Shown here piece after piece: positions 1-37,222 of a DNA stretch of 37,222 nt; the first letter of the stretch is position 1; every line of letters begins with the position of its first letter. Source of the DNA: Nocardioidaceae bacterium. Lineage in GTDB: Bacteria > Actinomycetota > Actinomycetes > Propionibacteriales > Nocardioidaceae. The DNA is taken from NCBI GenBank assembly GCA_013696015.1, contig JACCZI010000133.1:1-37222 (forward strand), given 5' to 3'. The notes beneath the pieces are model-generated. The model did not search any database. It was not told the origin of the DNA and was given only the letters and a program-made list of their open reading frames with translations. A program made the position numbers and the translations under genes.

Positions 1-232
1 CCTGTGAGCCGCGGCGCGCGAGCCCGGCGAGCAGCGGCCCGGTGCCCGGCTCGCTGCCGAAGGAGGCATATGCCGCCGCCGTCGTCGGCTCTTGGAGCTC
101 CGGTAGGTCGAGCACATGGAGCGCCAGCGACTCGGCGTCGGCGGCTCGCTGCTCGGGGGAGCGGGATCGCCGGGCGGCAAGCACCTCCCGCCGCAGCCGC
201 GCCTTGGCCTCGGCCCCGGCATTGACGATCAC
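1..232 (-). CDS. 5-formyltetrahydrofolate cyclo-ligase, N-terminal part only (gene runs off the left edge)
   Basis: Absent from the ORF track because there is no stop inside the window. My reverse-strand translation from GTG at 232 reads VIVNAGAEAKARLRREVLAARRSRSPEQRAADAESLALHVLDLPELQEPTTAAAYASFGSEPGTGPLLAGLARRG. This fits the N-terminal K-x-LR...R / AAY...EP pattern of this family. Its position, divergent from the UDP-glucose pyrophosphorylase/moeA genes, matches mycobacterial synteny. Confidence 0.5.
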   Translation of the reverse strand, partial: MIVNAGAEAKARLRREVLAARRSRSPEQRAADAESLALHVLDLPELQEPTTAAAYASFGSEPGTGPLLAGLARRGSQ

Positions 233-278
233 CGCGTCAGCGTAGGCGCCCCCGCAGTGCCGCCTACGATTCGGTGGC

Positions 279-1661
279 ATGAGTGGAACGGGACTGCAGC
301 AGGCTCGGGAGCGGATGCGCGGGGCGGGGGTGCCCGAGCTGGCCATCGACGTCTTCGCGCACTACTACGGCCAGCTGGAGAGTGGCGCGAGCGGCATGAT
401 CCCCGAGGCCGACATCGAACCGCTGGCGGACCCGCCCCGGCTCGCCGAGCTCGACATCGGCTCCGACGCTTCCCGCGAGGCGCTCGGCGCCACCGCGATC
501 ATCAAGCTCAACGGCGGTCTCGGGACGTCGATGGGCATGGACCGGGCGAAGTCGCTGCTGCCGGTGCGCGACGACCTGACCTTCCTCGACCTGATCGTGC
601 GCCAGGTGCTGCACACCCGTCGGGCGTACGCGGTGCGGCTACCGCTGGTGTTGATGGACAGCTTCCGCACCCGCGACGACACCCGGGAGGCGCTGCGGGC
701 GTACGACGAGCTGGTGGTGGACGACCTGCCGCTCTACTTCCTGCAGAACCGGGAGCCCAAGCTGCGCGCCGACGACCTGATGCCGGTGTCGTGGCCGGCC
801 GACCCGTCGCTGGAGTGGTGCCCTCCCGGACACGGTGACCTCTACACGGCGCTCGAGGTGTCCGGTGTGCTCGCGCGGTTGCTCGACGCCGGCTTCCGGT
901 ACGCCAGCGTCTCCAACTCCGACAACCTCGGCGCCGCACCCGACCCGCTGATCGCCGGCTGGTTCGCCGGCAGCGGTGCCCCGTACGCCGCGGAGGTGTG
1001 CCGCCGGACGACGGCGGACCGCAAGGGCGGGCACCTCGCCGTGAACCGCAGCGACGGGCGGCTGATCCTTCGCGAGACCGCGCAGACGGCGCAGGAGGAT
1101 GTCGCCGCGATGAGCGACATCACCCGCCACCGCTACTTCCACACCAACAACCTGTGGTTCGATCTGCACCTGCTCGCCGACACACTGCGGCAGCGGGAGG
1201 GGGTGCTCGGCCTGCCGTTGATCCGCAACCTCAAGACCGTCGACCCGGCGGACCCGAGCTCGCCGCAGGTCGTGCAGATCGAGACCGCGATGGGCGCCGC
1301 GATCAAGGTGTTCGAGGGCGCGCTGGCGCTCGAGGTCGACCGGTCGCGCTTCGTGCCGGTGAAGACGACCAACGACCTGCTCGTGCTGCGCTCCGACGTG
1401 TACAGCGCCGGTCCGGAAGCGCAGCTGCGGCGCCGCAGCGTCGACGTGCCGCTCGTCGACCTCGACCCGAAGCACTACAAGACGATCGACGCCTTCGAGC
1501 ACCGGTTCCCGGCGGGGCCCCCGTCGCTGGTGGCCGCGCGGTCGCTGACCGTACGCGGTGACTGGACGTTCGGGGCGCGCGTGACCGTTGAGGGCGAGGC
1601 TCAACTGGACGACCCGGGAACGCCGTCGCGCGTGCCCGAGGGTGTCACGCTAGGCGAATAG
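279..1661 (+). CDS. UTP--glucose-1-phosphate uridylyltransferase (UDPGP family)
   Basis: 460-aa ORF with the UDPGP-family glycine loop IIKLNGGLGTSMGMDRAKSLLPV, plus NSDNLGA and HLAVNRSDGRLILRE. ATG start. Confidence 0.9.
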   Translation: MSGTGLQQARERMRGAGVPELAIDVFAHYYGQLESGASGMIPEADIEPLADPPRLAELDIGSDASREALGATAIIKLNGGLGTSMGMDRAKSLLPVRDDLTFLDLIVRQVLHTRRAYAVRLPLVLMDSFRTRDDTREALRAYDELVVDDLPLYFLQNREPKLRADDLMPVSWPADPSLEWCPPGHGDLYTALEVSGVLARLLDAGFRYASVSNSDNLGAAPDPLIAGWFAGSGAPYAAEVCRRTTADRKGGHLAVNRSDGRLILRETAQTAQEDVAAMSDITRHRYFHTNNLWFDLHLLADTLRQREGVLGLPLIRNLKTVDPADPSSPQVVQIETAMGAAIKVFEGALALEVDRSRFVPVKTTNDLLVLRSDVYSAGPEAQLRRRSVDVPLVDLDPKHYKTIDAFEHRFPAGPPSLVAARSLTVRGDWTFGARVTVEGEAQLDDPGTPSRVPEGVTLGE

Positions 1662-1662
1662 G

Positions 1663-2925
1663 GTGGCGGGCATGCCCTCCGACACCGCGTCCGGGACGGC
1701 GCAGCTGCGGCCCGTCGACGAGCACCTGCGTCGGATCATCGAGATGATCGCGCCGCTGGAGCCGTACGACCAGCCGTTGCTGGAGGCGCACGGGCTGCCG
1801 GTGTGCGAGGACGTGACCTCACCGATCGCGCTGCCGCGCTTCGACAACTCCTCGATGGACGGGTACGCGGTGCGACACGGCGACGTCACGGGCGCCAGCG
1901 ACGAGGCGCCCATCCACCTGCCGGTGGTCGGCGAGTCGGCGGCCGGGTCGACGAAGCCGTACGCGATGGCCCCCGGCACCTGCCTGAAGATCATGACCGG
2001 CGCGCCGATCCCCAGTGGTGCGGACGCCGTGGTCCCGGTGGAGTGGACCGACGCCGGCCGGGCGACCGTGCGGATCTTCGCCGCACCACAGCCGGGCCAG
2101 TACCTGCGCCATGCCGGTGAGGACGTGCGCGAAGGCGACCTCGTCGTCACTGAGGGCACCCTGCTCGGAGCCCGGCAGATTGCGGTGCTGGCGGCTGCCG
2201 GGAAGGCGCAGGTGAGTGCCCGACCCCGGCCCCGTGTAGTGGTGATATCGACCGGCAGCGAGCTGCGCGACCCCGGCGGCTCGCTCGACTTCGACTCGAT
2301 CTACGACGCCAACAGCTTCATGCTGGCTGCCGCCGCCCGGGCTATGGGTGCGATCGCGTACCGGGTCGGGATCGTCAGTGACGACCCGCTGAACTTCTCC
2401 GACGCGCTGTCCGACCAGCTGGTGCGCGCGGACGCCGTCGTCACCAGCGGGGGGGTGAGTATGGGCGACTACGACGTGGTCAAGGACGTGCTCGGCCGGC
2501 TCGGCACCGTGGAGTTCTGCGACGTGGCGATGCAGCCGGGCAAGCCACAGGGCTTCGGGCGGGTCGGTGAGGACGGCACGCCGATCTTCACGCTCCCTGG
2601 CAACCCGGTGTCGGCGTACGTGTCGTTCGAGGTCTTCGTCGCGCCCGCGCTGCGCCGGATGATGGGCCGCCAGCCGTACCGCCGGCCGTTGGTGCAGGCT
2701 CAGCTGATGCGAGACGTGCGCTCGATCCTCGGCAAGCGGCAGTACGTTCGGGCACACTTCGAGGTCACGGCCGACGGGGCGACGGTGACACCGGTCGGGG
2801 GACACGGCTCGCACCTGGTGGGGGACCTCGCCGCCGCTAACTCGCTGCTGGTGGTCGCCGAGGACGCGACCGGGCTGGCCGCCGGCGACACAGCCGGTGT
2901 GCTGGTGCTGGACCGGGACTTCTGA
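1663..2925 (+). CDS. moeA: molybdopterin molybdenumtransferase MoeA
   Basis: 420-aa ORF with FDNSSMDGYAV, TSGGVSMGDYDVVKDVL and LPGNPVSAYVSFEVF. Followed by moaC and moaB. Confidence 0.9.
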   Translation: MAGMPSDTASGTAQLRPVDEHLRRIIEMIAPLEPYDQPLLEAHGLPVCEDVTSPIALPRFDNSSMDGYAVRHGDVTGASDEAPIHLPVVGESAAGSTKPYAMAPGTCLKIMTGAPIPSGADAVVPVEWTDAGRATVRIFAAPQPGQYLRHAGEDVREGDLVVTEGTLLGARQIAVLAAAGKAQVSARPRPRVVVISTGSELRDPGGSLDFDSIYDANSFMLAAAARAMGAIAYRVGIVSDDPLNFSDALSDQLVRADAVVTSGGVSMGDYDVVKDVLGRLGTVEFCDVAMQPGKPQGFGRVGEDGTPIFTLPGNPVSAYVSFEVFVAPALRRMMGRQPYRRPLVQAQLMRDVRSILGKRQYVRAHFEVTADGATVTPVGGHGSHLVGDLAAANSLLVVAEDATGLAAGDTAGVLVLDRDF

Positions 2926-2926
2926 G

Positions 2927-3409
2927 GTGCCTGGCAATGAGGCGTCACGGCTGACGCATATCGACGAGCAGGGCGCCGCGCGCATGGTCGACGTCTCGGG
3001 CAAGGCCGAGACAGCCCGAGAGGCCACCGCAAGCGCCCGGGTCCTGGTGAGCACCGAAGTGCTCGGGTTGCTCCGGGGGCAGGGGGTCCCCAAGGGCGAC
3101 GCGCTCGGCGTGGCGCGGGTGGCCGGCATCATGGCCGCCAAGCGCACCTCGGACCTGGTGCCGCTGTGCCACCCGGTCGCGATCGACGGTGTCTCAGTCG
3201 ACCTCGAGGTTGCCGACGACGCCGTCCACATCAGGGCGACGGTGCGTACGACCGACCGGACCGGGGTAGAGATGGAGGCGTTGACGGCGGCCAGCGTCGC
3301 GGCGCTGGCGCTCTACGACATGGTGAAGGCGGTCGACCGCGCGGCGGTGATCACCGAGGTGCGCGTCGAGGCCAAGTCCGGTGGCCGTGGCGGCGACTGG
3401 GAACGCTGA
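2927..3409 (+). CDS. moaC: cyclic pyranopterin monophosphate synthase MoaC
   Basis: LTHIDEQGAARMVDVSGK, LVPLCHP, TGVEMEALTAASVAALALYDM. I moved the start to GTG 2927, just after the moeA stop at 2923-2925. The track ORF start at 2897 overlaps moeA. Confidence 0.9.
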   Translation: MPGNEASRLTHIDEQGAARMVDVSGKAETAREATASARVLVSTEVLGLLRGQGVPKGDALGVARVAGIMAAKRTSDLVPLCHPVAIDGVSVDLEVADDAVHIRATVRTTDRTGVEMEALTAASVAALALYDMVKAVDRAAVITEVRVEAKSGGRGGDWER

Positions 3410-3418
3410 GGAGGACGG

Positions 3419-3907
3419 GTGGACGAAGCAGCGCCGCGGGGCCGCGTCATTACCGCCTCCAACCGAGCCGCCGCAGGTGTTTACGCCGACCGGGCGGGTC
3501 CGATGATCGTGGAACGCTTGCAGGAATGGGGTTTCGAGACACCTGAGCCGATCGTGGTGGCTGACGGTGCGCCGGTCGAGCAGGCGCTGAGAGACGCGGT
3601 GGCGGACCGCGTGGACGTGGTGATCACCACCGGCGGCACCGGCCTCAGCCCCACCGATGAGACACCGGAGCGCACCGCGGCCGTGCTGGACTACGAGGTG
3701 CCGGGAATCGCCGAGGCGATCCGTGCCGACGGTGTAGGCCGCGGGGTGCCGACCGCGATGCTGTCCCGTGGCCTGGCCGGCATCGCCCGGCAGACCGTGG
3801 TGGTGAACCTGCCGGGGTCACCAGGCGGCGTCACGGACGGTCTGGCGGTGCTCGAGGGTGTCCTGCGGCACGCCGTCGACCAGCTGCGCGGTGGTGATCA
3901 CCCCTGA
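3419..3907 (+). CDS. moaB: MoaB/MogA-family molybdenum cofactor biosynthesis protein
   Basis: 162 aa with VITASNRAAAGVYADRAGP and VITTGGTGLSPTDETPE, the MoCF_biosynth domain signature. Confidence 0.85.
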   Translation: MDEAAPRGRVITASNRAAAGVYADRAGPMIVERLQEWGFETPEPIVVADGAPVEQALRDAVADRVDVVITTGGTGLSPTDETPERTAAVLDYEVPGIAEAIRADGVGRGVPTAMLSRGLAGIARQTVVVNLPGSPGGVTDGLAVLEGVLRHAVDQLRGGDHP

Positions 3908-3990
3908 GCCGCGGCTGGCCGGTCGTCCTGCGCCACGGGCCGGTCCGGCTGCGTCCGATCAGAAGCCGAGACGCCAAGGCATACCGGCAG

Positions 3991-4497
3991 GTGCGAGCCC
4001 GCAACGTCGACTGGCTGCGGCAGTGGGAGGCGACACTGCCGCCGGGCTCCGCGGCGGAGACGGGATCGTTCGGTGCGATGGTGCGCGGCGTCCGCCGCCA
4101 GGCGCGCCGCGGGGGCGGCATGCCGTTCGTGACCACGCTGGACGACCGGCTGGTGGGTCAGGTGACGGTGACCGGGATCACGTGGGGATCTGCCCGGTGG
4201 GCGCAGGTCGGGTACTGGATTGATCGTGAGCATGCCGGTCAGGGCGTGACACCGCTGGCGGTGGCACTGGTCGTGGACCACTGCTTCGAGGCCGTGGGCC
4301 TGCACCGCATCGAGATCGCGATTCGGCCCGAAAACACCGCGAGCCTGCGGGTGGTCGAGAAGCTGGGGCTGCGCCGAGAAGCCCAGGCGCCTCGCTACCT
4401 GCACATCAACGGCGACTGGCGTGACCACGAGATCTTCGCCGTGACCGCTGAGGAGGTCCCCGAAGGACTGCTCAGTCGCTACCTGTCCCCGCGCTGA
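3991..4497 (+). CDS. GNAT family N-acetyltransferase, RimJ/RimL-like (5' end probably lies upstream of 3991)
   Basis: WEATLPP, QVGYWIDREHAGQGVTPLAVALVVDHCFEAVGLHRIEIAIRPENTASLRVVEKLGL, the acetyl-CoA binding Q/RxxGxG/A region. The in-frame sequence upstream (3904-3990) still looks like family N-terminus; see finding. Confidence 0.8.
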   Translation: MRARNVDWLRQWEATLPPGSAAETGSFGAMVRGVRRQARRGGGMPFVTTLDDRLVGQVTVTGITWGSARWAQVGYWIDREHAGQGVTPLAVALVVDHCFEAVGLHRIEIAIRPENTASLRVVEKLGLRREAQAPRYLHINGDWRDHEIFAVTAEEVPEGLLSRYLSPR

Positions 4498-5264
4498 CCG
4501 GCCGGACGCAGGCGCAGGATGACGTCGTCGTCCAACTGACGGTGACCGAGCACCCATCCGTGCCCGGTGACCAGCGCAGCCGCCGTCGACAGCTGCTCGG
4601 CCGCGAGCATCGTGAGGAAGACGCCCGAGGGCGCCAGCCAGGTGCCCAAGTCGGGCAACACGGCGCGCAGTGCGTCGAGCCCGTCCCGCCCGCCCCGAAC
4701 GGCGCACTCTTCCTCCGACCGACGGTAGTCGGCCGGTATCTCTCGGAGCCTCTTGTCGGGGACGTGCGGCAGGTATGCGGCGACGACCTCGAGGTGGTGG
4801 GCGAGCTCGCCCGGCAGATCGGCCCACCAGTCGCTCAAGACAACGGAGAAGCCGAAACGCTCGGCGTTGACGCGCGCGCACCGTACGGCCGTCTCGGACA
4901 CGTCGCTGGCCCAGACGTCTGCGGTCGCGACACGCGACGCGACCGTCGCCGCGATGGCGCCGGCGCCGCATCCGAGGTCGAGGAACGTCGCAGCGGACGC
5001 TCGGCGCATGTCGTCCACGGCCGCCACTGCCAGCACCTCCGCACGACGCCGAGGAATGAAGACCCGTGGCTGGACCGCGATGCGCAGCCGAGCGAAGCTG
5101 GCGTAGCCCAGCACGTGCTCCAACGGCTCACCTGCCGTCCGACGACCCACTGCCGCCTCCAGGGCAGGCCCCTCGGCGTACGTGTCCAGGAGCAGACCGG
5201 CCTCCTTCTCGGCGAAGACACACCCGCCCACGCGCAGGTGCGCCACGGCGTCGGCTGCCTTCAC
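4479..5264 (-). CDS. PrmC/HemK-related class I SAM-dependent methyltransferase (putative protein N5-glutamine methyltransferase-like)
   Basis: 261 aa with LEHVLGYASFARLRIAVQPRVFIPRRRAEVL and the SAM motif I FLDLGCGAGAIAATVA. Overlaps the convergent GNAT gene by 19 nt. Confidence 0.7.
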   Translation of the reverse strand: MKAADAVAHLRVGGCVFAEKEAGLLLDTYAEGPALEAAVGRRTAGEPLEHVLGYASFARLRIAVQPRVFIPRRRAEVLAVAAVDDMRRASAATFLDLGCGAGAIAATVASRVATADVWASDVSETAVRCARVNAERFGFSVVLSDWWADLPGELAHHLEVVAAYLPHVPDKRLREIPADYRRSEEECAVRGGRDGLDALRAVLPDLGTWLAPSGVFLTMLAAEQLSTAAALVTGHGWVLGHRQLDDDVILRLRPAGQRGDR

Positions 5265-5389
5265 GCCGGATATTCAACCGGGTGGGGACAATTCTCCGGT
5301 TGGGTCGCCTCATTCGTCACAGGAGTTCTCATGCGACACACCGGTTGTGGACTCACGCGCGCGCGCCCGCAACGCCTACGGTTCCGACT

Positions 5390-6199
5390 GTGGGAACCGG
5401 GCTGATCTACGGCGCGATCGTGGTGGTGTGGGCAGTCTTCCTGGTCCCGTACGCGCTGCGCCGCTACGACGAGGCCGCGCACACTCGCTCGATCGAGAAG
5501 TTCTCCACCGCGATGCGGGTGCTCGGACGACGCGACCATGCTGAACCCGCGGCGCCGGCTCCGGCGCTCGCCCCTCCGTCCCCGACCCGGACCGCCGCCC
5601 GAGTCGCCGCGCAGCGTCGGAGACGTACGTTGCTCCTGCTGCTCGGCGTCTGCGCGTTGGTGATCGGGCTCGGTGTCACAGGACTGGTGCCGATCTGGGT
5701 TGCGCCCCTGCCGGTGGTGCTGGTCGGTGGCTTCCTGGTGGCGTGCCGCCGGCAGGTCCGCCGTGAGAACGACGCGCAGTGGACCCAGCGGGCGGAGCGG
5801 CCATCGACCGCGCCGCGTCGGGGCGTGCGGGTGGACTCCGCGTACGGCGGGACTGGCCACGCTGTCGGGGACGAACCTGACGACGCACCGACCGTTGTGC
5901 TCTCGGGCGATGCGCTGGTGGAGTCGGAGGCAGTTGCCGTGCCGGTCGGGACCAGCGACGGCCGGTCGCTGTGGGACCCGCTGCCGGTCACGTTGCCCAC
6001 GTACGTCTCGAAGCCCCGGGTGGCCAGGTCGATCCGGACGATCGACCTGGGTGAGCCGGGCACCTGGACGTCGGGGCACGTCGCGGACGAGCAGACCGCG
6101 ATGCCGGAGTCCGAGGTGTCGGAGTCCGAGGTGCCCGAGTCCGAGGTGCCGGAGTCCGAGGTGCCGGAGTCCGAACCTCGTCGCGCCGTCGGCTCCTAA
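5390..6199 (+). CDS. divisome-associated membrane protein, SepX/GlpR-like
   Basis: From GTG 5390: MGTGLIYGAIVVVWAVFLVPYALRRYDEAAHTRSIEKFSTAMRVLGRR. This matches my recollection of the conserved N-terminus of actinobacterial SepX/GlpR proteins. There is a second TM block, LLLLLGVCALVIGLGVTGLVPIWVAPLPVVLVGGFLVA. The upstream part of track ORF 5066.. is Arg/Pro-rich and was discarded. Confidence 0.65.
   Translation: MGTGLIYGAIVVVWAVFLVPYALRRYDEAAHTRSIEKFSTAMRVLGRRDHAEPAAPAPALAPPSPTRTAARVAAQRRRRTLLLLLGVCALVIGLGVTGLVPIWVAPLPVVLVGGFLVACRRQVRRENDAQWTQRAERPSTAPRRGVRVDSAYGGTGHAVGDEPDDAPTVVLSGDALVESEAVAVPVGTSDGRSLWDPLPVTLPTYVSKPRVARSIRTIDLGEPGTWTSGHVADEQTAMPESEVSESEVPESEVPESEVPESEPRRAVGS
6107..6176 (+). 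repeat. 15-bp in-frame tandem repeat (gagtccgaggtgccg x4 plus a partial unit) encoding (ESEVP)n at the SepX/GlpR C-terminus
   Basis: Units read directly at 6107-6121, 6122-6136, 6137-6151, 6152-6166, with a partial unit at 6167-6176. The peptide is ESEVSESEVPESEVPESEVPESEP. Confidence 0.9.
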
Positions 6200-6304
6200 A
6201 GCCCGGCCACCTGAGCACGATCCTGTGCACAACCTTCCCCACAATCCGAGAACTTATGACGGGTCGCTCGGGCTATCCCGGCGTGTACTCTGTGAGGCCG
6301 TCAA

Positions 6305-6378
6305 GGGGCTGTGGCGCAGTCCGGTAGCGCACCTCGTTCGCATCGAGGGGGTCAGGGGTTCAAATCCCCTCAGCTCCA
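6305..6378 (+). tRNA. tRNA-Ala (anticodon CGC)
   Basis: Manual fold. The acceptor GGGGCTG/CAGCTCC includes the G3:U70 alanine identity pair. The anticodon arm is CCTCG-TTCGCAT-CGAGG (anticodon CGC) and the T arm is CAGGGGTTCAAATCCCCTC. Discriminator is A; CCA is not encoded. Confidence 0.9.
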
Positions 6379-6472
6379 CCCAGTGACACCCCGTCCCACA
6401 AGGCCAACCCTGGGCAGGCGATGGCAGTCCCAGATGCGGGTGTGGAACATCTGCGACCCGAGGTTATGAGGG

Positions 6473-6712
6473 GTGCGGGCTGCCACCACCGTTCAGGTGC
6501 CCATCGAGCGAACGGACCTGCAGCGGCTCGGCGACGATCCCGACATCGAGGGCCATGGCTTCTTGTGGTGGATCACCACCGTCGACGACCATGCGGGTTT
6601 CCTGCGACCGGCTGGGGCGGCCAGCTCCTCGAGGTGGTTCCGGCCCGAAGACTCGTCGCGCCGGCCATCAACCCGTCATAAGTCTCGGATCGTGGGATTG
6701 GGGGTGGGCTAG
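6473..6712 (+). CDS. hypothetical small protein (79 aa)
   Basis: Third-codon positions are strongly G/C-biased in this frame by my own codon-by-codon reading, which favours real coding in a high-GC genome. I recognise no family. The 3' end overlaps repeat copy A. Confidence 0.3.
   Translation: MRAATTVQVPIERTDLQRLGDDPDIEGHGFLWWITTVDDHAGFLRPAGAASSSRWFRPEDSSRRPSTRHKSRIVGLGVG
6675..6708 (+). repeat. copy A of a ~30-nt dispersed repeat (GTCATAAGTCTCGGATCGTGGGATTGGGGGTGGG)
   Basis: Shares the core GTCAnAnGTCTCGGATCGT followed by a G-run with three copies at 23433-23584. Confidence 0.7.
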
Positions 6713-6732
6713 TCCCTGAGCATGGGGGCCGG

Positions 6733-8382
6733 CTAGACCCAGGAGGGGAGCCAGATGCGTTTCTGCCAGGCGTCGCGGGGGATCAGCGAGTCGGCCCAGA
6801 TCGGGTAGAAGTACGCGAAGCACAACAGCTCTGCGGCGACGAAACCGACAACAACCGCCGTGCCGACCAGCCGCCGGGTCGATCCGGTCTCGGGCGCGCC
6901 GAGCAGCTTGCCGAAGACCAGCGCCACCGCGATGCACGTGAACGGCACCAGCGCCACGGCATAGAAGAGGAAGATCGGCCGGTCGTCGTAGCGAAACCAC
7001 GGCAGCCACGTCGCGGCCACCCCGAGCACCGGGACCGCGAACCGCCAGTCGCGCCGCAGCACCCAGTAGCCCACACTCGCGACCAGCGCGGCGACACCGC
7101 CCCACCACAGCACTGGGTTGCCGAGGGCGAGCACCTGGCGCAGGCACGTCGAGTCGGCGGCGGCGTCGCAGCCGCCCTCCCCGGGCGGCAGGTCGAGCTG
7201 TGCGTCGATTCCCACCGGCCGGTTGAGCACCAGCCAGCCGAGCGGATGCGACTGGTACGGGTGGGTCTGGCCCGCCAGGTAGTCGCCGACGTGGAAGTCG
7301 TACATCATCTGGTGGTAGTGCCACAGCGACCGCAGCCCCTGCAGCGTCTCGCCGACCAGCCCGGTGGCCGGGGTGTTCAGGTAGGCCCCCCACGGCCCGG
7401 TGTCGCCATAGCCGAAGCCGAAGCGCGCCTCGTATACCTCGTGGTGCACCAGCCAGCCCGTCCACGTGACCAGGTACGCCACCAACGCGACGCCGACGAT
7501 CATGACCAAGCCGGGAAGGGCGTCAACGACGAGGGACTTCGCCCACGCCGCGCGCACCCCGATCGCCCGCCGCGCACCGACGTCCCATGCCCACGCGAGC
7601 AGGCCGAACACCGCCATCACGTACACCGCGCTCCACTTGGTCCCGCAGGCCAGGCCGAGACACGCGCCTGCGCCGAGCCGCCACGGGCGCCACAGCAGCG
7701 CCCGTACGGGGCCGAAACCGGTGATGTCGCTGCTCACCGGATGCGTCCGTGCCAACCGGGTCCGAGCCCAGTCGCGGTCGGCGACCAGGCACGCTGCCGC
7801 GCACACCAGCCAGAAGGCGAGGAACCCGTCGAGAAGCGCCAGCCTCGACATCACGAAGTGCAGCCCGTCGAAGGCCAGCAGCAGGCCGGCCAGGCAGCCG
7901 AGCAGCGTCGAGCCGGTCAGCCGGCGCACCAGCCGGGCCAGGACCAGCACGGTCAACGCACCCGCGACCGCTGCCGCGATGCGCCAGCCGAACGGGTCCA
8001 TGCCGAAGACCTGCTCACCCATCGCGATCAGCCACTTGCCGCCGTCGGGGTGCACGATCTGGGTGACCTCGGGCTTGAAGATGCCGTCGAAGTTCCCGGC
8101 GAGGATCTTGCGGTTGGCGGCGTCGGTGAACTCACGCACATAGCCGTACTCGAGCAGTGAGTACCCGTCCTTGGCGTAGTACGTCTCGTCGAACAGCACC
8201 GCGTGCGGCGAGCCGAGGTGCCAGACCCGGATCCCCAATGCCAGCACCGCCACGCCCAGCGGACCCAGCCAGCCCGCCCACCGTCTCGACTCCTGCGGGC
8301 GGAAGCGTTGGCGGACGCTCGGGCGGCGTCGGCCGTCGGCGGTGGTGCCGAGCGGCATGGCACGCTCGGCCGTCACCGTCAC
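6733..8382 (-). CDS. pmt: dolichyl/polyprenyl-phosphate-mannose--protein mannosyltransferase (Pmt, GT39-like)
   Basis: 549-aa polytopic membrane protein with VLFDETYYAKDGYSLLEYGY and HPDGGKWLIAMGEQVFG. Divergent from rsmI as in mycobacteria (Rv1002c/Rv1003). The start could instead be the internal Met (MPLGTT). Confidence 0.9.
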   Translation of the reverse strand: MTVTAERAMPLGTTADGRRRPSVRQRFRPQESRRWAGWLGPLGVAVLALGIRVWHLGSPHAVLFDETYYAKDGYSLLEYGYVREFTDAANRKILAGNFDGIFKPEVTQIVHPDGGKWLIAMGEQVFGMDPFGWRIAAAVAGALTVLVLARLVRRLTGSTLLGCLAGLLLAFDGLHFVMSRLALLDGFLAFWLVCAAACLVADRDWARTRLARTHPVSSDITGFGPVRALLWRPWRLGAGACLGLACGTKWSAVYVMAVFGLLAWAWDVGARRAIGVRAAWAKSLVVDALPGLVMIVGVALVAYLVTWTGWLVHHEVYEARFGFGYGDTGPWGAYLNTPATGLVGETLQGLRSLWHYHQMMYDFHVGDYLAGQTHPYQSHPLGWLVLNRPVGIDAQLDLPPGEGGCDAAADSTCLRQVLALGNPVLWWGGVAALVASVGYWVLRRDWRFAVPVLGVAATWLPWFRYDDRPIFLFYAVALVPFTCIAVALVFGKLLGAPETGSTRRLVGTAVVVGFVAAELLCFAYFYPIWADSLIPRDAWQKRIWLPSWV

Positions 8383-8413
8383 GCCTGAATCGTAGGTGCG
8401 CGATCATGGCGGC

Positions 8414-9256
8414 GTGGCCGAGCGTGGGACGTTGCTGCTGGCCGCGACGCCGATCGGCCGGGTCGAGGACGCCTCACCCCGGCTGGCCCGCGAGCTCGCC
8501 GCCGCCGACGTTGTCGCCGCCGAGGACACCCGGCGGCTGCGCCGGCTCACCGACGACCTCCGTGTGACACCGCGCGGTCGGGTGGTGTCGTACTTCGAGG
8601 GCAACGAGGCCCGTCGCACCGTCGAGCTGGTCGAGGAGTTGGAGGCCGGTGCGACTGTGGTGCTGGTCACCGACGCGGGTATGCCGAGCGTGTCCGACCC
8701 GGGCTACCGGCTGGTCACCGCTGCGGTGGCCGGCGGCCACCGGGTCAGCGTGCTGCCAGGGCCCTCGGCGGTTCTCGCGGCGCTGGCCGTGTCCGGGCTG
8801 CCGGTCGACCGCTTCTGCTTCGAGGGCTTCTTGCCCCGCAGGTCCGGGGAGCGCGCGCGCCGACTCGTGGCGTTGGCCGCGGAGCCACGGACGATGGTGG
8901 TCTTCGAGGCGCCGCACCGCACGGCGGCGACGCTGGCGGCGATGTCCGAGACGTTCGGCGCGGATCGGGCAGCGGTGGTCTGTCGCGAGCTGACGAAGAC
9001 CCACGAGGAGGTACGCCGCGGCAGCCTGGCCGAGCTGGTCGCCTGGTCGGCCGAGGGCGTACGCGGGGAGGTCACGCTCGTGGTGGGCGGCGCACCTGCG
9101 CCGACGTCCGCGGCGTATGACGTCGTCGCGCTGGTGGCCGAACACGAGGCGGCCGGTATGAGCAGGCGCGAGGCGATTGCCGAGGTCACCCGCGAGACCG
9201 GGCTGCGCCGGCGCGAGGTCTACGAGGCCGTCCACCGCAGGGTGGAAGGTCCTTGA
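8414..9256 (+). CDS. rsmI: 16S rRNA (cytidine1402-2'-O)-methyltransferase RsmI
   Basis: GTLLLAATPIGRVEDASPRLAREL, VAAEDTRR, VTDAGMPSVSDPGYRLV, CFEGFLPR, CRELTKTHEE. I prefer in-frame GTG 8414, which gives the usual short N-terminus, over the track start at 8396. Confidence 0.9.
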   Translation: MAERGTLLLAATPIGRVEDASPRLARELAAADVVAAEDTRRLRRLTDDLRVTPRGRVVSYFEGNEARRTVELVEELEAGATVVLVTDAGMPSVSDPGYRLVTAAVAGGHRVSVLPGPSAVLAALAVSGLPVDRFCFEGFLPRRSGERARRLVALAAEPRTMVVFEAPHRTAATLAAMSETFGADRAAVVCRELTKTHEEVRRGSLAELVAWSAEGVRGEVTLVVGGAPAPTSAAYDVVALVAEHEAAGMSRREAIAEVTRETGLRRREVYEAVHRRVEGP

Positions 9257-9379
9257 GCCCGTGGCACGACGCTATGGCAAGACCCATGCTGTGCTGCGAC
9301 GAAGAGCCGCTGCGCGCCAGTGCTCGCGCAGCCATAAACCCTCAAGATCCGCGCCGTCGGCGCGACTAGGATCGCCGCC

Positions 9380-10978
9380 ATGCCGCAGCCGAGCCCGACC
9401 GACGCCCCGGACAAGGCGTTCTACATCACCACGCCGATCTACTACGTCACCGCGCCACCGTCGATCGGCAACGCGTACACCACGGTCGCGGCCGACATGA
9501 TCGCCCGCTGGCACCGGCAGTGCCAGCAGCGGACGTGGTTCCTCACGGGCACCGACGAGCACGGCCAGAAGGTGATGCGAGCCGCCGCCGAGCACGGCGT
9601 CACGCCGCAGGAGTGGACGGATCGGCTGGTCGAGGAGGAGTGGCAGCCGATGCTGCGCGTCGTCGACGCCAGCAACGACGACTTCGTCCGCACTACCGAG
9701 CCCCGCCACGCCGAGCGCGTGCGCGACTTCTGGGAGACGATCCGAGCGAACGGCGAGGTCTACGCCGGCGAGTACGAGGGTCCGTACTGCGTCGACTGCG
9801 AGGAGTTCAAGCTGCCCGGTGAGCTCCTCGACGGCCCCGGGGACAAGCAGCTGTGCCCGATCCACAACCGGCCCGTCGAGAACATCAAGGAGAAGAACTA
9901 CTTCTTCCCGCTGTCGAAGTACTCCGAACGGCTGCTTGAGCTGTACGAGCGTAACCCGACGTTCGTGCAGCCGGACAGCGCGCGCAACGAGGTGGTCGCG
10001 TTCGTGCGCTCCGGGTTGCAGGACCTGTCGATCTCGCGGTCGAGCTTCGACTGGGGCATCTCGGTGCCGTGGAACGACTCGCACGTGTTCTACGTCTGGA
10101 TCGACGCGTTGCTCAACTACGCGACAGCGGTTGGCTACGGCTCCGACGACGAGCGCTTCGCGGCGACCTGGCCGGCCGACGTGCACCTGGTCGGCAAGGA
10201 CATCTTGCGCTTTCACGCGGTGATCTGGCCGGCGATGCTGATGGCGGCCGGCGTGGACGTGCCGCACCAGGTGTTCGCGAACGGCTGGCTGACGGTGGGC
10301 GGGCAGAAGATGAGCAAGTCCACGGCGACCGCGATCCACCCGAGCGAGGTCGTCGACACCTTCGGCTCCGACGCGTACCGCTACTACTTCCTCAAAGCCA
10401 TCGCGTTCGGGTCCGACGGGTCGTTCTCGTGGGAGCACATCAGCGCGGTCTACACCGCGGAGCTCGCTAACGGCCTGGGCAACCTGGCCTCGCGAGTGAC
10501 CTCGATGGTCGGGCGCTACTTCGACCGCCGGCTGCCCGATCCCGGCGAGACCGGGCTCGACGAGGACATGCTTGCCAGCGAGCTCGCTCGCACGGTCGCC
10601 GTCGCCGACGCGGCCATGGAGCGGCTCGCCCTGCACGAGGCGCTCGGCGCGATCGAGTCGTACGTTGCGCGGATCAACGGCTACCTCAGTGATCAGGAGC
10701 CGTGGCAGGTCGCCAAGGACGACTCCGAGCAAGGGCAGGCCAGACTCGGCACGATCCTGTACGCCGCCGCGGAGGCGCTGCGTGGCGTCGCGGTGCTGCA
10801 TGCGCCGACGATGCCGAAGACATCCGCGGCGCTCTGGGAGATGCTCGGCGCCCAGGAGCAGCTCGGTGATCTCGGGGACCAGGATCTGCGCAGCGCCGGG
10901 CGGTGGGGGCAGCTGTCGGCCGGGGCGACCCTGACCAAGGGCGAACCGCTGTTCCCGCGGCTGCCCGACGACGCGTGA
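9380..10978 (+). CDS. metG: methionine--tRNA ligase
   Basis: 532 aa with FYITTPIYYVTAPPSIGNAYT (HIGH-region equivalent), TGTDEHGQK and GQKMSKSTA (KMSKS). Confidence 0.95.
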   Translation: MPQPSPTDAPDKAFYITTPIYYVTAPPSIGNAYTTVAADMIARWHRQCQQRTWFLTGTDEHGQKVMRAAAEHGVTPQEWTDRLVEEEWQPMLRVVDASNDDFVRTTEPRHAERVRDFWETIRANGEVYAGEYEGPYCVDCEEFKLPGELLDGPGDKQLCPIHNRPVENIKEKNYFFPLSKYSERLLELYERNPTFVQPDSARNEVVAFVRSGLQDLSISRSSFDWGISVPWNDSHVFYVWIDALLNYATAVGYGSDDERFAATWPADVHLVGKDILRFHAVIWPAMLMAAGVDVPHQVFANGWLTVGGQKMSKSTATAIHPSEVVDTFGSDAYRYYFLKAIAFGSDGSFSWEHISAVYTAELANGLGNLASRVTSMVGRYFDRRLPDPGETGLDEDMLASELARTVAVADAAMERLALHEALGAIESYVARINGYLSDQEPWQVAKDDSEQGQARLGTILYAAAEALRGVAVLHAPTMPKTSAALWEMLGAQEQLGDLGDQDLRSAGRWGQLSAGATLTKGEPLFPRLPDDA

Positions 10979-11805
10979 CGCGACCGCCCGCGCCGGAGCC
11001 GCTGCCGCACGCAGTGGTCGACAACCACTGCCACCTCGACATCGCGCGCGACGGCAACCGGCTCGACGTGGCCGAGGCGCTGGCCGCGGCCACGGCGGTC
11101 GGCGTGCCACGCATCGTCCAGATCGGCTGCGACCTCGTCGGGGCGTCCTGGGCGGTCGAGGTCGCGAACACGTACCAGGGCATCGTGGCCGCCGTCGCCC
11201 TGCACCCGAACGAGGCGCCGCGGCTTGCCGCCGGCGGTCGGCTAGCCCTGGGGCTGGCAGAGATCGAGTCGCTGGCCCGGTCCAGCCCGCAGGTGCGCGC
11301 GATCGGGGAGACCGGGCTCGACTACTTCCGCACCGGAGCCGACGGCCGGGCTGCGCAGCACGAGTCGTTCCGGGCGCACATCGGCATGGCCAAGACGCTT
11401 GGCAAGACGCTGGTGATCCACGACCGCGAGGCACACCACGACGTGCTGCGTCTGCTCGACGAGGAGGGCGCGCCGCCGCGCACCGTCATGCACTGTTTTT
11501 CCGGGGACGCCGACTTCGCCCGGGCCTGCCTCGAGCGGGGCTGTTGGCTGTCGTACGCAGGCACGGTCACGTTCCCTAACGCGCACCCCATCCGCGAGGC
11601 GTTGGCGGTGACCCCGATGGACCGGGTCCTGGTGGAGACCGACGCGCCGTACCTCACCCCGATGCCCCACCGCGGCCGGCCGAACGGCTCGTACCTGGTG
11701 CCACTCACGGTCCGCGCCATGGCACAGCTGCGCGGCGATGACCTGGCCGAGCTGTGTGCGGCGATCGACGCCAACACCGACGCGGCGTTCGGCGGTCCCT
11801 GGTAG
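10975..11805 (+). CDS. tatD: TatD family metal-dependent hydrolase/DNase
   Basis: VVDNHCHLD, GETGLDYF, LVIHDREAH, MHCFSG, LVETDAPYL. GTG 10975 overlaps the metG stop (GTGA). Confidence 0.9.
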   Translation: MTRPPAPEPLPHAVVDNHCHLDIARDGNRLDVAEALAAATAVGVPRIVQIGCDLVGASWAVEVANTYQGIVAAVALHPNEAPRLAAGGRLALGLAEIESLARSSPQVRAIGETGLDYFRTGADGRAAQHESFRAHIGMAKTLGKTLVIHDREAHHDVLRLLDEEGAPPRTVMHCFSGDADFARACLERGCWLSYAGTVTFPNAHPIREALAVTPMDRVLVETDAPYLTPMPHRGRPNGSYLVPLTVRAMAQLRGDDLAELCAAIDANTDAAFGGPW

Positions 11806-11914
11806 TCGACCGTGTGGCCGCGCGTGGTGCAGGCGGTGTCGAGAAGTCGCCGGTTGCGGTGGTTGGGGTGTGTCGCCACATCTCTCACATGCGTCACACC
11901 TCGACGCACCCGAT

Positions 11915-13178
<1,264 letters not shown>

Positions 13179-13230
13179 GACTCGCTGCCGTGCCCGGCGC
13201 CGGGTGAAGTGCACCGACTTCGACGCCACG

Positions 13231-14100
13231 ATGACGTCTGACGAGGTACGCCTGCTCGGCCCGGCGGAGGTCCGCTCCCTGGCGGCCCGGATCGGGCTGC
13301 GACCGGCCAAGTCGCGGGGCCAGAACTTCGTGATCGACGCCAACACGGTCCGGCGCATCGTGCGGGCCTCCGGTGTGAGCGGGGACGACGTCGTGATCGA
13401 GGTCGGACCTGGGCTCGGCTCTCTGACGCTCGCGCTCAGCGCGGTCGCCGGTCATGTCACCGCGATCGAGGTCGACCCGGTGCTGGCGGCGGCGCTGCCG
13501 GACACGCTCGCCGAGCGCGCGCCATCTCGCGCGGAGCGGGTCGACATCGTGCGTGCCGACGTCCTGCGCATGCCCGCAGTCCCCGGGCCGTCACCGACTG
13601 CGATGGTGGCCAACCTGCCGTACAACGTGGCCGTGCCGGTCCTGCTGCGCCTTCTCGAGATGCTGCCCAGCCTGGCGTTCGGCCTGGTCATGGTGCAGGC
13701 CGAGGTTGCGGATCGGCTGACCGCTGCACCGGGGTCCCGGACCTACGGCGGGCCGAGCGCCAAGGCAGCCTGGTTCGCCGACGTCCGCCCCGCGGGCCGG
13801 GTCAGCCGCACCGTGTTCTGGCCGGTGCCCAACGTCGACTCGGGCCTGGTGGTGTGGCGACGACGCGATCCACCGCCGGCGGCGGTGTCGCGCGCGGAGG
13901 TCTTCGCGGTCGTCGATGCCGCCTTTGGTCAGCGCCGCAAGACGCTCCGCTCCTCGCTAGGGACTCTCGCCGGCTCGCCGGCCGCCGCCGAGGAAGCGCT
14001 GACGGCCGCCGGAGTCTCTCCGCAGGCCCGTGGCGAGTCCCTCGACATTGCGGCGTTCGCCCGAATCGCTGACGCCTTCGCGCATAGGTTGAAGCCGTGA
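13231..14100 (+). CDS. rsmA: 16S rRNA (adenine1518/1519-N6)-dimethyltransferase RsmA/KsgA
   Basis: From ATG 13231: [40 protein letters not shown]. The upstream part of track ORF 12940.. overlaps rpfB out of frame. Confidence 0.9.
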
Positions 14101-15020
14101 GGGGTGTCACCGTGCGCGCGCCGGCCAAGATCAACCTTGCCCTGGCGGTTGGTGGCGTCAGCCCTGACGGCTATCACCCGGTCGCGACGATCTATCAGGC
14201 CGTGGATCTCTGCGACGAGGTACGCGCGACGCCGCAGGACTCGCCTGCCATCGACGTGACCGTGACGTACGACGGACGGAGCCCGAGCGAGACCGCACAG
14301 GTGCCGCTCCACGCCGACAACCTTGCGGTTCGCGCCGCCGCGCTGCTGCGAGAGCGGGCCGGCGTCAGCGGCGGAGTCAGCCTGGCGATCCGCAAGGCGA
14401 TCCCCGTCAGCGGTGGGATGGCGGGCGGCTCCGCCGACGGGGCTGCCGCGCTGGTCGCGTGCGACATGGTGTGGGAGCTCGCCACGCCGCGGCCAACATT
14501 GCTGCGACTGGCTGCCGAACTTGGCAGCGATGTGCCCTTCGCGCTGCTGGGCGGCACCGCCATGGGTACCGGCCGAGGGGAGCTCGTCAGCCCGGTGCTC
14601 GCCAGCGGCGCGTACTACTGGGTGCTCGCGCTGGCCGCAACGGGGCTCTCGACCCCCGCGGTGTACGCCGAGTACGACCGGCTGCACAGCGGCTTCGCGC
14701 CGCCGGCCCCGCAGGTTGCGCCGGCGCTGATGGCGGCACTGCGCGCCGGTGACACGGGCGCCCTCGGGGCGGCGATGAGCAACGACCTCCAGGACGCGGC
14801 CATCTCGTTGCGACCAGAGCTGGCGCACGTGCTGGCGATCGGTGAGGAGTGCGGGGCGCTAGGTGGACTGGTGTCCGGCTCCGGCCCCACCACCGTGTTC
14901 CTGGCGGTCGACGAGGAGCACGCACTGGACATTGCGCTGGCTCTCAACGGATCAGGGGCTTGTGCCGACGTGGTCCAGGCCCTCGGCCCGGTCGGTGGGG
15001 CCCGTCCCATCGGCGGCTGA
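14097..15020 (+). CDS. ispE: 4-(cytidine 5'-diphospho)-2-C-methyl-D-erythritol kinase
   Basis: [15 protein letters not shown] and the GHMP kinase motif [20 protein letters not shown]. The GTG overlaps the rsmA stop (GTGA). Confidence 0.9.
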
Positions 15021-15034
15021 CCCGGGGCCGGCAG

Positions 15035-15529
15035 TCAGTCGCGAGTCTCGAACGGCCGGACCAGCACTCGGAGCAGGCTGGCGAGCCGCGCGGCGTCTCC
15101 CGGGGGAAGCCCTGACAGCAACTCCCGTTCCCGAGCCAACAGGGCCTCGAGGGCAGCATCGACGGCGGCGCAGCCACGGGCGGTGAGCTGCACCTTGACA
15201 CCACGGCGGTCCTCGGGGTCCGGCAGCCGCTCCACCAGGTCCTTGGCAGCCAGCCGGTCGACGCGGTTCGTCATCGTGCCGCTGGTGACCAGAGTCTCGA
15301 GTAGCAGCCGGCCGGGGGAGAGCTGGTACGGCGGTCCCGAGCGGCGCAGCGCGGAGAGCACATCGAACTCCCAGGCCTCCAGACCGTGCTCCGTGAACGC
15401 CCTACGGCGCGCCCGGTCGAGGTGGCGGGCCAGTCGGGTGACCCGGCTGAGCACCTGCATCGGCAGCACGTCGAGGTCGGGGCGCTCCCTCTGCCACGCC
15501 TCGACCAACCGGTCGACCTCGTCGGTCAC
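15035..15529 (-). CDS. MarR family transcriptional regulator
   Basis: C-terminal 164 aa of track ORF 15035..16192, including EAWEFDVLSALRRSGPPYQLSPGRLLLETLVTSGTMTNRVDRLAAKDLVERLPDPEDRRGVKVQLT (winged HTH). The start is set at in-frame GTG 15529; the rest of the ORF is antisense to tam. Confidence 0.8.
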   Translation of the reverse strand: MTDEVDRLVEAWQRERPDLDVLPMQVLSRVTRLARHLDRARRRAFTEHGLEAWEFDVLSALRRSGPPYQLSPGRLLLETLVTSGTMTNRVDRLAAKDLVERLPDPEDRRGVKVQLTARGCAAVDAALEALLARERELLSGLPPGDAARLASLLRVLVRPFETRD

Positions 15530-15595
15530 ACCGCTCAGCGTAGCGTCGAGAGTCTTGACGTTGAGATTCTCGCTTGCAACCCTTCTCCGGTGCCC

Positions 15596-15631
15596 GTGCC
15601 CACGACTGTGCCCACGACTGTGCCCACGACG
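15596..15631 (+). repeat. 12-bp tandem repeat gtgcccacgact x3, preceded by a half unit at 15590-15595
   Basis: Read directly. It encodes VPTT repeats in the tam frame and lies 60-100 nt from the divergent marR start. Confidence 0.9.
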
Positions 15632-16396
15632 TGGGACCCCGCGACGTATCTGAGGTTCGCCGAGGAACGCTCCCGGCCCTTCGCCGAGCTGCTGGCGCGA
15701 GTCGATGTCGACGCTCGGACCGTTGTCGACCTCGGCTGTGGACCCGGCCACCTGACTGAGCAGATCCGAGCCCGCTGGCCACGGGCGCACATCCTCGGCC
15801 TCGATACGTCGACGCAGATGGTGGCGACGGCGCGAAAGGAGCATGCCCTGGCCGACGCTGACTACGAGGTGCGTGACCTTCGGGAGTGGTCGCCTGACGA
15901 GCCGGTCGACCTCGTGCTGTCCAACGCCACCCTTCAGTGGGTGCCTGGCCACCTCGAACTGTTGCCCGGCCTTGCCGACGCAGTCGCAGTGGGAGGGAGC
16001 ATCGCGTTCTCCGTGCCCGGAAACTTCGCCGAGCCGAGCCATGTGCTGCTTCGGGAGCTGGCGGACGAGCAGCCGTACGTCCGGTGGACGTGGGACATCG
16101 AGCGGCCCAGCGCGTACGACGCCGCCAGCTACCTCGATGTCCTCGGACGTCCGGGCTGGATCGTGGACGCCTGGGAGACGACCTACCTGCACGTGCTGTC
16201 GGGTTCCGACCCGGTGTTCGGGTGGTTGTCCGGCACCGGAGCTCGGCCGGTGCTGCAGGCGCTACCGGCTCGGGAGCGTCAGCGGTTCGAAACCGCGTTC
16301 AAGAGCCGGTTGCGTGCGGCCTACCCGAGCCGCGAGTACGGCACCGTGCTGCCGTTCCGCCGGGTTTTCGTGGTCGCCCGGCGCCAGGAGGGCTGA
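15620..16396 (+). CDS. tam: trans-aconitate 2-methyltransferase-like SAM methyltransferase
   Basis: WDPATYLRFAEERSRPFAELLARV (compare E. coli Tam: [24 protein letters not shown]), VVDLGCGPGHLT and SNATLQWVPGH. The start is ambiguous among GTGs at 15590, 15596, 15608 and 15620 within the repeat. Confidence 0.85.
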   Translation: MPTTWDPATYLRFAEERSRPFAELLARVDVDARTVVDLGCGPGHLTEQIRARWPRAHILGLDTSTQMVATARKEHALADADYEVRDLREWSPDEPVDLVLSNATLQWVPGHLELLPGLADAVAVGGSIAFSVPGNFAEPSHVLLRELADEQPYVRWTWDIERPSAYDAASYLDVLGRPGWIVDAWETTYLHVLSGSDPVFGWLSGTGARPVLQALPARERQRFETAFKSRLRAAYPSREYGTVLPFRRVFVVARRQEG

Positions 16397-16414
16397 GCCG
16401 TCCGACTTCATCAC

Positions 16415-16759
16415 GTGCAGGTGAGCTGCCCGGCCGGTGGCGAGGATGCCGCCCGCGCGTTCTACGGTGGCGTGCTCGGGCTGCCCGAGGTGGCAAAGCC
16501 GCCGGCACTCGCCGCGCGTGGCGGAGTGTGGTTCTGCCGCGAGGAGGTCGAGGTCCACGTCGGCGTGGAGGAGCCGTTCCGGCCGGCCGGCAAGGCGCAC
16601 CCAGCGTTCAGCGTGGACGACGTCGACGCGGTCGCGAAGGCGGCCACGGCTGCCGGGTTCCCCGTGGCGTGGGACGAAGACTTCCCCGGGTACCGGAGGT
16701 TCTACACCGCAGACGGAAACGGCAATCGGGTCGAGGTGCTCAGCCCGCTCGAGGGATGA
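16415..16759 (+). CDS. VOC (glyoxalase/bleomycin-resistance/dioxygenase) family protein
   Basis: 114 aa with DAARAFYGGVLGL, KAHPAFSVDDVDAV, RRFYTADGNGNRVEV, a single betaalphabetabetabeta-module pattern. Confidence 0.7.
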   Translation: MQVSCPAGGEDAARAFYGGVLGLPEVAKPPALAARGGVWFCREEVEVHVGVEEPFRPAGKAHPAFSVDDVDAVAKAATAAGFPVAWDEDFPGYRRFYTADGNGNRVEVLSPLEG

Positions 16760-17387
16760 GTGTGGGCTCCGGCTCCAGCCCCGACAGCCCGTTCCACGCC
16801 AAGTTGCACAGGTGGGCGGCGACGACCTCCTTAGCCGGCTCGCGGGCGTCGAGCCACCACTGCCCGGTGGTGCCGACCATGCCGACCAGCATCTGGGAGT
16901 ACATCGGCGCGTACGTCGCGTCGAAGCCGCGGGCGGCGAACTCGGCGCCCAGGATGTGCTCGACGCGGCTCGCTACGTCGCCGATGATGCTGACGAAGGA
17001 GCCGGACGCCGACCCGATGGGCGAGTCGCGGACCAGGATGCGGAACCCGTCGGAGCTGGTCTCGACGTAGTCCAGCAGCGCGCATGCCGCCTGCTCGAGC
17101 AGCTCTCGCGGGTGCCCGGCGGTCAGCGCGTGGCCCATCATGTCCAGCAGCCGACGCACCTCCCGGTCGACGACGACCGCGTAGAGGCCCTCCTTGCCGC
17201 CGAAATGCTCGTAGACGACCGGCTTGGACACCTCCGCCCGAGCGGCGATCTCCTCGACCGAGGTACCTTCCACGCCTCGCTCGGCGAAAGCGGCGCGGGC
17301 GATCTCGATGAGCTGCTCGCGACGCTCAGAGGCGGTCATGCGCGGGCGGCGCCCCCGTTCGTCTGCACCCTGCGACACGTCGGTCAT
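16740..17387 (-). CDS. TetR/AcrR family transcriptional regulator
   Basis: ERREQLIEIARAAFAERGVEGTSVEEIAARAEVSKPVVYEHFGGKEGLY (TetR_N HTH). Occupies the position of the mycobacterial Rv1019-like regulator. Confidence 0.9.
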   Translation of the reverse strand: MTDVSQGADERGRRPRMTASERREQLIEIARAAFAERGVEGTSVEEIAARAEVSKPVVYEHFGGKEGLYAVVVDREVRRLLDMMGHALTAGHPRELLEQAACALLDYVETSSDGFRILVRDSPIGSASGSFVSIIGDVASRVEHILGAEFAARGFDATYAPMYSQMLVGMVGTTGQWWLDAREPAKEVVAAHLCNLAWNGLSGLEPEPTLIPRAG

Positions 17388-17613
17388 TGTGCCCTACGGG
17401 GTCTCAACGGCGCCCGGCGTCGACGCCGCTGCTGTGATGCACCATGCTGCGCACCAGCCAAGTCCGGACCTGAGGTGACCCGAAATGTACGCCGGATGAT
17501 AACCAGACCGCCACTCGGAGTTCTTCGACGCGGTTCCCCATCTTGCTGCGACTCTTCTGGTCCGAGACGGGCGGGCACAAGGCCGGTCGATCGCAGAGCA
17601 AAGGTGTCATTCT

Positions 17614-18459
17614 ATGTCTCAGAGCACTTCTCGGGACCAGCCGATTCCGTCGGGTGGACGCGACATCTCAACCCACCTCGGGCTTCTCGGTGTCCCGTCA
17701 TTTCAGCCTCGGACTGTCCCCTTCGACCCTGGCTACGATCCTCAGACCGTCGTCTCGCACCTGGCGCAGAGCGGCCACCTCATGGCCGGTCTCAAGCTAT
17801 CGATGACGTGCTGGCTGATCGCCGATTTTCGGGCCACCCAAGCCAAGATCGACGCGGCGAAGTCACAACACATTCCCCTTATCGCAGGTGGCGCAGCGTT
17901 CGAGATTGCCGTGCAACAAGGGATGCTCATCTCCTATCTGGAGTTGTGCGGGGCGCTGGGCATCGACTGCATTGAGGCGGGAGAGGGCTTTACCGATCTC
18001 GGCGTGACCGCCGCGGAGACGGTTAGCCTGGCTCACGAACGCGGCCAGGATGTGCAGTTCGAGCTCGGACGTAAACATGAGGGGCCGTTCACCCGCCGAC
18101 GCGTCATGGAACTCATTCAGCAAGGCAGGGAGTGGCTCGGAGCGGGCGCTGTCCGCCTCGTGGTCGAGGCCCGAGAGAGTGCAGCGGGCGTGGGCCTCTT
18201 CGACGCCGAGGGAGAACTGCGGAGGGAGCTGACGGACCTGCTCGTGGAGGGTATTAGCCTTGAACTGCTCTGCTTCGAGGCGCCCTCCAAGGCGAGCCAG
18301 TTCGCCCTGCTGAAGCACCTGGGGCCTGACGTACTGCTGTCGAACGTACGCCTCGAAGAGCTTCTCAGGGTCGAGATCTTCCGGCGCGGGATGCACGCGG
18401 ACTCCTACGGGGATCCACGGTTGGGCACGTGGGCACCGGTGTCGGGGTACGAGCTGTAG
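17614..18459 (+). CDS. comA: (2R)-phospho-3-sulfolactate synthase (ComA family)
   Basis: Alignable by eye to my recollection of M. jannaschii ComA. LVVEARESAAGVGLFDAEGELRRELTDLL...LLCFEAPSKASQFALLKHLGPDVLLSNVRLEELLRVEIFRRGMHADSYG compares with IIEGRESGKGKGLFDKEGKVKENELDVL...[48 protein letters not shown]. Confidence 0.85.
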   Translation: MSQSTSRDQPIPSGGRDISTHLGLLGVPSFQPRTVPFDPGYDPQTVVSHLAQSGHLMAGLKLSMTCWLIADFRATQAKIDAAKSQHIPLIAGGAAFEIAVQQGMLISYLELCGALGIDCIEAGEGFTDLGVTAAETVSLAHERGQDVQFELGRKHEGPFTRRRVMELIQQGREWLGAGAVRLVVEARESAAGVGLFDAEGELRRELTDLLVEGISLELLCFEAPSKASQFALLKHLGPDVLLSNVRLEELLRVEIFRRGMHADSYGDPRLGTWAPVSGYEL

Positions 18460-18470
18460 CCTTCACTGGC

Positions 18471-19208
18471 ATGACGGATCGGCCACGCATCGTCCGGATC
18501 GACAGCACCCCGTCCGCTGCCGCCCGCTACGGGCCCGGTTGGGCGGTTGTCGGCGTTGACGTCTTCCGGGCTACGACACTGCTGTGCACTGCGTCGGAGA
18601 AGGGTCGGCGTTGCCTGGTGGCAGCCGACGTGGCGGAGGGGACCGCTTTGGCGGCTCACATTCCAAAGGCTCTGCTGGGCGGCGAGCAGCAAGGACTGGT
18701 TCCGCCGGGATTCGACGTCGGCAACAGCCCGGCGGAGTTTGCCCACAGGAGCGACCTCGAGCGACCCCTTGTGCTCGTCACCTCGTCCGGAACCCCGCTT
18801 CTCCGCCGGGCAGCGTCGGCGAGCGTCGTGTACGCCGCCTGCCTCCGAAACGTGACGGCGACGACCGAGCAGCTGATTGCACTCGAAGTCGACGTCGCGG
18901 TCATCGGGGCCGGCACTCGAGGAGAACGCCGCAAGGAGGATGACTTCGGGTGTGCGCAGATCGCCGCAGGCCTGCTGGCGGCAGGCTTTGACGCAGACAC
19001 GGACACCCGAGCGCTTGTCCAACGCTGCATGCGTCTGTCCACCGAGTGGTGTGCCTCCGGAAGTTCTGCGAAGTTCCTGCGGCACGTGGGTCGGCAAGAC
19101 GACATCGACTTCGTGCTGTCACACGTCGACGACGTCGACTCGTTCCTGGAGGTCAGCGGAACTGAGGTGCTCCATCATGACAGGAGTTGGGCTGCCCATG
19201 CGCACTGA
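18471..19208 (+). CDS. comB: 2-phosphosulfolactate phosphatase (ComB family)
   Basis: VVGVDVFRATT and LLGGEQQGLVPPGFDVGNSPAEF match the ComB signature (D-V-L/F-R-A-T-T; GGE..G....GFD.GNSP). ATG 18471 lies 11 nt after the comA stop. Confidence 0.8.
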   Translation: MTDRPRIVRIDSTPSAAARYGPGWAVVGVDVFRATTLLCTASEKGRRCLVAADVAEGTALAAHIPKALLGGEQQGLVPPGFDVGNSPAEFAHRSDLERPLVLVTSSGTPLLRRAASASVVYAACLRNVTATTEQLIALEVDVAVIGAGTRGERRKEDDFGCAQIAAGLLAAGFDADTDTRALVQRCMRLSTEWCASGSSAKFLRHVGRQDDIDFVLSHVDDVDSFLEVSGTEVLHHDRSWAAHAH

Positions 19209-21435
19209 CCTTTCGGTCGTTGTCCTCAAGCTGCGGCCCTATGCGCTGCACGCCGGCACGATTGGAATCGCCCGCAGTGTGGGGCGTCTAGGCGTCGACG
19301 TGCACGTGCTGGGTGATCGGAAATCTGCTGCGGTTGCGCGCTCTCGCTATGTGCGGTCGGTGACCGAGTTGCCCTCACCCAAGGGGTCACCCGAGCAGCT
19401 CGCACAGTGGATCCGGCAGCAGGCGCCGGCGGGTCGTCCGCTCCTCGTGCCCGTCGACGACCTCGGCGCGACATTCGTCCAGCAGCACGCGGACACCTTG
19501 CACGAGGCGTACCGATTTGCGAGGCTGCCCGCCGGGCTCGCAGCGGGGCTGGTGGATAAAGCGACCCTGGCCGACCTCGCACAGTCGGCCGAGGTGCCGT
19601 CGCCAACGCACCTGGTGCCTACAACTCTCGAGCATGTGGACGACTTTCTTGTCGACGCCACGTTTCCGGTCGTCGTGAAGATGCGCAATCCAGACCTCTT
19701 CGACGCGGCGCGAGGTGTCCGGAGTGTCGAGATCGCCGACGATGCCGCCACGGTTCGGGAGCTGTGCCTGCGGCACATGGTTGATGGCAGTCCGAACTGC
19801 CTCCTGCAGGAATACATCCCGGGCGGGCCCGAAACCGTCTGGATGGTGAACGCGTACGTCGACGCCACCTCAGAGCTACGCTTCGCCGCTAGTGGGCGCA
19901 AACTGCGACAGCGTCCCCCCTATATCGGGGCAACGTCACTCGGCATTTGCGAGCGGAATGTCGCGGTCATGGAACAGACTGCACGGTTGGTGCGACACAT
20001 CGGCTATCGAGGGATCCTCGACATCGGATGGCGCTTCGACGCCCGCGACGGCCGCTACAAGCTCCTGGACTTCAACCCCCGCATCGGTGCGACGTTCCGC
20101 CTGTTCGTCGGTCGTTCTGGAATGGACGTCCTGCGTGCTTGCTACCTACACATGAGCGCGCAGGCCCTGGCCGTGGATCAGGTGCCCGACGGCCGCACCT
20201 GGATCAACGAGCTGAACGACCTGTCCTCGGTCGGCACGTACCTGCGAGAGCGTGACCTGACCCGGCGTGAGTACCTCCGCTCACTTCGAGGCGTCGGGGA
20301 GCCGGTTTGGCTCGCTCGCGACGACCTGGCTCCAGCGCTATCCATTCTGTGGATGGCGGGTCGCAGGGCTCTGCGGTCGCCGGGGCAGCCGAGTGGGAGC
20401 GCCGCGGCCGCGGTTGACGGCGAGCCGGCACGAGCTAGTGGGTGCCGACGCAGGGAGCGGCGCGCGGATGCGATGAGGCTGCCCAACCTGCTGATCATCG
20501 GCGTCAGCAAAGCTGGCACCACCTCCCTGTTCACCTACCTGAGCCAGCACCCCGAGGTCTGCCCGGGAGCGGTCAAGGAGGTGCGGTACTTCAACCCGCT
20601 CAGGCAGGGGGAGCCGCTGGAGCCGGTGGACACCTACGCCGCCAACTTCGTCGGGTGCGAGGAGGTCAGGTACGCGGTCGAGGCCACCCCGAGCTACTTC
20701 TGGGGGGGTCAGGTGATGGCTGCGGGCATTGACGAGGTTCTCGGGCCGGATGTGCGGATCGTCCTCTGTCTGCGCAATCCGGTGGAGCGGTGCTGGTCGT
20801 GGTACCGGTTCAGCAGGAGCCGCACCAGGGTGCCCAAGTCGATGACGTTCGAGGAGTACCTGGACCGCAGCGAGGAGCTGTGGCTGTCAGGGGCGGTACC
20901 GTCGATCGAGAAGCAGCCTTACTGGGGACTGGGCGGCGGTTGCTACGACGACTTTCTCGACCCGTGGGTGTCTCGATACGGCGACCGGTTGCAGGTGATC
21001 TTCTTTGACGATTTGGTAGCCGACGCGCATGGCACCCTCCGGACGGTGTGTGAGTGGCTGGGGCTGGACCCGGCACCGCTGGCCCAGGTTAACTATCGCG
21101 CGGAAAACCGCACCGAGAACGTCTACCGCTTCCGTTGGCTGCGCCAACATGCGATGGCGACGAACCGACGTAGCGAGCGGTTCTTTCGTCAGCATTGGCG
21201 GCTGAAGCGGTTCCTGCGACGGACCTACTACGCGGTCGACCGGTCGCGCCGAGACGAGCTCATGACCCCAGAGGCCCTGGCGCGGATGGTCGAATTCTAC
21301 CGGCCACACCTGCAACGCCTGGACGCCCAGCTGATCCGGCTCGGCCTGCAGTTGCCGGAGGCTTGGCGCAACCCCAGCACAGCGCCGAACGTACCGCCAC
21401 GGGTGACTGCGACAAGGTTGTCCCGGGGGTCTTGA
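19177..21435 (+). CDS. fusion protein: N-terminal ATP-grasp carboxylate ligase (COG3919-like) plus C-terminal PAPS-type sulfotransferase
   Basis: The N-terminal half resembles ATP-grasp enzymes (VVVLKLRPYALHAGTIGIARSVGRLGVDVHV ... FPVVVKMRNP ... LLQEYIPGGPETVWMVNAYV ... GILDIGWRFDARDGRYKLLDFNPRIG). A low-complexity linker follows. The C-terminal domain has a 5'-PSB loop (LLIIGVSKAGTTSL) and a 3'-PB motif (LCLRNPVERCWSWY). There is no stop between the two domains. Start is ATG 19177 or 19198, overlapping the comB 3' end. Confidence 0.75.
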   Translation: MTGVGLPMRTDLSVVVLKLRPYALHAGTIGIARSVGRLGVDVHVLGDRKSAAVARSRYVRSVTELPSPKGSPEQLAQWIRQQAPAGRPLLVPVDDLGATFVQQHADTLHEAYRFARLPAGLAAGLVDKATLADLAQSAEVPSPTHLVPTTLEHVDDFLVDATFPVVVKMRNPDLFDAARGVRSVEIADDAATVRELCLRHMVDGSPNCLLQEYIPGGPETVWMVNAYVDATSELRFAASGRKLRQRPPYIGATSLGICERNVAVMEQTARLVRHIGYRGILDIGWRFDARDGRYKLLDFNPRIGATFRLFVGRSGMDVLRACYLHMSAQALAVDQVPDGRTWINELNDLSSVGTYLRERDLTRREYLRSLRGVGEPVWLARDDLAPALSILWMAGRRALRSPGQPSGSAAAAVDGEPARASGCRRRERRADAMRLPNLLIIGVSKAGTTSLFTYLSQHPEVCPGAVKEVRYFNPLRQGEPLEPVDTYAANFVGCEEVRYAVEATPSYFWGGQVMAAGIDEVLGPDVRIVLCLRNPVERCWSWYRFSRSRTRVPKSMTFEEYLDRSEELWLSGAVPSIEKQPYWGLGGGCYDDFLDPWVSRYGDRLQVIFFDDLVADAHGTLRTVCEWLGLDPAPLAQVNYRAENRTENVYRFRWLRQHAMATNRRSERFFRQHWRLKRFLRRTYYAVDRSRRDELMTPEALARMVEFYRPHLQRLDAQLIRLGLQLPEAWRNPSTAPNVPPRVTATRLSRGS

Positions 21436-21497
21436 CGTCCGAGCTTTTGTCGAGCGCCGGTGGTGACGGAACGATTGTGCGATCGCGTCGAAGGAGG

Positions 21498-22259
21498 CTA
21501 GCGACGAGCCAATACGATGTAGTGGCTGCCGAGGCGGGACAACCACGGGTCTCTCGTTTCCGCGAGGCGGCTTAGCGCGGCATCGATGCGCAGCGCGACC
21601 GACTCTGGACCGACCGGACGGGCCAAGAAGGTCGGCGGCCCGAACCCGACACTCGTGGTCCTCAGCACCTGCAGACCGGCCGACTCGACGGTCGCCCGAG
21701 CCGCTCGAGGACTCACGAGGCGGTTCCCTCCACCTTTTCGGCCCAAGATGGTGCCCACCTTGCGTCGTAGCGGTTGCGCAACCGGTGTGAGTTTGGGGTC
21801 AAGCCACCGGAAGAGCCGGAAGGAGTTGTCGAAGCTGACCAGGACCCAACCACCCATGCGGGTCACTCGAGCCAGCTCGGCCATCACCGACGGCATCGAG
21901 CGGGCCCAGGGGAGAAGGCCAAGCGCAACCACCAGGTGGAAGGCGCCGCTGGCAAAGGGGAGGTGGTGGGCGTCGGCGCGGATGACCGCCTCGTTGAGTG
22001 CTGCCGCGTCTATGCGATCTCGGGTCATTCGGGTCATCTCATTGCTGACGTCCGAGGCAACGACCTGGGCGCCGCGCCGTGCTAGCGCAAGGGTCAGATC
22101 CCCGGCGCCGCACCCGACATCTAAGGCAGCGAACGCAGGGGAAGCTCTATGTCGTCGATTAAGCGCACGCTCGTGGACAGCCGCCGGCGATAGATCTCCG
22201 CGTCCAGGCCGGTCGAACCGTAGATGTCCTGCCAATAACTGGCGCGGCTTGTGAACCAT
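21498..22259 (-). CDS. class I SAM-dependent methyltransferase (Methyltransf_11-like); the 5' end is probably disrupted by a frameshift and the gene likely begins at 22324 in another frame
   Basis: ALDVGCGAGDLTLALARRGAQVVASDVSNEM (motif I and the post-I acidic residue) and FASGAFHLVVALGLL. See the frameshift finding. Confidence 0.7.
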   Translation of the reverse strand: MVHKPRQLLAGHLRFDRPGRGDLSPAAVHERALNRRHRASPAFAALDVGCGAGDLTLALARRGAQVVASDVSNEMTRMTRDRIDAAALNEAVIRADAHHLPFASGAFHLVVALGLLPWARSMPSVMAELARVTRMGGWVLVSFDNSFRLFRWLDPKLTPVAQPLRRKVGTILGRKGGGNRLVSPRAARATVESAGLQVLRTTSVGFGPPTFLARPVGPESVALRIDAALSRLAETRDPWLSRLGSHYIVLARR

Positions 22260-22362
22260 GCCGGACCGGCCGATTTTCCGGTGGTATCGGTCGACGTGCG
22301 CTGGTTCTCACTCGGGTCAGTCATCTCTTTCCCATTCCCACCGCGGTCGCTGCGCGTGGGAG

Positions 22363-23352
22363 TCAGCGAGCAGGACCGCTCGGCATCCGTTTGCCGGCCA
22401 GGCGGTCGGGCACCGGCCACCGGACGTCGCTGACCCAGCCCAGCTTCTCCAGTGCCCAGATGACGCGGGCGGAGGTGTCGAGCTGGCCTCGCATGACACC
22501 GTGCCTGGCACAGGTCGGGTCGGCATGGTGCAGGTTGTGCCATGACTCGCCCATTGACGGGATTGCCAACCACCACACATTTCCGGACCGGTCCCGGCTG
22601 CGGAAGGGCTGTTGGCCGACGGCGTGACAGATGGAGTTGATGGCCCAGGTCACGTGGTGCAGCAACGCCACCCGTACCAGAGAGCCCCAGAAGAACGCGG
22701 TCAGCGCGCCATACCACGACATCGACCACAGCCCTCCGACGACCGGTGGCAGCAGCAGCGACACCGCCGCCAGCAATGGAAACGCGCGCGAGACGCGGAC
22801 GATGTCGCGGTCCTTGAGCAGGTCCGGCGCGTACTGGCGCTGCGGGGTCTGCTCGGCGTCGAACAGCCAGCCGATGTGCGCGAACGCCAGCCCCTTCATC
22901 AACGCCGGGATCGACTCGCCGTAGCGCCACGGCGAGTGCGGGTCGCCGTCGCGGTCCGAAAACTTGTGGTGCTTGCGGTGGTCAGCGACCCAACGGATCA
23001 CAGGACCCTGAATGGCCAGGCTGCCGGCGACCGCGAGCGCGACGCGGACGCCGCGGTTGGGCTTGAACGACTTGTGCGTGAAGAGCCGGTGAAAGCCGAC
23101 CGTGATGCCGTGGCCGCTGAGCGCGTACATCGCGAACGCGATGACCACGTCGTGCCACCCGAGCCAGCCGCCCCATGCGATCGGCACTGCCGCCACCAGC
23201 GCCAGGAACGGCACCACGATCAGCAGGGTGAGCGTGATCCGTTCCGCACGACTCTGCACCAAGCCGCCGAGCGTTCCCCCCTCGTCGTCGTACTCCTGGC
23301 CGCGGGGTGCGCCTGCCACGGGGGTCTGGGCGTCAAGGGTGGGAGCGGTCAT
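22363..23352 (-). CDS. membrane acyl-CoA/acyl-lipid fatty-acid desaturase (DesA3/stearoyl-CoA desaturase-like)
   Basis: Three His boxes are present: HRLFTH, HRKHHKFSD and HNLHHAD. TM segments are visible. Start is set at ATG 23352, preceded by GAAAGGA; the track ORF extension to 23688 was rejected. Confidence 0.9.
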   Translation of the reverse strand: MTAPTLDAQTPVAGAPRGQEYDDEGGTLGGLVQSRAERITLTLLIVVPFLALVAAVPIAWGGWLGWHDVVIAFAMYALSGHGITVGFHRLFTHKSFKPNRGVRVALAVAGSLAIQGPVIRWVADHRKHHKFSDRDGDPHSPWRYGESIPALMKGLAFAHIGWLFDAEQTPQRQYAPDLLKDRDIVRVSRAFPLLAAVSLLLPPVVGGLWSMSWYGALTAFFWGSLVRVALLHHVTWAINSICHAVGQQPFRSRDRSGNVWWLAIPSMGESWHNLHHADPTCARHGVMRGQLDTSARVIWALEKLGWVSDVRWPVPDRLAGKRMPSGPAR

Positions 23353-23432
23353 CGGCGGTCCTTTCGGACGGTGGGCGCCGGGGCCGGCACCTACGCCACC
23401 GTAACCTACGGTGCCGTAGCCGTGCCACGCAC

Positions 23433-23464
23433 ACCAACCCCTCTCACCATCCGAGACTTCTGAC
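23433..23464 (-). repeat. copy C of the dispersed repeat (minus-strand reading GTCAGAAGTCTCGGATGGTGAGAGGGGTTGGT)
   Basis: Read directly as the reverse complement of 23433-23464. Confidence 0.7.
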
Positions 23465-23500
23465 GCGGAGGTCTCTTGCTCCGAGGCGTATGCCACGAAC

Positions 23501-23530
23501 CACCCCTTCCCACGATCCGAGACTTCTGAC
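23501..23530 (-). repeat. copy B of the dispersed repeat (minus-strand reading GTCAGAAGTCTCGGATCGTGGGAAGGGGTG)
   Basis: Read directly as the reverse complement of 23501-23530. Inverted relative to copy D. Confidence 0.7.
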
Positions 23531-23553
23531 CGGGGCCTTTTGGCGCCCGAGGC

Positions 23554-23584
23554 GTCATAGGTCTCGGATCGTCGCGGGGTTGTG
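23554..23584 (+). repeat. copy D of the dispersed repeat (GTCATAGGTCTCGGATCGTCGCGGGGTTGTG)
   Basis: Read directly. Pairs with copy B to form a long imperfect hairpin at 23512-23572. Confidence 0.7.
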
Positions 23585-23654
23585 CACCGGCGGCGGTTGC
23601 TGCACGGGCGGGATCGTCCACCGGGGGGCGTGTCGCCGTACGCTGATCTCGCAA

Positions 23655-23733
23655 TCCCCGGTTGGTCTGTCGGCAGGGCCCGCCGCACTTTGAATGCGGA
23701 CTAGCGACGTAGGTTCGACTCCTACCCGGGGAG
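23655..23733 (+). tRNA. tRNA-Gln (anticodon TTG)-like gene with non-canonical dimensions
   Basis: Manual fold. The acceptor is a perfect 7 bp (TCCCCGG/CCGGGGA). The anticodon arm is CCGCA-CTTTGAA-TGCGG (U33, UUG, A37) and the T arm is GTAGG-TTCGACT-CCTAC. However, there are 2 nt between the D and anticodon stems and a 9-nt variable loop (ACTAGCGAC), giving 79 nt in total. It lies 45 nt upstream of glmU, where I recall actinobacteria carry tRNA-Gln. Confidence 0.55.
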
Positions 23734-23777
23734 CGGCGTTCGGAGCCAAGGTCCGCCCTCCCGTCAGGAGCCGTGCA

Positions 23778-25262
23778 GTGACATCGAGTACGCCGCTGAC
23801 CGCAATCGTCCTCGCGGCAGGGGCCGGCACCCGAATGCGATCCACTCGGGCCAAGGTGCTCCACGAGATCGGCGGCCGCAGCCTGCTCGGCCACGCCGTC
23901 GTCGCCGTCACGCCGCTGCAACCGCAGCGCCTGGTCGTCGTTATCGGTTATCAGGCCGACCAGGTGGGCCCGCACGCGCTGGCGCTGGACCCGCACGTGG
24001 AGGTGGTCATACAGCACGAGCAGCGGGGGACGGGGCACGCCGTACGGGTCGCCCTCGAGGCCGTCGCGGACACCAATGGGACGGTCCTGGTCAGCTATGG
24101 CGATGTGCCCCTGCTCCAGGCCGCCACAGTGCGCCGGCTGCTCGAGCAGCATGCTGCCGCGGGAGACGCCGCCACGCTGATCACCGCCGAGCTGGCGGAT
24201 CCGAGCGGGTACGGCCGGATCGTCCGCGATGCGACGGGAGCACTCGAGGCGATCGTGGAGCACCACGACGCCACCGAGGCCCAGCGCGGTATCACCGAGG
24301 TCAACTCGGGCATCTTCGCGTTCGACGAGGGTTTCCTGCGGGCTGCCCTGGCGCAGCTGACCACCGACAATGCGCAGGGCGAGCTCTACCTCACGGATAT
24401 GGTCGCCGTCGCGCGCCGCGATGGCGCCCGCGTCGGTGCGCTGTTGGTCGACGACGTCGCGCAGACCGAGGGGGTCAACGACCGAGCGCAGTTGGCCCGG
24501 CTCGGTGCAGAGCTCAACCGGCGGCTGCTTGCGCGTTGGATGCTCGCCGGCGTGACCATCGTGGACCCCGCGACGACATGGCTGGACGTCAACGTCTCGT
24601 TGGCACCGGATGTCACGCTGCTGCCGGGCGTGCAGCTGCACGGCATCACCACCGTGGCGCCCGGCGCGGTCATCGGTCCGGACACCACGCTGGTCGATGT
24701 CTGCGTGGGAGCCGGCGCGGATGTGGTCCGTACGCACGGCAGCGGAGCGGTGATCGGCGAGCGGGCCAGCGTCGGCCCGTTCGCCTATCTGCGCCCCGGG
24801 ACCCGGCTCGACGCCGGGGCCAAGATCGGCACCTTCGTCGAGGCCAAGAACGCCGAGCTCGGTCCGGGTGCCAAGGTGCCGCACCTGTCGTACGTCGGTG
24901 ATGCCAGCGTGGGGGAGGGGTCGAACATCGGCGCCGGAACGATCTTCGCCAACTACGACGGGGTGGCCAAGCACCGCACCAAGGTTGGGCGGCACTGCCG
25001 TACCGGCTCGGACAACGTGTTCGTCGCCCCGGTCGAGATCGGCGACGGCGCAGCGACCGGGGCGGGCACGATCGTCCGCCGCGACGTTCCCCCCGGCGCG
25101 CTGGCGGTGTCGACGGGGCCGCAGCGTCACATCGAGGGCTGGGTCGCTCAGAAACGCGCCGGATCGGCCGCGGCCCAGGCAGCCGCGGCGGCGACGCATG
25201 ACGAGGGACCGGTCGGGCACACTGGAACCGCAGGCCCGGACGGCGAGGGGACTTCCCAGTGA
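23778..25262 (+). CDS. glmU: bifunctional UDP-N-acetylglucosamine pyrophosphorylase / glucosamine-1-phosphate N-acetyltransferase
   Basis: From GTG 23778, with AGGAG 7 nt upstream: AIVLAAGAGTRMRS, YGDVPLL, NSGIFAF, and C-terminal left-handed beta-helix hexapeptide repeats (VGEGSNIGAGTIFANYDG). Confidence 0.95.
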   Translation: MTSSTPLTAIVLAAGAGTRMRSTRAKVLHEIGGRSLLGHAVVAVTPLQPQRLVVVIGYQADQVGPHALALDPHVEVVIQHEQRGTGHAVRVALEAVADTNGTVLVSYGDVPLLQAATVRRLLEQHAAAGDAATLITAELADPSGYGRIVRDATGALEAIVEHHDATEAQRGITEVNSGIFAFDEGFLRAALAQLTTDNAQGELYLTDMVAVARRDGARVGALLVDDVAQTEGVNDRAQLARLGAELNRRLLARWMLAGVTIVDPATTWLDVNVSLAPDVTLLPGVQLHGITTVAPGAVIGPDTTLVDVCVGAGADVVRTHGSGAVIGERASVGPFAYLRPGTRLDAGAKIGTFVEAKNAELGPGAKVPHLSYVGDASVGEGSNIGAGTIFANYDGVAKHRTKVGRHCRTGSDNVFVAPVEIGDGAATGAGTIVRRDVPPGALAVSTGPQRHIEGWVAQKRAGSAAAQAAAAATHDEGPVGHTGTAGPDGEGTSQ

Positions 25263-26236
25263 CCGGCATGAAACGCGCCACAGTCAAGAACCTGATGCTC
25301 TTCTCCGGCCGCGCCCACTGCCAGCTCGCGCAGGAGGTCGCCGACCTGCTCGGCACCGGGCTGGTGCCCACCACAGCCCGCGACTTCGCCAACGGTGAGA
25401 TCTATGTTCGGTTCACCGAATCCGTACGCGGCTGCGACGCGTTCGTCATGCAAAGCCACACCGCGCCGATCAACCAGTGGATCATGGAGCAGCTGATCAT
25501 GGTCGACGCGCTGAAGCGGGCGTCGGCCAAACGGATCACGGTGGTGACGCCCTTCTACGGCTACGCCCGCCAGGACAAGAAGCACAAGGGCCGCGAGCCA
25601 ATCTCGGCGCGCCTGGTTGCCGACATGTTCAAGACCGCCGGCGCCGACCGGCTGATGGCGGTCGACCTGCACAGCGGCCAGATCCAGGGGTTCTTCGACG
25701 GCCCCGTCGACCACCTCTTCGCGCTTCCGGTCCTTGCCGAGTACGTGACCAGCAAGTACGACGCGGCGCAGATGACCGTGGTGTCGCCGGACGCCGGCCG
25801 GGTCAGGGTCGCCGACCTGTGGACCGATCGGCTCGGGTGCCCGCTGGCGATCATCCACAAGCGGCGCGACCCGAACCAGGTCGACCAGGTCACGGTCCAG
25901 GAGGTCATAGGCGAGGTCAGAGGCCGGGTGTGCCTGCTGATCGACGACATGATCGACACCGCCGGCACGATAACCAAGGCGGCCGAGGCCCTGATGGGGG
26001 CTGGTGCGGCGGGTGTTGTGGGTGCCGCCACTCATGCGGTGCTGTCCGGGCCGGCAGTTGACCGGCTCAAGAACTCGCCGATCTCGGAGATCATCGTCAC
26101 CAACACGTTGCCCCTGTCCGACGAGCTGCGCTTTGACAAGATCACCGAGCTGTCGATCGCTCCGCTGATTAGCCGGGCCATCCGCGAGGTGTTCGAGGAG
26201 GGCTCGGTCACCAGCCTCTTCAACGGTGAGGCCTGA
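25259..26236 (+). CDS. prs: ribose-phosphate diphosphokinase
   Basis: YARQDKK, DLHSGQIQGFFD, VSPDAGRVRVA, LLIDDMIDTAGTI. The GTG overlaps the glmU stop; ATG 25268 is an alternative start. Confidence 0.95.
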   Translation: MTGMKRATVKNLMLFSGRAHCQLAQEVADLLGTGLVPTTARDFANGEIYVRFTESVRGCDAFVMQSHTAPINQWIMEQLIMVDALKRASAKRITVVTPFYGYARQDKKHKGREPISARLVADMFKTAGADRLMAVDLHSGQIQGFFDGPVDHLFALPVLAEYVTSKYDAAQMTVVSPDAGRVRVADLWTDRLGCPLAIIHKRRDPNQVDQVTVQEVIGEVRGRVCLLIDDMIDTAGTITKAAEALMGAGAAGVVGAATHAVLSGPAVDRLKNSPISEIIVTNTLPLSDELRFDKITELSIAPLISRAIREVFEEGSVTSLFNGEA

Positions 26237-26420
26237 CGACACCACCTCCCATGGGGTGTTTGTGCGCCACTCGCCGGGTCGGCCACCGGGAGCACATGCG
26301 GTGGGCAGCACACGGTTCCGTCCTAACGGCACTCGACGGCTAGACTGCTGCGGTCGTCGTCTCGGCGAGGCCGTCAGCCGGGGAACACCATCGAGCACCG
26401 CACCGAGGAGAGCCGCTGTC

Positions 26421-27101
26421 GTGGCAGAGATCAAGATCCGAGCCGAGGCACGGACCGAGTTCGGAAAGGGCGCAGCGCGTCGCATCCGACGCGACGCCAA
26501 GGTGCCCGCGGTCATCTACGGACACGGCCTGGACCCGCTGCACGTCATGCTGCCCGGGCATGACCTCATGCTGGCGCTCAAGACGGCCAACGCCTTGCTG
26601 TCTGTGGAGTTCGACGGTAAGAGCCAGCTCGCCCTCCCGAAGCAGGTGCAGCGGCATCCGATCAGAGGCTGGATCGAGCACGCTGACCTGCTGTTGGTCC
26701 GCCGCGGCGAGAAGGTGACGGTCAACGTGCCGGTCGTGCTGCATGGAGACGCCGAGCCGGGCGCGCTGGTGGTCACCGAGGTGACGGAGATCCCGCTCGA
26801 GGTCGAGGCGACCCACATCCCGGAGTCGGTCGAGGTATCCATCGAGGGTCTCGCCGTGGGATCGCAGGTCCTCGCCTCGGACCTGACGTTGCCTGACGGG
26901 GCCGCGCTCCACATGGACCCCGACCACCTCGTGGTCAACATCACCGCGGCGCCCACCGCGGAGGAGTTCGAGGCGGACCTCGCCGAGGCGGAGGCCGACG
27001 TCGGCATCGAACGTGAGGAGCCGGCGGACAGCGAGGACGCCGACATCGCGGGCGAGGGCACCACCGCCGAGGGCGAAGCGGCTCCGTCGAACGACGGGTG
27101 A
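26421..27101 (+). CDS. rplY: 50S ribosomal protein L25 / general stress protein Ctc
   Basis: From GTG 26421, with GAGGAG 10 nt upstream: RTEFGKGAARRIRRDAKVPAVIYGHG, then an acidic C-terminal tail. Confidence 0.9.
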   Translation: MAEIKIRAEARTEFGKGAARRIRRDAKVPAVIYGHGLDPLHVMLPGHDLMLALKTANALLSVEFDGKSQLALPKQVQRHPIRGWIEHADLLLVRRGEKVTVNVPVVLHGDAEPGALVVTEVTEIPLEVEATHIPESVEVSIEGLAVGSQVLASDLTLPDGAALHMDPDHLVVNITAAPTAEEFEADLAEAEADVGIEREEPADSEDADIAGEGTTAEGEAAPSNDG

Positions 27102-27730
27102 CGCTGCTCCACGCGCTGCGTCAGCGCAGGTCTGACGCGGCTGCGAGCCCGGACGTATGGATCGTCGTTGGACTCGGCAACCCCGGACCGGAGTACGCCG
27201 CCACTCGGCACAACGTGGGCTACCTCGTCTGTGACCTCATGGCCGAGCGCCTGGGCGTCTCCCTGCGCGCCCACAGGTCTCGGCGGGCTGACGTGGCCGA
27301 AGGCCGACTCGGGGCGCTCGCGGAGGCCGTCCGCGTTGTCGCTGCCCGCCCGCGGTCCTACATGAACCACAGCGGTGGCGCGGTGAGCGCCCTGCTCGCG
27401 TATTACAAGGTTCCGGCGCAACGCCTCGTGGTCGTCCACGATGAGCTCGACCTGCCGTTCGGAACACTGCGGGTCAAGTACGACGGAGGCGACAACGGTC
27501 ACAATGGTCTGAAGTCGATCCGGTCCTCGCTCGGGACCGGGAGCTATCACCGGGTCCGGATCGGCATCGGACGCCCCCCTGAGTCTCGCTCGGCAGCGGA
27601 CTTCGTGCTGCAACGGTTCTCGGCAGCCGAACGCCGCGACCTTCCCGGAGTGGCCGACACAGCAGCCAATGCGGTCGAGAGTTTACTTCTGCGTGGTCTG
27701 ACAATGACACAGAGTGACTATAACGGATAA
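27098..27730 (+). CDS. pth: peptidyl-tRNA hydrolase
   Basis: IVVGLGNPGPEYAATRHNVG, SYMNHSGGAV, VVHDELDLPFG, GGDNGHNGLKSI. GTGA overlap with rplY. Confidence 0.9.
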   Translation: MTLLHALRQRRSDAAASPDVWIVVGLGNPGPEYAATRHNVGYLVCDLMAERLGVSLRAHRSRRADVAEGRLGALAEAVRVVAARPRSYMNHSGGAVSALLAYYKVPAQRLVVVHDELDLPFGTLRVKYDGGDNGHNGLKSIRSSLGTGSYHRVRIGIGRPPESRSAADFVLQRFSAAERRDLPGVADTAANAVESLLLRGLTMTQSDYNG

Positions 27731-27872
27731 TCCAACAACGTTTCGGGCCGTAACGTCCCCGAATTGCGCACTTAGCGCTGCAGAGCGATTGCACGTTGTT
27801 TATGCTTAGGACACTCGGTCGCGCTTCGGCGCGGGCGTATCGGGACGCCAACCAGAACCTCGGGGTTTTGCT

Positions 27873-29294
27873 GTGAGTAATATTACTTTGAGTAGTCCTG
27901 CCGTTTCTTTCGGTAATCGACGCGCGCTCGCAACGACGCGTACCTCGACCGCGGCCCCGCCAGGCGATGCGCTGTCGGTCTACCTCGAGTACGTGGGCGC
28001 TGTGCTGTTCGGGCTCACAGCGGCCGTCGCGCTCCCCGGGCAGGGTGTCGTGCCGCTTGCCGTCACCGGCGGCGTGGCGCTCGCGTTCCTCCTCGAGCTG
28101 GTCACGCTGCCCGTCTACGACCGCACCCGATCCAGGCGTCCCTTGGGACGGATGGCTGTTATGGCCGGAGCTGCGCTACTGGTCGGGACCGCCATCGGCT
28201 GGCTGAACACGATGGACGTCCGCGGCGGGCTGATCGTGCTGACCACCAGCCTCGCGGTTCCGCTCGGAGCGAGGGTTCAGTACCCAGGCCGTCATGCCCC
28301 CCGCACCGCGTTGCTCATCGGCGACAGGATCGCCGTCTCCCACCTGATCACCCAGTGGAACGCGCTGCCCCACATCCGAATGGTCGGGGTCTGCCTGGTG
28401 GAAACCGATGACGACGCCGGCGACCAGCCGCGCCAGATCCAGGGCATCCCGGTCGTCGGCTCGTTGCCGAACGTGCCGGGTGTGGCCCACGACCTGGGCG
28501 TCGACCAGGTGGTCGTAGCTCCAGGGCCGGTCCTCACCGCGTACGACGTCCGGCGCTTGAGCTGGGCGCTCGAGGACTCCGCGATCGAGCTGACCGTCGC
28601 CACCGAGGTCCACGGAGCGGTCCCGGGACGCATCGAACCGCGCCTGCTCGGTCGACGGTTGCTGCTGTCGGTGCGGCCGACCCGCCGGCCAGCGCTGCTG
28701 GTGTGGCTGAAGTCGTGCTTCGACCGTCTGAGCGCACTCCTGCTGCTCGTTGTGACTGCGCCGCTCATCGCGGTCCTGGTGGTACTGGTGCGGCGCGACA
28801 CTCCCGGGCCAGGATTCTTCCGCCAGACCCGGGTCGGCCATCACGGTCGGTTGTTCACGATGTACAAGCTGCGGACGATGCGGACCAACGCCGAGCAGCT
28901 GCGTTCGGAGCTCGACCGCTACAACGAGGGAGCCGGCCCGCTGTTCAAGATGGCGTCCGACCCACGCATCACACGCGTCGGCCGCGTGCTGCGCCGGTGC
29001 TCCCTCGACGAGCTGCCGCAGCTGATCAATGTGGTCAAGGGCGACATGTCGCTGATCGGCCCTCGGCCGGCGCTGCCGTCGGAGCTGATCGAGTACGACC
29101 ACTGGATTCGTCGTCGGCTGAGCGTCAAACCCGGCATCACCGGGCTCTGGCAGGTGAGCGGGCGGTCACGACTGGCGTGGAACGACGCGGTGCGGCTCGA
29201 CCTGGACTACGTCGACAACTGGACGATGGGCGGCGACGTCGGGATCGCGGCGCGCACCGTCGGCGCGGTGCTGCGACGTGACGGCGCGGCCTGA
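27873..29294 (+). CDS. polyprenyl-phosphate glycosyl-1-phosphate transferase (bacterial sugar transferase, WbaP/EpsB-like priming enzyme)
   Basis: 473 aa. N-terminal TM segments followed by a C-terminal Bac_transf domain (PGFFRQTRVGHHGRLFTMYKLRTM ... DELPQLINVVKGDMSLIGPRP ... PGITGLWQVSGRS). Confidence 0.85.
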   Translation: MSNITLSSPAVSFGNRRALATTRTSTAAPPGDALSVYLEYVGAVLFGLTAAVALPGQGVVPLAVTGGVALAFLLELVTLPVYDRTRSRRPLGRMAVMAGAALLVGTAIGWLNTMDVRGGLIVLTTSLAVPLGARVQYPGRHAPRTALLIGDRIAVSHLITQWNALPHIRMVGVCLVETDDDAGDQPRQIQGIPVVGSLPNVPGVAHDLGVDQVVVAPGPVLTAYDVRRLSWALEDSAIELTVATEVHGAVPGRIEPRLLGRRLLLSVRPTRRPALLVWLKSCFDRLSALLLLVVTAPLIAVLVVLVRRDTPGPGFFRQTRVGHHGRLFTMYKLRTMRTNAEQLRSELDRYNEGAGPLFKMASDPRITRVGRVLRRCSLDELPQLINVVKGDMSLIGPRPALPSELIEYDHWIRRRLSVKPGITGLWQVSGRSRLAWNDAVRLDLDYVDNWTMGGDVGIAARTVGAVLRRDGAA

Positions 29295-29488
29295 CCCGGG
29301 CAGGTCCACGGCAGACAATTCTCGCCATTTGTAGTCAGTCAGTGACCCAAAGTGACAGAATGTCTCTGGTGGTGGGTGGCGGCCGGTTGACGCCGTGCCT
29401 CCCACGCCGCAGCATGTGCACCTACCTGCCGGCGATCCCAGCGAGCTGAGGAACATGGTCGTGCGGCGTGACGCAAGGGGACCACTCG

Positions 29489-30559
29489 ATGACCGTGCAA
29501 CTGCACCGCAGCCGCCGTGTCGGTGGTGCGCTGGCCGCGCTGGCCCTCGCCGCGGCCCTGATCCCCAGCGGCACGTCGGTCGCTCAGAGCGTGGCCCCGA
29601 GGGTGGCCCCGAGCCGCGCCGACATTGACAGTTCGACGCTCGCGTGCGGGGTGAACCGGCGGCTCGTGCCCTCCTGCGGCGTGTCGTGGGGCGTCTACAC
29701 CAAACAACGGACGGCCGCTGAGGGCTGGGCCACGCCGTTCGTGCAGATCGAGCGGGCGATCGGCCGCAGGTTCGACCTGGTGAAGCGCTACCACGACTGG
29801 TCCAACTCGGGCGGCAACGGGCAGTTCCCCGACCAGTACGAGCGGCAGCTGGGAGCCACCGGGCAACGCACCTTGTACTTCGCGTGGACGTCAAACATCT
29901 GGTCCACGGGCTCCTTTGCGCACTGGCGCGACATCGCCAACGGCGAGTACGACTCATCGGTGATCTTGCCTGCGGCGAAGCGGTTGAAGGCCTGGGGCAA
30001 GCCGGTCTTCATCGACTTCGACCACGAGATGGACGGTCGGACCCGGACCGCCAACGGCACCCCCGCCGACTATGTGGCGGCGTACCGCCACATCCAGGAC
30101 GTGATGGCGAACGCCGGTGTCACCAATGTGGTGTGGGCGTGGGTGCCGACGGGCACGATGGCCAACGTCGGCCGCATCAAGGCCATGTACCCCGGTGACG
30201 CCTACGTCGACTGGGTCGGTTACGACCCGTACAACTTCTTCCGGTGCAACGGTTCGCCCTGGGAGGATCCCTACCGGTCCCTGGCGCCGTTCTACGGCTG
30301 GCTGCAGGACAACGGCATGGCCGACAAGCCGATACTGCTCGGCGAGTACGGCTCCGTGCCGGACCCGGACAACGTCGGGCGTATCAAGGATTGGTACGGC
30401 GGCGTCCCGGCTGCCCTGAAGCGGCTGCCTCACATCAAGGCGGTCATCCAGTGGAACTCCCAGACCTCGACGATCTGCGACTTCCGGGTCACCGGGAGCC
30501 CAGCGGCGCTGAGCGGCTTCCGGAGCGCTGCCAACGCCCCTTACGTCACCGGCGGCTGA
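29489..30559 (+). CDS. secreted glycoside hydrolase, GH26-like
   Basis: From ATG 29489: signal-peptide-like RSRRVGGALAALALAAALIPSGTSVAQS. FIDFDHEMDG, WAWVP, WVGYDPYN and LLGEYGS resemble GH26 acid/base and nucleophile regions. The family assignment is by eye only. Confidence 0.55.
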   Translation: MTVQLHRSRRVGGALAALALAAALIPSGTSVAQSVAPRVAPSRADIDSSTLACGVNRRLVPSCGVSWGVYTKQRTAAEGWATPFVQIERAIGRRFDLVKRYHDWSNSGGNGQFPDQYERQLGATGQRTLYFAWTSNIWSTGSFAHWRDIANGEYDSSVILPAAKRLKAWGKPVFIDFDHEMDGRTRTANGTPADYVAAYRHIQDVMANAGVTNVVWAWVPTGTMANVGRIKAMYPGDAYVDWVGYDPYNFFRCNGSPWEDPYRSLAPFYGWLQDNGMADKPILLGEYGSVPDPDNVGRIKDWYGGVPAALKRLPHIKAVIQWNSQTSTICDFRVTGSPAALSGFRSAANAPYVTGG

Positions 30560-30563
30560 GCCC

Positions 30564-31493
30564 TCAGGCCGGATAGCCGTAGTGGCGTCGGAGCGGCCAC
30601 GTCACCGCGGCGACGAGCCGCCGCCGCGAGGGGGGTAGGGCGCTGCGCCACGCGTCGTCGGTGCGGACGCGGACATTCCCAGTGGTGAACCGCAGGGGGT
30701 TGCCGGCGACGGTGTGATTGCGGTGCAGCGGGAGCTCGTGCTCAGGCCCGGGCGGAACCGTGTCACCCGGCAGGTCCAGGTACGACGTGATCCGTCGCAG
30801 CGTGGCCCGCGGCCCTGCGGCGAAGTCCTCGTAGCGGACGAGCAGTCGGGGAGTGCCACGGGCGGCGACGGCCTCGAACATGCTGTTGTGCGCCAGCCAA
30901 GTGCCGGCCACCTGGGGAGCCGAGTACTGCGGCATGTACTGCACTCGGTCCGAAATTTCGGGACGGCGGACCTGCTTGCCCCACGAGTACGCGACGCCTG
31001 GACTGTCACGGACGACGTGGACGAGGCGCAGGTCGACGTCCGGGTTCCACCGCAGGCAGGCGGCCAGCGACACGTGCTTGCTGGAGTCCAGCACCACCGT
31101 GGCGCCTGTCATCGCGGCCGCCGCCCGGTAGATCGCGACGTAGAGGTCGGTGTAGCGGCGTACCGCGTGCTGCCGCGAGGAGGGCAGTCGGGTGCGAAGC
31201 AGCAGGGGCACGAAGCGGTTGCGGTCGACCGCCGCCTTGAGCGCAAGCACCTCCGCGACGTCCACCTCGGACCAGCCGCCGAAGGCCCGGTCACCGATGT
31301 CCCGCCAGAATTGGCAGTCGTGGAACGGCTGACCGCAGCCACAACGCTGGTTGTCGCGCAACCCCCGCTCCCACAGGTGGACGAGCTCCCCGAGCGCGCA
31401 CAGGCCGCGCAGGCTGCCGAGTGTGAGCTCCAAGAGCGTCGAACCGCTGCGGCCGAAGCCGCCGATGTAGCCGACGCTGACAGGCGCTGTCAC
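30564..31493 (-). CDS. sulfotransferase family protein
   Basis: From GTG 31493, which overlaps the upstream stop (GTGA): YIGGFGRSGSTLLE (P-loop-like 5'-PSB), VVLDSSKH, LVHVVRDSPGVAYSW (3'-PB-like). 309 aa. Confidence 0.7.
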   Translation of the reverse strand: MTAPVSVGYIGGFGRSGSTLLELTLGSLRGLCALGELVHLWERGLRDNQRCGCGQPFHDCQFWRDIGDRAFGGWSEVDVAEVLALKAAVDRNRFVPLLLRTRLPSSRQHAVRRYTDLYVAIYRAAAAMTGATVVLDSSKHVSLAACLRWNPDVDLRLVHVVRDSPGVAYSWGKQVRRPEISDRVQYMPQYSAPQVAGTWLAHNSMFEAVAARGTPRLLVRYEDFAAGPRATLRRITSYLDLPGDTVPPGPEHELPLHRNHTVAGNPLRFTTGNVRVRTDDAWRSALPPSRRRLVAAVTWPLRRHYGYPA

Positions 31494-32713
31494 CGCAAGT
31501 CGCTCAGCCAGCGCAGGGCACCGTCGTGGAAGCGGGAGTTCCAGCCGGCACCACAGGCGTAAAGCCGGGCGGCGCGCAGGTACATCTCCAGGGGATACAG
31601 CGTCGAGGCAACGACATGCTGCACAGAGACGTTGTCGGCGGCGACCCGCAGGGCGTTGGCGAAGCTGCGCCGGCGGTGAACGAACTCCCGTTGGAACACG
31701 AAGTGGAGGGCGTCGAAACCGACCGGGGCGCTGGCTGCGTAGTGCTCCCAGTCCCAGGCCCACAGCTGGCCGCGGATCCGGGCCAGATTCCAGAACGACC
31801 AGTCCCCGTGCCATGGACCGAAATCCATGGCTGTGCCGGCGTGCAGCTCCGCCGCTTGCAGCGCGCCGCGGAGCGCGTCGGCTTCCGCGGCCGACAGCGC
31901 TGCGGCCGCGTCGAGAGCGTCGCTGCGTTGTCGCACGGTGTGCCAGTAGGGACTCTCGCCGAGGGGCGTGTGCGTCACCGTCATTGCATTCCGGGGGGAC
32001 TCGCAGAGGCTAGGCGGTGGCCCGCCACGGTGCGGATAGGCGGCGGCGTCGAGGGGGAGCGGGCAGGTGGCGAGGACGCTGCGTTCCTGCCACGGCGCAT
32101 GGAGCAGCACCTGCGGTCGAGCGGGGTACCTGACGCCGTCCGTGGCGAGGGCCTCGAGGGCGGCCGCCTCGTTGTCGACCATGGCCCGGGTCACCGGGTT
32201 CCACCCGATCTTGGCGAACGCGACAGGTGCGCCGGCCGTGTCGAAGAGCTGCAGGATCGGCTTGCGGTTCGGGCCGGGGTTGGTGAGGCCGATGGCGGCG
32301 GCCAGCGGGCCGGTCTCGAGCCGGTCCCGCAGGTGATGCGTCAAAGACAGCTGGGGAGCCGAGCCTGCGTTCTCAGCTGGGACGCACACGCTCAGCTGCG
32401 CACCGGTGACGAGTCTTCCCGTGCCGAGGCGCAGCGCCGTGGCCGCGCCCCGGCGGAAGACGCGGGTGCGTGGCTGTCGCAGCGCGTTATAGGTGCTCAG
32501 GGCGGCCGCGGCGATGCGGGGCCGCTCGGGGAGGAGCATCTGTGGCCGCGCCAGGTTGGGCAACACCCGGAACCGTTCGAGCGCGACGTAGCCGTCCGGG
32601 ACGTCGCCGATGCTGGTGACCAGTTCTCCGGTCGCTGCCGCCGGCCACACCTGGGTGACCAGCGCCGCGAGCTCCGCGCCGAGGGTGGCCGGCGCTGCCC
32701 GGCTCAGGACCAC
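31490..32713 (-). CDS. protein-kinase-like fold phosphotransferase (APH/choline-kinase-type), substrate unknown
   Basis: 407 aa with a Brenner-type catalytic motif WHGDWSFWN (HxDxxxxN), a following WAWDWE (metal-binding D), and candidate beta3 Lys in VAFAKIGW. I recognise no closer family. Confidence 0.55.
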   Translation of the reverse strand: MVLSRAAPATLGAELAALVTQVWPAAATGELVTSIGDVPDGYVALERFRVLPNLARPQMLLPERPRIAAAALSTYNALRQPRTRVFRRGAATALRLGTGRLVTGAQLSVCVPAENAGSAPQLSLTHHLRDRLETGPLAAAIGLTNPGPNRKPILQLFDTAGAPVAFAKIGWNPVTRAMVDNEAAALEALATDGVRYPARPQVLLHAPWQERSVLATCPLPLDAAAYPHRGGPPPSLCESPRNAMTVTHTPLGESPYWHTVRQRSDALDAAAALSAAEADALRGALQAAELHAGTAMDFGPWHGDWSFWNLARIRGQLWAWDWEHYAASAPVGFDALHFVFQREFVHRRRSFANALRVAADNVSVQHVVASTLYPLEMYLRAARLYACGAGWNSRFHDGALRWLSDLR

Positions 32714-33600
32714 ATCGGGTCCCGTCCCAGGAGCCGTACGAGTGCGGCGTTGTGCGGTCGGTAGAAGCGCTCCAGCTGCGTCCGGGTCTCGGGCAGCATG
32801 TCGTGCGCGGGCTCGTAGTTCCAGCGCTTGGGGTTTCGCAGGGGACGCTCCGGTAGCTGCAGGAAGCGGTGGACCTCCTGCAGCGAGCTGGTGGGGTCGG
32901 TGTAGAAGTCCTCGCTGCGCAGCACCAGCATCGAGGTGGCCGGAAAGTACTGCTGCCAGCTCAGCAGCTGCGGGTGGTAGACGCCTCGGTCCCGGTAGCC
33001 GTACCAGTCGTGCGGCCGGCTGTAGTGGTGCGGTCGTTCCAGCATCGTCTCGACCTCGCCGGCCAGTCTCTTCGGTTCCGCGGCCAGTGCCGCCTCGAAG
33101 CTCAGCTCCTCCACACCGGCCCGGACCCGTTCCTTGTAGTGCGAGAACGCCCGTTCGACCGGGTTGCGCAGCAACACGATGAGCCTGACGCCAGGCAGCA
33201 CCTCAGCGACGCGCTGCGGAACGCGCGGGTCGTACAGGTAGTACGGGCTGGCCTCGCCCGCCACCACCGGATGCCCGAGGTGTCGTCGAGCTCGGCTACG
33301 GCTGAGCCGGGTGGGAAAGTGCGACCGGTACCAGCGCAGGCCTCGGTCGTAGTGCCAGTAGAAGTAGTGCGGACTCTTGAGGTTCTCCGCCGCCGGCCAC
33401 ATCGGGAGCACACCGGGGTGCTCGAGCAGATAGTTCCAGAGCGACGTGGTTCCGCCCCGCTTGGTGCCGATGATGAGGAAGTCCGGCAGCGGCCTCGTCG
33501 ACGCGGTGGCACGCCCCCACACCCGCAGCCCGCTCCGCGCCGATTCCTTGACCGGTGCCGGGAGCAACCGCTTGCCCAGCGAGGTGGCCGACGACGTCAC
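32704..33600 (-). CDS. sulfotransferase domain protein (Sulfotransfer_1-like)
   Basis: FLIIGTKRGGTTSLWNYLLEHP (5'-PSB) and LIVLLRNPVERAFSHYKE (3'-PB). Paralogous in motif pattern to the C-terminal domain of the 19177-21435 fusion. Confidence 0.85.
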   Translation of the reverse strand: MTSSATSLGKRLLPAPVKESARSGLRVWGRATASTRPLPDFLIIGTKRGGTTSLWNYLLEHPGVLPMWPAAENLKSPHYFYWHYDRGLRWYRSHFPTRLSRSRARRHLGHPVVAGEASPYYLYDPRVPQRVAEVLPGVRLIVLLRNPVERAFSHYKERVRAGVEELSFEAALAAEPKRLAGEVETMLERPHHYSRPHDWYGYRDRGVYHPQLLSWQQYFPATSMLVLRSEDFYTDPTSSLQEVHRFLQLPERPLRNPKRWNYEPAHDMLPETRTQLERFYRPHNAALVRLLGRDPMWS

Positions 33601-35165
33601 GAGTCGCTCCTCGGTGAGGTATGCCGCCCCGTCACCAGCGAACGTGGGAGGGCGGCGAGCTCACGGAGCTCGAGGAGATCGCGGAAGGGCCGCAGCGCTG
33701 CCGCGTACAACGCGGTGCCGAGCAGTGCCGTTGCGAGCAGGGCCACGAGGGTGTCATCGAGGACCAGCCTGCCCCCCACGGCCAGTGCACCGAAGCACAG
33801 ACACGCCGCCGCGCCCGTCGCCATCGCCGCGCGGTCGATGCTGCGCGTCTCGAGTAGCCGGCTTACCTGAGCCACCGCCAGCAGGTTGTCGACGACGATG
33901 GCCGCGGCCCACGCCAGCGCGGCGCCTGTCATGCCGAACGGCGGCACGAGTACCAGGTTGAGCGTGACGTTGAGGCCCAGGGCAGCCGCCTTGTTACCGA
34001 GGACTGAGCCGCTGCGTCCTGCCATCAGGAGGACTGTTCCGACGTTGCCGGTGGCCAGGCTGACCAGCATGGCGAGGGACAGCACGGTGAGCGCAGTGCT
34101 GCCGGGCAGGTACTGGTCGCCGAACAGACCGAGCAGGGTGGCGGGAAAACTGGCCATGAGCAGGTAGATCGGCCAGGACGTGAGCATGATCCACGAGGTC
34201 GCGGTCCTGTAGACCCGGGTCGCCCGCTCGCGTTGGCCGGTGCTGAGCAGGGCACTCAGCTCAGGCGCTGTGGCCAGCCGCATCGCCTGCACCACCAGCG
34301 TCCCTGTCGTCACGTAGCGGCTCCCGGCGGCGTAGATGCCGGCTTCGGCGGTCGAGCGCAGCAGTCCGACCAGCACCACGTCGAGCCAGACCAGTGTGAT
34401 GTCGATGCTGGCCGCACCGCCGCGCAGGAGGGAGTACGACCAGAAGTCCGCCGCCAGCCTCCTGAAGGGGCGGCGCGAGGGTGTCTCCGCGTCCGCGCCC
34501 GACTCGACGGCCCGCAGCCGGCGCCGCAGGACGAGGACTGCGGCGGCCAGGGCGGGCACCAGAGGCAGCGCCCACGCCCAGGGCAGCGCCGAGGTCGCGA
34601 GCACCTGGACCGCCACCACCACGCATGCCAGCCGGGCGAAGGGCAGCCATACGTTCTGCAGGAGCACGAAGGGGCGGACCCCGCCCAGTCCGCGCGTCGC
34701 CTGGACACACACGTTGTAGGCGGTACCGATCAGCAGGAACGCCAACACCGCCTGTAGGTACGGCGCCGCCTCACCGGTCGCCGATCCCCCCACCAGCCAC
34801 CCGAGGAGCTGGTCGCTCCAGACCAAGCCCAGCAACGTCACGATGCCGCTGGTGAACAGGATCGGCGGGAGCGCCACCACCAGGGTCCCGCGCAGGTCGT
34901 GCAGCTGGCCGAGCGCGCTCGACCGGGAGAGCGTGCGCAGCAGGCCGGTGTCCGCGCCGAGGCAGGCCACGCTGCTGGCGATCGTGAACAGCGCGACCGC
35001 CTCGAAGAAGAGGCCGGCTCCTGTTGTGCTGGTGCTTCTCGCCACGACGACGGTGAGGGCGAAGCCGCCGGCAGCAGCGGTGACGGCACCTGCCAGACCG
35101 AGCCCGCCGCTGCGAGCGACGCGGGTCAGGTCGGTGGCCGACCTGTCCGACACCGAGGTGGTCAT
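33597..35165 (-). CDS. polysaccharide/oligosaccharide flippase (Wzx, MOP superfamily)
   Basis: From ATG 35165: 522 aa with roughly 12-14 hydrophobic segments and a typical Polysacc_synt-like layout. ATGA overlap with the upstream gene and GTGA overlap with the downstream sulfotransferase. Confidence 0.8.
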   Translation of the reverse strand: MTTSVSDRSATDLTRVARSGGLGLAGAVTAAAGGFALTVVVARSTSTTGAGLFFEAVALFTIASSVACLGADTGLLRTLSRSSALGQLHDLRGTLVVALPPILFTSGIVTLLGLVWSDQLLGWLVGGSATGEAAPYLQAVLAFLLIGTAYNVCVQATRGLGGVRPFVLLQNVWLPFARLACVVVAVQVLATSALPWAWALPLVPALAAAVLVLRRRLRAVESGADAETPSRRPFRRLAADFWSYSLLRGGAASIDITLVWLDVVLVGLLRSTAEAGIYAAGSRYVTTGTLVVQAMRLATAPELSALLSTGQRERATRVYRTATSWIMLTSWPIYLLMASFPATLLGLFGDQYLPGSTALTVLSLAMLVSLATGNVGTVLLMAGRSGSVLGNKAAALGLNVTLNLVLVPPFGMTGAALAWAAAIVVDNLLAVAQVSRLLETRSIDRAAMATGAAACLCFGALAVGGRLVLDDTLVALLATALLGTALYAAALRPFRDLLELRELAALPRSLVTGRHTSPRSDS

Positions 35166-36463
35166 GCGGGGACCCCGTCGACGATCCCGTTGATGGCAGG
35201 GGCCTTCGTCGATCGCTGGTGCACGTGGGCAGCGCACGCACTCAGCCCCGCAGCGATCATCACGACCGTGAGTCCGGCCCCCAAGAATCCGTAGTAGAAC
35301 ACCTCGATCAGGGCCATCACGAGAACAGCATGGAGCCACAGGCCGCTCGTGGTCGGTGGCCGGGCCGAGAGCAGGCAGCCCACGAGCAGCCAGACGACGA
35401 AGAACGCAGCACCCGGGAAGCCGTGCGAGAACAGCACCATCCAGAACTGCCCCTGCGTGCCTACCGCCGGTTCGCCTGGCGAGATCGCCGGGCGTGGGGC
35501 ACCCTGACCGAACAACGGGCTGGCAACGGTGCCTTCGACCGCCTGCTCGTAGACGCTCAACCGGGTCTCGTTCGTCGAGCTGCTGTCCAACCGCTGCTGC
35601 AACAGGTCACCGACAGGCGTCGCTGTGACGGCGAACAGCCCAACCGCCACCAGCACCCCGAGAGCTGCGATCCCCGCACCAGACCCCCGGAGCGCAAGCC
35701 GGATCCCTACATAGCCGAGCCCGACCCCTAGTGCGAGGAACATGCCGCGGTTGAGGGTGAGCAGCGCCGGCACCAGCGAGGCTGCCACGGCGAGGGTCAC
35801 CAGCAGTCGGCGCCAGCTGCCACGCGGCAGACCGCTGAAGAAGACGAACACGAACGGCAGGAGGAGGGAGTACGCGACGCCCCAGTTGTTGGTGTAGGCA
35901 AACGGTGCGCTCGGTCGTGAAGGGACGCCGAGGTCTTCGCCGCCCTGCTGCGCGAAGGCGGGCGTGATCATCTCGGCGATGACCTCGTTGCTCGCCAGAC
36001 CGGGGGGGACCACCTGTGCCACGGGGGTTGTGAGCACCACGTCGGGGAGCAACACGCCCAGGTAACCGCCGACGACGACCACGACCCACAAGGCCGTCAG
36101 CGCTCCGGCCACCCGGTGCCACGACAGGCCGCGCAGCGCGAGGTTGTAGGCGTACAACAGGATCACCGTTGCCGACAGGTAGAGCAGGGCGCGAAAGCAG
36201 AAGCCAAGAAGTCGCCCGGCCGTGTCGATCTGGATCACCGACGCCGACATCCAGACCACGAAGAGAAGCCACAGGGCAAACCCAGGCGGGGTCCGTATCG
36301 GGCGGCTGGCAACGAGATGGGCCGTCATCGGTACCGCTGCGATCATCCAGGCGAAGTCGCGACCGCCTAGCAGCAGGCACAGCGGCAGCAGCCACGCCAG
36401 CGACCACATCGGCCACATGGGCAGGTGACGCACCTGCGGCTGCGTCCGCACGGTTCCGGCCAC
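35162..36463 (-). CDS. O-antigen ligase/polymerase-like membrane protein (Wzy_C family)
   Basis: 433-aa polytopic protein with LTLNRGMFLALGVG, RLSVYEQAVEGTVASPLFGQG and FWMVLFSHGFPGAAFF, in the usual order of Wzy_C motifs. Confidence 0.7.
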   Translation of the reverse strand: MAGTVRTQPQVRHLPMWPMWSLAWLLPLCLLLGGRDFAWMIAAVPMTAHLVASRPIRTPPGFALWLLFVVWMSASVIQIDTAGRLLGFCFRALLYLSATVILLYAYNLALRGLSWHRVAGALTALWVVVVVGGYLGVLLPDVVLTTPVAQVVPPGLASNEVIAEMITPAFAQQGGEDLGVPSRPSAPFAYTNNWGVAYSLLLPFVFVFFSGLPRGSWRRLLVTLAVAASLVPALLTLNRGMFLALGVGLGYVGIRLALRGSGAGIAALGVLVAVGLFAVTATPVGDLLQQRLDSSSTNETRLSVYEQAVEGTVASPLFGQGAPRPAISPGEPAVGTQGQFWMVLFSHGFPGAAFFVVWLLVGCLLSARPPTTSGLWLHAVLVMALIEVFYYGFLGAGLTVVMIAAGLSACAAHVHQRSTKAPAINGIVDGVPA

Positions 36464-36470
36464 CGGAAGG

Positions 36471-37222
36471 TCAGATGCCTCGACCGGCGCGGTGCGCCAG
36501 CCTGACGACGGTCTCGTTGGTGACCAGACCGGTGCAGCAGAGCAGTGCGACGTAGGCGCGCGGCTCGGTCCGGCGGTGGCTCAAGGCGCGGCGAGCCCAG
36601 CTACGCGCCGCGCGGGTATCGCCCAGCCCGGCCTGGGCGAAGGCGATCTGGCCCTCGATGCGGGCCAGCCCGCGTGGCTGGCGTACGAAGTCGGGGTTGC
36701 GGTCGAGGAGGTCCTGGAGGGCGGACACGATGGTCTGCCAGCGATCGGCGAAGAACGAGGAGGCGTGCCAGTTCACGCGTACCAGAGGCGCCGGTACGGA
36801 CCTGATATCGGTGAACCGGGTCGCCCGCAGCAACCACTCGTAGTCCTCGCCGTACCCGCCAGGGATCGTCTCGTCGACCAGTCCGATCGAGCCCAGCAGG
36901 ACCAGGCGATCGACGAGCACCGTGCACGGGTTGACCTCCATATGACGGTCCTGCAGGAAGTCGTCATGGCTGAGGGGTCGTGGCGGCGGCAGCCGGACCC
37001 GATCTCGACCGCGGAAATGAACCCGGATGCCGGTCGCGACGAGGGCGCTGTTCGTGCTGCGCATCAGGTCGACCTGGGCCCGCAGCTTGCCTGCCAGCCA
37101 CTCGTCGTCGTCGTCACAAAAGGCGATCAGATCCGCCTGGGCAGCCAGGATTCCGCTGTTGCGAGCCCCGGCGAGTCCGGGTGAGCGACCGTTCTGGATG
37201 CAGCGGACGGTACGGCCCGGCC
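36471..37222 (-). CDS. family 2 glycosyltransferase (N-terminus lies beyond the right edge)
   Basis: The track shows only the part from an internal Met (36471..37064). My reverse-strand translation continues in frame to the window end: GRTVRCIQNGRSPGLAGARNSGILAAQADLIAFCDDDDEWLAGKLRAQVDLMRS. This is the classic GT2 pattern (ARN.G, DDDD). Downstream: GGYGEDYEWLLR. Confidence 0.8.
   Translation of the reverse strand, partial: PGRTVRCIQNGRSPGLAGARNSGILAAQADLIAFCDDDDEWLAGKLRAQVDLMRSTNSALVATGIRVHFRGRDRVRLPPPRPLSHDDFLQDRHMEVNPCTVLVDRLVLLGSIGLVDETIPGGYGEDYEWLLRATRFTDIRSVPAPLVRVNWHASSFFADRWQTIVSALQDLLDRNPDFVRQPRGLARIEGQIAFAQAGLGDTRAARSWARRALSHRRTEPRAYVALLCCTGLVTNETVVRLAHRAGRGI

Follow-up and report, generated by a model that had tools for sequence, protein, structure and literature searches.

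Among the closest described counterparts of the genes analysed here is the archaeal coenzyme M (CoM) pathway, whose ComA (MJ0255, PDB 1QWG) and ComB form a homologous enzyme pair and are accompanied by ComC and ComDE. In Bacillus subtilis, the ComB and ComA homologues yitC and yitD are tied to spore sulfolactate, and as this pair occurs without the later CoM enzymes, sulfolactate itself would be the output of the pathway. The yitC and yitD genes are not known to have an ATP-grasp or methyltransferase partner, and their sulfolactate remains free. For misaugamycin, misNOPQ (an ACP along with the enzymes acyl-CoA ligase, phosphosulfolactate synthase and glyoxalase) were proposed to supply the 2-sulfoacetyl acyl tail, such that an actinomycete ComA homologue contributes to a sulfonated acyl moiety which is amide-linked to an amine (PMC9136965). 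By analogy, this would be the nearest precedent for the use of a ComA product as acyl donor, although misNOPQ relies on activation by an acyl-CoA ligase and ACP, has no ComB, provides a C2 sulfoacetyl group and serves a non-ribosomal peptide acceptor. Phosphonoglycan decoration through PEP mutase likewise places a PEP-derived carbon-heteroatom acid on surface glycans, but this is an analogy only, as it concerns C-P instead of C-S bonds and the enzymes and activation route differ; a PEP_mutase and 2-hydroxy-acid dehydrogenase pair is present in a related actinobacterial sulfated-EPS locus (L090). The amidoligase of the Campylobacter capsule is a precedent for an ATP-grasp enzyme acting on a polysaccharide precursor.

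Here I describe a locus from a Nocardioidaceae bacterium, located in a window of 37,222 nucleotides (the whole stretch of DNA analysed), which is best explained as a four-gene module, widespread but uncharacterised, that was acquired by horizontal transfer. With high confidence, the conserved unit combines ComA and ComB with an ATP-grasp ligase and a SAM methyltransferase. In comparison with the archaeal CoM pathway, the charged core residues of ComA are kept and the expected product of ComA and ComB, (2R)-3-sulfolactate, is shared, whereas the ligase and the methyltransferase stand in place of ComC and ComDE, and most of the hosts are soil bacteria and not methanogens. Full-text literature searches found no described pathway with a ComA-ComB-ATP-grasp-methyltransferase/sulfotransferase gene set, in agreement with an earlier note on this DNA, which knew of no characterised pathway with its enzyme combination.

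Genes and organisation of the locus

The comA homologue (phosphosulfolactate synthase, 17614-18459, + strand; PF02679, 1.2e-39; PDB 1QWG, 2.4e-29) is followed after 11 nt by the comB homologue (2-phosphosulfolactate phosphatase, 18471-19208, + strand; PF04029, 6e-36; PDB 1VR0, 3e-16), which upholds the assignments first made from the sequence alone. The comB start at ATG 18471 agrees with the gene call (245 aa) in a near-identical contig, L001, and an alternative GTG start is present at 18429. Unlike the archaeal CoM enzymes, both products fall under the NCBIfam equivalog cut-offs (ComA with 143 bits against the 280 bits required by TIGR03849, ComB for every equivalog model), so that a different nucleophile or substrate is conceivable. 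A comparison of 55 module ComAs shows at least 95 % conservation of K137, E103, E133, E168, R170, E171, E205 and K209 (M. jannaschii ComA numbering), and defines a subfamily with invariant residues of its own. The match to the Bacillus subtilis structure 1U83 (3.5e-17) is of lower identity than that to the archaeal enzyme.

The third gene encodes an ATP-grasp carboxylate ligase of the COG3919 or 'D-aspartate ligase'-like family (19177-~20472, + strand), which starts at ATG 19177 or 19198, overlapping comB by 11-32 nt. The open reading frame start at 18877 was rejected as a spurious upstream extension. The ATP-grasp assignment of the earlier note is not borne out by Pfam alone (CPSase_L_D2, 17.1 bits vs a cut-off of 19.8), and Pfam and NCBIfam profile scans gave no curated family match above cut-off. 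However, an AlphaFold (AF2) model (pLDDT 89.4, pTM 0.88) matches ATP-grasp structures in Foldseek, with the L-amino-acid ligase 3VOT (9e-16), biotin carboxylases, PurK and RizA at the top, although an identity of 10-17 % and a TM of ~0.6 to solved ATP-grasp structures represent generic similarity. K161, Q204, D291, N293 and R295 are invariant across 20 homologues. The fold and the nucleotide- and Mg-binding motifs are common to ATP-grasp amide ligases, such as the L-amino-acid ligases BL00235 (3VOT) and RizA (4WD3) and D-aspartate ligase, so that the enzyme is expected to work through an acyl phosphate. The family is large, with 1732 clusters at E<=1e-30.

Downstream, a gene that begins at a separate ATG encodes a carbohydrate-like sulfotransferase of PAPS type (20473-21435, + strand), which the Pfam scan corroborates (Sulfotransfer_1, 2.9e-13). 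Both PAPS-binding motifs (5'-PSB IIGVSKAGTTS and 3'-PB LRNPVERCWS) are present, and the sequence matches in the PDB are the bacterial 3RNL (3.9e-14) and the heparan sulfate NDST and 3-OST enzymes (4e-10 to 1e-8); in contrast to the latter, it is a stand-alone bacterial enzyme, here attached to a sulfolactate module. A class I SAM methyltransferase (21498-22259, - strand; Methyltransf_11, 7.7e-20) is convergent with these genes. This conserved fourth partner was absent from the gene list of the earlier note.

The four genes from comA to the sulfotransferase are tightly coupled on the + strand, and the gene spacing, together with the finding of no terminator-like site inside this gene run, supports their predicted organisation as an operon, as had been claimed. 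They lie in an island of low GC content (0.65-0.67, vs 0.70-0.73 in the flanks), and the GC3 of the module genes is likewise low (0.72-0.79, vs 0.81-0.94).

Distribution of the module and its proposed product

Among the 80 best genome loci retrieved with the ligase profile, ComA and/or ComB are found no more than 8 kb from the ligase in 60, and methyltransferase homologues (30-51 % identity) within the same distance in 45. Many members of the ligase family are ligase-methyltransferase fusions of ~700 aa, and the nearest relatives (L092, L093) share the convergent methyltransferase layout of the window. The module genes usually abut or overlap on a single strand, and in a neighbour-joining tree of the ligases linkage to ComAB is the majority state. 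The hosts belong to the Actinomycetota, Acidobacteriota, Chloroflexota, Gemmatimonadota, Ignavibacteria, Bacteroidota, Dormibacterota and Bathyarchaeota and include a Methanomicrobiales MAG, so that with about ten phyla, archaea included, the module is not peculiar to actinobacteria. The neighbourhood co-occurrence that the earlier note proposed to survey is found for ComA, ComB and the ligase, but not for the sulfotransferase, which went undetected in the 80 ligase loci; tblastn matched it only in the near-identical contig. This sulfotransferase is a lineage-specific accessory, inserted between ligase and methyltransferase and outside the conserved module.

In several phyla the module lies within Wzx/Wzy polysaccharide operons. 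Seven loci from Terriglobia show the order NusG-like, UGDH, epimerase, Bac_transf, methyltransferase, ComA, ComB, ligase and Wzx-like, then GT4, Wzy and deacetylase, so that within one EPS operon the module has the priming sugar transferase on one side and the flippase on the other. Comparable adjacency to glycan genes occurs in Gaiellaceae, Chloroflexota, other Actinomycetota and Bathyarchaeota. A labelled glycan gene is present in 32 of the 62 loci with ComA or ComB, and within 1.5 kb of the module in 18 of them, both being raw counts from these loci. A polysaccharide deacetylase (Polysacc_deac_1) is fused to the ligase in one locus (L058), a PIG-L deacetylase is associated with it in another (L094), and Acetyltransf_6 GNAT and Lys/Orn N-monooxygenase-like domains occur as fused or adjacent partners in the family. 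From these amine-handling enzymes I infer an amine acceptor for the ligase. The earlier note had left the choice between a small molecule and a glycan substituent; the context of the module favours an extracellular polysaccharide as the decorated target over a free small molecule.

ComA would, according to family homology and its conserved catalytic core, join PEP and sulfite to 2-phospho-3-sulfolactate, from which ComB, by homology, would remove the phosphate to yield 3-sulfolactate. A 2-hydroxy-acid as module product is supported by a LarA-type (Lar_N) 2-hydroxy-acid racemase homologue in 10 ligase loci, nine of which also contain ComA and/or ComB. Gene context suggests both substrates of the ligase, which would convert a carboxylate, most likely that of sulfolactate, to an acyl phosphate and couple it to an amine, most likely that of a de-N-acetylated amino sugar in a nucleotide- or undecaprenyl-linked polysaccharide precursor. 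The adduct or the sugar may then be methylated by the methyltransferase, and in this organism the same glycan may also be sulfated by the extra sulfotransferase. Taken as a whole, with a glycan as target, I rate this explanation at slightly below an even chance, and the part in which sulfolactate donates its acyl group to an amine of a glycan is more tentative still. Alternatively, the 2-OH of sulfolactate could act as the nucleophile to give an ester, as in VanA-type ligases.

Alternative explanations

In the window, ligase and sulfotransferase form one stop-free open reading frame (18877-21435), with the Sulfotransfer_1 match in its C-terminal third. The earlier note read this as a ligase covalently joined to a sulfotransferase, and a model that builds on it has a genuinely bifunctional enzyme couple the ligation of sulfolactate to O-sulfation, with a small molecule that is both sulfonated and sulfated, and found in this actinobacterium alone, as the product. 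Both domains are intact, a recent gene fusion could still function, and in L094, too, a sulfotransferase belongs to the operon, at a position four genes downstream from the ligase. However, in the 99.7 % identical contig L001 a ligase of 432 aa and a sulfotransferase of 320 aa are encoded apart, by genes whose stop and start overlap in ATGA, and blastn places the difference at 20378..20384 on the + strand (GCCGGGG in the window vs GCT-GGG), where an extra G in the G-run at ~20381 creates the in-frame join; in the unfused frame the ligase would stop at TGA 20474-20476. The ligase tail in the L001 frame (..TASRHELAG..) resembles that of more distant homologues (..AARKHEVL.., ..AARQQEVV..), which indicates that the unfused frame is ancestral. 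None of the 240 best homologues listed (120 per half) joins both halves, the listed homologues of the sulfotransferase being all stand-alone proteins of 292-335 aa, and no protein of fused length with the window sequence is among the matches listed from a search that covered 5.8 billion protein clusters. The join in the window is real as read, but very probably arose by a one-base indel in the ligase tail, which is not conserved, either as a very recent frameshift or as a homopolymer sequencing error; it is neither a designed bifunctional enzyme nor a conserved feature, and the bifunctional reading, to which the missing sulfotransferase in the 80 loci is also opposed, is improbable.

Decoration of a polysaccharide must also be weighed against a soluble sulfolactyl conjugate of low molecular weight, such as an N-sulfolactyl derivative of an amino acid or polyamine, an osmolyte, a cofactor or a siderophore-like molecule, with proximity to glycan genes being incidental. 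The four-gene core is a compact unit that moves between very different neighbourhoods, about half of the loci lack a labelled glycan gene, and the closest structural matches of the ligase produce free dipeptides. Some family members are fused to a second ATP-grasp, and the Lys/Orn N-monooxygenase-like fusions, which are more usual in the making of small molecules such as siderophores, count against a glycan target. Nevertheless, I consider a soluble product rather unlikely, with the Terriglobia module lying inside a single EPS operon, polysaccharide-type and PIG-L-type deacetylases recurring, and no exporter or transporter conserved alongside the core. A ligase acting on peptidoglycan precursors like the Enterococcus D-aspartate ligase, adding sulfolactate or a derived acid to the stem peptide, would agree with the JGI label 'D-aspartate ligase' on many family members, with FemAB-like Acetyltransf_6 GNAT domains fused or adjacent in several, and with the S8 peptidases flanking the module in Solirubrobacterales. 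It is very improbable, however, given a module present in Bathyarchaeota and a Methanomicrobiales MAG, both without peptidoglycan, no mur or fem genes adjoining the module in the window, and a generic likeness to solved ATP-grasps at a TM of ~0.6 and 15 % identity. That the locus serves CoM biosynthesis (archaeal ComABCDE or bacterial XcbB-E), or free sulfolactate as in Bacillus, beside an unrelated ligase, could be argued from ComA and ComB being the opening enzymes of the archaeal route, from ComA homologues also beginning the bacterial route (PMC9457059) and from the use of CoM in alkene metabolism by some actinobacteria (PMC8727900). Yet, as the earlier note had seen, the scanned open reading frames of the window contain no matches to ComC, ComD or ComE (sulfopyruvate decarboxylase, Ldh_2-type), and their Pfam matches include no aspartase-fold or PLP-enzyme families, a result that bears indirectly on Xcb-type functions. 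The bacterial route is not known to include a ComB step, and most of the lineages hosting the module, among them Acidobacteriota, Solirubrobacterales and Chloroflexota, are not known as CoM users. The linkage of ligase and methyltransferase to ComAB across phyla is incompatible with an unrelated neighbour, and this explanation is extremely improbable.

Possible regulator and sulfated-polysaccharide genes in the window

A TetR-family gene (16740..17387, - strand; TetR_N, 3.4e-16; NCBIfam FasR-like, 6.8e-29, below the cut-off of that model) is divergent from comA, with 226 nt of intergenic DNA between the two. A search found no operator palindrome. The codon usage of the TetR-family gene is host-like (GC3 0.91), in contrast to that of the module genes, and it is a possible local regulator of the comA operon.

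The nearest homologues of the module sulfotransferase adjoin GT4 and polysaccharide deacetylase genes in sulfated-EPS loci with multiple sulfotransferases, which echoes the deacetylase/N-sulfotransferase logic of NDST. In the window itself, Pfam scans detect a Wzx/Wzy-type sulfated polysaccharide locus at 27.8-37.2 kb, ~6 kb downstream of the module. It comprises Bac_transf (27873-29294) and GH26 (29468-30559) on the + strand and, on the - strand, two sulfotransferases (30564-31814 and 32704-33600, the latter 31 % identical to the module sulfotransferase), a flippase-like gene (33597-35339) and Wzy_C (35162-36463). Against a link between the two, the module and this locus are kept apart by a desaturase gene and by glmU, prs, rplY and pth, which are housekeeping genes.

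Operon structure and the apparent fusion

ComA and ComB are known to make sulfolactate as the entry to coenzyme M and as a spore metabolite, and the operon at 17614-21435 (+) is read here as sulfolactate synthesis that continues into a new branch. The surrounding chromosome is of the high-GC actinobacterial type (GC 0.65-0.73), with the core gene order metG, tatD, an rpfB-like gene, ksgA and ispE, and further on glmU, prs, rplY and pth. Between ispE and glmU, within this conserved housekeeping stretch, a low-GC island at about 17400-22300 (GC 0.65-0.67, GC3 0.72-0.79, with 0.81-0.94 as the GC3 of the neighbours) holds exactly comA, comB, the ligase gene, the sulfotransferase gene and a convergent SAM methyltransferase gene (21498-22259, minus strand; 62 nt past the sulfotransferase stop), and its base composition suggests horizontal acquisition. 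As the start of comB lies 11 nt after the comA stop, comB and the ligase gene overlap by 11-32 nt, and the interior is without a terminator-like site, the spacing from comA to the sulfotransferase supports the single predicted transcription unit that the earlier note had claimed. A promoter scan gave no match, and three terminator-like matches, all outside the operon, are at chance level. The gene upstream of comA is a divergent TetR gene; a TetR operator palindrome was sought in the intergenic stretch 17380-17620 and not found.

The earlier note had described the last enzyme of the operon as an ATP-grasp ligase fused to a sulfotransferase. The best database match of the long open reading frame is a protein of 432 aa (P0001) that is 99 % identical and corresponds to the ligase half only. 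Its contig (L001, 4774 nt) is 99.7 % identical to 17036-21811 of the window, from which it differs by 12 mismatches and two gaps of one base each, and its gene calls are comA, comB, the 432-aa ligase and a 320-aa sulfotransferase, four separate genes of which the last two overlap by four bases. The decisive difference is found at about 20381, where the window reads GCCGGGG and L001 reads GCT-GGG. In the frame of L001 the ligase ends with ...WMR-TGA, the TGA overlapping the ATG of the sulfotransferase (ATGA), whereas with the extra G of the window the ligase tail, which is not conserved, is read in the frame of the sulfotransferase. Read as in L001, the tail (..LTASRHELAG..) is similar to the tails found in homologues of 60-65 % identity (..AARKHEVL.., ..AARQQEVV..), and therefore the unfused frame is taken as ancestral. 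A second indel between the two sequences, at 21459 in the intergenic spacer that follows the sulfotransferase gene, is likewise located within a G-run, which fits a homopolymer error in one of the assemblies.

Among the best matches listed for either half, and among the fusion partners examined, no ligase-sulfotransferase fusion was found: the best 120 ligase homologues listed are either stand-alone proteins of about 400-470 aa or methyltransferase fusions of about 650-730 aa, apart from two longer ones (880 and 914 aa) that are ATP-grasp only, and the listed sulfotransferase homologues (292-335 aa) all stand alone. From these sequence comparisons I conclude that the fusion in the window is either a sequencing error or a frameshift that arose very recently, and this most exotic-looking feature of the locus has to be discounted. 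The case is a warning that, in genomes of high GC, a conspicuous "fusion enzyme" can hang on one homopolymer base.

Family assignments of the encoded enzymes

ComA (17614-18459) matches PF02679 with an E-value of 1.2e-39 (136.6 bits, cut-off 25.2) over 231 of the 243 profile positions, and it aligns with the Methanocaldococcus jannaschii enzyme (1QWG) along the whole barrel (2.4e-29). The window ComA shares the residues K137, E103, E133, E168, R170, E171, E205, K209, Q212 and N227 with 1QWG, and so do 53-55 of the 55 ComAs of the module, that is, of the conserved set of comA, comB, ligase and methyltransferase genes; K137 of 1QWG is reported to be catalytic. When the 69 columns conserved to at least 95 % among these 55 proteins are compared with archaeal 1QWG, 38 are identical, R240 and R241 also among them. 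Besides the positions common with the archaeal enzyme the module ComAs have invariant positions of their own, and the window protein scores 143.4 bits against TIGR03849, the archaeal ComA equivalog, below its cut-off of 280. For these two reasons I assign it to the ComA family with the same reaction (PEP and sulfite to phosphosulfolactate) as probable, not proven; judged by sequence, the module ComAs are a subfamily separate from the archaeal ComA. ComB (18471-19208) matches PF04029 (6e-36; 124.1 bits, threshold 26.4) and 1VR0 in the PDB (3e-16), and every NCBIfam equivalog model scores under its own cut-off.

The start of the ligase reading frame at 18877 is a spurious extension, and the real start is the ATG at 19177 or at 19198. 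Against Pfam CPSase_L_D2 the ligase of the window reaches 17.1 bits, under the gathering score of 19.8, and its relatives give weak matches to ATPgrasp_Ter, RimK and ATP-grasp_5. The ligase profile gives weak, generic matches to PDB sequences, the best being 1.6e-6 over about 90 residues. The AlphaFold model (AF2; pLDDT 89.4, pTM 0.88) has 522 Foldseek matches in the PDB at E<=0.001, and the best 50 listed are all ATP-grasp enzymes; matches of the model include the L-amino-acid ligase 3VOT, biotin carboxylases, PurK and RizA, and the best structural match has 15 % identity and a TM score of about 0.6. The model predicts a three-domain ATP-grasp fold for the N-terminal half of the long reading frame, and K161, Q204 and the motif D291-x-N293-x-R295 are invariant in the window ligase and 20 homologues. 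No close similarity in sequence or structure to a characterised D-aspartate ligase or L-amino-acid ligase was found. The family is large (1732 clusters at 50 % identity, E<=1e-30), and the closest relative in the genome collection is 59 % identical.

The C-terminal third of the long reading frame, the sulfotransferase gene at 20473-21435 (+), matches PF00685 (2.9e-13; 50.2 bits, cut-off 22), contains both PAPS motifs (5'-PSB IIGVSKAGTTS, 3'-PB LRNPVERCWS) and resembles the heparan sulfate NDST and 3-OST domains. In the PDB, the methyltransferase has uncharacterised or generic class I matches only. Hence the earlier assignments of ComA, ComB and a PAPS-type sulfotransferase hold up with profile scores above the curated thresholds, while that of the ATP-grasp domain is borne out by the predicted fold and structural matches, its Pfam score lying below threshold.

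A conserved module and its genomic neighbourhoods

A search of GTDB, with one genome per species, by the ligase profile gave 591 confirmed relatives, and the best 80 loci, all from metagenome-assembled genomes (MAGs), were analysed. With tblastn of the window proteins within 8 kb of the ligase in these best 80 loci, ComA and/or ComB were found in 60 and a homologue of the window methyltransferase in 45, whereas the sulfotransferase was found in none, its sole match being the near-identical L001. Neighbouring reading frames were clustered into families with a stricter coverage, as looser single-linkage merges families via fused or spurious reading frames.

The hosts of these 80 loci are Solirubrobacterales, Gaiellaceae and other Actinomycetota, as well as Acidobacteriota (Terriglobia), Chloroflexota, Gemmatimonadales, Ignavibacteria, Bacteroidota, Dormibacterota, Verrucomicrobia and Planctomycetota, and among the archaea Bathyarchaeota and one Methanomicrobiales MAG. 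The module is therefore no actinobacterial peculiarity but occurs in about ten phyla, Bathyarchaeota included. Its core genes usually abut or overlap, and in the window all four are adjacent (17614-22259). Among the loci of the closest ligase relatives, two with a ligase 60-65 % identical to that of the window (L092, L093) have the window layout minus the sulfotransferase, with comA-comB-ligase followed by a convergent methyltransferase, while in another (L094) comA-comB-ligase is followed by two genes of unknown function, a PIG-L deacetylase and a sulfotransferase. An apparent methyltransferase-deacetylase fusion in locus L067 proved to be two genes in different frames.

In a neighbour-joining tree of the ligases most branches are ComAB-linked. 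In a mostly single nested clade, a gene of the ornithine cyclodeaminase/mu-crystallin (OCD) family replaces ComAB; this gene is found beside the ligase (at about 8001) in loci L024, L031, L036, L038, L040, L041, L048-L050, L070 and L073, upstream in all except L070. L031, with the OCD-type gene and two ligases, and L034, with methyltransferase, ComA, ComB and two ligases, are otherwise parallel Terriglobia polysaccharide operons, which suggests that an acid- or amine-supplying sub-module is exchangeable. A homologue of LarA-type 2-hydroxy-acid racemases (Lar_N, 1.3e-38) is present in ten loci (L022, L026, L030, L035, L053, L060, L069, L071, L076, L080), nine of them also with ComA and/or ComB; such a neighbour fits a 2-hydroxy-acid intermediate such as sulfolactate, and the gene could be a putative sulfolactate racemase.

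Seven Terriglobia loci carry the module within a single Wzx/Wzy operon, where a NusG-like antiterminator, a UDP-glucose dehydrogenase, a UXS-like epimerase and a Bac_transf priming transferase precede the methyltransferase, ComA, ComB and the ligase (plus a second methyltransferase), and a Wzx-like membrane protein, a GT4, an APH-like kinase, Wzy and a polysaccharide deacetylase follow them, in this order. Direct neighbours of the module are glycan genes in Gaiellaceae (GT4s, GNAT, flippase), Chloroflexota (UGDH, epimerase, GT4) and Bathyarchaeota (GFO oxidoreductase, GT4, GT2, GT4) as well, and in another actinobacterial MAG a flippase gene overlaps comA. A labelled glycan gene is present in 32 of 62 ComA/B loci and within 1.5 kb of the module in 18, raw counts, uncorrected for background, to be taken as indicative. 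Several enzymes that uncover or process amines are recurrent companions of the ligase, namely Polysacc_deac_1 (14 loci), PIG-L (L094), and fusions with Acetyltransf_6 GNAT or with a Lys/Orn N-monooxygenase-like enzyme.

Further fusion partners in the ligase family are GNAT, a flavin monooxygenase, a second ATP-grasp and a deacetylase, and none of the partners examined is a sulfotransferase. As Rosetta-stone fusions, the proteins P0242 and P0279 join the ligase to the Acetyltransf_6 GNAT, P0351 and P0358 join it to the Lys/Orn N-monooxygenase-like flavoenzyme, and in locus L058 (about 1520-3595) Polysacc_deac_1 and the ligase share one reading frame. The deacetylase, GNAT and monooxygenase-like partners are all amine-acting enzymes.

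Proposed chemistry, alternatives and sulfated polysaccharides

All four enzyme families are already known; what appears to be undescribed is the conserved four-gene combination, its breadth across phyla and its placement in polysaccharide operons. A full-text literature search gave no description of a ComA-ComB-ATP-grasp-methyltransferase gene set or of sulfolactyl conjugates, in agreement with the earlier view of the combination as new, and a SAR11 paper that mentions ComA is irrelevant to the gene set; papers on the active site of ComA yielded nothing of use. The single related item found, and the closest parallel in its logic, is the misaugamycin cassette, in which a ComA homologue, an acyl-CoA ligase and an ACP are proposed to supply an amide-linked sulfoacetyl group (PMC9136965). 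A glyoxalase accompanies the ComA homologue in that cassette (PMC9136965), and in the window genes for a SAM methyltransferase of 363 aa and for a member of the glyoxalase family (15305-16759) lie just upstream of the TetR gene. As this pair has a host-like GC3 and no such recurrent cluster was detected beside the module in other loci, its link to the module is probably coincidental.

By homology, ComA and ComB would convert PEP and sulfite to sulfolactate. Judging from the gene context, the ATP-grasp enzyme would form an acyl phosphate, most simply of the sole carboxylate of sulfolactate, and the acyl group would be passed to an amine, most likely that of a de-N-acetylated amino sugar in a cytoplasmic glycan precursor. 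The methyltransferase could then methylate the adduct, for example at the 2-hydroxyl, and in the host lineage only, the inserted sulfotransferase might sulfate the same polymer. It is a possible, though rather doubtful, reading that the module is a widespread pathway (about ten phyla, mainly soil bacteria, plus Bathyarchaeota) that modifies extracellular polysaccharides with an (O-methyl)sulfolactyl amide made from PEP and sulfite, a new class of glycan decoration with C-bonded sulfur (sulfonate), unlike sulfate esters or sulfoquinovose, and a possible direct microbial source of soil organosulfonates.

Alternatively, the product could be a free sulfolactyl-amine metabolite, against which stand the Terriglobia operons, with the module among genes for polysaccharide assembly. 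An ester via the 2-hydroxyl of sulfolactate is a further alternative to the amide. Peptidoglycan modification fits the data poorly and is given low weight. The same holds for coenzyme M synthesis, to which ComA and ComB would be the entry: in accordance with the earlier note, the later enzymes ComC and ComDE of the archaeal route were not found among the window reading frames with a coding signature, whose Pfam matches likewise gave none of XcbC-E of the bacterial one.

Whichever the product, ComA and ComB are here coupled, in many phyla, to a large unstudied family of ATP-grasp ligases, often inside polysaccharide operons, and for the biochemistry of sulfur and of glycans the locus is of real interest. 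If the sulfolactyl amide chemistry were true, a new sulfonated type of modification would be established for the surface glycans of microbes, a large family now annotated as "carboxylate-amine ligase" or "D-aspartate ligase" would have a function, and some of the C-bonded sulfur pool of soils would have a biosynthetic origin.

The genes for the nearest homologues of the operon's sulfotransferase (50-56 % identical) follow immediately on GT4 and polysaccharide-deacetylase genes; their loci are actinobacterial and contain several sulfotransferases as well as Wzx, Wzy and Bac_transf. The window itself has a Wzx/Wzy-type polysaccharide locus (27873-36463, within 27.8-37.2 kb) with Bac_transf, GH26, two sulfotransferases (30564-31814 and 32704-33600, both on the minus strand), a flippase-like gene and Wzy_C; one of these two sulfotransferases is 31 % identical to that of the operon, and the organism probably makes a sulfated exopolysaccharide. 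Between the two sulfotransferase genes lie two long, overlapping reading frames on opposite strands, 31490-32713 (-) and 31526-32764 (+), neither with a Pfam match. In a Marmoricola-like locus for a sulfated exopolysaccharide (L090, 12538-14419), a 2-hydroxy-acid dehydrogenase is followed by PEP mutase, a gene pair that suggests decoration with phosphonate as a counterpart of the sulfonate decoration proposed here.

Beyond the island, a fatty-acid desaturase gene of the window (22363-23688, minus strand) would have, if its upstream GTG start is real, an N-terminal region of about 170 residues without a Pfam match before the FA_desaturase domain. Its neighbour is a FasR-like TetR regulator, a combination that recalls lipid regulation in mycobacteria.
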